From: a virus
Strand: one strand, 5' to 3'
DNA length: 64,000 bases
IMG/VR virus record: IMGVR_UViG_3300037847_006528
Coordinates: 1-64,000 of that record
In this document: piece after piece, positions 1 to 64,000 of the stretch
Numbering within the stretch: the stretch's first letter is position 1
Layout: each line of letters starts with the position of its first letter
Notes under the pieces: generated by a model
Seen by the model: only the letters and a program-made list of their open reading frames with translations
What the model was told of the DNA's origin: nothing
Database searches by the model: none
Position numbers and translations under genes: made by a program

Positions 1-1788
1 TACAGCAGAAATTGTTACCTCCGCTGGTGAGGATGGATTAGCCTTAAGAGTATGAAACTGCTCATGATTATTTGAGGTATTACAACCTTTATATGGTTGG
101 TATCCCTCTGAATTACAGTTCTCTAACTGTGTTCGTATTGTAGTTTTGCAATCATCTGTAGGAGAGGTGCTTCCTAGACCACATCCAAAAGATAAGGATC
201 TAAACTCGTCTACATTATTTGCCGTGCTTTTAAAAGCTTGCCAAAAAACATTAGATCCATCCGCACTAGAGTCACAATTTGCTGAAATTGTTCCTGATAT
301 TGTCGTTACGCAACCGTCAGCACTTGAATTAAAGGTAATGCCGTCACCTGCTTTTAGACCTCTAAATTTAGCTGGTTTCTTAGTGTCAGCCACATAAGCC
401 CACCAATCAGCAGCGCCATCTGATAAATCTCCACAATTACCATAAGAGCTTTCTCCTGCTGCTCCTGTTTCAACATCAATTGTTGTTACACAACCATCAG
501 CAGTTGTATTAAAATGAACTCCAGAACCCGCTTTTAGACCTCTAAATTTAGCTGGTCTTTTGGTGTTTGCTACATAAGCCCACCAATCAGCCGCACCGTC
601 TGACAAATCTCCACAATTACCATAAGAGCTTTCAATTCCTCCCGTATCAATACTTATTTTAGTGACGCAATAATCTGCATCAGAGCCAGCAGCGCCAGCA
701 GATGTTAGTTGATCAAAAAATACACCAGTTCCAGCTTTTAGACCCCTAAACTTAGCTGGTCGCACACTATCTTCTACATAAGCCCAATGATCAGCAAGAG
801 TTAAAGTCCCACAATTCTGATCCTCTGATTTGATCTCGATTGTGCTTTGGCCTTCTGCCCAAGTAATTTCTACGTTTTCTTCACCAGTAAGAGTTCTAAA
901 CTCAGAAGGCATTAAGGTATACTCATTATAAACTTGAGCGCCACCGCCTATGTTTTCTCCTGACCATTGTCCACTAGTAGACTCTCCTGACCCTGATGAT
1001 TCGACCGCGATGATGATCATCTTGTCGTCTTCAGAGTAAGATATTTTCACATCGCCGCTACCAGATAAGTATCTAACTCTTACAGGTTCATCTTCATTTT
1101 GATGACCACTTTCTTGTAAAATTTCAGCGCAGTTTGGACCCAAGCTGCCACCCTCTCCTGATCTCCCGTATTGGAGGAACTGCCTATCTGATAAAATAAT
1201 ATCACTACGCTGATATAATTCAGCTAACTGGCCATCAATTAATCTACAAATAGGATAATATCCTGTAAAACTAAATCCTGAAACTCCACTGCCTTCTTTA
1301 GCCCCCGCTAAATCAAGGCCATTATCTTCTTCTATTCTTTCGAATAAAATATGCGGGAAGTTTGTATCAATCTTTTGTAATGTTTCTTTATCTTCTATGA
1401 TATCATAACCTGTATATATAGCTGATTGAATTAAAAAGTTATATTTATTTATTACAACCTCAACATAATATTGTCTTTCATGTTCTTTGGGAAGCTCCTC
1501 CTTGTTGCCAAGCCCCATTTGTTGTATCTTCCGTATCAGAGGCTCTTGAAGCTGCGATTCAGAAATTCTATTATAGATATATGCTTGGTTCCAAGAGACA
1601 TCATACCCCTTAATGGCACCCATAGGGTCGTCTTCCTCGTCATTAAACCTTACCTCTATATTAGGGACAAATGGCGCAGATTCCTCTACTGAAAATCCCT
1701 CTCCAGCAGACCCCTTCCACTGCATGTCTGCATTCGCGACCTCTTCGTCTTCCCAAGCGTCTCTCCGTGATGCTGGTTCTTCAGACAT
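1..1788 (-). CDS. Tail-fibre/virion appendage-like protein with Cys-containing ~60-aa repeats (runs off the window edge; missing from the ORF track)
   Basis: Hand translation gives an open frame from ATG at 1788 (TAATG overlap with the upstream stop) to base 1, starting MSEEPASRRDAWEDEE. The C-terminal part repeats NCG...WAYV..T.RPAKFRGLKAG.G.....DGCVTTI. Confidence 0.8.
   Translation of the reverse strand, partial: MSEEPASRRDAWEDEEVANADMQWKGSAGEGFSVEESAPFVPNIEVRFNDEEDDPMGAIKGYDVSWNQAYIYNRISESQLQEPLIRKIQQMGLGNKEELPKEHERQYYVEVVINKYNFLIQSAIYTGYDIIEDKETLQKIDTNFPHILFERIEEDNGLDLAGAKEGSGVSGFSFTGYYPICRLIDGQLAELYQRSDIILSDRQFLQYGRSGEGGSLGPNCAEILQESGHQNEDEPVRVRYLSGSGDVKISYSEDDKMIIIAVESSGSGESTSGQWSGENIGGGAQVYNEYTLMPSEFRTLTGEENVEITWAEGQSTIEIKSEDQNCGTLTLADHWAYVEDSVRPAKFRGLKAGTGVFFDQLTSAGAAGSDADYCVTKISIDTGGIESSYGNCGDLSDGAADWWAYVANTKRPAKFRGLKAGSGVHFNTTADGCVTTIDVETGAAGESSYGNCGDLSDGAADWWAYVADTKKPAKFRGLKAGDGITFNSSADGCVTTISGTISANCDSSADGSNVFWQAFKSTANNVDEFRSLSFGCGLGSTSPTDDCKTTIRTQLENCNSEGYQPYKGCNTSNNHEQFHTLKANPSSPAEVTISAV
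270..810 (-). repeat. Coding tandem repeat, ~180-bp unit, about 3 copies plus degenerate flanking copies
   Basis: Near-identical blocks such as gcttttagacctctaaatttagctggt at about 349, 529 and 734, and aatctccacaattaccataagagcttt at about 426 and 606. Confidence 0.85.
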
Positions 1789-2132
1789 TATGCTTCATCT
1801 TTCACAAGTGTAGATGAAGTTTTTTCTAGATTGCCATTGTCTATCTGACACACTGAGCCATCCTCATCAAAATAAAATAAACGATCAAACCAGTTAAACC
1901 TAAGATAGTTTAATGGTTTAATTTCTTTCTCTATTTCGTCTCCATGAAGAGTTGAATGGAAGTATTTGATACCTCCTCGTTTTAGAGAACCATCAGGCCA
2001 CAGATATTGTTTTTCAGCAAAGTAACAATCTTTTAACGTGCTATTACGCCAAACTTCAATATATGCAAAATCATTATCAAAGTCGTGCCGCTTTGTTTCT
2101 AGTCTTATTACCTTTTTTACGATGGTTTTCAC
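1788..2132 (-). CDS. hypothetical protein
   Basis: 114-aa ORF coupled to the downstream gene by TAATG; GTGTA motif upstream. Confidence 0.6.
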   Translation of the reverse strand: MKTIVKKVIRLETKRHDFDNDFAYIEVWRNSTLKDCYFAEKQYLWPDGSLKRGGIKYFHSTLHGDEIEKEIKPLNYLRFNWFDRLFYFDEDGSVCQIDNGNLEKTSSTLVKDEA

Positions 2133-2247
2133 TTTAATAATGATATAAAATACTTACACTTATTTCAAATATTTGTGACTTGATAGGTTTAAGTGACAAA
2201 ACTGAAACAAAACTATTCCCGCCTGTATTTTATTACACTAATTAAAA

Positions 2248-3357
2248 TTAATTTTTATTAAATGAAGGGGGGTTATGCCATTCAGCTATAACTCTGGCTA
2301 CCCCCCATTTTAGGGCTAATATTCTAGCAAAATCATAAGTGAATAAATCTGTATAAGGGGGAGTTCTTTGATTGATAGTAAACCAACCCGACCAAGGTTC
2401 ATATACTTCAGTTGTATATTGCACTTTTTGATTAACAAACCACCCAGCGTTAAAGTATGGTTGCCCATCACCCTGCCAAATTTCTATATATGGAAATATT
2501 TGCACTTTAGGTGGGGCATTTAGCAACCTAGTCGCTGTTTTTTTCTGAGCTAACCCAGCAGGAGGTAATATAACAACCTTACCGTGACGTTTTTTTTGTA
2601 TAGCTAGAGATGATGGGATGTAATCATATCCAGCATCTTCCCCATCGCTTCCTATTTTTCTCCACGCATCTGGCATAAATGGGAAATCACGAATATCTGA
2701 ATAATAATATTGGTCGTATTCTCCAGTTTGCTCTCTATAAATCCAGATGATGTCTCCATTTCTTCCTTTTTGAAAACCTCTTGAATTCTGTATCCCTGAC
2801 TCATTTAAAGTAATAGGCACAGGGTAACCTCTATTCAAAGAATTAAAACCTTCTATTAAGTTATAAACCATAGCTCCGCGTTTTACAAACCCGCCAAATC
2901 CTATTACCCAATCTACATCTTTTTTTGATTGTATCCAGAAACCATTGTTTTCTGGAATATAGTAATCTCCATAGTCAGCATCACCCCACCCTACAGCCTT
3001 CCAGCCTATTGATATGTTTTCAGGCTCGTCTCTTAAATCTTGATCATTGTAGTAAACTTGGGTCCAGTAAGACCCATCTTTAATCCAAATAATATCTGCA
3101 TCTCGCCAATATGGAGCAGATTTGAGACCTATCTCGTTATTGATCCCGAATGTTTCATTGATACTTTGATAGAGTCTGCCATCAGGGTTTCTGGTAACAT
3201 TAAAAGCAACTGGAGTAAAGCCATTAGCCTTGATGGTTTCTACATGAAAACCAACATAATCAGAAACAGAATAAGTCTGCTGCACCTGAGAGGTGCATAC
3301 AGAAGAAAATAATACAGGTAATATTAAAAACTTGAGATATGTCAGTGATTTGATCAC
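2248..3357 (-). CDS. Secreted protein resembling the verrucomicrobial TIGR02597 family
   Basis: N-terminal signal peptide; motifs SDYVGFHVETIKANGFTPVAF, GFNSLNRGYPVPITL..SG and D.IWI.....Y.QYYYS...W..G..DAG, the last occurring twice. Confidence 0.55.
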   Translation of the reverse strand: MIKSLTYLKFLILPVLFSSVCTSQVQQTYSVSDYVGFHVETIKANGFTPVAFNVTRNPDGRLYQSINETFGINNEIGLKSAPYWRDADIIWIKDGSYWTQVYYNDQDLRDEPENISIGWKAVGWGDADYGDYYIPENNGFWIQSKKDVDWVIGFGGFVKRGAMVYNLIEGFNSLNRGYPVPITLNESGIQNSRGFQKGRNGDIIWIYREQTGEYDQYYYSDIRDFPFMPDAWRKIGSDGEDAGYDYIPSSLAIQKKRHGKVVILPPAGLAQKKTATRLLNAPPKVQIFPYIEIWQGDGQPYFNAGWFVNQKVQYTTEVYEPWSGWFTINQRTPPYTDLFTYDFARILALKWGVARVIAEWHNPPSFNKN

Positions 3358-3440
3358 CTCATTATCCCCTTATTTGACTGATTACACGCATTTTTAATTA
3401 TTTTTAATTATCTACAGACCGTAGATTATTAACAAGATCC

Positions 3441-5057
3441 TCATCCACCCTTAGGTTTAGGCTTGGGTTTAGGCTCTGGTTCTGGCTCTGGCTCTGTTTC
3501 TGAGCCTTTGGCTCTTTGAACTTGATCTTCAGTAGGAGCGCCCTTTTCACCTTTTTTCCTCATTTTTTCCCCAGAACCCCTCTTGATTCTCTCTCTTTTC
3601 TTTCTGATGTTCTCCCAGAGACTGCTATCAGATTTCTCTTTTTCTTTTAGAATCTCCTTGTGACGCTTCATAAAAGCTTCATGGTTGGGTCCAGCCATGT
3701 AAAGAGTCTTGCCATCCTCGGTTTTATGAGTATGAACTCCTTTCAAACCCATCTTTTCAGCATCTTTCATAGCTTTCTCTTTGCTGTCAAAGTAGTGGTC
3801 CTTTTCATCTGGAGATCCATAGGAATATTTTTTCTTTTTATCTCCGTAAGCAGCTTCGCTTTTTTGGCCTTTTTGCTTCTTTAATATTTCTTTTTGTAGC
3901 CAAGTGGGAAGTTTCTTTTGCTTTTCTGTAAGGCCAGCTTCATTTTCTTCCATTAGAGTGGCTCTGTCTTTTTTATATTGAACAGCACAAGCAGACATTG
4001 TTTGATCCATATCCATATCTTTAGTGTTTGTCATTTCCGCATCATTTCTCATGCAGTGACTCATATAAGATTTGAACATAGGCTTTTCTGTATCGTCCAT
4101 ATCCATGCCGTATACTTTGTTCTTCTTGTATGCGGCTTTAGCAATATCTTGATCTGCTTTTCTGTATGATTCTTTTACCTTGCCCCCTCTCATCATCTTA
4201 AGGAAGGTATTTACTCTAGCCATAGCCCAGCCATGACGAGACATATTAGGACGGTGAGATGTGCTGAAAGCGCCAGCACCCCTTCTGTATACCCTCTTAA
4301 GTTGACCTAGAGTCACTTTCTTTGAGTATTTGGCGTTATGGGCTTTTACTTTTTCTTTTAAAGTATTCGTGGTTTTCTCACTGAATGTGATCTTTCCTCC
4401 ACCCTTTTTCGCACTTCCCTTTGGATTTCTTTTAGAACCCTTTTTTCTTTCACTCGGCTCTGCTGGTGTTTGTGCGCCACTCTTTGGTCCTCTCCTTTTT
4501 GCAGCTTCAGAAACTTCAGCTAAAGCTGGGCAGTCCCTAAGCAACTCTTCATGGTCAAAAAAAGTTTCGCCATCCCACTCATACTCCTCAGACCCTTTCG
4601 TCACATTTGTGACGCTTTTCTTGCTCCACATTTTACAAGACCAGTAGCGAGCTTTTGTTTTTGGCCCTGCATTATCGCAGTTATGACGGCTTCTGAAAGC
4701 CTTTCTTCTCTTCGGGTCATCCCTTTTAATCTCCATGTTGGGATCTCCAAAGTTCACCTTAACGATGTTTCCTTTTTCGTTTTTTACATAAACAGAGAAC
4801 TTTTTCGGGCCTTTTGGAGTTCTGAAAGGCTTGTTTAAGGTTTTGTTCTCGTTAGCTGCTTCTGTAAAGAAAAGAGATGTATCGTCTCCATCTTCAAAAA
4901 CAACAGATGCTTTAGACTCAGCATCTTTAAAAATGTTCATACAAACAGCCACTCGCTGCTTGTTATCATTGAATTCACCTTTTTCAGTTAAATCAGAAAC
5001 ACAGCGACCCATGAAATCGCCACGTTTTTCATTGTTTTTTGGAGTTGGTAATGGCAT
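3441..5057 (-). CDS. Lys/Arg-rich modular protein (DUF6321-like, DUF5824-like and other small phage modules), probable internal virion polyprotein
   Basis: Start revised to MPLPTPK (ATG 5057, 9 nt after GTGTA). Modules KVNFGDPNM...RHNC...ARYWSC, VYRRGAGAFSTSHRP..GWAMARVN and LWENIRKKRERIKRGSGEKMRK; EP/KP repeat tail. Confidence 0.7.
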   Translation of the reverse strand: MPLPTPKNNEKRGDFMGRCVSDLTEKGEFNDNKQRVAVCMNIFKDAESKASVVFEDGDDTSLFFTEAANENKTLNKPFRTPKGPKKFSVYVKNEKGNIVKVNFGDPNMEIKRDDPKRRKAFRSRHNCDNAGPKTKARYWSCKMWSKKSVTNVTKGSEEYEWDGETFFDHEELLRDCPALAEVSEAAKRRGPKSGAQTPAEPSERKKGSKRNPKGSAKKGGGKITFSEKTTNTLKEKVKAHNAKYSKKVTLGQLKRVYRRGAGAFSTSHRPNMSRHGWAMARVNTFLKMMRGGKVKESYRKADQDIAKAAYKKNKVYGMDMDDTEKPMFKSYMSHCMRNDAEMTNTKDMDMDQTMSACAVQYKKDRATLMEENEAGLTEKQKKLPTWLQKEILKKQKGQKSEAAYGDKKKKYSYGSPDEKDHYFDSKEKAMKDAEKMGLKGVHTHKTEDGKTLYMAGPNHEAFMKRHKEILKEKEKSDSSLWENIRKKRERIKRGSGEKMRKKGEKGAPTEDQVQRAKGSETEPEPEPEPKPKPKPKGG

Positions 5058-5070
5058 AATTATTTTTACA

Positions 5071-5604
5071 CTACAAAAGTTCCATAGGGGAACGGTATTC
5101 TTCATATGGTAAGAACCAATGTTCACAAGTATTTAGTATATCATATAGTAAAACAGTGGTCATTAAGTCCTCTCTACCCTTCCTCGTATATCCTTTATAC
5201 AGGGAATCTTTGAAATTTGAGACCTTTTTAGTCCAGTCACAAGTATGAGCGAGGTCAAATAAATCGTCATTTTTAACACATAAGAAGAAAGCCCCATAAT
5301 CAAACGCGATCCAAGCTGGTTTTTGTTCGCCGTTACACCAACCCATCTTCCCTTGCACATTCTTTATCTCTAAGACTACCTTACCTTCCTTTTGTGTTTG
5401 TTTTAGCCCTTTTACGTCAAATCCGACCCCATCAACTACAAAATCAGTATGATTTTTTATATCGTTATGCTGACTTGTTTTCTTAATTTCTTTACCTGCT
5501 GCTCTACAAGAGTCGTAGAATCTTTGTTGACCTTCATGGCCAGTATTTATTGATTTTTTAATATGCCCAGCAGATGACATATTTTTAGCTTTGTCTGATA
5601 TCAT
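5071..5604 (-). CDS. PD-(D/E)XK-superfamily nuclease-like protein
   Basis: HTDFVVDGVGFDVKG motif (D...D-x-K) followed by E.KNVQG..GW. Confidence 0.55.
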   Translation of the reverse strand: MISDKAKNMSSAGHIKKSINTGHEGQQRFYDSCRAAGKEIKKTSQHNDIKNHTDFVVDGVGFDVKGLKQTQKEGKVVLEIKNVQGKMGWCNGEQKPAWIAFDYGAFFLCVKNDDLFDLAHTCDWTKKVSNFKDSLYKGYTRKGREDLMTTVLLYDILNTCEHWFLPYEEYRSPMELL

Positions 5605-5942
5605 AAAGTCATTGATTTTGTTTCGCCTGTCCTCACATCTGTCATGAAAAAATCCCTTACATTAAATGCCTTGTCGTCTATCCAGTAATCATATGGTGGT
5701 TTACCCATTCTTAACTCCGTCCTTTTCACCCCCCATTGGTCTAGTTGTTTTTTAGTCAACTCGCTATGATCTACTCCACTGTTACCTCCTCTAGCAGTCC
5801 AATAAATTATGGTATGTCCAGCATCATATAATTGATTAAAGAAATCTATTCTTTCTTTTATTGGTTTCGCTCTACTATACGGAGTTGTGCGGCTATCATG
5901 TCGGCAAATAGTGCCGTCAATATCTACAATGTAAGTTTTCAT
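5601..5942 (-). CDS. HAD-superfamily phosphatase (capsule-biosynthesis phosphatase type; candidate GmhB-equivalent)
   Basis: HAD motifs DIDGT, WTARG and GKP.YD..IDDKA; coupled to the heptose nucleotidyltransferase gene. Confidence 0.8.
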   Translation of the reverse strand: MKTYIVDIDGTICRHDSRTTPYSRAKPIKERIDFFNQLYDAGHTIIYWTARGGNSGVDHSELTKKQLDQWGVKRTELRMGKPPYDYWIDDKAFNVRDFFMTDVRTGETKSMTL

Positions 5943-6433
5943 TTTATTTTTTTAATAATATTTGAAGTGCTAGCGCCCTCTAAAAGAGGCACTATTCTTA
6001 CGGCACTGTTTCCTTTGGCTTTTAGTTCTCTTTTATTTAAGTCCTCTAATTTATAATCTCCTCCTTTAAACCAGAAGTCAGGTTCCAGTTCTTTTAATTG
6101 TTTTGATACTGTTTTCGTATCATAAATAAAAACATAATCAACAGCTTCATGACAAGCTACGGTATATGCCCTCTGAGCAGCGGGGATTATTGGGCGACTA
6201 TCTCCTTTTAGAGATTTTACGCTTTTATCGCTATTCACTCCCACAATTAGTCTTGAATTGTTACTGGAAGATTCTTTTATAGTGTTTAGTAAATAAGCGT
6301 GTCCTGTATGGAATAAATCAAAACATCCGTTTGTGAAAGCTACAAATTTTTTAATACCGCATAACTCCATCTGACGAAATTGTTCTCTTTCTTTCAAGAT
6401 GTCCTCAAAAGTAAATATTTTTTTATGCTTCAT
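5939..6433 (-). CDS. hldC: D-glycero-beta-D-manno-heptose 1-phosphate nucleotidyltransferase (RfaE domain II / HldC type)
   Basis: FTNGCFDLFHTGH, GVNSDKSVKSLKG.SRPI, KGGDY and STSNII motifs; start revised to MKHKK (ATGA overlap). Confidence 0.85.
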   Translation of the reverse strand: MKHKKIFTFEDILKEREQFRQMELCGIKKFVAFTNGCFDLFHTGHAYLLNTIKESSSNNSRLIVGVNSDKSVKSLKGDSRPIIPAAQRAYTVACHEAVDYVFIYDTKTVSKQLKELEPDFWFKGGDYKLEDLNKRELKAKGNSAVRIVPLLEGASTSNIIKKIK

Positions 6434-7176
6434 ACTGTAGATACCCCCTTCTTCCTTATTACTTTTTGGCAACAATCTTGTGCGAAAATAATAGCTGTTT
6501 TTATGTTTTGTGTAGATGTGAACCCGTAAGAAAAAGCTGCCAAAAAAGTATCTCCAGCACCAGAAACATCTCTTATCTCTGATGGGTTTTTTAATTTAAA
6601 ATCCTCATCTTTATAAGTGCAGCCTCTTTCTGCTTTTGTCACAATTACATTTTCCGCTCTATGTTTCCATCCGTTCTCTAAATACTCTTTTTCGTTAATT
6701 TTTACAAACGTAAAATAATCTGCCCAATCAATATTAAATTGTTTTTTAGTATCCAAGAAAGATAGCTTGGCTCTCCTAGCTATTTCCACAAGGTCCAAAT
6801 CTTTTAAGAATCCTTTATTGTAATCTGAAACCACAACAGCATTATATTCTTCTATGTTTTCTGGAAGTTCACCACAATGAGTATAGCTATCTGTATCTAC
6901 TCTTAGGAACATTTGGTTTGATGTTGAGTCAATATACCTTGTTTTGTGACCATTTGCCTCGTTTGTAAATAAATCAATAGTATTTTCAAAAGGCATATCT
7001 TTTGTAGTTTCTTTTTCTATGGCTACAAGGTTATTATAAACATTTGTTGCCATTCCTAGATTATTTATACCCTCGCTAGGTATAAACACAGGGGCGGGAG
7101 CTTCGGGGCATAAACGATCAGCTTTGCCGTAGCAAAACCTATCACTACAAGTTTCTCCTATTACTAGAAACTTCAT
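6430..7176 (-). CDS. hldA: Heptose-7-phosphate kinase, PfkB family (RfaE domain I / HldA type)
   Basis: RLCPEAPAPV, SDYNKGFL and DVSGAGDTF motifs. Confidence 0.85.
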   Translation of the reverse strand: MKFLVIGETCSDRFCYGKADRLCPEAPAPVFIPSEGINNLGMATNVYNNLVAIEKETTKDMPFENTIDLFTNEANGHKTRYIDSTSNQMFLRVDTDSYTHCGELPENIEEYNAVVVSDYNKGFLKDLDLVEIARRAKLSFLDTKKQFNIDWADYFTFVKINEKEYLENGWKHRAENVIVTKAERGCTYKDEDFKLKNPSEIRDVSGAGDTFLAAFSYGFTSTQNIKTAIIFAQDCCQKVIRKKGVSTV

Positions 7177-7544
7177 TGTGAGGAACCCTTTTCTACTCTA
7201 TAAGAATCTTCGTTGAAATGTTGAGTGCTGACCTCAAAAACATGAGCATCCTCTAAAGCGGTTAACTTATGGGGTATACAGGGCTTCAAGTGAACCACAT
7301 CACCCTCCACTAATTCTTTCTCTAGCCTTTCAGCTTTCTCAAGATCAAAATATTCTAGCTTTAGTTTGCCCTGAGTAACACACCAAGTTTCTTCTTTTCT
7401 TATGTGGTAATGCATAGAAAAGGCTGAACCCTTCTTGAATCTCAATATTTTACCACAATATTTTTCATTGTTGGTAATCCACAATTCATCACCCCAACCC
7501 TTAGGGTGTGGTTCTAAGCGACTAAAAGAAGGCTGTATACTCAT
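7173..7544 (-). CDS. Cupin protein (mannose-6-phosphate isomerase-like)
   Basis: KGWG.E.W, SMHYH..K.ETW and H.L.A....VFEVST cupin motifs. Confidence 0.8.
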   Translation of the reverse strand: MSIQPSFSRLEPHPKGWGDELWITNNEKYCGKILRFKKGSAFSMHYHIRKEETWCVTQGKLKLEYFDLEKAERLEKELVEGDVVHLKPCIPHKLTALEDAHVFEVSTQHFNEDSYRVEKGSSQ

Positions 7545-7551
7545 TCAGAGT

Positions 7552-7579
7552 ATTATAGCTTTCTTTATGTAATATTCAA
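7552..7579 (-). promoter_or_regulatory. sigma70-type promoter, probably leaderless
   Basis: TTGAAT-N16-TATAAT, 7 nt before ATG 7544. Confidence 0.6.
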
Positions 7580-7584
7580 GGAAA

Positions 7585-7773
7585 TTATTCCCCTTTATCT
7601 TTACTCTTACCGATATTTAAAGCAGCCCAATCAATAAGTGCATAGATTTTAGCCCAAAAAGTTCCCTTTTTAGGAGTAGGGGTTGCTGCGGTAATAGCAG
7701 AGGCGAGAGCAACAGCAGAAGCTACTACACCCCACCAAGGATTGTCCTGAATCAATTGAATAATTGTGTCCAT
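7585..7773 (-). CDS. Small membrane protein (holin-like)
   Basis: 62 aa; hydrophobic helix, TPTPK turn, second amphipathic helix and basic tail. Confidence 0.55.
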   Translation of the reverse strand: MDTIIQLIQDNPWWGVVASAVALASAITAATPTPKKGTFWAKIYALIDWAALNIGKSKDKGE

Positions 7774-7825
7774 AGTAAATTATATGCCTTTTCCATATAT
7801 TACACTACTCAAATTTTGAGGGGAA

Positions 7826-8716
7826 TTATATTCTAGTATACGAATAAGTCCTTCCCATATCGTATTTTAAAGTATTAAAATACTGCCAACCAAAATCCAC
7901 CCATGTGTTAAACTCACTAAACCCACTGCTTAATGGGTCAAAACTAGCAGACTGGAAACAAGGTGGTTCATTTGATTCTTTCATTATTATTTTCTTAGAT
8001 ATATGAGGATAGCAATTAGCTATATGGATAGGGCCGCTATTTATTCCGATAAAAATCGAACTTTCTGATATAGTTTTTACTGTATCCCAAATTTTTAAGC
8101 CCCTCTTATCTATAAAAGGAGACGGGTTGTCTGTTTTTGCACCCACTTGTATTATGTTGTAATTAGCATACCTTTTAGCTATAGTTTGCAATACTTCGTC
8201 AGGTATGAATTGTAATTTACAATTATTACTTGGACCAACGTGTATTGTTATTTGGTCTGGCTTAACATTAAGAGGATCTTCGTGTTTATATAAACGTGGA
8301 CCTCTTGGTAGACATAGTTGAGGTCTTGTCCAATCTTGTATACCTAGTGTTTTATAAAACCATCGAGACCTACTATAACACCCCAATTGATTTGGAGGAT
8401 GCCATAAATTAATTATTTTAGTTTTTTGGCGGGGTGTCGGCACCTCAACTGGCTCAACCCAATCGTGAGGTTTACAATACACAGCGGGATAACCGTCAAT
8501 ATCTTTATTAGTTTCAGCCTCTTTAAAGCGCAAGATACCTATGTCATTTTTGTGAAAAAGTCTGCGAACGTATGGATTTCTATCAAAAACCCAACATCTA
8601 TGAACATCTATTAACTTTATTCCATACCATTTATAAAACGCTTCGGGTATACAAGAGTATTGAACCTTATCGCCAATTCCTACTGCTCCTCTTAAATCTA
8701 TACCTATGTTTTTCAT
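7826..8716 (-). CDS. GT9-like (heptosyltransferase-like) glycosyltransferase
   Basis: GIGD near the N-terminus, NPYV, IIQVG and FIGINSGPIHIA motifs. Confidence 0.7.
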   Translation of the reverse strand: MKNIGIDLRGAVGIGDKVQYSCIPEAFYKWYGIKLIDVHRCWVFDRNPYVRRLFHKNDIGILRFKEAETNKDIDGYPAVYCKPHDWVEPVEVPTPRQKTKIINLWHPPNQLGCYSRSRWFYKTLGIQDWTRPQLCLPRGPRLYKHEDPLNVKPDQITIHVGPSNNCKLQFIPDEVLQTIAKRYANYNIIQVGAKTDNPSPFIDKRGLKIWDTVKTISESSIFIGINSGPIHIANCYPHISKKIIMKESNEPPCFQSASFDPLSSGFSEFNTWVDFGWQYFNTLKYDMGRTYSYTRI

Positions 8717-9009
8717 TAAGACAGGTCTAAAGAATCGGGAGCGATTTCCTCTAGCTCTTCACACAACCTATCTATCTCATCAGGCATCATGTGCCTAGCG
8801 TTGTTTCTGAGTTTTGTTACTTCCCACTCAAACTTGCAGAATTTATCATCCTGAGTTATATTTTTCTTTTCTTTGCTATCATAAATAAATGTATCAAAAA
8901 CCTCGTATCTTAAAGGGTCGATGCATTTTTCGATAGGATCAAATGTAGAACGCTTAGTGACATAATCAAAGATGTCATACCTGCTTACTTTAATTTTGAC
9001 TTTTTGCAT
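8716..9009 (-). CDS. hypothetical protein
   Basis: 97-aa ORF overlapping the next start codon. Confidence 0.6.
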   Translation of the reverse strand: MQKVKIKVSRYDIFDYVTKRSTFDPIEKCIDPLRYEVFDTFIYDSKEKKNITQDDKFCKFEWEVTKLRNNARHMMPDEIDRLCEELEEIAPDSLDLS

Positions 9010-9012
9010 TAG

Positions 9013-9042
9013 AGTCTAATATACCAGATTATATATTAGACT
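9013..9042. repeat. Perfect 11-bp inverted repeat (operator or hairpin)
   Basis: AGTCTAATATA-ccagatta-TATATTAGACT between the endolysin stop and the next ATG. Confidence 0.7.
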
Positions 9043-9053
9043 ATACTAAAAAT

Positions 9054-9674
9054 CTAAAGAATTCTTATCCTGCTTCTGATCTTAGAAACGTGTCTCTTTT
9101 TCTCTAAAACAGAACCTCCTTCTCTGCTCCCTGCCCCGTTCGTATTGCCCTCAATCGTAACTACATAACCACTTGAGTCTGCGTCTTTTACAGCTAATCC
9201 AATGTGAGAGAAAGTAAATACGACAATATCACCTGCTTTAATATCTTCGTTTGTAGGCTTGCGAAGCTCGACTCCATTTGTGCTTTGTTGTTTAGCCCAA
9301 TTTTCAAAATCCCAAGCCCCAGCAGTTCTAGGTCTTTTGAATTTAACGTCCTCCCCCTCAATAGCCTCTCTTACTAGCCAGCAAATAAAAGCAGCGCACC
9401 AAGGCCAACCTTTATCAGCGTCTAACCATGTGGCAGCTTTGTATTCATCTACTCTTGGCCCACAATTACTACCGTCAACTTCGGATACTCCTATTTCTTC
9501 CCTAGCTAAAGAAACCATTTTTTCTGCTACGCTACCACCAGAGGCAATAGGGCTTTTTGTGGACATTTTTGCTAAAATAGCATTCCAAGTAACAGGACCA
9601 TCAGCACCATCAGCAGAAACCCCGAGAAGCTTCTGCACCGCCTTTACTACTTCTTTTTTGCCTTTAAAATTCAT
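9054..9674 (-). CDS. Endolysin: peptidoglycan-binding domain plus CHAP domain
   Basis: VKAVQKLLGVSADG.DGP.TW (PG-binding); PWCAAF, HIG and TIEGNT (CHAP). Start revised to MNFKGKK (TAATG overlap). Confidence 0.9.
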   Translation of the reverse strand: MNFKGKKEVVKAVQKLLGVSADGADGPVTWNAILAKMSTKSPIASGGSVAEKMVSLAREEIGVSEVDGSNCGPRVDEYKAATWLDADKGWPWCAAFICWLVREAIEGEDVKFKRPRTAGAWDFENWAKQQSTNGVELRKPTNEDIKAGDIVVFTFSHIGLAVKDADSSGYVVTIEGNTNGAGSREGGSVLEKKRHVSKIRSRIRIL

Positions 9675-10279
9675 TATGAACACCTTCTGCTAAAACTAGC
9701 ACACACAGACATCACGATACATAGAACAACTGTTAGTATCATGAAGTTTTTGTAGTCAGTTATTTTTTCATTTAAAATCGCAGCTTGTTCCTCATTGTAA
9801 TACATTTTTGTATCCATGATGTTATTGATGGCTTCTATTGTTGGGTCAGTCATCTCATACATCGTAGGAACTGATGCTTTAATCAATTCAACATTGTTTG
9901 TATTGCCCCATTCAATTAATTGATTGACATAAAGATTTATTTTCTTTTCTTGTTCGAATACAAAATCTGCATACTCAACCTCTTTTGGGGTTATATCCTT
10001 CTTATAACCCTCTAAATATTCATCCTTATATACCCTCTCCTCTTCTAAGGTCTCTACCATTTCCGCTGGAGTTATGACTCCATGAGAGGTTTTTACGACC
10101 GAATCTACAATGATTACCCCATACCAATCAAAGCACATACCAATTTCCATAATGGAAGACTCTGATTGTCGAGCGTTCTCTTTTAGTGTGTTTTGAATGT
10201 TTTCAGTAAGGAAAAGACCTTTGAAACCAAAGGCCAAACAAATAGCGGCTAAACAATATACAATAAACTTTGGTCTCAT
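9674..10279 (-). CDS. Two-TM membrane protein with a periplasmic four-helix-bundle chemoreceptor-type ligand-binding domain and no cytoplasmic signalling domain
   Basis: TM, ~150-aa helical region, TM. YGVIIVDSVVK..HG.IT, Y....ITPKE and MY...DP..EAI match the 4HB_MCP pattern YAVNIVD..HK...G, Y....LT.EE and LYPAIDP. Confidence 0.65.
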   Translation of the reverse strand: MRPKFIVYCLAAICLAFGFKGLFLTENIQNTLKENARQSESSIMEIGMCFDWYGVIIVDSVVKTSHGVITPAEMVETLEEERVYKDEYLEGYKKDITPKEVEYADFVFEQEKKINLYVNQLIEWGNTNNVELIKASVPTMYEMTDPTIEAINNIMDTKMYYNEEQAAILNEKITDYKNFMILTVVLCIVMSVCASFSRRCS

Positions 10280-10593
10280 TTTTTAAGAAATTTTTCTGGG
10301 TTTTTAGCAAATTTTTCGCCCATTCTTACTATCCCACTAATAACCTCTGGGCTTATTACACCAATAATCCCATAAGTAATTGCCTTAGTTAAAGATGAAA
10401 CATCAGTTTGCTCCAAAACAAACCAAGCTATGCCAGCAGCTAGGGCTGCTGTAATCACCCTTTTAAACTGTTGTTTAAGCGTTAATCCATTGTTACCTGA
10501 TAAGAGCCTAGCAAACATCGCAGCAGCACCCACAAGCGGGACCAACCAGCCTCCATTGAGGAATTCTTTGATTAAAGACTTTTCAGGTTCCAT
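10276..10593 (-). CDS. Holin (about 3 TM helices)
   Basis: 105 aa, three hydrophobic segments, basic C-terminus, upstream of the endolysin. Confidence 0.7.
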   Translation of the reverse strand: MEPEKSLIKEFLNGGWLVPLVGAAAMFARLLSGNNGLTLKQQFKRVITAALAAGIAWFVLEQTDVSSLTKAITYGIIGVISPEVISGIVRMGEKFAKNPEKFLKK

Positions 10594-10610
10594 GTAATTA
10601 ATTACTACAC

Positions 10611-10640
10611 AAAAAAAGCCACCCGTGCAGGTGGCTTTTT
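10611..10640. terminator. Bidirectional intrinsic terminator
   Basis: AAAAAAAGCCACC-cgtgca-GGTGGCTTTTT downstream of the beta-barrel gene. Confidence 0.85.
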
Positions 10641-10666
10641 AATTTTGTATTTAAAACTAATTTAAA

Positions 10667-11359
10667 TTAGAATTTATATGATACTCCTGCTCCTACAGAC
10701 CACTCATTGTCTAGGCTATATGCACTAGAAGAATCAAGGTCGTTATCATTGTAAGCCCCTTTAACAAAAACAGAAGCGCCGTCTGTAATTTTGTAAGCAG
10801 CAGCTAAACCTGCTTCAATAGCAGTGTATTCATCAGCAAGATTAAGTCCGACAAAAGGTGTCAACACAAGACCTTCTACTGGAGTAGCAATGTCGCGAGA
10901 GAGAATGAACTCTACGCCATAAGAGCCGCCAGAGCCTCCTCCAACTTCATGCCACGCAGTTGCTGTAAGGTCTGCAAGAGTATGACTATAAGTAAGGCCA
11001 ACGCCAACTTCGTCCCAACCTCCAAAGGAAGAATCAATCCTTTGAAAATAAAACTCAGCCCCGAGGTCTTGGCCAAGAAGGGTAACCCCCCTTGAGTAAG
11101 CAAGGGAGATGTCTTGTTCGTATCCCTCGTCAACGTCAAAAATGTCGATACCGACAGAAGCAGTGCCTCCAGCTTTTACTGGGGCAGAGAGTGTAAGTGA
11201 ATAACTAAAAGCGTCATCCCTAATGCCAACTCCTCCGCTAGTCGAAAGAGTGCTATATGAAACACCACCTTCTACAGAGACATCTGCCAAAGTGGTTGCT
11301 TTAACTGCGCCAACCATAGCAGCGCCCATAAGTAGTGTTGTAAGAATAAGTTTCTTCAT
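10667..11359 (-). CDS. Outer-membrane beta-barrel protein (porin-like)
   Basis: Signal peptide, alternating amphipathic beta strands, C-terminal GVSYKF BAM-type signal. Confidence 0.8.
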   Translation of the reverse strand: MKKLILTTLLMGAAMVGAVKATTLADVSVEGGVSYSTLSTSGGVGIRDDAFSYSLTLSAPVKAGGTASVGIDIFDVDEGYEQDISLAYSRGVTLLGQDLGAEFYFQRIDSSFGGWDEVGVGLTYSHTLADLTATAWHEVGGGSGGSYGVEFILSRDIATPVEGLVLTPFVGLNLADEYTAIEAGLAAAYKITDGASVFVKGAYNDNDLDSSSAYSLDNEWSVGAGVSYKF

Positions 11360-11365
11360 GAGATT

Positions 11366-11394
11366 AATATATATTACAGAATTGTAATGGTCAA
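11366..11394 (-). promoter_or_regulatory. sigma70-type promoter, probably leaderless
   Basis: TTGACC-N17-TATATT, 6 nt before ATG 11359. Confidence 0.65.
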
Positions 11395-11422
11395 GGGAAA
11401 AATTATCCAGAAATAAGAAAAA

Positions 11423-11629
11423 TTAAACAGCCTCTACAGGCTCAGCAAATTCAGGGTTATCGTCCTGTGTAATAGGAGTGTTATCAATGCCTCTGGCAGA
11501 TTCTCTGATTTTAGTGGCTAAAACTAATGCGTTTTGTGCTACGTTCAGCCCCTGTGATCTTACAGCTACATCTAAAAGGCCAATAAGTGCATTCATCTCC
11601 TCATCTGAGAATTCAATTGTAGTATTCAT
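11423..11629 (-). CDS. hypothetical protein
   Basis: 68-aa ORF preceded by TTGATT-N16-TATAAT (11637-11664), 7 nt before the ATG. Confidence 0.65.
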   Translation of the reverse strand: MNTTIEFSDEEMNALIGLLDVAVRSQGLNVAQNALVLATKIRESARGIDNTPITQDDNPEFAEPVEAV

Positions 11630-11660
11630 ATGCAGTATTATAAATTAATAATACAAAAAA

Positions 11661-11945
11661 TCAAGGCCAAGTTACAAAATGTGTTTGGCCTGTATAGGAA
11701 TATCCTGCGTTGTATGGAGCTAGAAATAAACCTGTGGTTTCCCAGATACCAGACATCATGTCAACCTTCCTGTTATACTCCCTCATGTCATGATACGCCA
11801 AATCCATACCCTCAAATCCTGTGATACCAGATCCACTTAAGAAACGCCCTGTCAATTCAGCACGATAAACTTGCCAAACCCCACTCCCTGTAGCTGTTTC
11901 GGAGTGAATTTGACCTCTAAGTGGACTGCCTTCTTGATATGCCAT
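11661..11945 (-). CDS. Small [S/T]G-rich protein, probably virion-associated
   Basis: 94 aa with 9 SG/TG dipeptides; GTGTA motif 10 nt upstream. Confidence 0.6.
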   Translation of the reverse strand: MAYQEGSPLRGQIHSETATGSGVWQVYRAELTGRFLSGSGITGFEGMDLAYHDMREYNRKVDMMSGIWETTGLFLAPYNAGYSYTGQTHFVTWP

Positions 11946-11970
11946 TACTAGAATCTACACTTAAAAGTGT

Positions 11971-12240
11971 TTATTTCCCGCTAGGAAAATAAAGCTGCCT
12001 CTCTAAGCGCCTAAATCTAGCATCAGAATGCCAAACCTCATCTTGTTGTGGCGTATAAATCCCTTTACTTGTCTCTATTGGAATCCCTTTTGTCAAACTG
12101 AGAGTAGAAGGTTGATAGATGTTTAAAGGAGTTGTCTTCACGGATGAGTTCGTCGCGCAAGAGATCAGCACGGTCGGCATCACCGCCATTAGTCCTAATG
12201 TCTTCAAGTTCTTGAATGATTCTTTTTCTTTCTTCTTCAT
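11971..12240 (-). CDS. o-spanin (Rz1-like lipoprotein)
   Basis: Lipobox VLISC; overlaps the upstream gene in another frame; exact start uncertain. Confidence 0.6.
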   Translation of the reverse strand: MKKKEKESFKNLKTLGLMAVMPTVLISCATNSSVKTTPLNIYQPSTLSLTKGIPIETSKGIYTPQQDEVWHSDARFRRLERQLYFPSGK

Positions 12241-12331
12241 GGTCTCGTTTTAATTGTAGGTAGAAAGTTTTATTTTTTAAAGATAAAAATAACTCAATTG
12301 ATTTTAAAACAGATTTAATTAAGGAAATCAT
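12065..12331 (-). CDS. i-spanin (Rz-like)
   Basis: N-terminal hydrophobic helix followed by a charged coiled coil; overlapped by the lipoprotein gene. Confidence 0.55.
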   Translation of the reverse strand: MISLIKSVLKSIELFLSLKNKTFYLQLKRDHEEERKRIIQELEDIRTNGGDADRADLLRDELIREDNSFKHLSTFYSQFDKRDSNRDK

Positions 12332-13160
12332 TAATGTTTTCTTCTACATACTGATTTACACTTTTCCAGTCATATTCCCCTATAATTTCCAGTATTTTTG
12401 AATTATCGGACTTGGTAAACTTTTGATATTGCCCCTTTAACTCTTTAGGCATTGGTATCTCTGTTATTTTGCAATGGGCATTTGCTTTGACTATATCTGC
12501 TACATCTCTAAAAGAAATAGGGTTGCCTGTGCCTACATTAAAAATACCTGAAGCTGGATTGTTCAACATTCTATAGTGAACCTCACAAACATCTTCTACA
12601 GATATAAAATCTCTTTTATATTTTTCGCTATTCTCAAAAATCTTTATCTCTCCACTAGATAAAGCTTGCTTAATAAATTTAAACACAGGGCTAGCTTGAT
12701 CGCCTTTTTTATCTTCTCCCAACCCATAAACATTAAAATACCTGAAACCTTGGTAGGGGTAGTCTTGATTCATTAACCAGCAATCAAACATATACTTGCT
12801 AAAAGCATATGGACTCAAGGGTTTACAGAAATCAGATTCCTTAAACCCCCTTGATGTGCCGTAGACAGAGGCGCTACTGGCATACTGAAATTTAACGTCA
12901 TAACCCTCGCACAACTCATACAGCATCACTGAATACTCAAAATTTTGTTGTAGAATTTTTTTAAGGTCTTTTTCAGTAGTGGATGAATTTGCTCCTAAAT
13001 GTATGACGATATCTTGATTGCCAACGTCAGGCATCGCATTTGGATCACCTTTACTTATGTCAAATCTTGTAACATCATATCCACGATGTTCTAAGTATGA
13101 GCACAGGTTGCCGCCTATAAAGCCTTCGGAGCCTGTTACTAGAATTCTATTTAGAGTCAC
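12315..13160 (-). CDS. hldD: ADP-L-glycero-D-manno-heptose 6-epimerase
   Basis: GSEGFIG, HLGANSSTTE, YASSASVYG, YAFSK, FRYFNVYG.GE..KG.QAS and YQKFT motifs. Confidence 0.85.
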   Translation of the reverse strand: MTLNRILVTGSEGFIGGNLCSYLEHRGYDVTRFDISKGDPNAMPDVGNQDIVIHLGANSSTTEKDLKKILQQNFEYSVMLYELCEGYDVKFQYASSASVYGTSRGFKESDFCKPLSPYAFSKYMFDCWLMNQDYPYQGFRYFNVYGLGEDKKGDQASPVFKFIKQALSSGEIKIFENSEKYKRDFISVEDVCEVHYRMLNNPASGIFNVGTGNPISFRDVADIVKANAHCKITEIPMPKELKGQYQKFTKSDNSKILEIIGEYDWKSVNQYVEENINDFLN

Positions 13161-13635
13161 AATCGCAATCTTCTTCGCAATCCGAAGTGCATTCTTCTTC
13201 TTCTGGAGAGGGTTGTTTAAAATCTGCTAACTTGGGCATCTTATCAGATAACCCAAAAATCTCAGCAATTTTTTCCATTTTAAACTCGGAAGCTTTTATT
13301 TGATTTAAAAGATCGTCAAGTTCTTCCTCTCCCGTTACTTCTATTTCTGCTTCTGAAAAGTAATCGAAATCGTCAAAAAATTTAATGCTTTGCACTAATT
13401 CAACAACCAATTCGTCACCTTGGAATGATTTATGAAGAGAGTATGATGAATGTGTTTTTTCAAAAACTAGATCAGAGCTACGTTCACTTAAGTCTAGATC
13501 TCCTCCAGCTTTTCTATATTCCTTTAAAACCCAGACTTTTTTAGTATATTCTGAGGCTTCAGGGAACTGCATATCTGCGTCAAAGGATAAGCTTTGACGC
13601 AATTTGTCATCTAGGAACGTAACAGTGTAAGGCAT
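13147..13635 (-). CDS. Acidic hypothetical protein with Cys/acidic C-terminal tail
   Basis: 162 aa ending EEEECTSDCEEDCDCDSK; GTGTA motif 11 nt upstream. Confidence 0.65.
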   Translation of the reverse strand: MPYTVTFLDDKLRQSLSFDADMQFPEASEYTKKVWVLKEYRKAGGDLDLSERSSDLVFEKTHSSYSLHKSFQGDELVVELVQSIKFFDDFDYFSEAEIEVTGEEELDDLLNQIKASEFKMEKIAEIFGLSDKMPKLADFKQPSPEEEECTSDCEEDCDCDSK

Positions 13636-13654
13636 TTTTAGTGTCTTACACCTA

Positions 13655-13879
13655 TTACGCCTTTTGACCCTCTGTTTTTTGCTGGGTTTCTTCTACTTTT
13701 TTAGAAAGTTCTTCAAGAGCCGATTCTTTTTCTTGATCAGACATCTCTTCTAAGTTTTTTTCTACCTCCCCAATAGCGATATTGTGGATAATATTAATAG
13801 ACTCAGCAAGAGTTACTCTTGAAACCATTTCTGCGGTGAGAAGATCTCTAAGTTTCTTTTCTTTTGTTTCAGAAAGCAT
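13655..13879 (-). CDS. hypothetical protein
   Basis: Start revised to MLSETKEK (ATG 13879), immediately after the upstream stop. Confidence 0.6.
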   Translation of the reverse strand: MLSETKEKKLRDLLTAEMVSRVTLAESINIIHNIAIGEVEKNLEEMSDQEKESALEELSKKVEETQQKTEGQKA

Positions 13880-13880
13880 A

Positions 13881-14099
13881 TTACTCTTCTTTTTCTTTGC
13901 TGGCATAGATTCTAATATCAGGCTGATTAGAGCCTTTTTCTTTAAATGTATTAGGGAAGCAAACAATTTTTACATCATTACCTTCTGAATCTTTGATAGA
14001 TCCACTATAGTAAGACTGTTTGTTTCCGTCAACTCTCCAGAGAGCGCCTAATTCGCGCTTGCTCCACTCACTTTTTTCTTTAGTATTATCTTCAGACAT
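13881..14099 (-). CDS. DUF736/PC4-like small nucleic-acid-binding protein
   Basis: ELGALW, YYSG.I and FPN..K....QPD.RI motifs. Confidence 0.6.
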   Translation of the reverse strand: MSEDNTKEKSEWSKRELGALWRVDGNKQSYYSGSIKDSEGNDVKIVCFPNTFKEKGSNQPDIRIYASKEKEE

Positions 14100-14104
14100 A
14101 AATT

Positions 14105-14272
14105 TTAATCTTGGTTATCAAATCGACCTTCCATTTTCTTCCAAAAAACTTCTGGGCCAAGCACATTATACTGCGACTTCAATCGCTTGTAAAGGTTTTT
14201 TTGAATTGCATTGCCATTTTTTTTGTCATATCCAATCAGTTGACGGATTTTTTTAGCTACTGAACCACTCAC
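14105..14272 (-). CDS. Small basic protein, 55 aa (missing from the ORF track)
   Basis: GTG start overlaps the Clp TGA stop; MSGSVAKKIRQLIGYDKK...EGRFDNQD fills the intergenic gap. Confidence 0.6.
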   Translation of the reverse strand: MSGSVAKKIRQLIGYDKKNGNAIQKNLYKRLKSQYNVLGPEVFWKKMEGRFDNQD

Positions 14273-16617
14273 ACAATATCATCGTTGCTCCTTTGTTTTT
14301 TATCAACAAAAAGTTCTATATTTTTATCTCCCTTTAAGGTTTTATCAGATATGTATGGAGTTATTTCTGATAATATCTTTTTATTCAAAGCTTCTGTTTT
14401 GTTTTTAGATTTGCAAATTTCCTCAGTAACCCTCTTTATGTAATCAAAATCAAAGTTTAGATAAATATCATTATCTTCTAATCTATTTTTTAATCTTTTT
14501 AATTTCATCCACAACAGTCTCCGTAGATCTTTTTCGGTGAGTTCTTTTAGGATAAAATAATCATCTATTTGTGATAAAAGCTCTGGGTGAATCATTAGAT
14601 TGTTTTTACCTTCACCTGCTGCTTGAAATCCCATAGAGGATTGACTGTTTGACAGAGAGCATGTCAAAAATATTTTGCAGTTTGAAAAATCTGCGATATC
14701 CCCATTGGTCATTTGAAATCTTCCATGCTTAAAGATTTGACTAAAAATAGCGATTGAGGAGTTATCTATCTTGTGAAAGTCATCAATAATTAAAACGCTA
14801 TTAGGGGTGATGTTTATTTTTTCACATATTGATGTATTTGTTCCCTGCGAAGAAGCTATTTTATGTGGAGCGAAATTATCGGAAAAATGCACACCACTGT
14901 AAGATAAAACATTTACGCCTCTTTTTTGAAGAGAGTCTTTTAGTAGGTCTACAAAGTAAGATTTGCCACTAAAACTAGAACCGCTAACTACAAAGCAATC
15001 AGGTGACGAAAAGTTATCAGATTTTTTTAATCCTAACCCAGAGAGAATCAGTTTTTCTTTAAGGTTATTTAAGAAGTCTCTTTGGCCAACTAGACTTTTG
15101 GATAAGCATTTAAATAACTTGTCTATAGTGTCTTTATTACTTAATGGGTTCTTCTTCTTATCAAAGAAATCTTTTAAATGTTTAAGTTTTACTATAGGTG
15201 TTTTGTCTTCAACCCCTTCTGTCCACTTCTCTAAACTAGCATTTAGCTTTTCTAGTAATTCTGCGTGATCTTTCTCAGGATCAAGCGCAGCCTTAACTGT
15301 CTCGGTCTGTATGGCTTTTATTGAAGGTGTAACGTGCCAAAAATTAACTTTAGCTTGAGCGCCACAATGATCAATTACGTCTATAGCTTTATCTGGATAA
15401 AACTTATTGGGGATATACTTTTCACAATATTCTATTATATTGTTTAAGAATCTATCACTATACTCAACTGCATGGAAGTCTTCGTAATATGATACAATAG
15501 TTGGAAGAATTTCTTCCATTTGGAATTTAGATGGTTCTTTAATTGTAACCCTCTCAAACCTCCGATCTAATGCAGTATCTTTTTTTATCGTGTTTGTGTA
15601 TTCGTTGATTGTTGTAGCACCTATGCAACTTATTGTGCCTCTAGCAAGTTCTGGTTTGAGTATATTAGAAGCTTCTAGTGAATTATTTGTCGCTCCTCCT
15701 GCTCCTATTAAAGTGTGAACTTCATCTATGAACAGAATTAAGTTTGAGTATTGTTTAGCTTCATTAACAAAGTCCTCTAATCTTTTCTCAAACTGCCCTC
15801 TATATTCAGTGCCAGCAACCATACTAGATAAACTAACAGAATATATCACTTTATTTGCTATAAGTTCTGGAGCATCTCCAGCAACTATTTTAGCCGCTAA
15901 TCCTTCTACTAGAGAAGTTTTTCCTGTTCCCGCTGGACCTACTAGTATTGCGTTCGGTTTTTTCTTTCGGCAGAGAATCGTAGCCAGTTCGTCAATTTTC
16001 CCATCGAAATCAACAATCTTATCAAACTCCTTATTTAAAGCTTTTAAGTTTAAGTTTTCTGCAAATTGACACAGAATTGGATTCTGCTCAAACATGTCTA
16101 TCCAGTGGTCTGGAGTTTCGACATCTGCTTCTAAAGGACTAAAGGTGTCTTCAAATTCAAGATCTTTTATTCCTAAGGAGCATTCTGTTATGAACCCTAA
16201 AACTGTAGCATCTGATTTATCGTCTTTTTTAGGGTAAAGCTCTTTAATTACTTTAGGAGAATGAACATTATCAAAAAAAGTCATTAAGATTACTTCTGGG
16301 GGAATATAATCTAAGTTAAAACTTTCTTCAGCTATACTTTCAGCAGTTGCTAGAAGCTTTCTGACATCTGTTTTTACAGTTCTTTTTACATTCTTATTTT
16401 CTCTTTTTTTGCTTAAGCAATGCCTAGATTCTTTTAGCCATTCTTTTGGATCTATATGAACCCTCTTGAAAATAGAAGAGCAAGAAAGACTCAAATCGCT
16501 TAAGAAGCAGTGAAAAAATAAATCAATGTCTACCCCATTCCTTTTTAAAATGACAGATAGGTCTTGAGATTTTTCTAAAACTCCCTCTATGTGGGGTGTT
16601 AAAGGAAGTCTAGTCAC
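14269..16617 (-). CDS. ClpA/ClpC-like AAA+ ATPase
   Basis: D1 has GPAGTGKT, AGTEYRGQFE, LFIDEVH, LKPELARG and DTALDRRF. D2 is degenerate (GSSFSGKS, LIIDDFH) and carries an SMGF loop. Confidence 0.85.
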   Translation of the reverse strand: MTRLPLTPHIEGVLEKSQDLSVILKRNGVDIDLFFHCFLSDLSLSCSSIFKRVHIDPKEWLKESRHCLSKKRENKNVKRTVKTDVRKLLATAESIAEESFNLDYIPPEVILMTFFDNVHSPKVIKELYPKKDDKSDATVLGFITECSLGIKDLEFEDTFSPLEADVETPDHWIDMFEQNPILCQFAENLNLKALNKEFDKIVDFDGKIDELATILCRKKKPNAILVGPAGTGKTSLVEGLAAKIVAGDAPELIANKVIYSVSLSSMVAGTEYRGQFEKRLEDFVNEAKQYSNLILFIDEVHTLIGAGGATNNSLEASNILKPELARGTISCIGATTINEYTNTIKKDTALDRRFERVTIKEPSKFQMEEILPTIVSYYEDFHAVEYSDRFLNNIIEYCEKYIPNKFYPDKAIDVIDHCGAQAKVNFWHVTPSIKAIQTETVKAALDPEKDHAELLEKLNASLEKWTEGVEDKTPIVKLKHLKDFFDKKKNPLSNKDTIDKLFKCLSKSLVGQRDFLNNLKEKLILSGLGLKKSDNFSSPDCFVVSGSSFSGKSYFVDLLKDSLQKRGVNVLSYSGVHFSDNFAPHKIASSQGTNTSICEKINITPNSVLIIDDFHKIDNSSIAIFSQIFKHGRFQMTNGDIADFSNCKIFLTCSLSNSQSSMGFQAAGEGKNNLMIHPELLSQIDDYFILKELTEKDLRRLLWMKLKRLKNRLEDNDIYLNFDFDYIKRVTEEICKSKNKTEALNKKILSEITPYISDKTLKGDKNIELFVDKKQRSNDDIV

Positions 16618-19168
16618 TTTTTACCTCCCTCAGTTTCATGTAAATGTCGGTATCAATTGGTTTAATTGTTTCGACAAAGAAGCTATCTCTGCTTTTAGAG
16701 CCATTTACAATAATAACTTGGGTTTTTTTCAATTTATTATACTGTAGAAAATCTGTTAGTTTATTACCTCTACTTGTGTCCATGAATAAAAAGTTCTTAG
16801 TAGCAGTATTATCCGCTAAAGATATTATCATATATTTGTTACCGTTTTGAGAGGTTCTTGTAAAGAAATCTTTTACCTCTCCCGCAACTTGGAATTGTTC
16901 TCTTTCAGGTAATTCTGAAATAACCTTTAGGTCTTGAAGGTTGGGGTATCTTTCTTTGAAGCATTCTCTTAAGTCATGAGAGTAACTATAACCAAGTAGT
17001 GAGCTTTCGTATCTCCACTTGGCAAACATCTCATGTTTTCTATTTTGAGAATATATTTTTTTATACTGATCGAACTTAGTTTTAAATGTTTTAAATCTCT
17101 TTTCAGACATGATAGGCTTGTTGTCATCTCCTAAGATTTCCTTGCCTATAACTTCTGATATTGCATCCAGTATATCATATCCAAACCTCTCCCCTATCTT
17201 ACAAAAGTTTCTTTTTTCTCTGTCTGTAAGAAGGTTGAATGCTTGTGCTTCTAGGACCATGCGGGTTCTATTGGTCCCCGCATGATCCATTGTTCCAGCT
17301 TGGATTAAAGCCGCAAGCACAGAGATGTTGATACCGCACTGTCTGGCAGCTAGAAATACCTCGTATTTGTTTGAAAATTCTATCCCTCTGAACTCTACAA
17401 GGCTCTCCATTGCCTTGAGAGAGATCCCTTTGATACTATTTAATCCGTATCTAATATTTTCTCCCTCTATCTTGAAATCGAAATCTGATTTAAATAAGCA
17501 AGGAGGAAGCATCTTCATCCCGAAATCCTCTAACTCTTCATTAACGCCAGATATAGTAGTTAATGGTTCTGGATCAAACTCAGCGCACTCAAGAACAGAC
17601 AGAAAGAATTCTTTAGGATAATTATGTTTTAGGAAAACTGTTTTAGCGGCTAAATCTGCATAAGCAAAACTGTGAGATTTGTTAAAAGAATAGTGGGAGG
17701 CGGCTATCAATGAATTCCAATAAAAGTCAGCTATCTGATCAGTCAGGTCTCTAGAACGAGCGGCTTCATAAATCCTATCTTTCCACTTGGGCATTTCATC
17801 AACTTTTTTCTTGCCAACAATTCTCCTTAACACCTCCGCTTCTTCAAGGGTGAGGCCGAAAACTTTGTGAGCTATCTGCATCAATTGCTCTTGATACAAG
17901 ATAACATTTTTTGACCAAGAAAGTATCTTGTCTAACTCAGGATGTATTTCCTGCACTAATGAGTTGTTTTTATTATCTCTATATGTGTCAACAAACTCAA
18001 GTGCTGCTGGTCGAGCTAGGGCTACAACGTCAGAAAGTTCATTTAAGTCATCTGGCTTGATCTGCCTACATACCTTAAAGTTTGTTTCAGCGGATATCTG
18101 AAAAAGACCTACAGGATGTCTAAAGTCCTGCAATATATCATAAATAATTTGAGAATTAGGATCTACATCTTCAATTTTTATACCAACTTTTTCGCAGGTT
18201 TTATGAGCAATCGTTAGTGTTCTTAAGCCAAGAATGTCAAACTTAACCATTAGGTCGGCAACATCTGACATATCATAACCCGTCACTAAATCTCCGTCTT
18301 TAGTTTTTTGCAATGGGACTACGTTCTCTATTTTCTCAGAACAGATTGCTATGCCAGATGGGTGGACCCCAGTATTCTTTGGCAAGTTCTCTATTTTTAA
18401 TGCATTTTTAAAAGTCCTTTTGTGCTCTCTTGCCCATCTTTTAAATTTACCACTTTCTTCTCTAGCTTGCTCTAAGGGAAACACATTACCGTGCAGTTTA
18501 GGTATCATGTCTGATACTTGATTAGCTTGATCTTCTTTTACTTCATCAAAGTATTTCGTAGCTTCTCTTATACACAGTTTGGCGCTAAAGGTGTTAAAGG
18601 TTAGTATTTTAGCAGTCTTTCCTTCATGCTTGCGCTCAATATATTGAATGACTTTATACCTTTGCTCGTAAGAAATATCTGAATCTACATCAGGTAAAAG
18701 GCTTCCAACTAGAAACTCTTTACCTCTTTTATCAGTGACTTTCTTTGCTCTAGATTTAGACACGAATCTCTCAAAAAACAAATCGTGGGGGATTGGGTCA
18801 ATGTTTGTTACTCCGAGCAGATATAGAACAAGAGAGCCAGCAGCAGAACCACGGCCAGCACCAGTTGGAATATTATTGTCATGACAAAAATTTAAAACGT
18901 CCCAGTTAAGCAAGATATAATCTGTAAAACCAAGCTCTTCAAAAGTTTCTAACTCTTGCTTTGCTCTATCAAAATAAACTTTTTTATTTTCATATTTTGT
19001 GATACCTTTATCACGCAAACCTTTTCTGGCTAGCTCATATAGAATCTCTTTTGTAGAACTATCAGGGCCAAGCCCTATTTCTTCTAGCTTAGTAGGGTCA
19101 ACGATTGTTTTGGGAAGCTCAACTCCCGCAGGTTCGCAATCATCATATGGTGTAAAGTCTTCAAACAT
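16610..19168 (-). CDS. dnaE: DNA polymerase III alpha core lacking the N-terminal PHP domain
   Basis: GRGSAAGS, PDVDSD, HPSG, KFDILGL and YSFNKSH motifs; C-terminal OB fold. Confidence 0.92.
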   Translation of the reverse strand: MFEDFTPYDDCEPAGVELPKTIVDPTKLEEIGLGPDSSTKEILYELARKGLRDKGITKYENKKVYFDRAKQELETFEELGFTDYILLNWDVLNFCHDNNIPTGAGRGSAAGSLVLYLLGVTNIDPIPHDLFFERFVSKSRAKKVTDKRGKEFLVGSLLPDVDSDISYEQRYKVIQYIERKHEGKTAKILTFNTFSAKLCIREATKYFDEVKEDQANQVSDMIPKLHGNVFPLEQAREESGKFKRWAREHKRTFKNALKIENLPKNTGVHPSGIAICSEKIENVVPLQKTKDGDLVTGYDMSDVADLMVKFDILGLRTLTIAHKTCEKVGIKIEDVDPNSQIIYDILQDFRHPVGLFQISAETNFKVCRQIKPDDLNELSDVVALARPAALEFVDTYRDNKNNSLVQEIHPELDKILSWSKNVILYQEQLMQIAHKVFGLTLEEAEVLRRIVGKKKVDEMPKWKDRIYEAARSRDLTDQIADFYWNSLIAASHYSFNKSHSFAYADLAAKTVFLKHNYPKEFFLSVLECAEFDPEPLTTISGVNEELEDFGMKMLPPCLFKSDFDFKIEGENIRYGLNSIKGISLKAMESLVEFRGIEFSNKYEVFLAARQCGINISVLAALIQAGTMDHAGTNRTRMVLEAQAFNLLTDREKRNFCKIGERFGYDILDAISEVIGKEILGDDNKPIMSEKRFKTFKTKFDQYKKIYSQNRKHEMFAKWRYESSLLGYSYSHDLRECFKERYPNLQDLKVISELPEREQFQVAGEVKDFFTRTSQNGNKYMIISLADNTATKNFLFMDTSRGNKLTDFLQYNKLKKTQVIIVNGSKSRDSFFVETIKPIDTDIYMKLREVKSD

Positions 19169-19782
19169 TATAAATCCATGTGTTTTTTAAGCTTAAGAAA
19201 TACTTGGTAGCACATCTTAATATCGTAAAGAGCATTGTGTAGCTTGCTCTCATCAAATTCTATATCAAAAAACTTTAAAAGTTGGTTTTGAGAAACCTTC
19301 GCTTTGAGGGTTCTGTCGTTAATTATCTTATATTGCCAACTCAGCAGATTACCCTTGGGTCTTTCTAGCTCTTCTCTGTAAGCTTTACCCAAAGCTCTTG
19401 TGTCTAAAATACGAGGCAAGTAAGAATAATCTGGCTCTTGTCCCAACAACCTTTGCAACACAGCAAGCATATAAACATCGAATCCCAACAAGTTTTGCCC
19501 CACTACAATGTATTGAGGGTCGAATATATACTTTTCAAACTTGCTCCAAACTTCATCTAAAGGCTTGGCTTTTCTGTTATAAGTATCCCAATTAAACCCC
19601 GTGATCTTCTTGACCACTTCGGGGATATTTAATTCTTTGTGAATTATAAACTCGTCATGAGTTTCTAATGTTTTATTTCCCTGACAGACTATCCAAGATA
19701 GCTGCCATGTTTTAGAAGAGAATAAATTTAAACCTTCTGTTTCAGTATCGAATACTAGATATTTTTGATTACTTGGCAACAT
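19168..19782 (-). CDS. dnaQ: DEDDh 3'-5' exonuclease (epsilon-like)
   Basis: FDTETEG, GQN..GFD and HNALYD motifs. Confidence 0.85.
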   Translation of the reverse strand: MLPSNQKYLVFDTETEGLNLFSSKTWQLSWIVCQGNKTLETHDEFIIHKELNIPEVVKKITGFNWDTYNRKAKPLDEVWSKFEKYIFDPQYIVVGQNLLGFDVYMLAVLQRLLGQEPDYSYLPRILDTRALGKAYREELERPKGNLLSWQYKIINDRTLKAKVSQNQLLKFFDIEFDESKLHNALYDIKMCYQVFLKLKKHMDL

Positions 19783-20467
19783 TTTCTAAATATGATTCGT
19801 AGCAAAATTCGTTAGAGGAAAAATCATTAAGGCGAGGGTTGCTAAAGGTAGGCACTCTGCCCTGTTTTCTGTTGCAGACAGCTTTATACATTTGGAATGC
19901 TTCAAAGTCATCCTTATTTCTATAATATATGCTTTTGCACTTTTCTGTTTTGACTTTTAATTTCTTGAGTGCTGCGCTTATCTGAAAATCAAATGGGTGG
20001 TTATTAGATTCTTCTATGTAAAAGTGATCATACTTGTCTAAAAATAGATCGCACATTCCAAAATGAAAGATGTTGTTGAATACATATGAATCGTAGAATG
20101 GAACCCCAATGCTTACATCATCAAGTTCTCCTTCTCCTAGATCTGATAAATTTAAGCACTCCCCTACACTGGTAAAACATTTGGTATAAAGTTTTCTAAC
20201 AACATGCACTCCTTTGTTGTTTTTGGGGAAAAAAATTAATTTGCTTGTCTTTTCAGTAATACTTGACTGAACAACGGGAACCTTTACTCCATAAACCATA
20301 GGGATTTCAGCGTGGAGGAACGCTTTATTAACAACCCTAAACCCGTAGAAGTTATCTTCTACTAATATCATCTTCTTGACATCTCCGCTTTGAGCAATGT
20401 CAATAAGATCCTCTACTCTGAGTAAGGATCGACCTATGCTAAACGTGCTTTTAAATAAAGGAATCAC
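19769..20467 (-). CDS. Stand-alone degenerate PHP domain of Pol III alpha
   Basis: PLFKSTFSIGRSLLRVEDLIDIA...ILVEDNFYGF and LIFFPKNNKG parallel the DnaE N-terminal pattern HLH.HS.YS..DG......L...A, TD..N..G and L.LLAKN..G. Confidence 0.75.
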   Translation of the reverse strand: MIPLFKSTFSIGRSLLRVEDLIDIAQSGDVKKMILVEDNFYGFRVVNKAFLHAEIPMVYGVKVPVVQSSITEKTSKLIFFPKNNKGVHVVRKLYTKCFTSVGECLNLSDLGEGELDDVSIGVPFYDSYVFNNIFHFGMCDLFLDKYDHFYIEESNNHPFDFQISAALKKLKVKTEKCKSIYYRNKDDFEAFQMYKAVCNRKQGRVPTFSNPRLNDFSSNEFCYESYLENVAK

Positions 20468-20476
20468 TCCTGCACT

Positions 20477-21517
20477 TTACAGAAGCTCCATTGGCTTGTC
20501 AAATGAAAAAGCAGGGCATCCTTCATATTTGACTTTTTCTATTTTCAAATCCTTGCTTTGCTTATCTTTTAGGTCTTTTTTGAAATCGGCAGATGCGACT
20601 CTAGTGCCATCCTTGTCTACTAAAGCGTAGAACTCTCTAGGGAACTTGAAAGGGCAGTGCCACATTGGGGTCCCATCTTTTTTCAGTTGTCCTGCATATT
20701 CTGCTCTACCACAAACCACCCTACCAGCAAACCCATCATCTCTACCTAGATAACCTTTATCGTAAGCTAGATTTTTAGATGCTGAAACTTCATTAAAATT
20801 ATTAATAATTTGTTGCACTTCTGTTAAGAAGTATTCGAAGCCCTCTAACTCATCTTCATCTAAAGGCTCCATTTCACAACATCCATCATTGTTGCAGTCG
20901 AACTTTACAAACAAGAACTCCATCTTTCTTCTTAGGAAGTCTGGGTATAAATGTTTTACCGCCAAACAATACATTAAATTCTGCATATTGTCGGTATACT
21001 CCTTACCAGAAAAGATTTGTTTTGATGTTTTAAAATCTCTAATAAGAGCAGTCTTTTTTCTCTTAAACAGAAAAAGCTTATCAATAAATCCTAATATGCG
21101 ATAGTTTTTGCCTTGTTCATTTACAGAAATGTCAAAATCTTTCTCGCTTATAGACTTAGTTGGCTTCCCGTCTTTGTCTCCAAAAAAATCGTAATTAAGA
21201 CCCTCTACCGTCATTTGGTTTATCAGGTCCATATTCTCAAAATCATCTATATTGTGCTTTTTAGCATATGCCTCTATCATCCTTTTGACTGGAGGTGAGG
21301 CAAAAGCGTTTTGAGTTTTAATTATACGGGTATAATGTTTTTTATGCTTAGGATTGCCCAAGTTTTCAAAAACAGCGTGACATATCGTTCCACGCAAACT
21401 TCCCTCGTTAGCTTTGTCTGGGAGCTTCAAGTGGTATTTGCACCAATACTGCCAAGAACACATTTGTAGCGTCTTTATGCGCGATGCAGAAAGAGGCTTG
21501 TTCTCAGAAGTCGTCAT
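20477..21517 (-). CDS. PD-(D/E)XK exonuclease (AddB/Cas4-like)
   Basis: LSASRI...C, G...H, G.ID and IRDFKTSK motifs; additional C-terminal Cys residues. Confidence 0.8.
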   Translation of the reverse strand: MTTSENKPLSASRIKTLQMCSWQYWCKYHLKLPDKANEGSLRGTICHAVFENLGNPKHKKHYTRIIKTQNAFASPPVKRMIEAYAKKHNIDDFENMDLINQMTVEGLNYDFFGDKDGKPTKSISEKDFDISVNEQGKNYRILGFIDKLFLFKRKKTALIRDFKTSKQIFSGKEYTDNMQNLMYCLAVKHLYPDFLRRKMEFLFVKFDCNNDGCCEMEPLDEDELEGFEYFLTEVQQIINNFNEVSASKNLAYDKGYLGRDDGFAGRVVCGRAEYAGQLKKDGTPMWHCPFKFPREFYALVDKDGTRVASADFKKDLKDKQSKDLKIEKVKYEGCPAFSFDKPMELL

Positions 21518-22550
21518 AATGAAATGAGTTTTTCTTTATAAGCTTCGAAAAAGAAGAAGAAAAACTTTTGTTTACACCTCGTTGATTCATATCTTTAGCA
21601 ATCTTTATCACTTTAGACATGGATTCTTGATGTTGTATATTATAGCAATCTGAAGCGTATTTTTCTATTTGATCTTTAGACATTTCCCCGAAGTCATTCT
21701 CTTCGGGTGGAATAAAGTATATTTTGTCAAAATCAATCGACTCAACCAATTTAAAAATAGATTTAATTGCTCCTTCAAACCCTCTGTTCACAGAAGACGT
21801 ATGATCATTATTGAATGACACAAAAACTTTTTTTATAGGTAATAAAGATAGCCTTGCTATAAATTTTGGAGAAATATTCAAACCAAAGGAAACAAGAACA
21901 TTTTTTATGCCGTTGTTGTATAGAGAGAGACAGTCCCCTACGGACTCCACAATGTGAACCGCTTCCTTTTCTTCTATGGCTTTTCGCACCTTATCAATAT
22001 TGTAATATGGGAAAAACCAACCTGATGATTTGCCCATGTGTAACCACTTTGGCCTGTCATCGCTAGTTACCTTTCTGCCAGAAAACCCATGTATTCTACC
22101 ATCTTTCCTGAAAATTGGGAATATCACCCTTTGATACATTTTTCCAGACATGGCCAAGCCGCACTTAAAGTCCTCAAGGGTTTCCTTGCTAATACCTTTC
22201 TCTAGGTAAAAATCGTGATGTGGTAAAAGCTTTGTTAGGACTTCAGGAGAATATGTCTTCTCTTCTTTCAATAGGTGTTTTTGTTTTATTCTTACTCCTA
22301 TATTTACACCGTTGTCCTTTAAATAATGCTTTACTGCATTGGGGTCTTTTGTGTTTAGGGTTTTTTGCAGGAGAGCTTCAAAGGGCATGAACTGAGAATC
22401 TTCTACATAGTCTTTCCAAACCCCAGTGTCCTTATAGATTTGAAGTGCTGTGGAATTGTCTCCAGCCCTATATACTGCGTTAGTTCTCCAGTATGAGCCA
22501 TGATCCTTGAGGCGATACCCAAGGTTTTCCAAGACCTCTTTGTAATCCAT
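21504..22550 (-). CDS. dnaG: DNA primase (Toprim)
   Basis: RVIFPI....GRI.GFSGR, PKW, IVES..D and FNND motifs. Confidence 0.85.
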   Translation of the reverse strand: MDYKEVLENLGYRLKDHGSYWRTNAVYRAGDNSTALQIYKDTGVWKDYVEDSQFMPFEALLQKTLNTKDPNAVKHYLKDNGVNIGVRIKQKHLLKEEKTYSPEVLTKLLPHHDFYLEKGISKETLEDFKCGLAMSGKMYQRVIFPIFRKDGRIHGFSGRKVTSDDRPKWLHMGKSSGWFFPYYNIDKVRKAIEEKEAVHIVESVGDCLSLYNNGIKNVLVSFGLNISPKFIARLSLLPIKKVFVSFNNDHTSSVNRGFEGAIKSIFKLVESIDFDKIYFIPPEENDFGEMSKDQIEKYASDCYNIQHQESMSKVIKIAKDMNQRGVNKSFSSSFSKLIKKNSFHYDDF

Positions 22551-24088
22551 TAATCTCTAAGGTTGATCGGTATTTCTTCTACCTCGTTTGTTCTAACTTC
22601 TATACCCTCTCCATTGAATGCATCCACCACATCTTGCAAGTCTCCACACTCAGTGATTCTAAAATTTTCGATATTTAAATTAATAAAATTTTGCTTCTTT
22701 GTTCCGTCTGGCATTTCTACTGGGTGTATCGCCCTTAATGCGCTCTTGCCTAAGTGCCTAGACTTGAGGTTTATTAGCTTATGAGTCCCGAAGTTAGAGC
22801 CTTCCTCATGGATTTCGTCTGCAACTTTTCTGCGAAGTAGAAACAAATGAGAGCAAAACTGAGTAATACCGTCAGACAAGGAAACCACGCTTTCGTCGTC
22901 TACAATTGAACCAGCATTCCTATTGTTGGTGATACCAAGCCTATTAGATTGCACAGAGGTGATCATTGATACGCAAGGCTTTCCGTCAAAAGCTAAATCG
23001 CGGTGGATTGTTTGTTTAAACTTGTGAACCATGTAGGAAACTTGTTGCCAACCGTCAACTTTTCCAATGCTGCCAAAATCACTTTTAATATAATCGAAGC
23101 TAAAAATTAGTGGGTTGCCTCTACCAATCTTTGAGAAGTAAAACCTCTTTAAGAGAGAACACATTTCATCAGGAGATAGGCCAGCCACATTCTCATAATA
23201 AAACTTCATATTTTTTATTTTTGACCAAGCAGATCTAACCTTTGCAACCACTTCGTCTACGGACCAGTCCTTGTATGCTGTTGTTCTCCACTTGCCTGTC
23301 TGCAAGAGCCAAACAGGTATGCCTGTCATAGCGGAACACTGCCTGAAAATAAGTTCTTCTTCGCTCATTTCACCGTTATCGAAGTGGAGCACAGGAACGT
23401 CATGCTCAGCAGATGCCTTTGTCGTGAAATCCATACAGAAGTTTGTTTTACCCACCCCTGAGCGAGCTACAATCACTGATATATTGCCAGCGAGTAGCAA
23501 TGACCCATACATTTCATTCATTCTAGGGTGAGGGCCAAGCATTCCGAAGTCCTCTACTGGATTATTCCCTCTTTCCTCCACAACCTCCTCCATCATTTCA
23601 AAGAGGTTGACAGGCCCAGCTTCTGTCATCTCAAAGTCTTTTATGTTTTTATTATAGAGTTGATCTGATTGCTCTATCAGTTCTCCATATTTTAAGTTGG
23701 GATCGGCACTTTTTACAAATGAGGCTACCTTCTTGCAGCTATTGTATATCTCTCTGCGAGCAGTGTATTTTTTGAGTTCTCTTACAGAGGAAATTAAAAT
23801 CTTTTCTGTAATCTTATAGAAAGCTAGCGAGAAAATATATTCTCCTATGTCGATACTGTCAGGAAAGCTTGCCTTAAGCTGTTGGATTCTTTGGACTAAA
23901 ATAGTTTCATCAATATCCTCTGCATTATTAAGAGCATTTTTTAGTAATTTAAATATTGATACATTTACTTTAGAGTCCTCTGAATAAAAATCACTTTCAT
24001 TTAGAAAACTGGATACTTCTTCCCATTTGTGCTGATGTTGCAACAATCCGCTGAGAACTTTCTTTTCTAAATCATAAGAAAATATCAT
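22550..24088 (-). CDS. dnaB: Replicative DNA helicase
   Basis: ARSGVGKT, GEMS, DYI, Q.NR and KSRH motifs; DnaB N-terminal domain. Confidence 0.88.
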   Translation of the reverse strand: MIFSYDLEKKVLSGLLQHQHKWEEVSSFLNESDFYSEDSKVNVSIFKLLKNALNNAEDIDETILVQRIQQLKASFPDSIDIGEYIFSLAFYKITEKILISSVRELKKYTARREIYNSCKKVASFVKSADPNLKYGELIEQSDQLYNKNIKDFEMTEAGPVNLFEMMEEVVEERGNNPVEDFGMLGPHPRMNEMYGSLLLAGNISVIVARSGVGKTNFCMDFTTKASAEHDVPVLHFDNGEMSEEELIFRQCSAMTGIPVWLLQTGKWRTTAYKDWSVDEVVAKVRSAWSKIKNMKFYYENVAGLSPDEMCSLLKRFYFSKIGRGNPLIFSFDYIKSDFGSIGKVDGWQQVSYMVHKFKQTIHRDLAFDGKPCVSMITSVQSNRLGITNNRNAGSIVDDESVVSLSDGITQFCSHLFLLRRKVADEIHEEGSNFGTHKLINLKSRHLGKSALRAIHPVEMPDGTKKQNFINLNIENFRITECGDLQDVVDAFNGEGIEVRTNEVEEIPINLRD

Positions 24089-24315
24089 AAACCTATTTCA
24101 CCTTCTTTTTTCGCCATAGCTAACTCTATTAATTTACTAAGAGCCATCTCTACGCAAGGGTTTTCTGTTTTGGTAGTCATACTAGGACAACCATTTTTGT
24201 CAACATAAAGAAGTAAAAACCCTCTATTACCACCGTTTGCAGAGCCAGTGGAGTCATAAATTTTATCAAGAAGAGATTGAGGTAATCCTTGTTGTTCATC
24301 GTCTTGTAACTTCAT
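24085..24315 (-). CDS. hypothetical protein
   Basis: 76-aa ORF with ATGA overlaps on both sides. Confidence 0.65.
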   Translation of the reverse strand: MKLQDDEQQGLPQSLLDKIYDSTGSANGGNRGFLLLYVDKNGCPSMTTKTENPCVEMALSKLIELAMAKKEGEIGL

Positions 24316-24728
24316 TTCAATAGCTTAATCAAACTTTTTGGGTATTTTTTTGAATCCAAGACATCAGACTCTAGGACTCTAATTAATTTAATTTTATTAA
24401 TTTCGCAGAAATATTCTTTCTTCTCATCTCTATGGAGTTGATGAAGGAATTTTTGGCGAGAATTAGAATGAAAAAACTGATTATATCTGTAGTGCTGATT
24501 ACCGTCCACTTCTACCGCTATTTTTTGTGTAGAGTTATAAAAATCTAAACTCATTCTAGTCCCCGCGACAGGAAACTCTTCAAAAACAACATCAGCAAAC
24601 CAATAATCTTTTAAGTGATTTTTTACGTCTTTTTGTATACCGCTTTTGCAGTCAGATTCCCAATCAATAAGATATTTGCTGACGTTTTTTATCTTCCTCT
24701 CTCGACCATTAGAGCATAAAAATATCAT
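24312..24728 (-). CDS. Vsr/DUF559-like endonuclease
   Basis: LDFY....IAVEVDGNQH and RD..K...C....I.LIR motifs. Confidence 0.75.
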   Translation of the reverse strand: MIFLCSNGRERKIKNVSKYLIDWESDCKSGIQKDVKNHLKDYWFADVVFEEFPVAGTRMSLDFYNSTQKIAVEVDGNQHYRYNQFFHSNSRQKFLHQLHRDEKKEYFCEINKIKLIRVLESDVLDSKKYPKSLIKLLK

Positions 24729-25849
24729 TGCTTAAGAATATTCTGTTTTACAAAGTCAACGAGAAGGGAAGTTATTTTTTCATCTGACTCTAGAAACTCA
24801 TACACTGCTTTAATTCCTTGATACGAATCTTTTGTTTCGATTTTCTGTTCGTTTAAATAAGTTTTTACCTTTTCATCCAGTTTAATCCAAGCTCCAGATT
24901 TCTCTAGGTAGCCCCACATAAGTAGCATGTCAACAACTTCTCTCTCAAGCCAAATAGACCTGCCATTTTTCCTTCCGTGCTTTATTGGATAGGTTACAAT
25001 TTGACCTGTAGCCTCATTCGTTGATTTCAAGATCAGAACCTTGGCGTTATGTCCATAAATCTTGTTATCTGGCGTAATTTGCTCTGTTGGCTTCTCTAAA
25101 ATCTTGTCTCCTTTATTTTGTTTTTTAAATTGGAGAATCCAATCTGGGTAATGCAAAATTGCATTTCCACCACTACTGTCTGTTTGATTGTTTGGGTCTT
25201 GCTTAGCATACATGCTGGTAGTAATGCTTGATCTAACTTGAGAAATCATAATGCACATGTGTCCAAACTTGCTCATGCCCAAACTCACCCTCTTCAAAAA
25301 ATCAGAGGTCATTAAAGCTCCCCCTGCTACCTTTCTAGCATCAGAAGAACCTTTTTCTAAATCTTCTTTTGTAATCAAACCGTCCATGCTGTCGATTACA
25401 ATGCAGAATTTCTCTTTGTCGGGGTTGTTCTTCAGTAGCCCTCTGAGGAAATCAATCATAGTATCCATGATATGACACTCAAGAACTAGACATGTTCCCA
25501 CATCCCAATCTTCCGCTGAATGGACAAACTTAATACCCGCTCTATCTTTAATCTCTTGGCTGAGTCTTCCTTCAGCCATTACAAAAAGCCCTTTAGAATT
25601 TTCTACGGTTTTAAGCATGTTGTGCATAACATGCAGAGCTTCATTTGTTTTACCCCCTTCGTTAGCTCCAATAAACCTATGCAAGCCAGAACCAAAACCA
25701 CCGCCCAAAACGTGATCAAGAATCATAGATCCACTCGACACTAGATATGGTTCTGCCCCCTCTTCTAAATTGTAGTGGTATTCTTTGTTTGATTTGAGGA
25801 ATGCCTCTGTATAGTCCTTTGATCCGCTTTTCTTCTTCATTTTAGTCAT
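24725..25849 (-). CDS. recA: RecA/UvsX recombinase
   Basis: LD.VLGGG, GANEGGKT, IVIDS, ISQVR and SGGNA motifs. Confidence 0.85.
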   Translation of the reverse strand: MTKMKKKSGSKDYTEAFLKSNKEYHYNLEEGAEPYLVSSGSMILDHVLGGGFGSGLHRFIGANEGGKTNEALHVMHNMLKTVENSKGLFVMAEGRLSQEIKDRAGIKFVHSAEDWDVGTCLVLECHIMDTMIDFLRGLLKNNPDKEKFCIVIDSMDGLITKEDLEKGSSDARKVAGGALMTSDFLKRVSLGMSKFGHMCIMISQVRSSITTSMYAKQDPNNQTDSSGGNAILHYPDWILQFKKQNKGDKILEKPTEQITPDNKIYGHNAKVLILKSTNEATGQIVTYPIKHGRKNGRSIWLEREVVDMLLMWGYLEKSGAWIKLDEKVKTYLNEQKIETKDSYQGIKAVYEFLESDEKITSLLVDFVKQNILKQ

Positions 25850-26285
25850 TTAAAAAATCTCTTAGTGTTCTAGTCTTTTTCTTCACAGTATCTTCTCCAA
25901 CTTTTATGCCCGTGTCAACAAATTTATCTTTCTCTGGTGGCTTGTAATTAAATTCCTTGTATTTTTTGCTTAAATATTCTTTTCCGTCTTTGGTTAAAAA
26001 ATATTTAATAGTGCCTTTTAATTCAAAAGGTGGTTTAATCTTGCTTAAAAAGTCGAGATCGTTGTCAAACTGTGCGAAAATTTTTGTCACAGTAGACATT
26101 TCAAAAACATAATTTATCGGCCTTGAGCCGCCGAGCATACGTTTTAAAAACTCTTTTCTTTCTTTGAAGAAAGGCTTAGCTTGCTTCTTAGCTTTTGGCA
26201 AAAACTCATGGCCACAATCACAGACTTTTACCCGCGCTCCGAGTAGAGTATTACAGGATGGGCATGACTTTTTACCTCTTGGCAT
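25842..26285 (-). CDS. Zinc-ribbon protein
   Basis: MPRGKKSCPSC...CDCGHEF; promoter TTGACT-N16-TATCTT at 26292-26319, 6 nt before the ATG. Confidence 0.7.
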   Translation of the reverse strand: MPRGKKSCPSCNTLLGARVKVCDCGHEFLPKAKKQAKPFFKERKEFLKRMLGGSRPINYVFEMSTVTKIFAQFDNDLDFLSKIKPPFELKGTIKYFLTKDGKEYLSKKYKEFNYKPPEKDKFVDTGIKVGEDTVKKKTRTLRDFLND

Positions 26286-26323
26286 ACAGTCAAGATAACT
26301 GCATATATGATAAAGTCAATGCT

Positions 26324-27301
26324 TTAGACTTTTTTTTCCCAATATGAGACCATATCATGAACTAACCCTTTAAAATCAAATTTTGGTTTCCAATTAAGAG
26401 CTTTTCTTGCCCTAGTAGAGTCTCCTTTTAATACAGCGAGTTCCTCTGGTCTCATGAATTTTGGATCTTGGGATACATAATCTTTATAATCTAAATCAAA
26501 ATATCCAAAAGCTTCTTTACAGAAATCTCTAACAGAGTGACTTTCTTTAGATGAAATAACAAATTCATCTGGCTCATGATGTTGCAGCATCAAATACATT
26601 GCTTCAACATAATCTTTAGAATGACCCCAATCTCTATAAGCGTCTAGGTTTCCTAAAACCAACTTATCTTTTTTACCTGCTGCGATCTCTGCGACACCTT
26701 TAGCAATTTTTGCCGTCACGAAGTTCTCTCCCCGTCTAGGAGATTCATGATTAAAAAGAATCCCATTAGATGCAAAAAGGTTGTATGAGTTCCTGTAATT
26801 TCTCACGATACAGTAAGCTGCCAGTTTGGAGCATCCATATGGGCTAACAGGCTTCATGTTTGTGGTTTCCCTCTGGAAGCCGTCTTCGTCTATCTCATTG
26901 CCAAACATTTCTGATGAGCTAGCTTGATAAAATTTAGAATCAGGGCAAGAAAACCTATACGCCTCCAAGAGATTTAAAGTTCCTATCATGTTTGTTTGCA
27001 AGGTAAATTGAGGAACATCGAAGCTAACTCTTACATGACTTTGGGCGGCTAAATTATAAATTTCATCTGGCTTTATTGAGGCCATAAGTCTGTTTAGAGA
27101 TGATGGGTCCAATAAATCTGCATAGTGCGTGTTGACCAATCCCTTGCCTACCAAGTGGTCTATTCTGCTTTCCTGAGTGCTTGCTAAGGAATGTCTACGA
27201 ATAAGACCGTGAACTTCATAATCTTTCTCAAGTAAAAGTTCGGCTAAGTAACTGCCGTCTTGACCCGATATGCCAGTAATAAGAGCTTTTTTCTTTTTCA
27301 T
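26324..27301 (-). CDS. gmd: GDP-mannose 4,6-dehydratase
   Basis: GISGQDGSYL, LAAQSHV, QASSSE, SPYGCSK, NHESPRRG and RDWGH motifs; start revised to MKKKK. Confidence 0.93.
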   Translation of the reverse strand: MKKKKALITGISGQDGSYLAELLLEKDYEVHGLIRRHSLASTQESRIDHLVGKGLVNTHYADLLDPSSLNRLMASIKPDEIYNLAAQSHVRVSFDVPQFTLQTNMIGTLNLLEAYRFSCPDSKFYQASSSEMFGNEIDEDGFQRETTNMKPVSPYGCSKLAAYCIVRNYRNSYNLFASNGILFNHESPRRGENFVTAKIAKGVAEIAAGKKDKLVLGNLDAYRDWGHSKDYVEAMYLMLQHHEPDEFVISSKESHSVRDFCKEAFGYFDLDYKDYVSQDPKFMRPEELAVLKGDSTRARKALNWKPKFDFKGLVHDMVSYWEKKV

Positions 27302-27311
27302 TATCAGTCTA

Positions 27312-27902
27312 TTATAAGAAAACATCTAACTTTGTCAAGTCTGGCCAATCATCTACAACCCATTTTCTTGGTTTATCTTTAATTGCTTGAGGTAGTTTTT
27401 CTAAGCCAAGCTGCGCCGTTTCAGGAGTCATATAATAATGATAGCCGAAACTAGATATGTTTTGATTTCTCCAAGGAATATTGGGTTCTCTCCCATCGTA
27501 AGACATTTTTTTAAGTTCCTTAGCGGCAGTAGCGTCATCAGTTAATATCATACCCCCTCTACCAAGGCTCAAATGCTTTTGGAACTGAAAGCTCAAACAC
27601 ATAAAAGTTTTGGGTATGTAAGTATTCTTACCCCATAGCACGGCGGCATCTATTATGTTTGTTCCGTAAAGATAATAATAATCTTGCCAAGATTCCTCTT
27701 TCCAAGAAAGGGGGATCTTTAGTTTGTTGGCTAAAAAGGGTATAGAAATATAGGTTCTTTTGGGAATGCATAAATTTTTCACGTTTTTATATATCATACA
27801 TAACTCAATACCATGAGTGCATGAATCAACGGCAACTGCGTGAGTAGACCCAAAAAAGTCTGCTACTTGCTTTTCAAAATTTTCTACAGCTTCAAAACTC
27901 AT
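27312..27902 (-). CDS. Compact DegT/DnrJ-family PLP aminotransferase
   Basis: AVAVDSCT, IDAA, SFQFQKHL..GRGG (PLP Lys) and G..Y.M motifs; only 196 aa. Confidence 0.75.
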   Translation of the reverse strand: MSFEAVENFEKQVADFFGSTHAVAVDSCTHGIELCMIYKNVKNLCIPKRTYISIPFLANKLKIPLSWKEESWQDYYYLYGTNIIDAAVLWGKNTYIPKTFMCLSFQFQKHLSLGRGGMILTDDATAAKELKKMSYDGREPNIPWRNQNISSFGYHYYMTPETAQLGLEKLPQAIKDKPRKWVVDDWPDLTKLDVFL

Positions 27903-27903
27903 T

Positions 27904-28509
27904 TTAATCGTATTTTAAATATATTTTTTCTCCTCTTTTGTTGTAATAGTATGCTAGTTCTTTGCCTTCGAAATCGAATGCTCTTGCATATCTTGTAAGA
28001 TCCTTGGCTTTTTGTATGTCTTTTTCGCGGTAAAGTTTTCGATTTTTGGTCTCTTGGGGTTTCAAAGAGAATTTTCCTTTTAATAGATTATTATACCAAT
28101 CTTGGAACATTTCTAAAATCATTTTTTCGCATTTATTAAAAACAACTTGAGCGGTATCTCCCTCACTAATCGAGAATTCTCTAACCTCTATAATTGGGCC
28201 TGTGTCTATACCTTCATCAATTTTGTGTAGAGATACACCCCCACTTTTCTCTCTGTTAATAATAAACCAGCTAGCCAAACCAACTCCCCTGTATTTAGGA
28301 AGGGGAGCGGGGTGGAAGTTAAAACACTGTTTTTTCTCGACCGTCTCTTTGGAAAGAATTTTATCGTATTTTACGGAAATGATTATATCGCTAGCCTCTA
28401 TATCGTCTGTTAGCGAAAAGCCCTGAGGGGTGTTTTCTTTAGCCCACTTTTTACACAGTTCACCTACAGGTCTAGCAGTGGCTATGCACACTTTTTTATC
28501 AACCGCCAT
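27904..28509 (-). CDS. Formyltransferase (sugar N-formyltransferase-like)
   Basis: NFHPAPLPKYRG and H.IDEGIDTGPI motifs. Confidence 0.85.
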   Translation of the reverse strand: MAVDKKVCIATARPVGELCKKWAKENTPQGFSLTDDIEASDIIISVKYDKILSKETVEKKQCFNFHPAPLPKYRGVGLASWFIINREKSGGVSLHKIDEGIDTGPIIEVREFSISEGDTAQVVFNKCEKMILEMFQDWYNNLLKGKFSLKPQETKNRKLYREKDIQKAKDLTRYARAFDFEGKELAYYYNKRGEKIYLKYD

Positions 28510-29311
28510 GAGAGAGTAGTGTGTGATTATTCAAAAGCCTCATATTATTACTAAATAGTATAGCAGACAGAGAAACGGCGCTATTTCTACCTATTAAATG
28601 TTTACATTTAGAGAGAGTTAAAACTTCTATAAATAATTCAATCCAAGCTTCTTCCGAATCTGCGAATTGTTTAGTTTTAGATATAAAACTATAGTCGTCT
28701 TCTGTGTCATTTTTAAATTTAAAGTTGGGGTAGTGAATAATTTTGTTGCCGTAAATATCTTTTAATTTTTTAATAGACTCATAATTATCACTGCTAACAA
28801 AAATTTTATCATATTTCTTTTCTATTCTATTAATTTTATCCAGATAATGAGAAAAATCGTAAACACCATGTTCTGAGTGCCAGTAATTCATGTCTGTAAG
28901 GCGAATATGAACACCTAGAGTTTTATCTGTTAGTTTTTTGAGAAAAAAATTATTTACTTTTTTAATTATATGTTTTTTAAATGCTACCTTAGAGAGAATT
29001 TTTTTTAAGTTTTTATAAGTTAGAGAATTTTTTGATAAAATTTCTCCGTTATACATTATGCCACCATTTTCTAGTAACGGGGATCTCCTGTGACCTTCTA
29101 AAATAATATCGGGATCTTCCTTTGATTTTGTTTGATCGACAACACAATTAAATGCGCTACCGCCTTGGTATATAGAGTCGAAAACAATGTCGAACTTCCG
29201 TTTCCTTCTCATTATCTCATCTTCATTAAAAAGATCAACAACTCTAAAAACACTTAATAAGAAGTGTCCTAAAGTTCCATTATCGCAATCATTTCTAACA
29301 AGAATTTTCAT
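28499..29311 (-). CDS. Fucosyltransferase-fold GT (NodZ/O-FucT-like)
   Basis: LGVHIRLTD, IFVSSD and E...LSKC..LIG..S motifs. Confidence 0.7.
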   Translation of the reverse strand: MKILVRNDCDNGTLGHFLLSVFRVVDLFNEDEIMRRKRKFDIVFDSIYQGGSAFNCVVDQTKSKEDPDIILEGHRRSPLLENGGIMYNGEILSKNSLTYKNLKKILSKVAFKKHIIKKVNNFFLKKLTDKTLGVHIRLTDMNYWHSEHGVYDFSHYLDKINRIEKKYDKIFVSSDNYESIKKLKDIYGNKIIHYPNFKFKNDTEDDYSFISKTKQFADSEEAWIELFIEVLTLSKCKHLIGRNSAVSLSAILFSNNMRLLNNHTLLSHGG

Positions 29312-29847
29312 TTAGTAGACTCTACGTTCAAACTTATCAAGGTTCCTTTGTCTTTATCCATATGAGGTAGATAGGCTTGAGAACAATCGTCAATGTGAGA
29401 ATGATCAGTATCTCTCCAGTTATATTTTTTTATTGAATTGAACCCGACAGACTTAAGTAATGTAGACAAAGAATCAAAATCATACACAGTCTTATGATAG
29501 ATGGTTTCATTTGACATGGGCATCTTGCCATAAAGAGGGCCAAGAAATCTACTTAAAGGATATTCTTCGTTTATATATAATTTACTTATTTGATGAAAAT
29601 CAGGAACCGCTATCCTTAAAATGCCACCGAACTTAAGAACCCTAAACCATTCCTTTAAAACTGAAACGGCTTTTTCTCTGTCGAAATATTCAAACACATG
29701 AGAGGCATAAATAATATCTACAGATCTATCTTTAAATTTTAGTTTAGTAATATCTTCACCGTCAAGATGTTCATAATCGGCTCCATCAATGTGAGTCCAT
29801 TCATTACCAAAATTTTTAGAACCGCAACCTAAGTGTAATTTAATCAT
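29308..29847 (-). CDS. Class I SAM-dependent methyltransferase
   Basis: KLHLGCG, IYASHVFE and RVLK.GG.LRIAVPD motifs; start revised to MIKLH. Confidence 0.85.
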   Translation of the reverse strand: MIKLHLGCGSKNFGNEWTHIDGADYEHLDGEDITKLKFKDRSVDIIYASHVFEYFDREKAVSVLKEWFRVLKFGGILRIAVPDFHQISKLYINEEYPLSRFLGPLYGKMPMSNETIYHKTVYDFDSLSTLLKSVGFNSIKKYNWRDTDHSHIDDCSQAYLPHMDKDKGTLISLNVESTK

Positions 29848-30439
29848 TTCTGTTTCTGTGAGAACCGTGTATGTGGTAGAATTCATCGTAATATGAAAAG
29901 GGCTTATTCTTTATTTCCTCATATCGTTCATTCATGCTGATTATTCTTTTTGTTGCGGATTCTTTATCCAGTTTAACATCAGGGGGCAAAAGATTTTTTA
30001 ATTTTGAATACAAATTCTCTACGATTTGTTTTAGTGAGTATTCGGGTGTTTCATTTAATTCTTCAAATTGAATTCGCAGTAAATTTTCTTTCTGGTAATA
30101 TTTAGGATCAATAATTCTAGGCGGTTTTAATGATCGCCTCTCAGAGCAGACAAAATACCACTTCATCCCTCTACACTCTTGGTGTTGTGCTCCAGATAAA
30201 CGCTCTTCCCAATAATCTAAATCAGTATTATGAGTAACAATAATTTGTTTAGTTTCATCATTGCTTTTAGGGCAAGGTTCTGTAGGGCATATAAAGCCAT
30301 GTAGCAAGTTGTGTAAAACAGTGCTCGCCGTGCGTGGCGGCGAAGCTTGTATTATTTTATAAGAGTGATCTAAGATTGGCAACGGTGTCGGACCATTCTC
30401 AACAGCAGGGAAACCAAACTTAAATGTGTGTCTATTCAT
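29840..30439 (-). CDS. Sulfotransferase/P-loop-like protein
   Basis: SPPRTASTVL resembles the PAPS-binding loop. Confidence 0.45.
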   Translation of the reverse strand: MNRHTFKFGFPAVENGPTPLPILDHSYKIIQASPPRTASTVLHNLLHGFICPTEPCPKSNDETKQIIVTHNTDLDYWEERLSGAQHQECRGMKWYFVCSERRSLKPPRIIDPKYYQKENLLRIQFEELNETPEYSLKQIVENLYSKLKNLLPPDVKLDKESATKRIISMNERYEEIKNKPFSYYDEFYHIHGSHRNRND

Positions 30440-30848
30440 TATTTAAAAAGGTTTTATCTTTTGCTTGCCCCATGTATGGCCCTGTTTTTATTTCGTATAC
30501 TAAAGCGCCATCTTCTAAGGCTTGGTAATTATGCCCCCCTCTGAATGTGATTGTTGCGTCCCCTGCTTCTAGTATGTTTTCTTCTAAAAGATTATCTTCC
30601 TCATCGTAATGGAAGGTTTTAACTTTTCCTCCAATGACAATCCAGCATTCTTGAGTTATATCTGTTTCTCTGACAAGCCTTAAATGTTTGTGTCCCCTGA
30701 ATTTATGATTGTCGGGGATTTTTATAGCCGCAAGCTGCAAAAATTCTTTCTCAGTTGAGATGTCTTCCCTAAAATCTAACGCCTCTAAATCAGATTTTCT
30801 ATAAATTATATGAAGAGTTTGTCCTTCTTTGTTTTTTATTTCTTTCAT
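30432..30848 (-). CDS. Cupin (WbuC-like sugar-modifying protein)
   Basis: H.H....TQE, GGH and E.K.GPY motifs. Confidence 0.7.
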   Translation of the reverse strand: MKEIKNKEGQTLHIIYRKSDLEALDFREDISTEKEFLQLAAIKIPDNHKFRGHKHLRLVRETDITQECWIVIGGKVKTFHYDEEDNLLEENILEAGDATITFRGGHNYQALEDGALVYEIKTGPYMGQAKDKTFLNNE

Positions 30849-31627
30849 AAGCTAATCCATTCTTTCGGGAATATATTCATATCAATACCTTTAATCCAAT
30901 TATCGGGATAAATAACTTTTTTATCTATATTTTTATTTAAAAACGCGCCCCACCAAGAAAAGGTAGAGTTCGCTATTATATTGTCTGAGCACAAAGACAT
31001 GCAACAAAGATCTATAAAAGCATTATACTGGGGAGGAAAACAGAAGAATCTATCTCCATCGAAATTTTCTTTAACCCAATCATAATCGTCAGAAAAAACT
31101 AAAAAACACTTTTCTGGGAAATGTTTTATAGCTTGCTCATAGTATTCCATGCTTTGCACGGGGTGACGGTCTATTTTTAAATAGTCTCCTCTCCTGACAT
31201 GAATTGAAACAGTTTGCCTGACATTTATTTTTAATTTATTTAAAATATCTTTTGCCTCCTTTATGGTTTTTTTGTTGAATTCGATTCCTAGATTATCAGA
31301 TAAGTCAAAATAGTCTTTGTTTTGGAAATAACCATCAAAATTAGTGTTGTCATTTATAGAGAATACTTCATGATCAAACATATTATCTTGATGTTCCCTA
31401 TAAACATACTGGATATATTTAGACAGGAATGTCGCGTCTTTTTTGGGTATCTTAATATCAAAACCCTCTTCTAGTTGCTGAATTCTTTGCCCAGAATGGT
31501 GCATAAATTCTTGAGAGGTTGGATAATACGCTTTATATTTAGTTTTTTGAGCTACTCTTAATAGAAAATAATAATTAAAAAGAGCATTGCCTATAGCTCT
31601 ATTACATATATCTAAACATGTAATCAT
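30845..31627 (-). CDS. alpha-1,2-fucosyltransferase-like (GT11)
   Basis: GN.LF, GYFQ, HVRRGDY, FSDD and IIANSTFSWWGA motifs. Confidence 0.88.
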   Translation of the reverse strand: MITCLDICNRAIGNALFNYYFLLRVAQKTKYKAYYPTSQEFMHHSGQRIQQLEEGFDIKIPKKDATFLSKYIQYVYREHQDNMFDHEVFSINDNTNFDGYFQNKDYFDLSDNLGIEFNKKTIKEAKDILNKLKINVRQTVSIHVRRGDYLKIDRHPVQSMEYYEQAIKHFPEKCFLVFSDDYDWVKENFDGDRFFCFPPQYNAFIDLCCMSLCSDNIIANSTFSWWGAFLNKNIDKKVIYPDNWIKGIDMNIFPKEWISL

Positions 31628-32283
31628 TTGTAAGTATCAAATTGTTTTTCTATGGTATCTTGTCGAGGGCTAACGAATCCATCTATATCTGAATATCCGT
31701 TATATTGACAGGCGCAAAGCTTGTTGGGCATATATGAATTTCCCTCTTTTTGATATTTTCTAAGATGTATATCATGACAAACATTTGCTGATGTCCAGTC
31801 AATCCAAGATGATCTATCATTCCTCTCAGGAAAATCTTTTACATAGCGTAAAGCGAAATCTCTATTGTAAGTTATAGCGTGGGCAGTCCCAGCACACATT
31901 ACCTTTAGTAAAAAACTTTCTTTAGTTTTTTCTAGTGGATTTTCAACCCCTTCCTCTCTGGGAGCACACCCCCAATATAAAAGATCCCAATCATTATTTT
32001 TTAGGCTATTTAGACATTTAGATATTAAAGAAGCTGTATAATCATAAAAAAATATATCATCCTCAAAAATAGTAAATTGATCTTCTCCGCTTGATAATCC
32101 AAGTGTTATAGCGTTCCGATGAGCCGCAGAGCAACCCGCTCGCGTGATTGAGCTATCCCCCGAGCCAAAATCCACACCATCAACCCTTGTCAAAAGAGAC
32201 TCATCATCTATTGAAGAAAATTGAGATTTAAATAACTTCCACCTATCTTTTCTTTTTTCTAAGTTAATAACATAATATTTCAT
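31624..32283 (-). CDS. GT25 glycosyltransferase
   Basis: YVINL..R.DR, GC..AH and IFEDD motifs. Confidence 0.8.
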   Translation of the reverse strand: MKYYVINLEKRKDRWKLFKSQFSSIDDESLLTRVDGVDFGSGDSSITRAGCSAAHRNAITLGLSSGEDQFTIFEDDIFFYDYTASLISKCLNSLKNNDWDLLYWGCAPREEGVENPLEKTKESFLLKVMCAGTAHAITYNRDFALRYVKDFPERNDRSSWIDWTSANVCHDIHLRKYQKEGNSYMPNKLCACQYNGYSDIDGFVSPRQDTIEKQFDTYK

Positions 32284-33103
32284 TTACTTGACCACACTCT
32301 GGAATTACTATTTCTTCTAAAACTTCACCAGTTTGTTTATTCATTTTAACAACACCTCCATCACACCCTTTGTGACGCTCAGCCGTAGAAGCTTTTGCAG
32401 ATGCGCCAACATACAAAAAATTTTCATCAGTAGCCAACCCTCTTAATAAATAAACCGCCTCAGTCTCAATATGATTTAATGTTTCTAGTTGGGGTGAGGT
32501 ATCTGGATTTTTTACATGATGTTCCTTGTTGACAGAAAAAACACGACCGTTCAGTGAGTCACAAATCCAAAACCTATCCCGAAAATATAAAATGCTATGA
32601 GAGTGATCTCCAAGAAACCTAGATAAGCATAGCATTTCTTGTGTGTGTGGGTTGAATTCATATAAACAAGATTGTGCATCGAAGCTATCTCTATGACAAA
32701 TTATCAATAACCTGTCATTATGTCTTTTAATTGTGTTCATGTGCGATCTTTGGCAACTAGGTATGCCTTCATGAACTTGCAAGACCTCTCCTTGAAAATT
32801 TGTTTGATATATCCTGTTTGTTTTTGTGGATAGGATATAAATAGAATCTTCAAAGATCTCTATTCCATGAACATCTTCACAACCTTTTATATCAAATTTA
32901 TTTTTTAAGTTTAAAGATTCATCAAATGAGCATATTCTTGTATCGTGACTCAAACCTGAGTGACTGCCAATTCTAAAGGCTGCGAAAAGTGTTTTGTTAG
33001 CCTTTTTTGTTTTTGCTAATCCAAAACAAACACCCTCATTTTCGTGTGTATATTCCTTTGAGGTTAAATTATAAATACCTCTTGATGTAGAGCATAAAAT
33101 CAT
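32264..33103 (-). CDS. Beta-propeller protein (DUF4915-like)
   Basis: Repeated blades DVHGI, H.NTI, HSHSI...W.CDS.NG and LRGLA. Confidence 0.55.
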   Translation of the reverse strand: MILCSTSRGIYNLTSKEYTHENEGVCFGLAKTKKANKTLFAAFRIGSHSGLSHDTRICSFDESLNLKNKFDIKGCEDVHGIEIFEDSIYILSTKTNRIYQTNFQGEVLQVHEGIPSCQRSHMNTIKRHNDRLLIICHRDSFDAQSCLYEFNPHTQEMLCLSRFLGDHSHSILYFRDRFWICDSLNGRVFSVNKEHHVKNPDTSPQLETLNHIETEAVYLLRGLATDENFLYVGASAKASTAERHKGCDGGVVKMNKQTGEVLEEIVIPECGQVNEILCY

Positions 33104-33945
33104 TTATTTTTAATCCAATCTTCTAAATTATTTTTTGCTTCCCAGTTTAGATGTTTTTTAGCTAGCTCCGCGTTACATTCAACACTTTGTGCCTCCCCTT
33201 TTTTGTCTTCAAGGTAAGTTATGCCAAATGATGGTTTGTAAAGTTTTGCTGCCTCGTTTAGAGAGAACTTTCTACCTCTTCCTAGCTCAAAAATTATTCC
33301 GTAGCTTTGTGTTTCCCATATCTTAACTAGGCCATCTACTATATCATCAACATGGGTGAAATCTCTCTCCTTGCTTCCATCGCCGTAAATAGTTAAAGGT
33401 TTTTTCTCTCTATGAGCCTTATCCCATCTTGCTATTACAGTGGCATATTCTCCATCCTCTATGTGGTTCGGGCCATAAACATTGTAGAATCTAGCTATAC
33501 TTTGTTTTAAACCGTAAATCTTATCAAATAGCTGGCAGAGTTCCTCTGAAGAGTCTTTGGTGAAGGTGTAAGGATTTTTAAACTTGCCACTATGATGAGA
33601 AGATGAGCCAGAAAAAATCACAGGGATTCCAAAGGCAGAGCAAAGCTGACAAACATTAAATGTTCCAATTACATTTGAATCAAAATATTTTTTAGGGTGA
33701 CTAAATGATGGTTGAATGCGAGCAAGAGCAGCTAGGTGAAAAACAACACTAGCTCCTTGAATAAGATTTTCCATCGCATCATAATCAGAAATGTCTTGTG
33801 AAATATATTCTACAGATTCTATATGGTTTGATGTAAGTCCTGTCGAATAATTGTCAATAGAGGTAACATCGTGTCCTAAAGAAACCAATTTCTTGCATAA
33901 ATTATAGCCAATAAACCCCGCTCCTCCTGTTACAATAGCTTTCAT
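33100..33945 (-). CDS. NAD-dependent nucleotide-sugar epimerase/dehydratase
   Basis: GGAGFIG, HLAA, Y...K, R.YNVYGP and GDG...RDFTHV motifs. Confidence 0.88.
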   Translation of the reverse strand: MKAIVTGGAGFIGYNLCKKLVSLGHDVTSIDNYSTGLTSNHIESVEYISQDISDYDAMENLIQGASVVFHLAALARIQPSFSHPKKYFDSNVIGTFNVCQLCSAFGIPVIFSGSSSHHSGKFKNPYTFTKDSSEELCQLFDKIYGLKQSIARFYNVYGPNHIEDGEYATVIARWDKAHREKKPLTIYGDGSKERDFTHVDDIVDGLVKIWETQSYGIIFELGRGRKFSLNEAAKLYKPSFGITYLEDKKGEAQSVECNAELAKKHLNWEAKNNLEDWIKNK

Positions 33946-34790
33946 TTATATTTATTATAGAGATTTAAAATATTCTGAGCAACAGTAAATTTAGAAAACT
34001 TATACTGCGCCCACTGTGTCCATTCGCTTAATATAACTGAATGATAGTGGGTAAAGTGATTTAATAATCTGTTATATGTATCATTAATGGATTTTTCATT
34101 AGGCTCCGCTACACAAAAGTCAGGGCAAAGATTTGAGTTTGGGTTGTCGCTGCAAACAAGAGGTATAGCCCCACAAGCCATTGCCTCTAAAGCCGTTAGA
34201 CCTAATCCTTCAAACTTAGAAGGCAAAGCGACTATTTTGCTTGAATTATAAAATTGATTAAGGACTACATCGCTCACATCTCCCACATAAGAGGAATTTG
34301 GGAAATGTCCTTGCGGTCCAATAACATATTTTTCTATATTATCTAATAGATTAAATCTTTTATTTGGATCTCCGTAACGCCCAACATACAGACAGTTTAT
34401 TTCTCTTTTTACGTTTGGGTCAAAAGATACGTCTTTGATGGGATTCCATATAATGTGAGAATCTACTCCAATTTTTTTTAATTGTTCTTTTACAGGAGGG
34501 CTTATACAGGTAACAATATCCGCTTCTGAGAGTTGCTCTTTTAGAGTTTGTATAGGAAAGTCTGGTATATGAGGAGGTATATCTAAAACATTAAAAATCT
34601 TAAAGCCGTTTTGAGATAAAGCAGAATCTCTGTGTTGGCTGTCTATATCGGAATAATCAAAGTTATTACTATAAATAAAATCATAGTCATCTCCGACCAC
34701 AATGTCGTTTCCTAGACCTAAAAAGCCCTCTCCTATTCTGAGTATTTGGCATTTATATCCCTTGTTTCCATATAGTTTTATCTTAGTCAT
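33942..34790 (-). CDS. GT4 (GT-B) glycosyltransferase
   Basis: PSKFEGLGLTALEAMACG motif. Confidence 0.85.
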   Translation of the reverse strand: MTKIKLYGNKGYKCQILRIGEGFLGLGNDIVVGDDYDFIYSNNFDYSDIDSQHRDSALSQNGFKIFNVLDIPPHIPDFPIQTLKEQLSEADIVTCISPPVKEQLKKIGVDSHIIWNPIKDVSFDPNVKREINCLYVGRYGDPNKRFNLLDNIEKYVIGPQGHFPNSSYVGDVSDVVLNQFYNSSKIVALPSKFEGLGLTALEAMACGAIPLVCSDNPNSNLCPDFCVAEPNEKSINDTYNRLLNHFTHYHSVILSEWTQWAQYKFSKFTVAQNILNLYNKYK

Positions 34791-35547
34791 CGTAAATACT
34801 GCTCACTTTAGGAATTGGCTCGCCTGTCTTTTTATAATATTCTTCATCAAACTCTAGGCAATGGTTTTCGTGGTTCCACTTGTAAGAGCAAGCCCCAAAA
34901 TGTCTGTGTTGATACTCAACCTTTCTTTTGCCTATCCTGTCATTCAGCCAACTATAGTGTTTTATTAAGGCAACTCCCTCGGGGATGGTTGTTAATTCTT
35001 CTACTTGGCTGTGTCTGAAGAATTCCCCATCCTTGCCATAGGCAATATCATTATCCCAAATAAACTGCGCTAGTCTATAATCGTTAATCTTTGTTTTAAA
35101 TATTCTCGGTGGACAGAAAGGTTCTTGTAAGTAATGATCTGTATCAAAAACAAAGTTTCTCAGACTTATTTTAAATAAATTTTTATCAGAATTTTCTACA
35201 TATCTTTCTATCTCTTCAATATCTCTTTCGGTATAAAACTCGTCAGAGTCAACTAGCCAAATGTAGTCTAAATCATATTTTGTTAAATAAAACAATGCGT
35301 AATTCCTAGCTTCTGCTTCAGAAACATATTGAGGCGTGTCTACTAAGTATTTTAGCCTCTTTTGTTCGACTAATTCTCTAAGTAGATCTGTCGTGTGGTC
35401 ATGTAACAAATCTATACCTTTGTATTCTTTGAATGGGACAGAAACAGCAGATACTATATGGTTATCCCTTTTAAGAAAAGGCTCAATAGACTCTAATACA
35501 TATTCTTCAGTATTGTAGCCGCAAAATATAATTCCAAATTTTTTCAT
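34783..35547 (-). CDS. GT-A (GT2-like) glycosyltransferase
   Basis: YN.E, RN.AL, WLVDSDE (DxD) and HYSW motifs. Confidence 0.7.
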   Translation of the reverse strand: MKKFGIIFCGYNTEEYVLESIEPFLKRDNHIVSAVSVPFKEYKGIDLLHDHTTDLLRELVEQKRLKYLVDTPQYVSEAEARNYALFYLTKYDLDYIWLVDSDEFYTERDIEEIERYVENSDKNLFKISLRNFVFDTDHYLQEPFCPPRIFKTKINDYRLAQFIWDNDIAYGKDGEFFRHSQVEELTTIPEGVALIKHYSWLNDRIGKRKVEYQHRHFGACSYKWNHENHCLEFDEEYYKKTGEPIPKVSSIYDD

Positions 35548-36320
35548 AAGCTAGGCCAAAGTGGTATTGGTAAATTATGTGGTTGTTTTCTGGGGTCTCC
35601 AGATTTTACTTCTTCTGGTTCAAAGTCTGGTGAGTCTATACCAGTTTTTCTCTTGTGCCAGATTTTTCCCCAAAAGTTTTTGTTTATCTTGTTTTTGTCT
35701 TCTAGGTTAAGATATCCCAAGTGGATTATTTTGGGATCATGTTCAGCAAAAGACACTCGACCTATACATGGAATTAGATGACCATTGTCATCAATCAATT
35801 CACAGGTGTCGCTTTTTTCAGGATCAAAAGTGCCATCCTTATTTAAGGAGAAATTTACAGCGCCCCTATTTGTCCCATCCCTCGTATGAATATACCATTT
35901 ATAACCTATATTAACAAAGCTGTGAACATCTTCATAGAGATCTATTGTAGGCAACATTATGCTACAAGGAAAGTCATGTTTATTGATTTCAAGAAACAAG
36001 TCTTTAAATGTATATTTAGACCCAGATATTCTTTCATCTAGATCTAATTGTATGACAGAATTGTGGCTACACGCCTTAAGACCCGCATCTTTTAGCTTTC
36101 CGTCCCAGTATAAATCTTTATTTGGGTCCAAATCAGTAGATACAATTTTTATGCGGTCAGAAAAAGTTGTTTTGTTTATTTCTGTCTTAATTTCTTCAAC
36201 CTGATCTTCCAAGGTGCTAATAACCACCTCATCAACGTAATAAAACCAATTTTCAAATACTTGCTTAAAACAAAAGTCGAAGTTGTTTAAATTGAATGCA
36301 GTTGTATATAATGAGATCAT
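35544..36320 (-). CDS. GT-A (GT2-like) glycosyltransferase
   Basis: VDEVVI, IQLDLDE (DxD) and IIHLGY motifs. Confidence 0.65.
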   Translation of the reverse strand: MISLYTTAFNLNNFDFCFKQVFENWFYYVDEVVISTLEDQVEEIKTEINKTTFSDRIKIVSTDLDPNKDLYWDGKLKDAGLKACSHNSVIQLDLDERISGSKYTFKDLFLEINKHDFPCSIMLPTIDLYEDVHSFVNIGYKWYIHTRDGTNRGAVNFSLNKDGTFDPEKSDTCELIDDNGHLIPCIGRVSFAEHDPKIIHLGYLNLEDKNKINKNFWGKIWHKRKTGIDSPDFEPEEVKSGDPRKQPHNLPIPLWPSL

Positions 36321-37156
36321 TTGAATATGGGTTTAAAAATTGAAAAATCATGCTTATCAATTAAGCCCTCTCTCTGATCTAGAATCTCATACCTATACCA
36401 GTCGTTTAAAAACTTGTCGAAATCAATGCACTCGCGCATATCGTCGGTTAAATGATTCTTTAAGCAATCCTCGACAGATTTTATATCGAGAGGATCAAAT
36501 CCTTGATCATAGATTTCTTTCAAAAGTTTCGCTCTGTTTTGGTATCTTTTTTTAATTAGATTCTGATCATTTTCAAAACCTAAAATAAGGTGATTACTGT
36601 TCGGGAAAAAGTAATACTTAAAATTGTGCTTAATAAAATGATATGGATCTTGCCTTCTTTCGGATCTTACATTTTTTTGATACTCTTTTTTCCAAAAAGG
36701 CTGGTTCGAAATTTCCATTGTTTTTGAAACACCCGTGATTCCTTCGTGCGGGTTATTAACAAAACGGGTTTCTTCATTTAATTTAAATAAGAATCTTTTA
36801 TTATAAAGGTAAGTGCCATCAATATTTAAATCATCTAAATCTGCACATAATGTCTTTAAGTTTTTTGTAAAATCTGGTGAAAGTCGCTCTAGACTGTCTA
36901 TCGTCAAAAACCAATCACCTATTTTAATTGGACCCTGAAACAAGCAATGGTTTCTGCTAAAATCTAGTCTGTTACACCATTTGGTATAGATGATCTCCCC
37001 TTCTCCTTTGACGCTTTCTAGATAATCTGCGCCGTTATCCTTGGGATAATGAAAAGTCCAGACCAAGCCATCAAAATCATCTTTGATTGGTTCTATAAGT
37101 TCGCGAAGATCTTTTTCATGACCTTCGTTAGTTACTCCTATAAGCCATAATCTCAT
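36317..37156 (-). CDS. GT-A (GT2-like) glycosyltransferase
   Basis: W....DFSRN, DWFL.IDS.E and PHE motifs. Confidence 0.6.
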   Translation of the reverse strand: MRLWLIGVTNEGHEKDLRELIEPIKDDFDGLVWTFHYPKDNGADYLESVKGEGEIIYTKWCNRLDFSRNHCLFQGPIKIGDWFLTIDSLERLSPDFTKNLKTLCADLDDLNIDGTYLYNKRFLFKLNEETRFVNNPHEGITGVSKTMEISNQPFWKKEYQKNVRSERRQDPYHFIKHNFKYYFFPNSNHLILGFENDQNLIKKRYQNRAKLLKEIYDQGFDPLDIKSVEDCLKNHLTDDMRECIDFDKFLNDWYRYEILDQREGLIDKHDFSIFKPIFK

Positions 37157-37887
37157 CCTATGTGTTCTGAATATATTTTATTAGTATTAAAAAAGGAAAA
37201 TGGCGTTCTTGAATTTGTTGCACCTTTTAATAAATCACCAGACATTAGCTCGCAGTGATAAGAACCAAGTTTGTCTAAATAGTTTTGAGCAGATTTCCAA
37301 GCAATAAAAATCTCTGTAGTTCTGTTTATATTTGGCTGGAAAGTGAATGTAGGACCATATTTAGTATAGTTAATTGCTTGAGTATATATATTATCATTCT
37401 CAACTAAGTGTTTTCCCTCAGGCTCTCCGAAGTCTTTAGCTCCGTTAAACCTTACGCAAAGTTGATCTGGATTATCATCAAGAAATTTTAAGGAATCTTT
37501 AAAAGCCTCCTCTAAGCAAACTTTGGAATTAAATATCCAGTCGTCTTCCAACCATAGAGAATATTTTTGTTTTCTAATTTCTAGGTCCGAGTATGCTGTA
37601 TAAATATCTTTAAAATATCCTGCGGAGTGAGATAAGTGGTTCTCAGAGTGGTGAACTATATCTTCTTTTGATTCTAGAACCCTAATATCGAGATATGAGC
37701 AAAATGATTTTATTTCATATGCTATCTCTTCTTCTCCATCTCTTGATTTCAGGTGAAGAAGTTTGTTAGCGAAAATTGACAGGTCTATCTTACTATGAAG
37801 TTTATTAAGACAATCCTGATAAGTGTGTCTGCCACCATGACCCATAGTGGTGCTAAAAACAATAAGATTTAAAGGAAGTGTAGACAT
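37153..37887 (-). CDS. GT-A-like glycosyltransferase
   Basis: WLEDDW, FT.QP and HIG motifs; first gene of the glycan cluster. Confidence 0.6.
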   Translation of the reverse strand: MSTLPLNLIVFSTTMGHGGRHTYQDCLNKLHSKIDLSIFANKLLHLKSRDGEEEIAYEIKSFCSYLDIRVLESKEDIVHHSENHLSHSAGYFKDIYTAYSDLEIRKQKYSLWLEDDWIFNSKVCLEEAFKDSLKFLDDNPDQLCVRFNGAKDFGEPEGKHLVENDNIYTQAINYTKYGPTFTFQPNINRTTEIFIAWKSAQNYLDKLGSYHCELMSGDLLKGATNSRTPFSFFNTNKIYSEHIG

Positions 37888-37958
37888 AAAACCTCTGGGC
37901 CTAAGTATCAGACCCAGAGGTTACTATGACCTCAAGGAAATAAATCCTCGACCTGTCT
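37888..37958 (-). ncRNA. Putative ~70-nt structured RNA or leader (two hairpins, the second terminator-like)
   Basis: Lies downstream of TTGACA-N17-TACAAT. Hairpins are UCGAGGA/UCCUUGA and a 15-bp AACCUCUGGGUCUGA/UUAGGCCCAGAGGUU whose 3' end runs into UUUU. Confidence 0.5.
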
Positions 37959-37959
37959 T

Positions 37960-37988
37960 ATTGTAGAATTAATTGTTGTTTTTGTCAA
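37960..37988 (-). promoter_or_regulatory. Near-consensus sigma70 promoter
   Basis: TTGACA (37988-37983), 17-nt spacer, TACAAT (37965-37960). Confidence 0.8.
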
Positions 37989-38108
37989 CTAATCCTCAAT
38001 AATCTCTTCACTGATTCGCCCTAGTATATAGGCAAGTGTTTCATCAGTCTCGAAATCTGAGTCAGGAATATCTATTTCCTCATCGTTTATTGTATGCAGG
38101 TCAGTCAT
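37989..38108 (-). CDS. 39-aa very acidic peptide (missing from the ORF track)
   Basis: MTDLHTINDEEIDIPDSDFETDETLAYILGRISEEIIED; GTGTA motif 12 nt upstream. Confidence 0.55.
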   Translation of the reverse strand: MTDLHTINDEEIDIPDSDFETDETLAYILGRISEEIIED

Positions 38109-38145
38109 AGTATGACTTACTACACGCAAAATTTAGAAAATGGAA

Positions 38146-39792
38146 TTAACCCTCGCAAGAAGAACAATTTAGTATAGATCTGGCTAGTTCTTGGCTAGGA
38201 TTTGCACTTCTTTGATAATAAAAGCTCTTAACTCCTTGTTCCCATCCAAAAATAAGAAGTTCGCTTACCTGCTTGGGTGGGCATTTCGGGGAAATCATCA
38301 CATTTAAGCTCTGGCCTTGATCAATATATTTTTGTCTTTGTGCGGCCTGTATTACTATTTCCTTCTGAGAAATCTCTCCAAAAGTTTTAAATACGTCTTT
38401 TTCGTGATCTGAAAGAAAATCTAAGTGCTGGACTGATCCTCCTTTTACTAAAATAGACTTCCAAGTAGTCGCATTATTTTTACCCTTCTCTTCAAGAAGT
38501 TGTTCTAGGTGGGGGTTTTTATATGTAAATTTACCCTTGGCTAAATCTTTAGTAAAATAATTACTATTTAATGGTTCAATGGATGGAGAAACTTGACCGA
38601 GAATGAACGAGCTAGATGTAGTAGGGGCAATCGCCATAGTGGTCATATTGCGTCTACCGTAACCGCGAAGATGTTCTGGTTCTCCAAACTCCTCTGCTAG
38701 TTTTGAAGTAGCTCTGTCGCAACGCTCTCTTATAATGTTGTGAATTTCTGCATTTAGAAATTGAGCTTCTAAACCCTCAAATGCAATGTTCTTAGATTGC
38801 AGTAATGAATGCCAACCCAAAACACCGAGACCCAATGCTCTTTGTCTTTTGGCAAAGTTATGACAAGATTTCATGAAGGGAATATTTTCTGTTTTATAGA
38901 TATATTCCTCCATAACTGCATCAAGAAACCAAACAAGTGTTTCTACAGCGTCTGTCTCTTTAATTTCATCCCATCTAAGTAAGTTCAGAGAAGATAAACA
39001 ACACACAAAAGATTCATCTTCTGATGAGTGGAGCGCAATTTCACTGCAAAGATTAGAAGCGTGAATCTTCAGCTTTTTATCTTTATATGCTTGAGGTGCA
39101 TTGTTGTTAGCGTTGTCGGTGAAGAAAATGTAGGGATAACCTGTTTCAAATCTTTTCTTTATAATGTTCGCCCAAACCTTCCTTTTGTCTTTATCTCCCT
39201 CAACCATTGATTCCATCCACTTGTCATCAATGCAGACGGCAAAAGACATTTCTTGAATAGGATTACCTTCGCTTCTTATTCTCAAGAACTCCTCTATGTC
39301 AGGATGATCAACTGGAAGGTAAGCTGCGAAAGATCCTCTTCTTACATGACCTTGAGAAACAATCGCGGCAACTTTATCATACAACTCCATGAAATATACT
39401 GCTCCAGCAGAAACTCCACCAACACTAATGGGGACACCTCTTCCCCTCAAATCGCCAAAGTAACCAGACGTTCCTGAGCCGTGTTTGGTTTGCATCCCGA
39501 CTTCCGCTTGTTTGCGGAGAATGGAATCCATCTTGTCGTCAATATATACGCCGTTGCAAGATATGGGTAGTCCTCTATCCTTGCCAAAGTTAGACCACAC
39601 TGGACTTGAGAGAGAGTAGAATCCTCTCTTCATGTAATCTTCAAACTTATCTGCAAATCCGCTTTGCCTGAGATATTTTTCAGCCGCCTCCGCAATAGCC
39701 CTTATTCTTTTTTTAGGACTCTCTCCTTTTTGCAAGTAGCCCCTTTCAAGGAACTGTTTTGAATCTTCGTTTAACCAGTAATAATCTTTCAT
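38146..39792 (-). CDS. nrdA: Ribonucleotide reductase class I alpha subunit, no ATP cone
   Basis: PISC, VRRG, SNLCSEI, CCLSS, APTTSS, DQGQS, YY and C-terminal CSSCEG motifs. Confidence 0.93.
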   Translation of the reverse strand: MKDYYWLNEDSKQFLERGYLQKGESPKKRIRAIAEAAEKYLRQSGFADKFEDYMKRGFYSLSSPVWSNFGKDRGLPISCNGVYIDDKMDSILRKQAEVGMQTKHGSGTSGYFGDLRGRGVPISVGGVSAGAVYFMELYDKVAAIVSQGHVRRGSFAAYLPVDHPDIEEFLRIRSEGNPIQEMSFAVCIDDKWMESMVEGDKDKRKVWANIIKKRFETGYPYIFFTDNANNNAPQAYKDKKLKIHASNLCSEIALHSSEDESFVCCLSSLNLLRWDEIKETDAVETLVWFLDAVMEEYIYKTENIPFMKSCHNFAKRQRALGLGVLGWHSLLQSKNIAFEGLEAQFLNAEIHNIIRERCDRATSKLAEEFGEPEHLRGYGRRNMTTMAIAPTTSSSFILGQVSPSIEPLNSNYFTKDLAKGKFTYKNPHLEQLLEEKGKNNATTWKSILVKGGSVQHLDFLSDHEKDVFKTFGEISQKEIVIQAAQRQKYIDQGQSLNVMISPKCPPKQVSELLIFGWEQGVKSFYYQRSANPSQELARSILNCSSCEG

Positions 39793-40763
39793 TAGAATAA
39801 ATCCTCTGCGTCAAATGTTTGCGAATTTTTCGCGTATTCAACAGGTCGAGTGTGGAAGAAATCTGTGGCGTTATTGCCGAGCAGTTCTTCCTCAAACCAA
39901 ATTGTATTCACTAAAAGAGTCTTGTCAACATCAAAAGCTTTAGGGAAACCAATTTGTTCTAATGATTCATTGATTCTGTTTTTTATAAATTCTTTTAAAA
40001 TAGGTGCTGTTAATCCTTTTTCTTGATATCCGTTTATCATCCAATCAACAATCTGCGATTCTGCTTTAAAGGCGGCTTCAGATTCTTGAATTATTCTGTT
40101 CTCTAGCTCCTCATCAAATAGTTCTGGGTGCTCTTCTCTAATCGTATTGATTATTTTTATTCCAGCCAAAGCATGAATATTTTCCTCATTTCTAGTATAC
40201 TTGACCTGCTGGCCAGTATCCTTGAGGACATTTTTATATCTATTGAACCAGTTGATAATGTAGAACTGAGAAAACAGCGACACATTCTCTACAAATAGGG
40301 TAAAAAGAATAATAGAATAAACATATTGCTTCTTGGAGTCCTTGTAGAACCTATGATTATATTTTCTCAGGTAATTAACGCGGCCCTCGATAAAATCTAA
40401 TTTTAAATTTTCCTCAAAAATATCTTCTAAACCTAAAACTTTCAGTAGCCTTTCATAAGCATTGTTGTGAATAACCTCTACATTAGCCATAACGTAACCG
40501 AGGTCCGTTAAGCTGGGATGGGGTAAGTTATCTCCCAACTTGCTCCAGAACTTTTTAACAGCCACCTCAATTTGGCCAATAGCGGAAAGCGTTCTGATTA
40601 TAATCTCTTTTTCTGTATCGTTTAAATTTACGTTAAAGTCTTGGACATCGCTGGTGAAACTAAACTCTTTGTCAGTCCAAAACCCATTATGCATAGCCTC
40701 AATGAATTCCTGCGCCCAAGGGTAATGGTCTGGTTTTCTGGAAATCTGCTCGTTAAAAATCAT
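39792..40763 (-). CDS. nrdB: Ribonucleotide reductase beta subunit
   Basis: FW...E, EVIH..AY, VENVSLFSQF, EE.IH and DFF......Y motifs. Confidence 0.92.
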   Translation of the reverse strand: MIFNEQISRKPDHYPWAQEFIEAMHNGFWTDKEFSFTSDVQDFNVNLNDTEKEIIIRTLSAIGQIEVAVKKFWSKLGDNLPHPSLTDLGYVMANVEVIHNNAYERLLKVLGLEDIFEENLKLDFIEGRVNYLRKYNHRFYKDSKKQYVYSIILFTLFVENVSLFSQFYIINWFNRYKNVLKDTGQQVKYTRNEENIHALAGIKIINTIREEHPELFDEELENRIIQESEAAFKAESQIVDWMINGYQEKGLTAPILKEFIKNRINESLEQIGFPKAFDVDKTLLVNTIWFEEELLGNNATDFFHTRPVEYAKNSQTFDAEDLF

Positions 40764-40778
40764 CTTGTAAAGTTACAC

Positions 40779-40807
40779 ATTTTAGGAGGGGGCAAGAACT
40801 GGGTCAA
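40779..40807 (-). promoter_or_regulatory. sigma70-type promoter for nrdBA
   Basis: TTGACC-N17-TAAAAT, immediately followed by GTGTA. Confidence 0.6.
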
Positions 40808-40824
40808 CCCCTTTTTGTGAAAAA

Positions 40825-40942
40825 AATGCCGAAGGCATTAAATTAATATGAACGTAGTGAATATTAATTTAATTCGTATCCTTTACGCTCGTATCCAATA
40901 CGCTCAATAATTAGATTTTAGATCGTTTTTTTGGGCTGTCAA
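40825..40942. other. Candidate replication origin / structured intergenic region at the strand switch
   Basis: AATGCC-GAA-GGCATT; a 13-bp AT stem closed by GAACGTAGTGA; two tandem 15-mers CGTATCCwwTACGCT; a minus-strand TTGACA-N16-TAAAAT promoter pointing into the region. Confidence 0.55.
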
Positions 40943-40955
40943 GGAAAAAATAAAA

Positions 40956-40984
40956 TTGATATTTTGGCCTGAACAACGTATAGT
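40956..40984 (+). promoter_or_regulatory. sigma70-type promoter for the plus-strand block
   Basis: TTGATA-N17-TATAGT, 9 nt before TTG 40994. Confidence 0.6.
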
Positions 40985-40993
40985 ATAGCACAA

Positions 40994-41590
40994 TTGATCG
41001 AAGATTTAACAGATTGCGCTCTCACTGATTTAATCAAAGAAGACAATAATGAAGATGCCTTAAACGAGTTGATTTCAAGGCATTCTGGGATATATGTCGA
41101 TATGCTCAAAAAATTTGGATTCAAATGCTTGACAAGCAATCAAGTTCAGGACATTATGAGCGAAAAGGACTATGTTATATACAAAGCGGCCCTTGAATAT
41201 GATGAAACCAAAGCGAAGTTCTCTACTCATTTAGCTAATAAAGCTAAATATCTTTGTTTAACACAGAAGACTAAAAACAAAAACAATAAGATATCTTCAA
41301 ATTTCGAAGATGTGCAGTTTTCCCAAAAAGATAAAGGTTGCAACCCAGCAGAATCTTGTGATTTAAATGATTCTTTTGCTAGAATATTAAACTTGATTAA
41401 CAAACACAAGGATAAGAGGCTCCAGACTATATTCCACGAAAGATACTTTTGTGGTAGAAGGGGAAAACTACAACCTTGGAAAGAAGTAGCTAAAAAATTA
41501 AATCTTTCTGCTCAAGGCTGTATAAATATACACGATAAAGCCATAAAAGAATTAAACTACAAAATCAATAATGAGACGATTAAATTTTGA
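40994..41590 (+). CDS. Phage sigma-70-family sigma factor
   Basis: A.NELI.RH, A...YD..K.KFST (region 2) and W.EVAK.LNLS......I (region 4 HTH). Confidence 0.8.
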   Translation: MIEDLTDCALTDLIKEDNNEDALNELISRHSGIYVDMLKKFGFKCLTSNQVQDIMSEKDYVIYKAALEYDETKAKFSTHLANKAKYLCLTQKTKNKNNKISSNFEDVQFSQKDKGCNPAESCDLNDSFARILNLINKHKDKRLQTIFHERYFCGRRGKLQPWKEVAKKLNLSAQGCINIHDKAIKELNYKINNETIKF

Positions 41591-42662
41591 CGGTCCTATA
41601 AATGGTTTAAGTTTGGGCAACGTATCTCTTAATATGCTAAGAGAGCTAAAGGATAGGGAAATAGATCTTGGAATTTTTCCTATAGGTGATAAAGGCGAAT
41701 TTGAAGCTTATGATAAACTGAGTGAAGATTTCAAACAATGGATAGGAGCTTTATCCATGAATCGCCTTAAGAAAATTCATCCAGAAACACCCACTTTAAA
41801 AGTGTGGCACATTAATGGTTCAGAAAGAACTCTAGCTGATCAATATTTATATACTTTTTATGAAGTAGATTCCCCAACAGAAGAAGAAATTAATATTGTA
41901 AAACTACAAAAACATGTTTTTTTCTCTTCCTCAGAGGCTGCGGAGTGTTTTAAAGAAAAAGGTTGTGAAAATGTATCTCATATCCCCTTAGGTTTTGATA
42001 AAGATTTCCACGAAACAGACAAAGAATATTTAGACGATGACATAATTCACTTTGGATTAATAGGCAAGTTTGAAAGAAGGAAGAACACGCAAGCCATAAT
42101 CCAATTATGGGCAAACGAATTTGGAAACAATCCAAAATATCAGCTTAGTTGCTTGGTTACTAATCCGTTCTTCAATCAAGAACAAATGACCAAGGCAATC
42201 CAATCTTCTACAGGAGGAGCGTCTTTATCTAATATAAACTTTTTACCACGACTTGTTAGTAACTCAGAAGTTAACGACTTTATGAATTCAATAGATATTG
42301 ATCTTTCTGGCTTGTCTAACGGAGAGGGCTGGAATCTACCAGCATTTAATTGCACAGCTTTAGGTAAATGGTCTGTAGTTAGCAACTGCACATCTCATAA
42401 AGATTGGGCAACCAAAGAAAACTCTATTTTAGTTGATCCAATTGGTAAACAACCCTGTTATGACAATTTCTTCTTCAAAGAAGGTATGCCGTTTAATCAA
42501 GGGCAATATTACAAGTTAAACGGTGATGATATGCTTGAAGCCATGAGAGAGGCTGTTAAAAAAGCGGGACAAAAGAACACTGAAGGGACAAAATTAAGGG
42601 ACAAATTTACCTATTCGGAGACCGTGGATTTAATTTTAGACCGTATTTATAGCGATTCTTGA
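41571..42662 (+). CDS. GT4 (GT-B) glycosyltransferase
   Basis: IPLGFD, GKFE.RKN and S.GEGWNLP motifs. Confidence 0.8.
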   Translation: MRRLNFDGPINGLSLGNVSLNMLRELKDREIDLGIFPIGDKGEFEAYDKLSEDFKQWIGALSMNRLKKIHPETPTLKVWHINGSERTLADQYLYTFYEVDSPTEEEINIVKLQKHVFFSSSEAAECFKEKGCENVSHIPLGFDKDFHETDKEYLDDDIIHFGLIGKFERRKNTQAIIQLWANEFGNNPKYQLSCLVTNPFFNQEQMTKAIQSSTGGASLSNINFLPRLVSNSEVNDFMNSIDIDLSGLSNGEGWNLPAFNCTALGKWSVVSNCTSHKDWATKENSILVDPIGKQPCYDNFFFKEGMPFNQGQYYKLNGDDMLEAMREAVKKAGQKNTEGTKLRDKFTYSETVDLILDRIYSDS

Positions 42663-42664
42663 AA

Positions 42665-42680
42665 TGGCACGGTTAATGTT
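42665..42680 (+). promoter_or_regulatory. sigma54-like (-24/-12) promoter upstream of hsp20
   Basis: TGGCACG-GTTA-ATGTT; GG at 42666-67 and GT (GC variant) at 42678-79. Confidence 0.45.
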
Positions 42681-42695
42681 ATATAATAATATATT

Positions 42696-43022
42696 ATGAA
42701 CTATAAATTAAACACTCACCTATTAGATAATTTTTTTGATGCATTCGGGACTAGCAAACACGCTGATGTGAAAGATTGCGGAGATGTATATTCTGCTGAA
42801 TTTGAGCTAGCAGGATTTGCCAAAGAAGATATTGAGATAACTGCCACTAACGACAACCTAGTCATCAAGGCAAAAAATGATAAGCGCCAAAAGGATTTTA
42901 AATTAAATTTATATGGTGCTGTTTCTGTTGAGGACATTTCTTGTGACACAGAAAATGGACTTCTAACGGTAACTATGCCTAAAAAATGTGTTAGCGAGCA
43001 ACGAAAGATCAAAATTCAGTAG
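42696..43022 (+). CDS. Small heat-shock protein (Hsp20)
   Basis: ELAGF.KEDI.I....L.IKA and ENGLL.VT.PK motifs; C-terminal IKI. Confidence 0.9.
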   Translation: MNYKLNTHLLDNFFDAFGTSKHADVKDCGDVYSAEFELAGFAKEDIEITATNDNLVIKAKNDKRQKDFKLNLYGAVSVEDISCDTENGLLTVTMPKKCVSEQRKIKIQ

Positions 43023-43402
43023 TGCCGATTTACATCTACAAGCATCCAGAGGAGGATATATATGAAGAGGTCGTTCAGGGAATGAACGACCCTCATGTAT
43101 TTTCTAAAGACGGAATTGAGTGGCAAAGAGTTTTTCTCTCTCCAAACGCAGCGATATCAAGCAGTGATGATCCTTTCAGCAGCAACGCTTTCGTAGAAAA
43201 AACAGCTAATATGAAAGGCACCTTCGGGGACATGATGGATTATTCCGCAGAACTGAGTCAGAAAAGAGCAGAAAAATCAGGTGGAGAAGATCCTTTGAAG
43301 AAAAAAATGTTTTCAGACTACGAAAAAAGAGTCGGCAAAAAACACTTCGCAGACAAAAATACTAGCTTTGAAAAAAACGGAATCAAGATAGATCTTGATT
43401 AA
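43022..43402 (+). CDS. FmdB-like protein lacking the zinc cysteines
   Basis: MPIY.Y.H....E..Q.MND.H...W.RVF pattern. Confidence 0.6.
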   Translation: MPIYIYKHPEEDIYEEVVQGMNDPHVFSKDGIEWQRVFLSPNAAISSSDDPFSSNAFVEKTANMKGTFGDMMDYSAELSQKRAEKSGGEDPLKKKMFSDYEKRVGKKHFADKNTSFEKNGIKIDLD

Positions 43403-44247
43403 GAAACATGAGGAGGAGGCGTTGTTAAGCCAACGCCATACCAAGTAGCTCCCACAGACACGCAGAGTGTTTGACCTGAGATTGCCATAGCTCCTCTCTG
43501 CTGGCTCATATTCATCCCCTCCCAAGCTGGCAGCTTAAATCCGCTAACAAAATCTTTTATACCGTGGATTGTCTGATCTTCACTTAGATCTACAAATCTT
43601 CCTGTCGTATAGCCCGTTACGTCATGTATTGTAGCAATATCATAACCAGTCAAAAATCCACTGGTCTGTATTTCAAATTTCCCAGAAACAATGCCAGAAT
43701 TGTTTATACTAACACTGTTCCCGAAATAATTTTGACCATCTTCAAAATAATGGCCAGAGGCAAACTGCACATAAAATCTATTAGGATCTCCCACTGTTAA
43801 AGTGGAGCTTGATTGATCTTTTATAGCCGCACAACCAGTTGCAGCTTTTGCAAAAGTAACTCCAGCACCTCCTAGTGAAGTATTACTCTGACTTCCAGTA
43901 TTGAAAACTATTGAGTTTCCATTCAATACGACATTATTGATACCGCTAACTCTAGTTGAATTAGCCACAATCCCTATATTGTTTGTTCCAGCTAATTGAG
44001 TATTAGACCCAGCCAATAGAACATTACCGCTTTCTACAAGAAAGCTGTTATCTCCTGTGCTGGCAGTTCCGAAAACTTTTTTGTCTCTTATTCTTAAGTC
44101 GCCAGTAAAATTAAAATCACCAGTTAAATTTCTAGATAAAACTAGACTAATCCCAGTATCACTACTTTGATCAATGTGAAAATCTCCAGATGGCCCTAAA
44201 AAAGTGGGCATCTGAAGCTGTTCTGGTTGAATTTTATTAAAAGGCAT
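43399..44247 (-). CDS. [S/T]G-rich virion/tail-fibre-like protein
   Basis: Start revised to MPFNKIQPEQ; DQTI.G.K.F and G.MAISG.TL.V....W fibre-like motifs; GTGTA at 44274-44278. Confidence 0.6.
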   Translation of the reverse strand: MPFNKIQPEQLQMPTFLGPSGDFHIDQSSDTGISLVLSRNLTGDFNFTGDLRIRDKKVFGTASTGDNSFLVESGNVLLAGSNTQLAGTNNIGIVANSTRVSGINNVVLNGNSIVFNTGSQSNTSLGGAGVTFAKAATGCAAIKDQSSSTLTVGDPNRFYVQFASGHYFEDGQNYFGNSVSINNSGIVSGKFEIQTSGFLTGYDIATIHDVTGYTTGRFVDLSEDQTIHGIKDFVSGFKLPAWEGMNMSQQRGAMAISGQTLCVSVGATWYGVGLTTPPPHVS

Positions 44248-44285
44248 CCTACAATAGATTATCTTTAATAGATTACACGAATTCA

Positions 44286-44852
44286 ATGAAATTTACTCTT
44301 TATAAGCCAAACTCTAAAAATACAGGGGCAGCTTTTAGCTTTGACCTAGCTAAAGACAAGAAGGGCAACGCAGTTATGTATGTATCAATGATCCAACAAC
44401 ATAGTTGGAATGATAAGACCAAAAGCGGCTCTTTCAAAGAAAATGCTAAAAATCCTGAAAAATCAGGCACAATTAAGCTCTCTGCAAATGAAGCTGGAGA
44501 GATCCTTTCTTCATTTAAAACAAGAATACCATTTGTTGCTTTTCATAGAAATAATGAAGACACAACAATTATTAAATTTACACCTTGGGATAAAAAAAGA
44601 AAAATTATGGGCAAAGACGGAGATGAGTGGCACGAAACTCCAGCCTTCGGGATAACCGTAAGTAGGAACTCATCTCAAGTATATAAACTCCCTCTTGAAG
44701 CGGGAGAAACGGAAGTGTTATCAGAATTGCTAAAAAAATATATTTTAAATTCTTTTGTTACAAATGATTCTTACACAACTCAACCTCCAAAAGAAGAAGC
44801 TCGCAAATCTGAAAAAGCCGCAGAACTTGAAGATTTAGATGTCCCATTCTAA
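44286..44852 (+). CDS. Whirly-like ssDNA-binding protein with SSB-type acidic tip
   Basis: LYK....G.A, KLS.NE.GEI......F..FH and LPL...E..VL...L patterns; C-terminus EDLDVPF. Confidence 0.6.
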   Translation: MKFTLYKPNSKNTGAAFSFDLAKDKKGNAVMYVSMIQQHSWNDKTKSGSFKENAKNPEKSGTIKLSANEAGEILSSFKTRIPFVAFHRNNEDTTIIKFTPWDKKRKIMGKDGDEWHETPAFGITVSRNSSQVYKLPLEAGETEVLSELLKKYILNSFVTNDSYTTQPPKEEARKSEKAAELEDLDVPF

Positions 44853-46542
44853 GAAACTAAAAGTTTTAATTCACTCTAATCATTCTCGGTTAGTCACTGG
44901 ATTTGGCAAAAACGCAAGAAATGTATTACTTGGTCTGAATGAAGATCCAGATATAGAAGTAATAGAAGCAGCGAACGGACCAAGATATGGTGCTGACTTA
45001 ATGACACCTTGGGAATCTTATGGGACACAACCTATAAATTCTTCCTTGATACAGGCTATTCAAGGAGACCCTGCTAAAGAGAGAGGTGCTAGCTATGGCT
45101 TCTATACCATAGATCAAATTATAGATGAATGTAAGCCAGATGTATATCTTGGGATTGAGGACATATGGGCTTTTGGAGGATACGAACACAAGCCTTGGTG
45201 GAACAAAATAAATAAAGTTCTCTGGACAACCTTGGATAGTTTACCGATTTTAGATCAAGCCTTACAAATGGAACCTCATTGTGATAAGATGCTAGTTTGG
45301 GCATCTTTCGCAGAGGAAGAAATGAAAAGACTAGGTTATAAAAACGTAGAGACCCTCCACGGTGCTGTAGATTATACAAACTTTAAACCTCTTGATAATA
45401 AAAAAGAACTAAGAGAAAAATTTAATCTTCAAGATAATTATGTAATTGGTTTTGTTTTTAAAAACCAACTAAGAAAATCTGTCCCAAATCTTTTAAGAGG
45501 ATTTAAAATTTTAAAAGAAAAAAATCCAGACTTAAAACCTAAATTGCTTTTGCATACAGATTGGGGGGAAAGGGGCTGGGATATTCCTAAATACATAAAA
45601 GAACTAGAATTAGATCCTAGTGATATTCTATCCACTTACGTTTGCCACGCTTGTGATCATTATTCAGTCTTACCATATGAAGGCGAGGACAGAAAATGCC
45701 CAAGTTGCAATGCAGAAAAATCCTTTAAAACCAAGACAAGCTCTAAAGGAGTGGGTGAAAAAGAATTAAATGAAATTTATAATTTAATGGATGTTTATTG
45801 CCACCCATTCACCAGCGGTGGTCAAGAACTTCCAGTGCAAGAAGCTAAAGCCGCTGGGTTAATAACTTTAGTCACAGAGTATTCCTGTGGGACAGACTCT
45901 TGTTATGAACATCAAGGAGGAATTCCACTAAAATGGAATGAATACAGAGAACCTCATACTCAGTTTATTAAAGCCTCCACATGCCCCCACGACATAGCTC
46001 AACAGTTGCAAAAAGTTGGTAGAATGAGTGATGATGATAAATTTATTCTATCAAATAAAGGAACCAAGTATGTAAAAGAAAATTTTTCCGTTTCAGCCAC
46101 CGTCGAAAAGCTTAAGAAAATTCTTCTTGATCTTAAAAAACCCACTAAAGAAGAACAAGAGGAAAAAGCTACTGAACAACCTCTAATGCTTAATGATGTT
46201 CTTGATGATGAGGGCCAAGAAAACAGAATAGCAGTTGTTCTGCCAGAGTCGGCAGGAGATATATTAATATTGAATTCTCTAATGGATAACCTCAAAAACC
46301 TTTATCCAGAAAAAAACATATATGTATTCACTAAACCTGAGTTTTACCAAATGATTGATGATAATCCAAATGTGCATAAACTTCTGCCATATCAACAATC
46401 TTTAGATAACTTGCTTTATTTAGAGGGAAGAGCAGATCATGAAGGATTCTTTCAAATGGCGTTTTTGCCAAACATTGGGACTCAAAGACATCTTAACTAT
46501 CTTCACAATGGTGAAGATAAAACGCAATTTCAATTAACATGA
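44839..46542 (+). CDS. GT4 glycosyltransferase with CxxC...CxxC insert and C-terminal GT9-like domain
   Basis: TGFG, NQLRK, CHAC...CPSC and GG.ELP..EA motifs; then SAGDILI...LK..YP...I.VFT...NPNV. Confidence 0.75.
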   Translation: MSHSKKLKVLIHSNHSRLVTGFGKNARNVLLGLNEDPDIEVIEAANGPRYGADLMTPWESYGTQPINSSLIQAIQGDPAKERGASYGFYTIDQIIDECKPDVYLGIEDIWAFGGYEHKPWWNKINKVLWTTLDSLPILDQALQMEPHCDKMLVWASFAEEEMKRLGYKNVETLHGAVDYTNFKPLDNKKELREKFNLQDNYVIGFVFKNQLRKSVPNLLRGFKILKEKNPDLKPKLLLHTDWGERGWDIPKYIKELELDPSDILSTYVCHACDHYSVLPYEGEDRKCPSCNAEKSFKTKTSSKGVGEKELNEIYNLMDVYCHPFTSGGQELPVQEAKAAGLITLVTEYSCGTDSCYEHQGGIPLKWNEYREPHTQFIKASTCPHDIAQQLQKVGRMSDDDKFILSNKGTKYVKENFSVSATVEKLKKILLDLKKPTKEEQEEKATEQPLMLNDVLDDEGQENRIAVVLPESAGDILILNSLMDNLKNLYPEKNIYVFTKPEFYQMIDDNPNVHKLLPYQQSLDNLLYLEGRADHEGFFQMAFLPNIGTQRHLNYLHNGEDKTQFQLT

Positions 46543-47663
46543 GTCATCTAGCAGAAGAATACGCCAAGTGCTGCGGAGTTAAAATAGGAAAACCTATTTT
46601 AAAACCTCACTATTTTCCTGTTCTTTACGATAAGTATATAACAATACATAACGATAGAAAAGTTCAAGCAAAAGAGTATGACATGTGGCCTGATGTTATC
46701 CAAATACTTAGGCCATATTTAGGAGATATAAAAATTATACAAATAGGAGCACAAGGAGAAGAAACAATACAGGGCGTAGACAAGCATATTCCTACAGCAT
46801 CTCTTAAGCAGTCTTCTTATATTATAGATAAGGGGCTAGGTCATGTAGGAATAGACAGTGTGCCAGTTCATATAGCTTCAGCCTTAGATAAGCCAGTTGT
46901 TGGTATTTATGCACATACTTACGCTAATACATGTAAACCCTTGTGGAACGACAAATCAAAATCAATACAAATTGAATCACACAGAAATGGAAGGAAGCCT
47001 TCTTTCTCTTTAGAAGAACATCCCAAAACAATCAACCTAATCAAACCAGAAGAAATAGCTCAAGCTATGCTTGATGTATTAGAGATAGATAAAAAAATAA
47101 CACATGAAACTATTTTTATTGGCGATCACTATACTTCTAATTTTGTGGAAGTAATTCCATCTCAGCCAACCACCGTTAAAGCCCCCCTGATTGATGTAAG
47201 AATGGATATTTGCCATAATGAAGAAGTGCTCGGTGGAGTTCTAGAAAGAAACGATGTAGAAGTCACCACAAATAAACCCATTCCGTTACCTCTATTAGAT
47301 ACAAGAAAAATTAAAAAAATTGTTTATAAAAGTGATTTTTTTGACTTAGACTTTTGTGAAGCTGTGAAAAGCAGAGCGATACCAATGTCCTTAGAGTGCA
47401 AGTCTTCAGATAATCTAAAAAAACAAAGAGCCAGACTTTTTGATTATTTGATAAATTCATTAGACGAGAATGAGATAATAAAAAAGAATAAAAAAAGACT
47501 ACCACAAGAAGATCTTGGGAAAATCAATATTGCGAGTAATAAAAAAGTTATTTGTGGAGATCAAATTTATGAAAGTATGTATCATTTGAATGACAAAAAA
47601 AATTCAGACGATTTTTATCTTGATTTAGATTTTTATAGAGTTTATACTGATTCAAATGAGTGA
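46539..47663 (+). CDS. GT9-like glycosyltransferase
   Basis: K.YD.W..V, IIQIG and H.GIDS.P.HIASAL.KP.V motifs. Confidence 0.75.
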   Translation: MSHLAEEYAKCCGVKIGKPILKPHYFPVLYDKYITIHNDRKVQAKEYDMWPDVIQILRPYLGDIKIIQIGAQGEETIQGVDKHIPTASLKQSSYIIDKGLGHVGIDSVPVHIASALDKPVVGIYAHTYANTCKPLWNDKSKSIQIESHRNGRKPSFSLEEHPKTINLIKPEEIAQAMLDVLEIDKKITHETIFIGDHYTSNFVEVIPSQPTTVKAPLIDVRMDICHNEEVLGGVLERNDVEVTTNKPIPLPLLDTRKIKKIVYKSDFFDLDFCEAVKSRAIPMSLECKSSDNLKKQRARLFDYLINSLDENEIIKKNKKRLPQEDLGKINIASNKKVICGDQIYESMYHLNDKKNSDDFYLDLDFYRVYTDSNE

Positions 47664-48435
47664 GAAAAAGATCTACGGACCAGATATCTACAAGCGTAAC
47701 GAGCATGGGTTGCTTGAAAATGTAGACTATAAATTTAACGAGGACGGCTCTGTCAACTGGAGAGCCATGATCAAGGAAGAGTTTCTCTACCCTAACAAAG
47801 ATTGGTTTGCATCTAGGAAGAAAGATGTCCCTACTTCTGTTGAGGGTCTCTCTGATAAGCAACTTCTCATTATGCTTGGAGGCATCAAAGAGCTAGCTAA
47901 AATGAGGGGCTATCATTCTATTGATTTTAAAGTGAATAATGTTTCAAGTGATTATGTCACCGCCAAATGCCAAATAGACTGGATAGAAAATTATGAGAGC
48001 GCCAATACTGGCATATATCCTCGATATACAGATATAGCGAATGCCACCCTTGCAAATACAGACGCTTTTTGTGCTAAATTCCTAGAAACAATCGCCTGTA
48101 ATCGTGCTTTTGTCCGTTGTGTGCGTAATTATCTCAATATCCACATTGTGGGTGCAGATGAGATTGATAAGTCAAAAGGAGCTAATAATTCCAATGCTGT
48201 TGAATATGATGCCTCTAGCGACTCTGCTATGCTGCCTTTAACGCCCTCAGGAGCACTCCAGAAGGCTTTGGATGAGGATAACGGGGTAAAGTCCTTCGAC
48301 AAGTTCAAAGAGCTTCTACGGGCCTTGTGGAAGGAAGAAATCTACAGAAATGAACAAGCTGCAAACTGGAAGTCTTATGAAGACATCCCAGCCAAGGAGT
48401 GCAGAAAGCTCATTGCAATCTGTAAAAAATCATAA
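47656..48435 (+). CDS. Single-strand annealing protein (Rad52/Sak/RecT-like fold)
   Basis: G..ELA..RG and A.A...N......E.IA.NRAF.R.VR..LNI..VG.DEI patterns. Confidence 0.55.
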   Translation: MSEKKIYGPDIYKRNEHGLLENVDYKFNEDGSVNWRAMIKEEFLYPNKDWFASRKKDVPTSVEGLSDKQLLIMLGGIKELAKMRGYHSIDFKVNNVSSDYVTAKCQIDWIENYESANTGIYPRYTDIANATLANTDAFCAKFLETIACNRAFVRCVRNYLNIHIVGADEIDKSKGANNSNAVEYDASSDSAMLPLTPSGALQKALDEDNGVKSFDKFKELLRALWKEEIYRNEQAANWKSYEDIPAKECRKLIAICKKS

Positions 48436-51033
48436 TTTAAGCCTATTTCTCTGAGTCGCATTATATGTGCTAGGCACATTTGACTTAGAATTCATAGCCT
48501 CCATTCCTTTATTCATCAATAACTCAGGATCTGGCGGTATTAACTTAATACTAGATTCTGAAATTGTCGTTGTAATTCCTTGCGGCCCTATCGACACAGA
48601 AACAGAGTTCATTGTTGATTTAAAGGCAGGTATATGTAACCCATATAAAGTTCTAGACGAGGAAGACGGTCTATCTGACTGCTCCCTGTATTCTCCCCTC
48701 AAGCCTTTCAAAACTTCTATTTCTGCCATAGACCCATTATGAGTCGAAAGACTTAAGTGATTTAAAATATTTGGAGCAGTTGGAGCCTCAAGGGTATAAG
48801 ACTTAAGATCAAATCTATCTGCAAGGTCTGACATTTTTTGAGAACTCTCATCACCCCTAGCTATATCTCTATCCTCTTTGTCTGCCCTATCTTTTTCCTC
48901 CTCTTCTTCATCCACCTTATTAACTCTTGTTTTACTTCTAGTATATTCTAATCTTATTCGCTTGTTAACATTCTTAGCCATTGCTACCTCATAGTTTATG
49001 GCAGACTGTCTAGCTATCTCAAGAACCGAAAGAAATATATTTTTACCGTTTTGTAAGGTTGGTCCCCCGAGATACCACAAAGAGTTTCTTCTAGGGTGTT
49101 GAAAAAATTCTAATTTATTAAAAACAGGATCAAAGTCTATTGCTTTATCTGTTTTTTCGGCTTCTGCTTTTTTCTCCTCAACATTTTTCTTCTCAAGCTT
49201 TGGTATGTTTCTTATAGCTAAAAAGAAAAAGGACTCTCCTATAGCTTCAGATTTTACAGCCTCATCATTTGTAAACTGCTGCATCTCTCCTACTTTTCTT
49301 TTTTCTTTAGGAACACCCAAATGATCTAACAGATCATTTAACTCAGCAAGTTCATCTACGTCAGCGATATTCTTATCTTCAGAGAGAGGTCCAAATATAG
49401 TTATATTGTTTGTATTAGTAAACTGCATCCTCTCTACCTTATATTTGCTATAACCATTTGATATAAAAATACCTCCAGCCACAGCAAAATAAGCCGCCAT
49501 CATTTCCCTCATTTTTGTCCCTGATGGCTTGGGTAATGGTTTCACTATATCTTGATCTGCCGCCAACAACCCTCCACGCTTGCCTAAATAAGTTAAAAGT
49601 TTGTAATAAAATCCAGCCGTGCCAGACCTCATCATTGGTTTACCATCATCAAGTCCATTGTGAGTTATTTTGCTTGGGTTTTCTTGATCAAATTTCCAAC
49701 CATGACTACCTTGCCACACGAAATCAAATTCATCTGGGTTGGCATCATGTTTTGCTTGCCACGCCTTCATTTCATCTTTAGGATCTTTTACAGACTTACC
49801 CCAAGCAAACAGCGTCCCACAATTCGGTTTTTGCATGTAAAGACTTGATTTTATCCTTACCTCTTCATTATCATTTAGCGCCCACAAAGGAGGCATCTCA
49901 TTAGGATTATTAACTCTATTTAAATGCATTAAAGCAAAAGTATATTTATCAAAAACTTCTGCATCGTCAGCCACGCCTTGGTTAAATAAAGCAAACCAGA
50001 ATTTTAAATCCCTAGCCTTCATTGGGAACCTTATATCATCCCAAGCTTGTTCAAGATCAACTCTTTTGAAAAATATTGGCCTTGGTCTGTCTTCAGGAGG
50101 GCCAGTAGATTCATTTTCTTGTTTTTCTCCACTTCCAATATAACTATTTACAATTTTAGTGGTCACCAAGCTCTCTGTAAAGCTGGCGCTTATCACATTA
50201 GAATCATCAGTTTCCGTATAATCGTCTACTGGTATAGAAGCTGCCGATTGAGTATTAACAAACTCAAGGCCACCAGTATCTGGATTTACATACCAAAAAT
50301 AACCAAAATAAGAAGCAATAGCCCCAACAACGCTTTCCAGTGTCCCACTGACCTCAAACAAAACATCGTCTGATACTGGCAACCCCTTGGCATCAATCCC
50401 CACTAAACCAAGCATTGATTTAAATTCACTTAAAGTATATCCAAACTTTAATTCATACTGAGCCAAATCTGGAGACGATAAATATTGATTACTAACGGCA
50501 TCAATATTAAGAGATAATTCTGGGACTAATTCATGCTGATGATAACACAAGCCAACCTTCATCCCGTCAAATTGTGCTCCAGCCTCATAGTTATAAACCT
50601 TTCCAGCTAATATAGTTGCTCCATGAAGACTTGGGCCGCTAGCTGGGAAGGGCTTCAAAGGACTTCCAATAACTTCACTAAAGTAAGGGACCGCCCCAGT
50701 ATACTCTTTACCAAAAACTGGAGCATTCACACCTCTGACCAAAACTACATAAGATTTTAAAGTCAAGGAGGTTCTATCTACATATTTTCTACTTATAGAT
50801 CTTCTGGTTGGACCAGAGTTTCTTGTTAATTCAGTGCAAACAAAGTTTTCAAGTGCTTTTTGTATTTTATCATTGGAAAAATTGTTAACATCACCCAAGG
50901 GACCAATAACTGTTCCGAGACCTTCAGTTCCATCTAAATTTTTCGCGCTCAATACAGTGCTCACGCTCGCCGTGTGACCGCCTCCTGAGTTTGTAAAATT
51001 TAAATCTACTTTTGTAATAGTCTCTTTCTTCAT
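48430..51033 (-). CDS. Large tail/baseplate-region hypothetical protein
   Basis: 867 aa; last gene of the tail operon. Confidence 0.6.
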   Translation of the reverse strand: MKKETITKVDLNFTNSGGGHTASVSTVLSAKNLDGTEGLGTVIGPLGDVNNFSNDKIQKALENFVCTELTRNSGPTRRSISRKYVDRTSLTLKSYVVLVRGVNAPVFGKEYTGAVPYFSEVIGSPLKPFPASGPSLHGATILAGKVYNYEAGAQFDGMKVGLCYHQHELVPELSLNIDAVSNQYLSSPDLAQYELKFGYTLSEFKSMLGLVGIDAKGLPVSDDVLFEVSGTLESVVGAIASYFGYFWYVNPDTGGLEFVNTQSAASIPVDDYTETDDSNVISASFTESLVTTKIVNSYIGSGEKQENESTGPPEDRPRPIFFKRVDLEQAWDDIRFPMKARDLKFWFALFNQGVADDAEVFDKYTFALMHLNRVNNPNEMPPLWALNDNEEVRIKSSLYMQKPNCGTLFAWGKSVKDPKDEMKAWQAKHDANPDEFDFVWQGSHGWKFDQENPSKITHNGLDDGKPMMRSGTAGFYYKLLTYLGKRGGLLAADQDIVKPLPKPSGTKMREMMAAYFAVAGGIFISNGYSKYKVERMQFTNTNNITIFGPLSEDKNIADVDELAELNDLLDHLGVPKEKRKVGEMQQFTNDEAVKSEAIGESFFFLAIRNIPKLEKKNVEEKKAEAEKTDKAIDFDPVFNKLEFFQHPRRNSLWYLGGPTLQNGKNIFLSVLEIARQSAINYEVAMAKNVNKRIRLEYTRSKTRVNKVDEEEEEKDRADKEDRDIARGDESSQKMSDLADRFDLKSYTLEAPTAPNILNHLSLSTHNGSMAEIEVLKGLRGEYREQSDRPSSSSRTLYGLHIPAFKSTMNSVSVSIGPQGITTTISESSIKLIPPDPELLMNKGMEAMNSKSNVPSTYNATQRNRLKL

Positions 51034-51857
51034 AAGCTTAGATTATCGGTATAAAGTCCATTCCTTAAACCGCTATTCACACTAGCACTTACACCAGATT
51101 TGATCATCTCGACACCAGTGTAAGTTTCCAAATAGTCGTCAGGATGCTGTAAAACGCCGTTAATATAGAAACTAGTCCTACCTTCTACGAACCCTGTGTC
51201 GCTATACAAATCTGGGGATAGTCCTGTTACTGAATGAGTCCTTACACCTTTCTTGTAGGCAGTGTATTTAAATTTATTTTTATTACTACTAGTAACCACT
51301 CCTCCTCCCGCCGAGAAATCAGGCTGATTTGCAGCAGAAGCTCCAACCCCAAGGCCAGAATAAACTTTTTGACCATTTAGAAAATATTCAAAATCTACAA
51401 AATTGTCTGCCGCTGACGCAAAGGCGGGGTATCTGTCCTCTATGCTTGTTTTAAGAGATGCCCCCAAATCACCAGTTCCGATAAAAATCCCACCAGTATC
51501 AAAGCTGTAAATACCTCTATAATTAGATTTATGAGAAGTAGTGGACACAAAATTCAATACATTTCTTTCAACAGGATCTACTCCTGTTCCTTTGACGAAA
51601 AAATCTCCCGTTTCTATTTTAAATACAGTTTTATTTGTGATCACTGTTTGAGAAGGGACTTCTTGAGTATAATTCATCCCATTCATAGACAACCTTATAG
51701 TATCCTGCCCAGTGACTATTTTTGGATTATAATGAAACTCATCAAGAGTTCCCCCAACTTCTAAATTAAAACCATTAAAATTATTAGTTGAAAGATCCTT
51801 TGAGTGACAACCAGAAACAGTTTTATCACCTGTGACTATAGTGAAATCGTAAATCAT
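51030..51857 (-). CDS. [S/T]G-rich tail structural protein
   Basis: Beta-rich with FLNGQK and YINGV.Q motifs; within the tail operon. Confidence 0.6.
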   Translation of the reverse strand: MIYDFTIVTGDKTVSGCHSKDLSTNNFNGFNLEVGGTLDEFHYNPKIVTGQDTIRLSMNGMNYTQEVPSQTVITNKTVFKIETGDFFVKGTGVDPVERNVLNFVSTTSHKSNYRGIYSFDTGGIFIGTGDLGASLKTSIEDRYPAFASAADNFVDFEYFLNGQKVYSGLGVGASAANQPDFSAGGGVVTSSNKNKFKYTAYKKGVRTHSVTGLSPDLYSDTGFVEGRTSFYINGVLQHPDDYLETYTGVEMIKSGVSASVNSGLRNGLYTDNLSL

Positions 51858-53263
51858 AATCCTATCTGCCCCCCTAAATATTTAATAAAGTTTTTCTTAA
51901 GAGTATAAGAATCGCCTAAGAAATGAACTCCAGAAGACGCTGGAATTTGTTGATTTATAACAGTTTCATAAAGAGGTTCTTGAATAACCCCGCTAATACC
52001 AGAAGTCACTCCTGTTTGCATCCTAGACCCAAAAAGCTGGACAGCCACTGTCGCAGCCCCAGAGATGCCTTTTTGTTCAACATATTCATTTACTGCAATA
52101 TCTATATCCCTTAAACCTAATGTATCAAAAGCTTGCTCTCCTGTTGGCGTATATTGGTAACCTGAACCCATACTCCCATATAAAGCGCCAACTTCTTCTT
52201 TTACAAAAGTGCTAACACCGCTATCAGATAACGCATCATTAAAAGAACGATATACAAAGTATCTGTCGCCTTCTCCAGTATTTACGCTTGTGGCATTAAA
52301 AAAACTACCAGTTAACATATATCTTCCTGTAGATATATTAACACTGCCTGTGCTTTCGTAGTCGTAACCCGTTATACCAGTTTTATATACTATAGTCTGC
52401 GAATACCCAGTTACGTTCTTCTTGAAAGTAGTGGTCCCTGCATTTTCAAAGTAATTCCCCACCAAACCACTACCAAAATCAAACATTACGTTTGCGGGTA
52501 TATATCCACTTAGCAATGCAAAAGAATTTAAACTAACATTAGCGGTCTTAAATGAACCATTAGTGCCTCTAAAGTATTCATCAGATCCTCCTATGTAAAA
52601 TTTATCATTATTGGATATGAATTTAGTATCTAATGAAAATGTTGAGCTATTAACAACATTATTCAAATAGTCGCAACTAAATAAAGATATACTATTAGCT
52701 CCTACGGAAAAACCAACAATATTTCTTTTGCTTAGCTCTATAGAACTATCAAACTTAATAAAATCACCCTTTTCATTAAAGCTCTGATAGAAAAGATGAC
52801 CTCTGTCAGTTAGACCAAAATTATACCCTTTAGCCCCAATAAAAACTTCGTCATTCACAGTGTTAGAAGTTTTTTCTAAAGAACCAAATAAAACACAATT
52901 ACCTACTTGGTTGTTGAATTCAAAATCAAATAAAGCAGAGCATGAAGAAAAATCCAAACTAGAGATTCCAGTTACCTCAATATTGGAGTCGTTCAAATGA
53001 GCTTGATCACCATTTAGAAAAGTTCCAGTAGTAAAAAGTAAAGAGGTTGCTTCCACCGCATGTGCAGAATCTCTAACGATGCCGCTATAAAGACCTGTAT
53101 TAAAAGCGGGATCTGAGTTTTCAAAAACGGTGTAATACAAAGAATCATCAAGGTTATCACCCATACTTCTCCCGCTAAGCCCAGAAAAATCATAATAAGC
53201 CAGCAAACGCTTGTTACTACCAAACGTGGCTTTCGTGATATAATCCATAGATTGTCGGCTCAT
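51854..53263 (-). CDS. Tail protein with a ConA/LamG-like N-terminal region, [S/T]G-rich
   Basis: LLAYYDF, GYNFGL...G.L and FYIGG motifs. Confidence 0.55.
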   Translation of the reverse strand: MSRQSMDYITKATFGSNKRLLAYYDFSGLSGRSMGDNLDDSLYYTVFENSDPAFNTGLYSGIVRDSAHAVEATSLLFTTGTFLNGDQAHLNDSNIEVTGISSLDFSSCSALFDFEFNNQVGNCVLFGSLEKTSNTVNDEVFIGAKGYNFGLTDRGHLFYQSFNEKGDFIKFDSSIELSKRNIVGFSVGANSISLFSCDYLNNVVNSSTFSLDTKFISNNDKFYIGGSDEYFRGTNGSFKTANVSLNSFALLSGYIPANVMFDFGSGLVGNYFENAGTTTFKKNVTGYSQTIVYKTGITGYDYESTGSVNISTGRYMLTGSFFNATSVNTGEGDRYFVYRSFNDALSDSGVSTFVKEEVGALYGSMGSGYQYTPTGEQAFDTLGLRDIDIAVNEYVEQKGISGAATVAVQLFGSRMQTGVTSGISGVIQEPLYETVINQQIPASSGVHFLGDSYTLKKNFIKYLGGQIGL

Positions 53264-53264
53264 A

Positions 53265-54890
53265 TTAGTAGTATCTACTTAGATTATAAGAAATAGTTTG
53301 ATCATTTAAACTACTAGATTCACTAAATTTGTAAACCCCAGTAGAATAACCACTAACTACGTCCATTAATTCAGGCATTTTCCCAGTTCCTCCTTCGCAG
53401 GTGGCGCTAATTGCCCATTGCCCAGCACTCCTCTTCATAATTAATTGTTTAGCGAAACCACCTATACTTGGAACAATACCACTTTTTTCAATCGGTTTAA
53501 TATCGTTGATTGACAATTGCAATCCAGTCAAATTACCTGAGGCTAAATCTACTTTATTATCAAATGATGCAGAATAAGTTATAGTAGAAGTGTTTGGGTC
53601 TTTTGAGAAATCTTCTGATTTTGCCTCGCTATTAACATAATTACCACTTATATGATAGCCCGTCCCAACCTCTCTAAAATCTTGCAAAGCTTCTATAGCA
53701 AAATTCAATAATCCAGAATTTTCTATAACTCCGCTAAAAACACTATCAACCTCTAAAAACCTTGCTCCTGTTGCTGGGTCTCCTGTTCCTAATACATCAA
53801 AAGGTCCATTATAAGAAAGGTTACCGTTAACAGAAATGTTCACAATACTTTCATCTTTAGATGTAGATACATTTGCTGTTCTTTTATGCAAGACGTTCCC
53901 AATTTGATCTGTGTTATCTGGATCTTGAAAACTAAAAGTATAATCTACTTTATTAACACCACTATCTATCCTGTAAGAGACTGACTTTGGACCTCTGTTT
54001 ATAAAACTATAAGCACCACTCTCATAATCTGAAAGAGAGGACGCTACAGCGTTAACTGCTATCTCTGTGGCTTGAGTGGAAGTAAACATACCTGTATCAA
54101 CCAAACCATCTGTATTCTTTGTGGCATCCATGTTGCCTTGAACAGATGCGTTAACATTCACACTTAAACCCGCATCTTTATCAAATGCTATCTGAGTTGA
54201 AGACGTAAAGAAGCCAGAGACATTCTTTATTGGATTTTCACTAGTGCTATATTTATAGTTCTCAATTATCCCGTAAGTGTTTGAAGCTTTATCTATGTTC
54301 TCTGTCCTTGATATAAGATATGCGCCACCAGCTACAGCACCTCCTTCGGCACCTGTTTGAAAAAGGCTAATGTTTCTACATCCAGTCGCTCTTCCCGTAA
54401 CAAAATTAATTGCATTTACTAACGGAGCAGTGTTGTCAATTTTAACACCTTGCGCCGAAACAGTATGGGTAGCTGCGGTTATTTTACCAACCTCTTCCGT
54501 GAAGCTCCAATTATCTACAGGACTTTGAACTCCAAAATATTCTGAAAAAACTCCAGAGGAAAAAGATTCAAAACTAACGCTATAGGGAAGAACAGTCGTT
54601 AAATCCGAATCGCTGAAAGAAATTGAAGTAGGCTTTGAACATGTAAATTCTTTATTAGAGTCATCATTCGATACTGTCAGGGTCTCGTATTCCGACATCA
54701 ACCCGCTAATCATTTGCATTTTTTGCAAATGCAACCCGCTCAAATTTGCACCCGTCAAATTACCTATAAGCTCCACACCATCTTGATAGTGGTCTAGCTT
54801 ACCCGCCACATAAACAGGATTCACGCTCTGGCCAACCAAAGGAGTGGGGTCAGGGAAAGTATATGAACCGTATGTTATGCTTTCAGCCAT
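53265..54890 (-). CDS. Tail/baseplate structural protein
   Basis: Beta-rich 541-aa ORF downstream of the tape measure gene. Confidence 0.6.
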   Translation of the reverse strand: MAESITYGSYTFPDPTPLVGQSVNPVYVAGKLDHYQDGVELIGNLTGANLSGLHLQKMQMISGLMSEYETLTVSNDDSNKEFTCSKPTSISFSDSDLTTVLPYSVSFESFSSGVFSEYFGVQSPVDNWSFTEEVGKITAATHTVSAQGVKIDNTAPLVNAINFVTGRATGCRNISLFQTGAEGGAVAGGAYLISRTENIDKASNTYGIIENYKYSTSENPIKNVSGFFTSSTQIAFDKDAGLSVNVNASVQGNMDATKNTDGLVDTGMFTSTQATEIAVNAVASSLSDYESGAYSFINRGPKSVSYRIDSGVNKVDYTFSFQDPDNTDQIGNVLHKRTANVSTSKDESIVNISVNGNLSYNGPFDVLGTGDPATGARFLEVDSVFSGVIENSGLLNFAIEALQDFREVGTGYHISGNYVNSEAKSEDFSKDPNTSTITYSASFDNKVDLASGNLTGLQLSINDIKPIEKSGIVPSIGGFAKQLIMKRSAGQWAISATCEGGTGKMPELMDVVSGYSTGVYKFSESSSLNDQTISYNLSRYY

Positions 54891-54892
54891 TT

Positions 54893-56440
54893 TTATTCAT
54901 TTATATATAAAAAATTAATATTCCTACTAGATTTTCCTTCTCCTAATTTTACCGAGACTTTATCAGCAGTTATATGAGTTACACCCTCATCAACCAAATC
55001 AGTCATTTCTTGAGTTTTTGTTTCCAGAATATCCGCAGCTTTATATATACCCATGCTTTGACTCACTGTAGCTTCGGCTGTGACAGAAGCGGTGCCAAGC
55101 GTTTTTAAATCACTTGTTATAACTTGTTCCTCTAAATTTCCTAAATCTAATATTTTTTCAACTCGGTCTATCTGAAGTTGCTTATTCATAGTTAGTTTGA
55201 ACTTTAAAAGACCATCATCATTTGTTTTATAAGCTGGATCAGTGGTAAAAACAATTGAATCTTGAATAGTTCCTTCTGTCTTGCTAAAACTAGTAGACCT
55301 ACTTTTTTCATGAAACTCTTCCAGCGGGTGAAATAACCTTCTAACTCTGAGGTGATTTAAATCCTGACCACTTTTCCAAAAATCTCTACAATTATAAAAC
55401 TTATCTATTTTGTTTTTTCCTAAAGACTTATACATCATTGAAAGGTTATACTCTTTAAATTTGCCAGCTTTTTTCTGAGTTCCTGTATACGATAAGTTAT
55501 TATCTTGAGATTTGTTTGGGTCAGTTGAAAACTGAATAGTCAAGGTGGCATTGATGCCATCCTTTGTTATGCCTTTCGAAATAGAAAACGGAGATCCAAA
55601 CTCCTGCTCCTCATTAGATTTAACTTCATCCACTATTTCACCAAGAGCTTTTGTTAATGTATTCTCAGAATCTTGCCTCAATGACGTTAATTGAATATTA
55701 ACAGTTTTTTCTAAAAACCCCTGTGGAGTTATTTTTATGTCTTGAGTCTCTTTCCTGCCTACATTTTTATTAGGATCTACTATCGAAGTCGTAACTGTTT
55801 CAGTTAAACTTACATTTAAATTTATAAGGTCGTAAGTCTCTGAAATGTTTCCTCTGAAATTCTCATCTATTTTTGCTTTTTCAGAAATCCCATCTTCCTG
55901 ATATCCTAAAGATGGCCTGTTAGCGAAATAATAATTAGTTAAAAATGTTTTCGCATTATTTAAAAACTGATCTCCAGCTTCTTGAGCATAGCCTATAGAA
56001 ACTTTTCGCGTAGAAGTATAGTCCCCACCAGTTCTTGAAAAATCATAAGTTTCTGAAAATGAAGTGAGCGCGTGAGGGTTTGGAATATATTTGGCGAATT
56101 CAGAAGAAGAGTAGTCATCTAGTCTTCTTTTTTCTATTATGCTTATGCTAACCGTCTCTGCGCCGACTAAGGTGCCTCCTTCAAAGTTATAACTTTGTAT
56201 TTGACCATTCAGATAGTCGTCTGCACCTATCCTTGCTACTAGATTAGGTCTTCCATAAGCCTCTTTAATCGCATCTCTACCTGACAATAAAGTTGTGTCA
56301 TTCTGCTCAAACTTTAAATCAGATATATCTACCTGATAGTTACCTTTTACAGTATATCCAAAAAGCTCTATTGTTCCTTGGTAATCATAAGTGATCTCTA
56401 CAGAAGAACTTAAAACATTATTTACGATTAAAGATGCCAT
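54893..56440 (-). CDS. Tail/baseplate hub-like structural protein
   Basis: Beta-rich 515-aa ORF directly downstream of the tape measure gene. Confidence 0.6.
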   Translation of the reverse strand: MASLIVNNVLSSSVEITYDYQGTIELFGYTVKGNYQVDISDLKFEQNDTTLLSGRDAIKEAYGRPNLVARIGADDYLNGQIQSYNFEGGTLVGAETVSISIIEKRRLDDYSSSEFAKYIPNPHALTSFSETYDFSRTGGDYTSTRKVSIGYAQEAGDQFLNNAKTFLTNYYFANRPSLGYQEDGISEKAKIDENFRGNISETYDLINLNVSLTETVTTSIVDPNKNVGRKETQDIKITPQGFLEKTVNIQLTSLRQDSENTLTKALGEIVDEVKSNEEQEFGSPFSISKGITKDGINATLTIQFSTDPNKSQDNNLSYTGTQKKAGKFKEYNLSMMYKSLGKNKIDKFYNCRDFWKSGQDLNHLRVRRLFHPLEEFHEKSRSTSFSKTEGTIQDSIVFTTDPAYKTNDDGLLKFKLTMNKQLQIDRVEKILDLGNLEEQVITSDLKTLGTASVTAEATVSQSMGIYKAADILETKTQEMTDLVDEGVTHITADKVSVKLGEGKSSRNINFLYINE

Positions 56441-56446
56441 GTCTCA

Positions 56447-59400
56447 TTATGATCCTTCGCTAGCTGGTTCTAGTGCAGTTGCTCCTGTTCCCTCTGCGGG
56501 TTCTTCATCCATTAAGTCTTTAATTAAATTCTCCATAGAAATCATCTTGTTCGCCAACATCTTCATGCTGTTAGTAGCAGATTTAGCAAACTTAGCTTGC
56601 TCTGCCAAAAACGGCTGCAAATCTTTAGAAGCCTGTAGATTTTCATCTAAGAATTCCAAGACCTGATCTACGCTAGCCTCTCCACTTTCTATTTTTTCTT
56701 GTGTTTCTTTGAGTTTTTTAGCAATGTCAGCAGTATCTGAATCTGTTGCGAATTTCTCCCAAGCTTTTGTAGCTTGCGCCATAGCTTTATTCAATCCTCT
56801 TTGAGTCTCTAGTAACTCATCCATTTCTGCGGTCGCGTCTAATCCTTTGGCATCGTCCATCATGTCTTTAAATGATTCACCTTCCCCAGACCTTAATTGC
56901 ATAAGCATGTTTTTGCCTTCGCCCCCTACCAGCCCAGCATCTGCCACTTTCGCTAGCACCTCCTCTAATTTTCCCTGATGAACACCAAACAGAGTAACTA
57001 GCTTATCTATACTGACCCCAGTTCCTTGATCATCATATTCAGACATCATCATGCCGATTTTCTCGTAATCAATATCAGCAGGATCTTTCAACATTTCATC
57101 AGCAATCTCTTTACCTTGAGCATGAACATAATCTAAGTCCATACCGCCTTGACCGAATGCTTGCTGAATATGGCTAACTTGAGCTTGAATTGTTTGTGCT
57201 GTGAGTTCAGCCATTTTCTTTTCATTGGCCATCTGCAAGTCGCCAACCTGCTTCATCTTAGAAAGTATATCTATACCAGCCTTTCTAGCTGCACTTTCAA
57301 ATTGCTGGCTAGCTTTCTCAAGGTTATTCCTTGCGGCCAAACTTCCCTGCAACATCTCCCGATTTGTTGCAGTCCTTCCCTGCTCTGACGCAGTTTTTGA
57401 AGTCTCTGCATATGCCGTATCAACACCTGTTTGGGCGTTTATTATAGCACCCCTAAACTGATCCAACCCTCTCTGCTGAGTTTGGAATCCAGCCCCCATG
57501 TTCATGGCCAGAGCATTAGGACCAGTAGCAAGAGCTTGCACCAAGGCTTGTTGATCTTGAGCCTGAGCAAACGCATCGGCAGTCTTCAGAGTTATCTTAG
57601 ACTGTCTTTCTTGGAGATCTGATAGAGTGTTTGCGTAATCTTTGTGAGCTTGCGCTAATGTCGCAGTAGCCTCATCCATATCAGCTTGCCAAGACATTTG
57701 CATTTGCAAGTCTTTATATTTCCAACCTGATATATTAGCTATGACATTTGCTAACTTGTCTTGCTCCTTAGCAAGTTTGTCATCGGATTCCCGTAGTTGT
57801 TTTGCTAATTTATTTCTTTTCTTTGACCCATCCTTAGCGTCTTCAGCGGCTGCTAAAAGCTCATCGCTTTTTTTCTGTTGTTCTTCAACAGCTTTGGCTG
57901 CTTTATCATAAGCATCTGCAAGTGCTTTTGGGTCAGCGGCGTTAGCCATACCCTCTTCTAAACTTTTATTTAAAAATTCTATTTGCGACTTCTTATCCCC
58001 GAACCCCTCAAAATCAGGGGCTTTGTCAAATTTTGTCCTCCCTACTCCTACTGCTTTTTGAGTTGCCGCAATTTTTTCTTTAGCTTCCGCTATTGCTTTC
58101 TCCTTAGGAGTTAACGCTTCTGCTGCTTTCCCAGCCGCCATGCCTCCTCCGACAGCCCCTATTATACCGCCTCCGAATGTCGTGATCGCAGCAACTAGTG
58201 GGGCAGCGGGTCCGAGAAAAGGAGCTAACACAGCCCCAAGTTTAGCGCCCCCAGCAGCCCCTGCCAGCCCTCCTGCGATTGCTCCACCGCTTTCAGATAC
58301 ACCTACAATTTTTTGCCGCTTAGTTAAATCTTCGTTCATCAAGGTCGAGCCAATATCATAAGCCCCAAATAGTGCTGCGGCGGCTCCACCTCCTCTTATA
58401 AACCTCGCCCTCTTTCCCGCTTTTTGAGCTTCAACCATTCTATTGGGCTGACCCTTGAGCTTCTCCGCAGTTTTCATCTTAGTGCCTCTGCCGCTAAAAA
58501 AGCTTCCCGCCCTTGTTTTACCTACAGCCCTGCCTAGACCACCTCTAGTCGCCATATTCAATGCCGCTAAAGCACCCAAAGCTATAGCTGCCGACTTAGC
58601 AGCCTGTGCCAACCTAACATAAACAGGAGGTTGTTTTTTAATCTCATCCAATAGCCTCATTTCTTCTTGGATCAAAGCTCTTTTCATCAAGAAGTTTTCA
58701 TCTGAAGCTTCGATTTCTTCTATCCGCTTTTGTGTAGCGGCTTCCATGACAGTGATCTGTTTTTCGTATGCCGCTTCAACAAAACCTATAACACTTGATA
58801 TTGCACCAAAAGCAAACTGGAGACCAAATCCCACGCTGGTAATCGAATCGAAGATACCCATCAACTTACCAATTGATCCTCCACCTACCGCAGAAGCGCC
58901 TCCCATTTTCATCCCCCTCGCATATCTAGGTATATGACCACCAGCAAATGCCTTTGTGCCTCTCCTGACCTCTCTGGTGACAAATTTTACACTGCCTTTT
59001 GCAGCGTCCTCGTTAGCAATTTTTTTAGCGAAACTTGCTACGCTGTTTTTTCTAGAATTTTCTTTGTAATCAAATATATTAGCTTTTGGATTAGAAACTC
59101 CAAAAAGCTTTCTTATAGCTCCAGCCTTCTTGCCTGATACACCCTTCACATCAAAGTCACCACCCTCTACTTTTCTTGCAGGGCTAATATCTAAAGCGGC
59201 ATTAACTGAAGCTTCAAAAGCCGCGCCAACAATTCCCTTAAGTGCTCCTTTACCTCCTCCTTGAGACTTTAGTTTTTGAAGTATTTTTGCTGGCGAAGGC
59301 TTTCCTAAAACTGGTTTAAGGAGTCCCGCAAAGTTCGCAGCATTTGTAGTAACACTTCTTGTTATATTTTTCTTTAAATTTTCATCATGTGGGTCGGCAG

Positions 59401-61522
59401 CTTGATCAACCGCTTTCGGAACTTTGGGTCCGTCAACTTCCAAAGGTCCACCATATTCAAAGCCCATGTGTTTCCCTCCGAATTTAAATCTCCCTCTGGT
59501 CTTTTTTCCTATTGTTGCGGATCTACCAATACTAGGGATAAGCATACCCATGTTTTTAGGAGTAACCAAGACGACCTGCTCTGTCTTTTTTGCTTTTGGT
59601 CCCTTCTTGGCCGCACCAAACCGCTGACTAACTTGACTTGGCGAATATCCTGCTGCTATTGCTTGGTCGCGAGTGGTAATATCGTCTCTTTCCGAAAGTG
59701 GTTTTGATGGCCTCCCCAATCTTACTTGTCCTCTACCTCCAGCATATCTAGGAATATTGCCGCCAGCATACAGCGGAATCACAGCAGAGTCGGACCCTCC
59801 CGCAAAACGAGGGACTTCCACCTCATAATTGTTCATAATGAAGTCTTTGCCATTTATCTTTCCCGTCCCCATATGAGCTTGAACATCATCGGGTGCTCCC
59901 AGCATCCTTGCTGATGCCTCCTCTGCCATGAAACCATGAGAGAAAGTTCTCCCCCTTCTGCCCGTGAAACCACTTCCCTGAGTAAATCCTCCAACACCTC
60001 TGGCAGCAGCGGCAGCAGCCAAACTTCTCATGAGAGCGGCTTGTTGCGTTAAAAGAGCGTTTTCTCTTTTTATAGCAGCTATAACCGCCTGTTCCTTTTG
60101 AAGCTGAGTCGCTGTAGTGCTTTGTATTACTTTCCTTAAAGCAGAGTCTCTTGATAATAAACCAACAATTCCTCCTTGGATATTTTTAAGCTTTTCAGCC
60201 TCAGTCCCCATTTTGAATAGGGCTTTCATTCCGTCTAAAGCAAACTTACCCACAAGTTTCGCTATCTTTAAGAAAGCCGCCGTAAATATAACAACAGCGG
60301 GACCGCTAAGAAACGTGCTTATAGCCTTAAAGAAACCTCTTATAAAATTATTCCCTTTTTCTGGGTCTAGTGCATTGTCTAAAAACTCTGTAAACTTTAT
60401 GGCTATTCCAACAAGGTTTTCTAATAATGGCCCAAATGTGATTGAACCCACCTTTTCTCCTAAACTGGTTAACCCAACTATAAGCCTGTTTATGTTGTGA
60501 GCCATGCTTTCGCTCAAGGCTGCATTTTTCTCAAATGCTTGGTTGGTTGCTTGCACCCCTGTTTGTGTAGCTTTTGCAAAAATGGATGTCTCGCTTCCTA
60601 TATCTTTTAAAGCGGCACTAACTACGTTGATTTGGAAAACACCACCAGCTAACTCTTTAATCTTAGAAACAACAGTTGGATCTGCTATATTTTCTATAGC
60701 CATAGAGAGAGCTTGTAGCTTTTGCACACCACTCATAGTAGCGTCAATCGCTACACCTAACTCTTGAAGCTCATCAATTGTTGTTCCTCTTTGTAATCTT
60801 GTAAAAATTGATTTAAATGCGTTACCGATAACGGCTCCACCTCTCGCAGTTTTTTGTTCAACTGCTGTAACAAGACCAAGTAATTGATCAAAACTAACCC
60901 CAGCATCCTCTGCTGTAGAACCCGCTCGACTAAAAGCCTCTGCCAAATCTTGAGCAGACACCGCAAAAGCCGTATCCACAGCAACCATCTTATTAACAAT
61001 CTGGTTGGCACTTAAACCAGCGGAAGTAAATCCATTGATCGCAGCAGTTAATGACTTAACAGATTTTTCTGCGTCTAGACCCGATATCCTTGTTAACACC
61101 AATGCAGCCTTTAACCTTTTCGCGGTTTCTTCAGCACTTAGACCTTGACGAGCTAACTCAGCAGCACCCTCTGCAACTGTGCTAAATGATTGGCCAGTCT
61201 CTTTAGCTACTTGGAAAATTGAATTCCTGAACCTGTTAAAAGTGGTTTCTGTAGCCTGAAAAATAGAATTAATTTCTATTAATCTTTTTTCTACCTCTAT
61301 AGTAGTTGCTACAAGCTTTTTAAAAGACTGTGTTATACTGTTTAAGACTACAGTGGTAGCTCCAAATGCAAAAACACGGGCTGTAGAAGCATCCAGAGAT
61401 TTTTGAAACTCTGACGCTTGTCCAGTAATTCTTCCTAATGCATTAGATATCTGCTTAGTCGAAGCATTTAGACTAGCAGTATTTAACTGAACATTTAGGG
61501 AAGCATTGAAACTTTGAGCCAT
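56447..61522 (-). CDS. Tail tape measure protein (TP901-like core)
   Basis: 1691 aa, Ala/Gly-rich and helical; ELARQG, GVSFDQLLG and G..IGNAFKSIFTRL core motifs; hydrophobic glycine-zipper segments. Confidence 0.9.
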   Translation of the reverse strand: MAQSFNASLNVQLNTASLNASTKQISNALGRITGQASEFQKSLDASTARVFAFGATTVVLNSITQSFKKLVATTIEVEKRLIEINSIFQATETTFNRFRNSIFQVAKETGQSFSTVAEGAAELARQGLSAEETAKRLKAALVLTRISGLDAEKSVKSLTAAINGFTSAGLSANQIVNKMVAVDTAFAVSAQDLAEAFSRAGSTAEDAGVSFDQLLGLVTAVEQKTARGGAVIGNAFKSIFTRLQRGTTIDELQELGVAIDATMSGVQKLQALSMAIENIADPTVVSKIKELAGGVFQINVVSAALKDIGSETSIFAKATQTGVQATNQAFEKNAALSESMAHNINRLIVGLTSLGEKVGSITFGPLLENLVGIAIKFTEFLDNALDPEKGNNFIRGFFKAISTFLSGPAVVIFTAAFLKIAKLVGKFALDGMKALFKMGTEAEKLKNIQGGIVGLLSRDSALRKVIQSTTATQLQKEQAVIAAIKRENALLTQQAALMRSLAAAAAARGVGGFTQGSGFTGRRGRTFSHGFMAEEASARMLGAPDDVQAHMGTGKINGKDFIMNNYEVEVPRFAGGSDSAVIPLYAGGNIPRYAGGRGQVRLGRPSKPLSERDDITTRDQAIAAGYSPSQVSQRFGAAKKGPKAKKTEQVVLVTPKNMGMLIPSIGRSATIGKKTRGRFKFGGKHMGFEYGGPLEVDGPKVPKAVDQAADPHDENLKKNITRSVTTNAANFAGLLKPVLGKPSPAKILQKLKSQGGGKGALKGIVGAAFEASVNAALDISPARKVEGGDFDVKGVSGKKAGAIRKLFGVSNPKANIFDYKENSRKNSVASFAKKIANEDAAKGSVKFVTREVRRGTKAFAGGHIPRYARGMKMGGASAVGGGSIGKLMGIFDSITSVGFGLQFAFGAISSVIGFVEAAYEKQITVMEAATQKRIEEIEASDENFLMKRALIQEEMRLLDEIKKQPPVYVRLAQAAKSAAIALGALAALNMATRGGLGRAVGKTRAGSFFSGRGTKMKTAEKLKGQPNRMVEAQKAGKRARFIRGGGAAAALFGAYDIGSTLMNEDLTKRQKIVGVSESGGAIAGGLAGAAGGAKLGAVLAPFLGPAAPLVAAITTFGGGIIGAVGGGMAAGKAAEALTPKEKAIAEAKEKIAATQKAVGVGRTKFDKAPDFEGFGDKKSQIEFLNKSLEEGMANAADPKALADAYDKAAKAVEEQQKKSDELLAAAEDAKDGSKKRNKLAKQLRESDDKLAKEQDKLANVIANISGWKYKDLQMQMSWQADMDEATATLAQAHKDYANTLSDLQERQSKITLKTADAFAQAQDQQALVQALATGPNALAMNMGAGFQTQQRGLDQFRGAIINAQTGVDTAYAETSKTASEQGRTATNREMLQGSLAARNNLEKASQQFESAARKAGIDILSKMKQVGDLQMANEKKMAELTAQTIQAQVSHIQQAFGQGGMDLDYVHAQGKEIADEMLKDPADIDYEKIGMMMSEYDDQGTGVSIDKLVTLFGVHQGKLEEVLAKVADAGLVGGEGKNMLMQLRSGEGESFKDMMDDAKGLDATAEMDELLETQRGLNKAMAQATKAWEKFATDSDTADIAKKLKETQEKIESGEASVDQVLEFLDENLQASKDLQPFLAEQAKFAKSATNSMKMLANKMISMENLIKDLMDEEPAEGTGATALEPASEGS

Positions 61523-61538
61523 ATAGTGTAAATTACAC

Positions 61539-62426
61539 CTATCCGCTCAAAAAGTCTTCGGCTTTAAGCTCTCCACCCCTTGCTTTAATCTTGGCTTTTA
61601 GGTCTTCCGTGCCATGAGATACCTTTCTGTCAGCCTCATCTGGCTTCTCCTCATAGTTAAACATTTTAACTGGATCTCCGTAAATCTCATCGGGTATTGA
61701 GGTATTTCTAATTTTATTCAATAAAGAGCTAGACAAAACTAATAGAGTTTTTTGAAAAACTGTTATTTCTTGAAATGTGGTATCAATCAAACCGATAGGA
61801 TTATTTCTTTGGGTTACATAAAGATCAAAGAAACCGCCTTTGTAAGAAGCTTCTAATACCCTTTCATGGCTCATTAAATCATTATACCTAGAAAATAACA
61901 TAACCGTTAAAGCGTCCCTGTTTTTGGGGTCTGGGGCTGAATCAAAATCTTTAGAAGAAAAGACACAGCGATCATAAGTTCTCTTAACTTTTTTAAGCTC
62001 TGCTAAATGTTCTGCGCTATATGCTATTAATTTACCCCTTTCAGCCTGAATCTCTTTTAAGTCTTTTTCTTGAGAGAGCAGTGAATTATTGAAAATCTTT
62101 CTTTGAGTGGGGTCAGTAATTTTTGCCAAAGCCGCAGTAGATTTTTTAATCATCCACTTTTGCGATTTAATAGACTCTTCTTTTTCCTTCGACCAAGCTC
62201 CTGATTGTATAGCTTGTTCTATAAGTTCATCAGACGTAGAGATACCTGATTTTATTGATTTTTTTATGTCCTCTATTTGTTCATTATCGACTTCAATAGC
62301 ATCCATTAACTTCAGATGCTTGAAGTAATATTGCTGACCAGAATACTCTAAAACACTAAAACCTCTTATTATGTCTAATAAGTCAATAGAAGCGTTCTCA
62401 TACCTCTTCTTCTTTTTCTCCTTCAT
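61539..62426 (-). CDS. Hypothetical protein upstream of the tape measure gene (tail assembly chaperone-like)
   Basis: Gene position; charged helical 295-aa ORF. Confidence 0.55.
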   Translation of the reverse strand: MKEKKKKRYENASIDLLDIIRGFSVLEYSGQQYYFKHLKLMDAIEVDNEQIEDIKKSIKSGISTSDELIEQAIQSGAWSKEKEESIKSQKWMIKKSTAALAKITDPTQRKIFNNSLLSQEKDLKEIQAERGKLIAYSAEHLAELKKVKRTYDRCVFSSKDFDSAPDPKNRDALTVMLFSRYNDLMSHERVLEASYKGGFFDLYVTQRNNPIGLIDTTFQEITVFQKTLLVLSSSLLNKIRNTSIPDEIYGDPVKMFNYEEKPDEADRKVSHGTEDLKAKIKARGGELKAEDFLSG

Positions 62427-63216
62427 CCTCGCTGAAAAGATCCTTCAAGGTCTTATCTATCGACTTTTGATCTGTTGCTAATTTGTTATACCAAATAGTA
62501 ATAACCCTTATTAGTGTTTCAAAAGAAGAATTATAAAGAGTTTTTAATCTAAGTAAATGAGGGTCTTTTGTCTCTTCCTCTTCTAGATCTTGTAAATCTA
62601 CAAGAAATTCTCGCCTTTCTTTAAAACTCTCTCCTTCAAACAAAGGAAAGAGTTCTTTCTTACCTTCCTTGTCGTCTTTTACTTCATCTTCGTAATACGA
62701 AAAGTTAACAACAAACCATTCGACTAGTTTTTGTTCTGCCTTAGCATCAGCGGTCTGGCTGAATTGATCCCTTAAGCTAGATTCATATTGATGAATTGAT
62801 TTTTGAGTTGAAGCAAAAGTTAGCTTAGCTTCTTTTAACTTTTCTTTTTGCTCCTCATCCAAATCTTTCGCGCCCTCAAAAAATTCAATAACCCTGCTAG
62901 CCTCAAGGTTTTCTAAGACCATTTCAGATATCGCATCATCGGTCCTCTTTGAAGTCATTCCTCCAAGATCGCCCATTTTTTTAGCGAGCATCGCCTTAGT
63001 TAAAAACCCAGCATTAATAAAAGAATTATACTTTTGACCAAAATAAAACTCCGCATCCTCCATATCGCTGATAGTAGGCTTTATGATAGCCATTCTTGTC
63101 TGCACGGTTTTTTTTTGTTTTTTAGTGCTCTCTACAGGGCCATTCTTGGTTTTTTTAATATAAGGGACTTCCTTTATAATTTCCCTTTTTACATCAAATG
63201 AGTATAGCTCTTTCAT
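62398..63216 (-). CDS. Hypothetical protein (tail assembly chaperone-like)
   Basis: Gene position; promoter TTGATT-N16-TATAAT at 63224-63251, 7 nt before the ATG. Confidence 0.55.
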   Translation of the reverse strand: MKELYSFDVKREIIKEVPYIKKTKNGPVESTKKQKKTVQTRMAIIKPTISDMEDAEFYFGQKYNSFINAGFLTKAMLAKKMGDLGGMTSKRTDDAISEMVLENLEASRVIEFFEGAKDLDEEQKEKLKEAKLTFASTQKSIHQYESSLRDQFSQTADAKAEQKLVEWFVVNFSYYEDEVKDDKEGKKELFPLFEGESFKERREFLVDLQDLEEEETKDPHLLRLKTLYNSSFETLIRVITIWYNKLATDQKSIDKTLKDLFSEDEGEKEEEV

Positions 63217-63263
63217 CTATATTATTATATAAATAAAATAGCTAAAATCAATCTTTTTTAACC

Positions 63264-63695
63264 TTAGACTGCATCAGTCATGATTGATTCTATTCCACTG
63301 ATATCTACAAAAGCTGTAGAATTTCCATGTTTATGGAAAAGAGCAAAATTAACTTCTCCTATCTCAGTGACAGGAGCACCAGTTATCAGCATACCGTTCG
63401 CCATCAATACATCATTGTGATAATATGAATAACCCTCGCTACTATCTCCACCTCCCCATTTAAATTTAATATTAAAAGGAACTCCGCTTTCATAGCCCCC
63501 AAAAAACTTTCCGCTCTGATCAAACAAGTATCCACTAACTCCCGAAACTGTCATCATATTATTCGTTCGAAAAGTTCCACCTAAAACCCCTGTTTCCATC
63601 ATCGCAAACTCAAACCCACTTTCAGGGGTATGAATATTTAAATCTACACTATATGTAGATGTCTGTAGTCCATTAAAACCTCCAGTAGCTATCAT
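63264..63695 (-). CDS. [S/T]G-rich small structural protein
   Basis: 143 aa, beta-rich, 9 SG/TG dipeptides. Confidence 0.55.
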   Translation of the reverse strand: MIATGGFNGLQTSTYSVDLNIHTPESGFEFAMMETGVLGGTFRTNNMMTVSGVSGYLFDQSGKFFGGYESGVPFNIKFKWGGGDSSEGYSYYHNDVLMANGMLITGAPVTEIGEVNFALFHKHGNSTAFVDISGIESIMTDAV

Positions 63696-64000
63696 TTTAA
63701 TATTGGGAAATAGTATGAGAAATCAACAGAAGTATTATCATCTAAATCAGTCGATTCGTCTATTGATTCTAAACAACATCCACTTGTAGTAAAATCCATA
63801 ACAGAGTTGCCTTCATTGTCTTTTAAATCAATTTTAATTACACCACTCTGACAGACTAGGCTCGATAAGTCTATTCCAGTCACTTGATTTTTAACAGCAC
63901 TAAAAGAAAGACTGCCTTGGCTGGGTAAGTCTGGATATCTGAATTTTGGAGTTCTTGTCCCAAGTCTAGTAACTTTTTTTCTAGGAGTATCTACTGATAA
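63692..64000 (-). CDS. C-terminal part of a tail-tube-like protein (5' end outside the window)
   Basis: The frame is open to base 64000: LSVDTPRKKVTRLGTRTPKFRYPDLPSQGSLSF... Confidence 0.55.
   Translation of the reverse strand, partial: LSVDTPRKKVTRLGTRTPKFRYPDLPSQGSLSFSAVKNQVTGIDLSSLVCQSGVIKIDLKDNEGNSVMDFTTSGCCLESIDESTDLDDNTSVDFSYYFPILK

Follow-up and report, generated by a model that had tools for sequence, protein, structure and literature searches.

The 201-residue protein encoded between a holin-like gene and an endolysin gene in this viral DNA is a homologue of the sensor part of 4HB_MCP_1 chemoreceptors, a module made up of a first transmembrane helix (TM1), a four-helix bundle (4HB), and a second transmembrane helix (TM2). 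The gene forms a conserved pair with the holin-like gene in distant clades of uncultured phages. On sequence grounds, this arrangement suggests that a phage may time the lysis of its host by an outside cue, with a bacterial chemical-sensing domain joined, without an output domain, to what appears to be phage lysis machinery. To our knowledge, the molecular detail of lysis timing has been worked out for a few laboratory phages only, and an input from the surroundings into lysis is known essentially from the T-even phages and ICP1. In the literature outside most subscription journals, no paper was found in which a chemoreceptor-type sensor domain is connected with a holin or an antiholin.

Layout of the lysis unit and anatomy of the 201-residue protein

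The features of the unit, numbered within the window (the whole stretch of 64,000 nucleotides that was analyzed), are listed in Table 1. The hairpin closes the upstream MipA-like gene and is followed on the minus strand by a run of T; the GTGTA motif comes next, which confirms an earlier reading that the unit starts there, directly after a terminator. The order given in the preliminary description, a holin, an ATGA overlap, a 201-residue protein with a periplasmic part between two TM segments, a TAATG overlap, and a CHAP endolysin, is likewise present in the sequence in all its elements.

Table 1. Coordinates of the lysis unit and of the parts of the 201-residue protein
Feature	Position	Strand	Description
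Terminator-like hairpin	10613–10640		Stem GCCACC/GGTGGC with A/T extensions; 11 pairs, 5 of them G-C
Lysis unit	9054–10610	−	Holin-like gene, then 201-residue sensor gene, then CHAP endolysin
GTGTA motif	10606–10610	−	12 nt 5′ of the holin ATG; read from sequence
Holin-like gene	10276–10593	−	105 aa
Sensor (middle) gene	9674–10279	−	201 aa
TM1	10205–10267	−	About residues 5–25; hydropathy maximum 2.17; model helix 3–40 unbroken; basic MRPK before TM1
Periplasmic helical-bundle domain	9749–10204	−	About residues 26–177
TM2	9689–9748	−	About residues 178–197; hydropathy maximum 2.45; model helix 137–196 unbroken
Cytoplasmic tail	9674–9688	−	RRCS and stop codon; read from sequence
CHAP endolysin	9054–9674	−	206 aa from the ATG that shares 1 nt with the sensor-gene TAA

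At the holin/sensor junction, the ATG of the sensor gene (10279–10277) overlaps the TGA of the holin-like gene (10278–10276), and a reading of the sequence there found no Shine-Dalgarno sequence belonging to the sensor gene itself. The sensor would therefore be made by re-initiation at the holin stop, in an amount tied to that of the holin. The TAATG of the sensor/lysin junction is a 1-nt overlap, and the codons for the terminal SRRCS of the sensor carry AGAAGGTG, a Shine-Dalgarno-like sequence 6 nt 5′ of the lysin ATG. The most likely start of the lysin is this ATG (9674–9672), which gives 206 residues, and not the GTG at 9683 of the ORF list. The endolysin matches Pfam CHAP with an E value of 2e-7 and 31.8 bits (cut-off 26) and PHROG endolysin families with an E value of 2e-15. 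The sensor/lysin junction is also crossed by a 544-nt contig from one metatranscriptome run (9282–9823, 40 differences), which may reflect DNA carry-over and, as contigs show neither strand nor transcript ends, is not counted as proof of expression. Elsewhere in the window, a lipoprotein ORF that overlaps a coiled-coil ORF forms a separate conserved pair at 11971–12331.

In the AF2 model of the 201-residue protein (pLDDT 74), helices 3–40/43–65, 71–94, 98–126, and 137–196 form an antiparallel four-helix bundle between TM1 and TM2, and the first and last bundle helices run on into the TM helices. The motifs YGVIIVDSVVK, ITPKE, and MYEMTDP, which had been picked out earlier, and the SRRCS terminus were all found, and the chain ends 4–5 residues after TM2. 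Conservation in the family is seen in the first long bundle helix (FDWYG..VD..VK..HG) and at the start of the last (MY.MTDP...IN). The cytoplasmic tail in other clades is 10–40 residues long and very basic.

Judged by its conservation, the 201-residue frame is a real gene. The sensor family comprises 202 clusters at E ≤ 0.01; among the 120 listed, 117 are exactly 201 residues long, and this length was found in all 78 copies that were measured. The gene is under purifying selection, with a dN/dS of about 0.075 over its full length and 0.066 in the periplasmic part; these ratios are rough because dS is near saturation. The holin-like gene has a dN/dS of 0.041. There is no PHROG family for the 201-residue protein of the window, nor for four further members of its family.

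Relation to chemoreceptor sensor modules

A search of 1.84 billion proteins with the sensor-family profile gave 51 matches at E ≤ 0.001, six of which are longer proteins. All six score above the Pfam cut-off for 4HB_MCP_1 and five above that for MCPsignal; the sixth, P0163, is partial, and its MCPsignal score is below the cut-off. Where a source is named for these longer matches, it is Erwinia, Oxalicibacterium, or Chitinimonas. The sensor profile reaches these chemoreceptors only remotely (E values of 9e-7 to 9e-4). In a profile-profile alignment with hhalign, the sensor family matches them with a probability of 99.5% and an E value of 2.6e-22 over 184 columns, for a receptor set that was itself picked from the matches of the sensor-family profile. 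TM1 and TM2 are in register in this alignment, and the match is confined to the N-terminal module of the receptors and does not extend to their helical signaling domain. A second line of evidence comes from P0169, a stand-alone relative that scores above the cut-off for 4HB_MCP_1 (PF12729; 44.6 bits versus 27) and matches the sensor-family alignment with 98.4% and an E value of 9.9e-15 in a profile comparison of the same type. The Atlas feature neighbors of the sensor are 4HB_MCP_1 clusters, with a score of 0.97.

The 201-residue protein of the window has no match to Pfam 4HB_MCP_1 at E ≤ 1, and among 28 family members only three match at that level, the best with an E value of 0.0051 and all below 27 bits. 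In the same Pfam scan, neither HAMP nor MCPsignal was found in the protein, which ends SRRCS after TM2. Its description as an MCP-type four-helix-bundle sensor without HAMP or signaling domain is thus upheld by the hhalign match and by the lack of these Pfam domains. The term "chemoreceptor-derived," also used earlier, holds for the homology, at the level of profiles; the direction of descent that it implies was a surmise.

Structural comparison is consistent with this assignment. VIA-align of the model gave Z scores of 12.3 to Vc1313-LBD and 11.1 to a sensor-TM fragment of NarQ (187 residues, rmsd 3.8), and the fold matches as a group (Z scores of 11–13) are no better than those to de novo designed bundles and are within the range given by the tool as common for helical bundles. 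Foldseek of the model against the PDB gave no match at E ≤ 0.001; its top rows, NarQ, Tsr, Tar, and other sensor domains with E values of 0.1–0.8, serve as a lead only. Matches of the family profile to solved structures consisted of de novo designed helical proteins and noise and were dismissed as compositional.

The phage protein shares with the sensor modules of Tar, Tsr, and NarQ the TM1-bundle-TM2 architecture, the topology, and motifs in the first and last bundle helices. In contrast to these proteins, it stops five residues past TM2 and lacks HAMP, the kinase-control region, and the methylation region. It differs from 4HB_MCP_1 chemoreceptors in being phage-encoded beside a holin-like gene and in having diverged below the Pfam threshold. 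A cellular protein of partly similar construction is GlnX of Corynebacterium glutamicum, which is described as having 4HB bundles between TM helices and some eight cytoplasmic residues at its C terminus, and is proposed to signal through contact with another protein and not through an output domain of its own (PMC9769921). The likeness is one of description, a 4HB between TM helices and a short C-terminal tail. By the same account, GlnX contains two bundles and four TM helices, begins with roughly 110 cytoplasmic residues, and works with a binding protein and a kinase (PMC9769921).

The holin-like partner and conservation of the pair

The 105-residue protein has three moderately hydrophobic helices (17–32, 39–62, and 67–97 in the AF2 model; pLDDT 67.5) and a charged C-terminal tail. 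Its matches to known families are weak: Pfam Phage_holin_3_3 with an E value of 0.031 and 14.8 bits, below the cut-off of 28.4; the PHROG holin family phrog_6384 with an E value of 0.002 (2e-4 for its homologue at locus L152); and P1 LydA, compared with the holin-like family by hhalign, with 17% and an E value of 0.0014. The Atlas neighbors are clusters of holin superfamily III (scores of 0.90–0.92), in which 10–46% of members carry Phage_holin_3_1, 3_2, or 3_3. The protein has the traits of that superfamily, being small, with two or three TM helices and a charged tail, and being encoded beside CHAP, M15, or GH19 lysins. These weak matches suggest a holin-like gene of the lambda S or P1 LydA type. 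Holins of this type usually make their own antiholin from a dual start; no dual-start motif was seen on reading the 105-residue gene. In three clades, a further lysis-type membrane gene lies just upstream of the pair (GTA_holin_3TM or Phage_holin_4_1 in Pfam, XhlA/hemolysin-like in PHROG), and because this neighbor has the firmer family assignment, the 105-residue protein may not be the hole-former.

All 76 close loci with upstream sequence have the ATGA junction. In the distant clades, each examined locus with upstream sequence has a homologous holin-like ORF of 104–139 residues immediately before the sensor gene: clade C (4/4), the intermediates (2/2), clade D (9/9), clade D2 (4/4), clade E (1/1), the P0145 clade (1/1), a P0127 relative (1/1), and the P0169 clade (7/7 examined, 15 loci having been returned), every locus except L167, described below, having been found through the sensor gene. 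The overlap between the two genes is usually 1 or 4 nt. The pairing holds down to sensor identities of 16–29% between clades, as compared with 34–81% for the holin-like protein. No viral contig was found with P0126 as query.

In contrast to this constancy, the gene downstream of the pair differs by clade, and it is an endolysin only in the window's own clade. The P0169 clade has a cassette with an M15 or GH19 lysin and an Rz-like gene, so that the pair lies in lysis cassettes of three kinds, with CHAP, M15, and GH19 endolysins. No endolysin adjoins it in the 3 kb read for clades C, D, and D2. In clade D2, the pair directly follows, and overlaps, a Pfam-assigned holin, the GTA_holin_3TM gene being just upstream. 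The preliminary description had proposed a conserved order of holin, 4HB protein, and endolysin. The tight linkage of the sensor to a holin-like gene was borne out in the close loci and in all distant clades examined, and the endolysin proved to be a feature of the window's clade; the conserved unit is the holin-sensor pair and not the three-gene set. One close relative, L167, a single 1.8-kb contig, has the holin followed by a CHAP lysin with the sensor gene absent; it was the one locus among 30 pattern matches in a scan of genome contigs with the holin alignment. This contig belongs to a metagenome-assembled genome labeled Acidimicrobiaceae and is taken as a mis-binned phage fragment and not as a clue to the host.

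The pair was found in at least eight sequence clades, all from uncultured phages, and the clade with the 202 clusters is abundant in marine metagenomes. Eight sequencing runs from three studies each contain at least half of the stretch. Among cultured phages, tblastn gave no match for the sensor, P0169, P0154, or the holin, the DNA of the region matched only in sugar-nucleotide genes, and the polymerase of the window phage has no close cultured relative.

Possible roles of the pair

The reading that we favor, and to which we would give about an even chance, is that the sensor protein is an accessory partner of the holin, antiholin-like, with a periplasmic sensor. The sensor is a stand-alone transmembrane module that has lost, or never had, a cytoplasmic output domain, and its gene and the holin-like gene constitute a conserved, translationally coupled two-gene module. 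The protein would most likely reside in the inner membrane next to the holin and regulate hole formation; both of its TM helices would touch the holin, and a ligand, or some other state of the periplasm, would act through the periplasmic bundle to shift the timing of lysis, presumably as a delay. The position of the gene beside the holin, the invariant ATGA in the close loci, the pairing in all clades examined, and the lack of a Shine-Dalgarno sequence of its own are as expected for an antiholin. Homology to a known antiholin, LydB, was not found by hhalign (0.2%), nor was a PHROG family. An accessory role is favored by the additional lysis-type membrane gene upstream of the pair in three clades and by the locus L167; the missing dual start of the holin-like gene and the purifying selection on the sensor gene also speak for the antiholin-like reading. 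Prediction of a complex of holin and sensor returned scores of 0.00 and 0.19, compared with a mark of 0.32, with "no answer" as the output of the tool, and carries no weight either way.

Three known systems may be compared with such an arrangement. The RI protein of T4, to which no homology is expected, is not known to be translationally coupled to t. It is described as a small antiholin, secreted or tethered, that binds the large periplasmic domain of the holin T (PMC8385771, PMC11413866). By this description, the likeness is in a separately encoded periplasmic domain that is thought to relay an external state and to delay lysis (PMC8385771, PMC11413866). The holin here differs from T in having almost no periplasmic part, and the protein paired with it crosses the membrane twice and carries a chemoreceptor-type bundle. 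P1 LydA and LydB are closer in gene arrangement, with a holin of about 105–109 residues followed, with a 4-nt overlap, by the gene for its antagonist, apart from the endolysin (NC_005856 annotation), and the LydA family is the best, although weak, Pfam match of the window's holin; as already noted, LydB has no similarity to the sensor family. The Vibrio phage ICP1 has a DUF3154 (GTA_holin_3TM) holin, TeaA, and a neighboring TM antiholin, ArrA, which brings about lysis inhibition (PMC7182436). The parallels are a phage of marine type and the GTA_holin_3TM gene just upstream of the pair in clade D2, whereas the three TM proteins ORF137–139 of ICP1 (NC_015157) are unlike the 105- and 201-residue proteins on reading of the translations.

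A more specific version of the antiholin-like role, which is tentative and on balance somewhat unlikely, is a chemically gated clock in which the bundle binds a small molecule from outside and a shift of TM2 holds or releases the holin. The cue might be, for instance, a substance released as neighboring cells lyse. This would amount to lysis inhibition by a receptor domain, and many uncultured phages of marine and other aquatic environments, with lysis cassettes that are otherwise dissimilar, would carry it as a mobile two-gene module. If the sensor regulates the holin, the pair would offer a tractable two-gene model of 4HB transmembrane signaling with lysis time as the readout, a route to the cues that marine phages listen to, and possibly a lysis switch under ligand control for use in biotechnology. 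Otherwise, the sensor gene would still represent an unnamed and widespread family of lysis-cassette genes that is absent from the PHROGs.

The sensor-like protein could instead be a structural co-holin, required for hole formation or for insertion of the 105-residue protein, with neither a braking nor a sensing function. Two-part holins exist in Bacillus phages, the invariant junction would fix the ratio of the two products, and in several clades both proteins bear the long basic C-terminal tails that are typical of holins. This alternative is unlikely, however, in view of L167, which has the holin and the lysin without the sensor gene, and of the much lower identity of the sensor between clades, which is unlike what a closely fitting structural component would show; a periplasmic bundle of 150 residues under purifying selection (dN/dS roughly 0.066) would also be left unexplained by a role in the membrane alone.

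Exclusion genes of phages are placed near late or lysis genes, and the pair might serve an envelope function apart from lysis timing, such as superinfection exclusion or membrane immunity, and merely travel with the lysis genes. The clades without an adjoining endolysin and the three clades with another holin or lysis-type membrane gene would fit this proposal. It is made quite improbable by the resemblance of the partner to holin superfamily III in three weak lines of evidence, by the location of the pair inside cassettes with three types of endolysin, and by its overlap with the preceding holin in clade D2.

The preliminary description had also considered a decoy, a truncated sensor that heterodimerizes with host chemoreceptors and disables chemotaxis during infection. 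Chemoreceptors dimerize through the sensor and TM module, which the homology covers, but the HAMP domain and the signaling tip by which receptors join arrays are absent, the sensor gene is invariably coupled to a holin-like gene and expressed together with the lysis genes, and the nearest receptors are remote. The endolysin of the P0169 clade has its nearest relatives in phages of Flavobacterium and Cellulophaga, and we know of no such chemoreceptors in Flavobacterium or Cellulophaga hosts. The decoy is thus disfavored and must be judged very improbable. Hardly tenable is a unimolecular spanin, in which an outer-membrane lipoprotein anchor and an inner-membrane C-terminal helix would fuse the membranes at lysis: the gene lies in a lysis cassette and encodes a periplasmic domain flanked by a hydrophobic segment on the N-terminal side and a TM helix on the C-terminal side, but the N-terminal segment aligns with chemoreceptor TM1, Cys9 and Cys14 are preceded by Tyr and Ile and so form no lipobox, neither is kept outside the window's clade, the window has the separate lipoprotein/coiled-coil ORF pair noted above, and the P0169 clade has an Rz-like gene of its own.

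Organization of the lysis unit and architecture of the sensor

The holin-like, sensor and CHAP lysin genes form a unit of overlapping genes preceded by a hairpin and a GTGTA motif, and this arrangement, put forward in the preliminary description, was confirmed in the sequence. The upstream sequence of the holin-like and sensor genes contains no Shine-Dalgarno-like stretch; the sole one in the unit, AGAAGGTG, lies in the final sensor codons and serves the lysin. The CHAP protein exceeds the Pfam CHAP cut-off (31.8 bits versus 26), matches PHROG endolysin families (E 2e-15) and is confidently assigned from its sequence as an endolysin. The IMG/VR record (82,224 bases, estimated completeness 59%) belongs to a tailed phage that encodes a DnaE-type polymerase and a 1,691-aa tape-measure protein and for which no close cultured relative was found. 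In a marine metatranscriptome run, positions 9282-9823 are covered by a contig of 544 nt that comes from a related strain, has 40 differences and crosses the sensor/lysin junction; strand and DNA carry-over cannot be judged from contigs.

Features of the lysis unit and its surroundings in the window
Feature	Position	Strand	Remarks
62-aa protein	7585-7773	-	1.3 kb downstream of lysin
CHAP-domain ORF	ends 9054; likeliest ATG 9674-9672	-	ATG overlaps TAA of sensor (TAATG)
Shine-Dalgarno-like stretch	9677-9691	-
Sensor ORF, 201 aa	9674-10279	-	ATG overlaps TGA of 105-aa ORF (ATGA)
Holin-like ORF, 105 aa	10276-10593	-	first gene of unit
GTGTA motif	12 nt before holin ATG		upstream of unit
Hairpin with T-run	10613-10640		upstream of unit
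MipA-like gene	10667-11359	-	directly upstream of lysis unit
Overlapping 89-aa lipoprotein and 88-aa ORFs	11971-12331	-	different frames

Hydropathy places the membrane segments of the sensor at approximately residues 5-25 and 178-197, with a 150-residue hydrophilic part between them. Both ends are basic (MRPK at the N terminus and SRRCS at the tail), consistent with an in-in topology and a periplasmic middle part. The AlphaFold2 model, based on 32 relatives, is all-helical (mean pLDDT 74); helix 1 starts in the membrane and continues into the bundle, and the last helix returns from the bundle to the membrane. A Foldseek search of the PDB, a tool suggested in the preliminary description, gave no match at E <= 0.001; its top rows were sensor domains (a NarQ sensor-TM fragment, Tsr, Tar and others; E 0.1-0.8). 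VIA-align gave Z values of 13.2 for a designed bundle, 12.3 for the Vc1313 ligand-binding domain and 11.1 for the NarQ fragment (187 residues), a range that according to the tool is common for helical bundles. Given the Foldseek result and these Z values, the predicted fold by itself shows no more than a four-helix bundle flanked by two TM helices.

Relationship of the sensor to 4HB_MCP_1 modules

Neither Pfam nor PHROG has a family for the sensor of the window, and members of four other clades likewise matched no PHROG family. A profile from 32 close relatives matched 51 proteins at E <= 0.001 among 1.84 billion representatives; most have approximately 195-260 residues and a layout like that of the sensor, and six are longer (362-541 aa). 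When ten of these matches were scanned with Pfam, eight carried 4HB_MCP_1 above the cut-off and two had no family; MCPsignal was above its cut-off in five of the eight and below it in a sixth, partial protein. The source names of three receptors are Erwinia, Oxalicibacterium and Chitinimonas.

In a profile-profile comparison, an alignment of 28 diverse sensor-family members matched a second alignment, made of eight of these proteins, with 99.5% probability over 184 columns (E 2.6e-22, a value somewhat flattered because the eight were chosen among the first profile's own matches). TM1 and TM2 are in register, and the first and last bundle helices have motifs in common. The match did not extend to the receptors' long helical signalling domain, and this provides an internal control against a purely compositional match; the unrelated LydB reached 0.2% against the same 28-member alignment. 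The distant relative P0169, a stand-alone protein of 233 residues with the layout and gene neighbourhood of the sensor, passes the Pfam 4HB_MCP_1 cut-off unaided (44.6 bits) and matches this alignment at 98.4% (E 9.9e-15). A language-model feature search ranked 4HB_MCP_1 clusters next after the sensor's own cluster (score 0.97). Pfam found 4HB_MCP_1 at E <= 1 in three of the 28 family members and at the cut-off in none, and a sequence search found no solved sensor domains for the family.

Judged by sequence, the sensor is related to the 4HB_MCP_1 sensor module but has diverged strongly and has no output domain. The preliminary description had recognized a chemoreceptor 4HB module that lacks HAMP and signalling domains, and the profile homology and the end at SRRCS support it; its term "chemoreceptor-derived" holds as regards homology, which does not imply or establish a direction of descent. 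Conserved motifs occur in the distal part of the first bundle helix and where the last one begins; in Tar this region binds aspartate, which is a lead only.

The sensor gene is real and constrained. A search returned 202 clusters at E <= 0.01 among 284 candidates; 117 of the 120 listed are exactly 201 aa and all those listed are 72-99% identical to the sensor of the window, and each of the 78 copies measured in related contigs also has 201 residues. Across up to 250 random pairs of 48 distinct sequences, the whole gene has a dN/dS of 0.075. By segment the ratio is 0.066 (periplasmic part), 0.11 (TM1) and 0.17 (TM2 with the tail), and the holin has 0.041; since dS is near saturation, all of these values are rough. 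In marine metagenomes, half or more of the words of the stretch occur in 8 runs from 3 studies, and at least part of it in 20 runs from 10 studies.

Conservation of the holin-sensor pair

Nearly all of the 80 closest viral loci keep the order MipA-like gene, holin, sensor, CHAP lysin and 97-aa gene. The holin was matched in 79 (the single exception has no upstream sequence) and the lysin in 76, two of the four exceptions stopping at the sensor gene. The other two, L051 and L052 (downstream of 3606), are relatives that keep holin and sensor and have no CHAP match, and no plus-strand ORF of at least 45 codons starting past the sensor, over the following 1.1-2.6 kb. The holin/sensor junction is ATGA in all 76 loci with at least 320 nt upstream. 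The sensor/lysin junction (n = 78) is a 1-nt overlap in 32, a 4-nt overlap in 23, a 1-nt gap in 17 and without gap in 2; the lysin start was not found in the remaining 4.

The MipA-like gene encodes a phage-borne outer-membrane β-barrel of the MipA family (Pfam 26.9 bits versus 24.2); among close relatives its product is 40-100% identical, as against 81-100% for the adjoining holin, and the gene is therefore a local hot spot of variation. Farther upstream, an 89-aa lipoprotein ORF (lipobox LISC, LTSC in relatives) overlaps an 88-aa ORF, and about 60 related loci preserve both frames at 47-100% identity; neither product has a PHROG match. The layout resembles an Rz/Rz1 spanin pair, but the 88-aa protein, helical and charged, has no clear TM segment.

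Because synteny in close relatives proves little, distant family members were examined. In every distant locus examined that has upstream sequence, the gene immediately before the sensor encodes a homologue of the 105-aa protein. The holin family is 34-81% identical across clades, whereas the sensor falls to 16-29% identity with that of the window.

Holin-like gene upstream of the sensor in distant groups of the sensor family
Group	Loci	Junction
Clade C	4/4	4-nt overlap
Intermediates	2/2	4-nt overlap
Clade D	9/9	4-nt overlap in 8; 59-nt overlap in one
Clade D2	4/4	4-nt overlap
Clade E	1/1	74-nt overlap
P0169 clade	7/7 examined, of 15 returned	1-nt overlap
P0145 clade	1/1	2-nt gap
P0127 relative	1/1	1-nt overlap

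Clade C and the P0145 clade have a 94-99-aa protein and fibre-like genes downstream of the sensor, clade D2 has a metallophosphoesterase and one intermediate (L087) a 456-aa protein; most clade D loci have no plus-strand ORF of family-assignable size in the approximately 400 nt past the sensor. By eye, reverse-strand ORFs there resemble tRNA genes. The conserved unit is the holin-sensor pair, and the genomic link between the two genes is supported; of the holin-4HB-endolysin order proposed earlier, the first two members recur in all clades examined, but the downstream gene differs by clade.

Lysis context and possible function

The indications that the 105-aa protein is a holin are weak but consistent. 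It matches Pfam Phage_holin_3_3 below the cut-off (E 0.031) and PHROG holin families at E 0.002 to 0.07 (2e-4 for the homologue in the related locus L152), and its Atlas neighbours (0.90-0.92) are clusters with holin superfamily III families in 10-46% of members. The protein has three predicted helices and a charged tail, and its gene adjoins endolysin genes. Comparison of its family with P1 LydA by hhalign gave an ambiguous 17%.

The pair occurs in lysis cassettes of three endolysin types, and in three clades adjoins a holin or lysis-type membrane gene of firmer family assignment. The order in the P0169 clade is Phage_holin_4_1 (Pfam E 8e-10; XhlA/hemolysin-like in other members, PHROG E 1.3e-7), a 124-129-aa holin-like protein, the sensor, a 74-85-aa protein, an M15 peptidase (Pfam E 6e-20) or GH19 lysin (PHROG E 1e-60), and an Rz-like protein (PHROG E 2e-5). 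In L152 (2177-4737) and L161 (2288-4868) four membrane proteins stand in a row, namely Phage_holin_4_1 or an XhlA-like protein, the holin-like protein, the sensor and the 74-85-aa protein, ahead of the lysin (M15 or GH19) and the Rz-like gene; their holin-like proteins and sensors both have long, very basic tails. In clade D2 a GTA_holin_3TM gene precedes the pair (Pfam E 1.7e-11; PHROG holin E 2.4e-23), overlapping the holin-like gene by 4 nt in L149 and L150, and a cultured-type relative of this gene has an M15 peptidase directly next instead of the pair. L167 (CAXHFF010000132.1), a 1.8-kb contig of a close relative with a holin 77% identical, has a lipoprotein ORF, a MipA-like gene, the holin, a 4-nt spacer and the CHAP lysin, and no sensor gene; the holin-lysin arrangement is at 1120-1789. 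It was binned, probably wrongly, into an Acidimicrobiaceae MAG. The three cassette types, the more firmly assigned membrane genes alongside and L167 together mark the sensor out as accessory to the lysis machinery, as regulators are, although L167 is just one short contig.

The sensor crosses the membrane twice, carries a sensor-type bundle in the periplasm and lacks an output domain; it is expected to share a message with the holin-like protein and to be produced in step with it. It would act on the holin through its membrane helices, blocking or pacing oligomerization, and the periplasmic bundle would supply the input to this brake. In chemoreceptors, ligand binding moves TM2 and the last bundle helix by a small piston-like shift; the sensor lacks a HAMP that could take up such a shift, which could act only on a membrane neighbour. 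A precedent is GlnX of Corynebacterium, whose 4HB module, according to PMC9769921, is proposed to signal through contact with another protein, there being no output domain in GlnX itself. The P1 lydA-lydB pair is a positional analogue, its holin and antagonist genes overlapping by 4 nt like the pair in the window, and T4 RI (PMC8385771, PMC11413866) is a functional one. As an antiholin candidate in lysis regulation the sensor is unproven.

The sensor might instead be a co-holin, a structural partner in hole formation; this is possible but doubtful, and neither L167 nor the rapid divergence of the sensor agrees well with it. A function of the pair in the envelope, unrelated to lysis timing, is possible but rather improbable. 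Interference with host receptors by the sensor as a chemoreceptor decoy is very unlikely, and a role as a unimolecular spanin slightly more so.

Pairs of holin and antiholin are familiar; an antiholin candidate that consists of a chemoreceptor input module and is preserved in a mobile pair among dissimilar phages would be a novel form of them. Neither sensor nor holin matched cultured phage records, and no link of holins or antiholins with a chemoreceptor-type domain was found in the mainly open-access literature searched. Downstream of the lysin, the 62-aa protein has a single mildly hydrophobic stretch and one match, phrog_9685 (E 1.5e-4), a PHROG with no assigned function; it might be a further lysis-related membrane protein.

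What the first reader, a model, noticed from the sequence alone, without database searches (positions are those of the whole stretch)
44286..44852. Whirly-fold ssDNA-binding protein with a bacterial SSB-type acidic tip
Seen: the pattern FTLYK...GAAFSF / KLSANEAGEI...FVAFH / FGITVS...YKLPLEAGETEVLSELL parallels plant Whirly proteins (YKGKAAL / SLSVTEIGS...FFH / FFNLSV...YIPV..AEFAVL, recalled from memory). The protein ends EDLDVPF, like the E. coli SSB tip DDDIPF. No OB-fold SSB is visible in the window despite a complete replisome. Inference: this is the phage replicative SSB built on the Whirly/PC4 fold, which bears on the origin of organellar Whirly proteins.
Basis: partly seen in the sequence, partly recalled or inferred. 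Interest (0 to 1): 0.72.

Follow-up and report, generated by a model that had tools for sequence, protein, structure and literature searches.

The report
Whirly-fold phage SSB with bacterial-type tip
An uncultured marine phage encodes a protein with the plant "Whirly" DNA-binding fold, a floppy tail and the short acidic end-piece that bacterial single-stranded-DNA-binding proteins use to recruit partners, so it probably does the SSB job on a different fold.

Summary
The ORF at 44286..44852 (+) is real. The query has no direct Pfam, PHROGs, NCBIfam or PDB sequence hit.

Evidence that the fold is Whirly:
- A profile of 101 relatives finds plant Whirly chains as its six best PDB hits (E 7e-4).
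- 4 of 100 relatives pass Pfam Whirly's own cut-off.
- A homotetramer is predicted (ipSAE 0.91, best control 0.00).

Evidence for an SSB-type tail:
- A variable, disordered linker precedes an acidic tip.
- The tip ends xPF in 80 of 80 viral loci.

Evidence on other SSBs:
- No OB-fold, gp32-type or Enc34-type SSB was found in the 82-kb record or in two complete ~147-kb relatives.
- Five larger relatives (163-205 kb) carry both a tipped OB-fold SSB and the Whirly protein.

Best reading, at 0.6: a tetrameric Whirly-fold ssDNA-binding hub that serves as this phage's SSB. Actual ssDNA binding, the tip's partners and any link to the origin of plant Whirlies are untested.

The parts
44286..44852 (+). 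CDS of the 188-aa Whirly-fold protein (P0001), stop codon included
   Evidence: 258 homologues; 401 clusters at 50% identity
44286..44756 (+). Residues 1-157: basic Whirly core (pI 9.5). It has two beta-sheet-plus-helix repeats, with family-specific insertions at residues 38-59 and 103-118.
44490..44501 (+). E69-A70-G71-E72, the cap of helix 1. E69, G71 and E72 are invariant.
   Evidence: residues 67-84 lie in the predicted tetramer interface; aligned to the TEIGS block of plant Whirly
44697..44708 (+). E138-A139-G140-E141, the cap of helix 2, repeating the helix-1 motif. E138, G140 and E141 are invariant.
   Evidence: residues 138-159 lie in the predicted tetramer interface; aligned to the KAEFAVL block of plant Whirly
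44757..44822 (+). Residues 158-179: variable, low-confidence linker
   Evidence: pLDDT 44-52; tail length 27-53 aa in A1 and 5-77 aa in A2; gapped, unconserved columns
44823..44849 (+). Residues 180-188, ELEDLDVPF: acidic tip ending in PF
   Evidence: P187 and F188 invariant in 53 of 53 sequences; 80 of 80 loci end xPF; the only such tip among 412 ORFs of the record
44248..44285 (.). 38-bp divergent intergenic region with AATAGATTA twice (44253-44261 and 44267-44275). A weak sigma-70-like site spans 44227-44255 (+).
   Evidence: Neither the motif count nor the promoter count exceeds shuffles. The start of the minus-strand gene at 44247 is my reading of the sequence.
44839..48435 (+). Conserved downstream genes: GT-B-like 567 aa (44839-46542), GT9-like 374 aa (46539-47663) and a 259-aa ORF (47656-48435)
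   Evidence: They follow the Whirly gene in 78, 77 and 76 of 80 loci; Pfam and PHROGs hits
41571..41590 (+). Overlap of the sigma-like gene (40994-41590) and the 363-aa GT-like gene (41571-42662). This is the position where larger relatives carry an OB-fold SSB gene.
16610..25849 (-). Replication and recombination module: DnaE core, epsilon-like exonuclease, PHP, PD-(D/E)XK nuclease, DnaG, DnaB, HNH endonuclease, UvsX-like recombinase
   Evidence: In 10 of 80 related loci the Whirly gene lies directly downstream of this module on the same strand.

Best explanation
P0001 is a divergent member of the Whirly superfamily. It probably assembles into a homotetramer through its two helices, and probably binds single-stranded DNA on its basic, aromatic-rich beta-sheet faces. 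Each subunit carries a disordered linker that ends in an acidic xPF tip of the bacterial SSB type. It therefore has the same overall design as a bacterial SSB tetramer, with four DNA-binding cores and four flexible recruiting tails, but on a non-OB fold.

In this ~147-kb phage lineage no other SSB is recognisable. The protein most likely coats ssDNA at phage replication and recombination intermediates. It would use the tip to recruit phage enzymes (DnaE, exonuclease, DnaG, UvsX-like, PD-(D/E)XK) and/or host SSB-interacting proteins, for example the host clamp loader, since the phage encodes no recognisable clamp or loader.

Shown: the ORF, its conservation, the fold, homology to Whirly, the tail-and-tip architecture, and the lack of other recognisable SSBs. 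Predicted: the tetramer. Inferred: ssDNA binding, tip-partner contacts and the role at the fork.
For: Fold:
- AlphaFold pLDDT 86.4, pTM 0.75.
- The top 10 Foldseek PDB hits are all Whirly, best E 2.2e-5.

Homology:
- The A2 profile's six best PDB hits are plant Whirlies, E 6.6e-4 to 0.056.
- 14 of 101 members hit PF08536 at E<=1.
- 4 of 100 exceed its 23-bit cut-off. One is P0159, at 26.6 bits over profile positions 10-134 of 136. P0159 matches the query at E 1.4e-19.

Oligomer:
- The four-copy model scores ipSAE 0.91 against a best control of 0.00. The runs agree in at least 87% of contacts and the partner pLDDT is at least 87.
- The tool's calibration: the mark was reached by 20 of 30 solved pairs and 1 of 23 single chains.
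- The interface is formed by helices 67-84 and 138-159.

Tail and tip:
- pLDDT is 44-52 after residue 160.
- P187 and F188 are invariant.
- 115 of 116 close homologues end PF, and 80 of 80 loci end xPF.
- Of 98 full-length distant representatives, 30 end PF, 17 end in another F, 16 in W and 2 in Y.
- The core has pI 9.5 and the tail pI 4.3.

No other SSB:
- PF00436 is absent from G000 (apart from a 12.7-bit hit inside DnaE), and from G001 and G002 (both rated 100% complete) and G008.
- There are no PF08804 or PF10991 matches.
- No SSB name appears among the 65 Pfam-scanned and 63 PHROGs-scanned ORFs.
- It is the only acidic-aromatic tip among 412 ORFs of the record.
- It is the only PF tip among 1101 ORFs of G002 and 937 ORFs of G001.

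Context:
- In 10 of 80 loci the gene sits directly downstream of DnaG-PDEXK-PHP-exo-DnaE-AAA on the same strand.
- These include G003, G004 and G006, where the OB-SSB gene lies elsewhere in the genome.
- No clamp or clamp loader is found.
Against: - No biochemical data exist, so ssDNA binding is inferred from the fold alone. Proteins of this fold also bind RNA, for example ChmC and MRP1/2.
- 5 of the 8 related records searched (G003-G007) carry an OB-fold SSB with its own acidic tip as well as a tipped Whirly homologue. The two are therefore not simple alternatives, and the Whirly protein may have a separate role.
- The window's record is only 59% complete. An SSB could lie in the missing part, although complete relatives lack one.
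- The host's own SSB could serve replication.
- In the window the gene is about 20 kb from the replication module. Its most conserved neighbours are glycosyltransferase-like genes, which the SSB reading does not explain.
- The controls for PF08804 and PF10991 rang in no control genome, so those two negatives are weak.
- The tetramer pass may reflect resemblance to solved Whirly tetramers (caveat).
- 24 of 98 distant representatives have no aromatic residue in the last three positions.
Confidence: 0.6

Rival explanations
1. It is an accessory ssDNA-binding protein for recombination or repair, not the main fork SSB. It would work like plant organellar Whirlies or the T5 PC4-like factor: it protects or channels ssDNA during recombination-dependent replication, while the host SSB (or, in larger relatives, the phage OB SSB) covers the lagging strand. 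The tip would let it share or compete for the same partners.
For: - It coexists with a tipped OB-fold SSB in G003-G007.
- The phage encodes a UvsX-like recombinase and a PD-(D/E)XK nuclease.
- Plant Whirlies coexist with other SSBs and act in organelle genome stability (PMC9070903, passages read).
- The T5 PC4-like protein is implicated in recombination-dependent replication (PMC7549692, passages read).
Against: - In G001, G002 and the window's record no other SSB is recognisable.
- In genomes that hold both genes, the Whirly gene, not the OB-SSB gene, follows the DnaE module.
Confidence: 0.2
2. It is an RNA-binding or transcription-associated factor, like ChmC of nucleus-forming jumbo phages, trypanosome MRP1/2 or potato p24. 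The acidic tail would then act as an autoinhibitory or solubilising element rather than a recruiting tip.
For: - VIA Z to the RNA-binding MRP1/2 (14.4-15.1) is nearly as high as to Whirly.
- ChmC is a phage Whirly-fold tetramer that prefers RNA and has a disordered C-terminal region ending in an S/D/E-rich stretch (10.1101/2023.09.22.559000, passages read).
- Plant Whirly has a C-terminal Glu-Trp that folds back on the domain (PMC9070903, passages read).
Against: - The xPF end is invariant in 80 of 80 loci. It has the same kind of ending as the OB-SSB tips in related phages: EVPF, DIPF, DIPF, DIPF and EEPW.
- The tail has no N/G-rich region like ChmC's (sequence).
- Sequence-level similarity is to the plant ssDNA-binding Whirlies.
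Confidence: 0.1
3. It is mainly a tip mimic. The phage would display a host-like SSB tip on an unrelated scaffold to capture or titrate host SSB-interacting proteins. Alternatively, it would avoid host defences that sense OB-fold phage SSBs. Bulk ssDNA coating would be secondary.
For: - The tip is the most conserved part of a variable tail.
- The non-OB scaffold is confined to viral sequences. 23 of the 30 nearest Atlas clusters are 'hypothetical'; all four shown are mostly viral, the top three 91-94%.
- Only 3 hits were found in 185,579 prokaryote genomes, all on MAG contigs.
Against: - The core is also strongly conserved, with basic and aromatic invariant residues, as expected if it binds nucleic acid.
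- No defence or anti-defence context was seen.
- This reading does not exclude the best explanation.
Confidence: 0.07

Closest known systems
Plant Whirly proteins (StWhy1/p24 of PBF-2, StWhy2, AtWHY1-3; Pfam PF08536)
   Same: - Detectable sequence homology at profile level.
- Predicted helix-mediated tetramer.
- A variable C-terminal region with an acidic-aromatic element. Plant Whirlies have a conserved Glu-Trp that contacts the domain (PMC9070903, passages read).
   Different: - The query itself does not reach the Pfam model.
- There is no KGKAAL motif; the sequence has YKPNSKNTG.
- It has family-specific insertions at residues 38-59 and 103-118.
- There is no transit peptide.
- It ends in a bacterial-type xPF tip after a disordered linker.
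- It is encoded by a phage.
Bacterial OB-fold SSB (PF00436; E. coli SSB with its 9-residue acidic tip and disordered linker)
   Same: - Same architecture of DNA-binding core, variable disordered linker and acidic tip ending in a hydrophobic residue then Pro-Phe.
- Predicted tetramer, hence four tails.
- The OB SSBs of related phages end EVPF, DIPF, DIPF, DIPF or EEPW.
- The role of the tip in recruiting at least 17 partner proteins is taken from the abstract of PMC7145534 (search listing). The E. coli tip sequence itself is recalled.
   Different: - Unrelated fold. E. coli SSB 1eqq ranks 43rd, with TM 0.13-0.16.
- There is no PF00436 match.
- How the DNA is bound must differ.
- Partner binding is untested.
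ChmC (PhiPA3 gp61, PhiKZ gp67, Goslar gp176) of Chimalliviridae
   Same: It is a phage-encoded Whirly-fold protein that forms a homotetramer and has a disordered C-terminal region with an acidic stretch (10.1101/2023.09.22.559000, passages read).
   Different: - ChmC prefers RNA, binds phage mRNAs and forms condensates through a ~40-residue N/G-rich region.
- P0001 has a 31-residue tail with no such region and a terminal PF.
- BFVD matches to Pseudomonas phage EL proteins are weak, with TM 0.26-0.33.
- Whether this phage forms a nucleus was not examined.
Non-OB or atypical phage ssDNA-binding proteins: the T5 PC4-like protein (PDB 4bg7), and T7 gp2.5 / Enc34 ORF6
   Same: - The T5 protein belongs to the same PC4-like superfold and is tied to recombination-dependent replication (PMC7549692, passages read).
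- Enc34 ORF6 and T7 gp2.5 are phage SSBs with unstructured C-terminal segments (PMC5686142, abstract in the listing).
   Different: - The T5 protein is a type II (single-repeat, intermolecular) PC4 dimer, whereas P0001 is a type I tandem repeat.
- Enc34 and T7 SSBs are OB-fold variants.
- No PF10991 match was found in these genomes.

Membership tests
Whirly (PF08536 / Whirly superfamily) | Tandem beta-beta-beta-beta-alpha repeats forming two sheets with a helix pair (type I PC4-like fold) | tested here: met
   [not shown]
Whirly (PF08536 / Whirly superfamily) | The query itself matches the Pfam Whirly model above its 23-bit cut-off | tested here: not met
   No PF08536 hit for P0001 at E<=10, and none in the record at E<=10.
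Whirly (PF08536 / Whirly superfamily) | Sequence homology through relatives or a profile | tested here: met
   4 of 100 relatives score 23.6-26.6 bits, above the cut-off. 14 of 101 hit at E<=1. The family profile's six best PDB hits are plant Whirlies, E 6.6e-4 to 0.056.
Whirly (PF08536 / Whirly superfamily) | Homotetramer built around the helices | tested here: met
   Prediction only. ipSAE 0.91 against a best control of 0.00; at least 87% contact agreement; pLDDT at least 87; interface formed by helices 67-84 and 138-159. The pass may reflect resemblance to solved Whirly tetramers.
Whirly (higher-plant family) | KGKAAL ssDNA-binding and 24-mer assembly motif | tested here: not met
   The sequence has LYKPNSKNTGAAF. 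The profile alignment to Whirly does not cover this region. Algal Whirly-like proteins also lack the motif (PMC9070903, passages read).
Whirly (PF08536 / Whirly superfamily) | Binds single-stranded nucleic acid | not testable with these tools
   Only indirect support: core pI 9.5 and conserved K, W, F and H residues.
Bacterial SSB (PF00436) | OB-fold DNA-binding core | tested here: not met
   No PF00436 hit. 1eqq ranks 43rd with TM 0.13.
Bacterial SSB (PF00436) | Disordered linker followed by an acidic tip ending in hydrophobic-Pro-Phe | tested here: met
   pLDDT 44-52 in the tail. The protein ends ELEDLDVPF. P187 and F188 are invariant. 80 of 80 loci end xPF.
Bacterial SSB (PF00436) | The tip binds partner proteins of replication, recombination or repair | not tested
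No partner was tested.
ChmC (Chimalliviridae) | N/G-rich condensate-forming C-terminal region and a nucleus-forming phage context | tested here: not met
   The 31-residue tail (VTNDSY...DVPF) has no N/G-rich stretch. The nucleus-shell protein was not searched for.
PC4-like type II (PC4, T5 PC4-like, YdbC) | A single beta4-alpha repeat that dimerises between chains | tested here: not met
   The model has two repeats in one chain. The best matches are type I proteins.

The most novel reading that the evidence does not exclude
A widespread lineage of marine phages has rebuilt the bacterial SSB hub on a Whirly scaffold. That hub is a tetramer with four disordered tails ending in the xPF recruiting tip. 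One clade of ~147-kb genomes has dispensed with the OB-fold SSB altogether.

If so, the conserved acidic-aromatic C-terminal element of plant Whirlies (Glu-Trp) could be a relic of such a tip. Organellar Whirlies could then derive from phage replication proteins, as several other organellar replication enzymes do.
Probability: 0.15. Interest if true: 0.9.

Novelty: new variant of a known kind. Interest (0 to 1): 0.7.

Why it matters
OB-fold SSBs with an acidic recruiting tip are nearly universal in bacteria and common in phages. A large phage family would show that the hub design (multivalent core plus flexible recruiting tails) is selected for independently of the fold. That family spans 401 clusters at 50% identity and puts the same tail and tip on a Whirly tetramer. 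In some genomes it is the only recognisable SSB candidate.

The finding gives a tractable bacterial-virus model for Whirly biochemistry. It supplies natural paired systems, with the OB SSB and the Whirly SSB in one genome, for asking what each does. It makes the question of where plant organellar Whirlies came from testable by phylogeny.

It is also relevant to annotation. None of the homologues listed is named as an SSB. They are 'hypothetical', unnamed, or in one case labelled 'glutaredoxin'. PHROGs and NCBIfam have no family for them.

Tried and rejected
Direct searches with the query:
- Pfam gave only SANT_DAMP1_like at E 0.06, below its cut-off.
- PHROGs gave phrog_5383 at E 0.092.
- NCBIfam gave nothing.
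- PDB phmmer gave AAR2 at E 0.27 as its best hit.
- I treat all of these as noise.

Cultured phages:
- tblastn of P0001, P0159 and P0246 against 50,697 phage records found no match.
- TerL and DnaE find only distant isolates, at no more than 26% and about 31% identity. The phage has no cultured relative in that collection.

PHROGs on 10 distant relatives gave one weak hit, phrog_2544 at E 0.003.

Tip residue against OB-SSB presence:
- I considered whether the residue before PF (V versus A or P) tracks loss of the OB SSB.
- It holds for the 8 searched records. G001, G002 and G008 have VPF and no OB SSB. G003-G007 have APF or PPF and an OB SSB.
- It fails in the loci. L071 has VPF next to an OB SSB. 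L034, L035 and L038 have APF with the sigma and GT genes abutting.
- I dropped it as a claim.

Promoter and repeat in the 38-bp upstream region are not above shuffles.

The other acidic-aromatic tail in G001 is the RNR small subunit, which is expected for that enzyme.

Tool calls that gave nothing:
- The search of earlier findings was not open.
- The search for related loci with A2 failed because no stretch was conserved enough. It was repeated with A1.

Literature: five searches found no paper describing a phage Whirly-fold protein with an SSB-type tip. The library lacks most subscription journals.
Full report
**Observation**

Window 44286..44852 (+) is an ATG-initiated ORF of 188 codons. The ORF lies in an uncultured marine phage record of 82,224 bases, rated 59% complete. 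The window's GC content is 36.8%.

The upstream gene on the other strand most likely starts at 44247. That is my reading of the sequence. It leaves a 38-bp divergent intergenic region.

**Family**

The query alone hits nothing meaningful:
- Pfam: best E 0.06, an unrelated family below its cut-off.
- PHROGs: E 0.092.
- NCBIfam: nothing.
- PDB sequences: best E 0.27, AAR2.

It nevertheless has many relatives:
- 258 proteins at E<=1e-3 among 343 candidates. Of the 120 listed, all are unnamed or 'hypothetical' except one labelled 'glutaredoxin'.
- 401 clusters at 50% identity in the exhaustive search, of which 163 are at E<=1e-10.
- 321 viral-contig stretches, of which 80 were kept as loci.
- Only 3 hits in one genome from each of 185,579 prokaryote species. 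All three are MAG contigs: two binned as Flavobacteriales or Flavobacteriaceae, and one 139-kb contig binned as Saccharibacteria.
- All four Atlas rows shown of the 30 nearest clusters are mostly viral: 91-94% viral for the top three, 63% for the PF08536-bearing row.
- No cultured phage has a tblastn match.

**Fold and homology**

An AlphaFold model built on a 53-sequence alignment is confident, with mean pLDDT 86.4 and pTM 0.75. It shows two sheet-plus-helix repeats (strands 2-65 with helix 67-79; strands 83-137 with helix 139-157). pLDDT drops to 44-52 after about residue 160.

Structural comparisons:
- Foldseek against the PDB returns plant Whirly entries as its first ten hits (E 2.2e-5 to 2.3e-4, TM 0.49-0.65). 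MRP1/2 and Pur-alpha follow.
- The best viral predicted structure is a UniProt entry auto-named 'Whirly transcription factor [uncultured Caudovirales phage]', at E 4.9e-6.

The relationship is also visible in sequence:
- A profile of 101 diverse relatives (A2) finds p24, AtWHY2, StWhy2, AtWHY1 and AtWHY3 as its six best PDB hits, at E 6.6e-4 to 0.056. The remaining five hits are noise at E>1.
- That alignment pairs the family's 'klnetEageii...efsafH' with Whirly 'SLSVTEIGSIIS...CEFFH'. It pairs 'lelgEaevlk' with 'VTKAEFAVL'.
- 14 of 101 members hit PF08536 at E<=1.
- 4 of 100 exceed its 23-bit cut-off. P0159 is the best, at 26.6 bits over nearly the whole model.

The protein is therefore a divergent Whirly-superfamily member, not merely a look-alike. 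It lacks the higher-plant KGKAAL motif. Its most conserved family-specific element is an insertion at residues 38-59 that holds Q38, W41, S49 and F50.

**Oligomer**

Four copies of residues 1-160 are predicted to assemble with ipSAE 0.91, against a best control of 0.00 across three controls.
- The runs agree in at least 87% of contacts, and the partner pLDDT is at least 87.
- In the tool's calibration the mark was reached by 20 of 30 solved pairs and 1 of 23 single chains. That calibration used two copies, not four.
- The interface is formed by helix 1 (67-84) and helix 2 (138-159). It includes the invariant EAGE caps of both helices.
- This matches the Whirly 'whirligig' logic. It may partly be recall of solved Whirly tetramers, and it is a prediction, not a measurement.

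**Tail and tip**

After the core (pI 9.5) comes a 31-residue tail (pI 4.3). Tail length varies from 27 to 53 residues in close relatives and from 5 to 77 in distant ones. The tail is unconserved apart from its end.
- 115 of 116 full-length close homologues end in PF, and 112 of 116 have at least 4 acidic residues in the last 12.
- All 80 viral loci end xPF: VPF 50, APF 22, PPF 8.
- Among 98 full-length distant representatives, 30 end PF, 17 end in another F, 16 in W and 2 in Y. A further 9 have an aromatic residue at position -2 or -3, and 24 have none.

This is the linker-plus-acidic-tip design of bacterial SSBs. The nine-residue tip, the disordered linker and the 17 or more partners are as stated in the abstract of PMC7145534, seen in a search listing. 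The E. coli tip sequence itself is recalled.

**Is there another SSB?**

- In the 82-kb record PF00436 gives only a 12.7-bit hit inside the DnaE ORF.
- No SSB appears among the 65 ORFs scanned with Pfam or the 63 scanned with PHROGs.
- A fold-agnostic scan looked for tails with at least 4 D/E and at most 1 K/R/H in the last 10 residues, and an aromatic residue in the last 2. It picks only this ORF among 412 ORFs of 50 aa or more.
- Two relatives rated 100% complete also lack PF00436. These are G001 (147.7 kb) and G002 (146.9 kb, with terminal repeats), whose homologues are 54-55% identical to the query.
- In those two genomes the Whirly homologue is the only PF-ended acidic tail among 937 and 1101 ORFs. 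The other long acidic-aromatic tail in G001 belongs to the RNR small subunit.
- The gp32 and Enc34/T7-2.5 families are also absent. Those two searches rang in no control genome, so they are weak negatives.

**The complication**

Of 8 related records searched (two further handles were not held), five larger ones carry an OB-fold SSB above Pfam's cut-off. These are G003-G007, at 163-205 kb.
- Those OB SSBs have their own tips: ...EDEVPF, ...MDDIPF, ...EEEPW, ...FADIPF and ...MEDIPF.
- The same genomes keep a tipped Whirly homologue...DEAPF...EDPPF and ...FEDAPF.
- The OB-SSB gene sits between a sigma-like gene and a 365-aa glycosyltransferase-like gene. Their homologues in the window (40994-41590 and 41571-42662) overlap by 20 bases, so that slot is empty here.
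- Within the fetched ±10 kb, an OB SSB is seen in 8 of 80 loci, all from the more distant clades.

The family as a whole is therefore not a straight replacement of the OB SSB. The window's clade is one in which only the Whirly protein remains, or one in which the OB SSB was never acquired. I did not root this.

**Context**

- The Whirly gene is followed by the same three genes in 78, 77 and 76 of 80 loci. These are a GT-B-like 567-aa gene, a GT9-like 374-aa gene and a 259-aa ORF. The linkage persists down to 41% identity and is unexplained by any reading offered here.
- In 10 of 80 loci the gene lies directly downstream of DnaG-PD-(D/E)XK-PHP-exonuclease-DnaE-AAA on the same strand.
- These 10 loci include G003, G004 and G006, where the OB-SSB gene is tens of kilobases away.
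- In the window the replication module is at 16.6-25.8 kb on the minus strand.
- No beta clamp or clamp-loader match exists in G000, G001, G002 or G008. The phage replisome presumably borrows host parts, and a host-type tip could help with that. This last point is inference.

**Mechanism proposed**

The protein is a basic Whirly tetramer that binds ssDNA on its sheet faces. It carries four flexible acidic tails whose xPF ends dock on phage and/or host replication and recombination proteins. It thus serves as this phage's SSB.
- Shown: the ORF, its conservation, the fold, the homology, the tail-and-tip design, and the lack of other recognisable SSBs.
- Predicted: the tetramer.
- Inferred: ssDNA binding, tip partners and the role at the fork.

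I put this at 0.6. The rivals are:
- An accessory recombination or repair ssDNA binder working beside the host or OB SSB (0.2).
- An RNA-binding or transcription-associated protein like ChmC, MRP or p24 (0.1).
- A tip mimic aimed at host partners or at evading defences (0.07).

**Comparison with the literature**

- Phage Whirly-fold proteins are known. ChmC of nucleus-forming jumbo phages is a tetramer that prefers RNA and forms condensates through an N/G-rich tail (10.1101/2023.09.22.559000, passages read).
- Phage T5 has a type II PC4-like protein linked to recombination-dependent replication (PMC7549692, passages read).
- Plant Whirlies carry a conserved C-terminal Glu-Trp that contacts the domain and dampens ssDNA binding (PMC9070903, passages read). 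This parallels the acidic-aromatic ends seen here.
- Five literature searches found no description of a phage Whirly-fold protein with an SSB-type tip. The library misses most subscription journals.
- Automatic annotation already labels a few relatives 'Whirly transcription factor'.

**Verdict**

I class this as a new variant of a known kind. Interest is 0.7.

Noticed in passing
window 5939-7544, 12315-13160, 26324-37887, 41571-42662, 44839-47663: There is an unusually large set of sugar-nucleotide and glycosyltransferase genes for a phage. It includes GDP-mannose dehydratase, three epimerase/dehydratases, a DegT-type aminotransferase and a formyltransferase. It also includes a methyltransferase, a cytidylyltransferase, a PfkB kinase, a cupin, and GT2, GT4, GT9, GT11 and GT25-like transferases. 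The target (virion, DNA or host surface) is unknown.
   Followed up: no
window 44839-48435; loci L002-L081: The GT-B-like, GT9-like and 259-aa genes follow the Whirly gene in 78, 77 and 76 of 80 loci, even where everything upstream is rearranged. In relatives, the OB-SSB gene is likewise followed by a paralogous GT-B-like gene of the same family, phrog_2170. Why SSB-type genes pair with this glycosyltransferase family is unexplained.
   Followed up: partly
window 16610-20467 (-): The Pol III alpha functions are split over three adjacent ORFs: a PHP domain (19769-20467), an epsilon-like RNase T exonuclease (19168-19782) and the polymerase core with fingers and HhH (16610-19168). A ClpB-like double-AAA protein (14269-16617) follows, and stays linked to DnaE in relatives.
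   Followed up: partly
window 41571-41590; L082-L086: The sigma-like gene and the 363-aa GT-like gene overlap here. In five larger relatives an OB-fold SSB gene of 129-145 codons sits between their homologues.
   Followed up: yes
window 24312-24728 (-): An HNH or homing-endonuclease-like ORF lies between the DnaB and UvsX-like genes.
   Followed up: no
window 44248-44285: The 38-bp divergent intergenic region holds AATAGATTA twice, 14 bp apart. There are only 5 copies in the window, against 2.1 expected, and 8 of 100 shuffles reach 5. A weak sigma-70-like site ends at 44255.
   Followed up: partly
window 42696-43022 (+): A phage-encoded Hsp20/alpha-crystallin gene. It is present in 28 of 80 related loci.
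   Followed up: no
L104, L105, L106: The only hits in prokaryote genome assemblies are MAG contigs. Two short ones are binned as Flavobacteriales or Flavobacteriaceae, and one 139-kb contig is binned as Saccharibacteria. This is a weak hint that the host is a marine Flavobacteriia, and the 139-kb contig is probably a mis-binned phage genome.
   Followed up: no
window 44839-47663 (+): The C-terminal ~130 residues of the 567-aa protein read like the N-terminal half of a GT9 heptosyltransferase. The next ORF matches only the C-terminal part of the GT9 model, positions 169-227 of 247. This could be a split or rearranged GT9. It rests on my reading of the sequence and was not tested.
   Followed up: no
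G000, G001, G002, G008 (whole records): No beta clamp (PF00712) or clamp-loader (PF13177) match was found, although DnaE, DnaB and DnaG are present. These phages probably depend on host processivity factors.
   Followed up: partly
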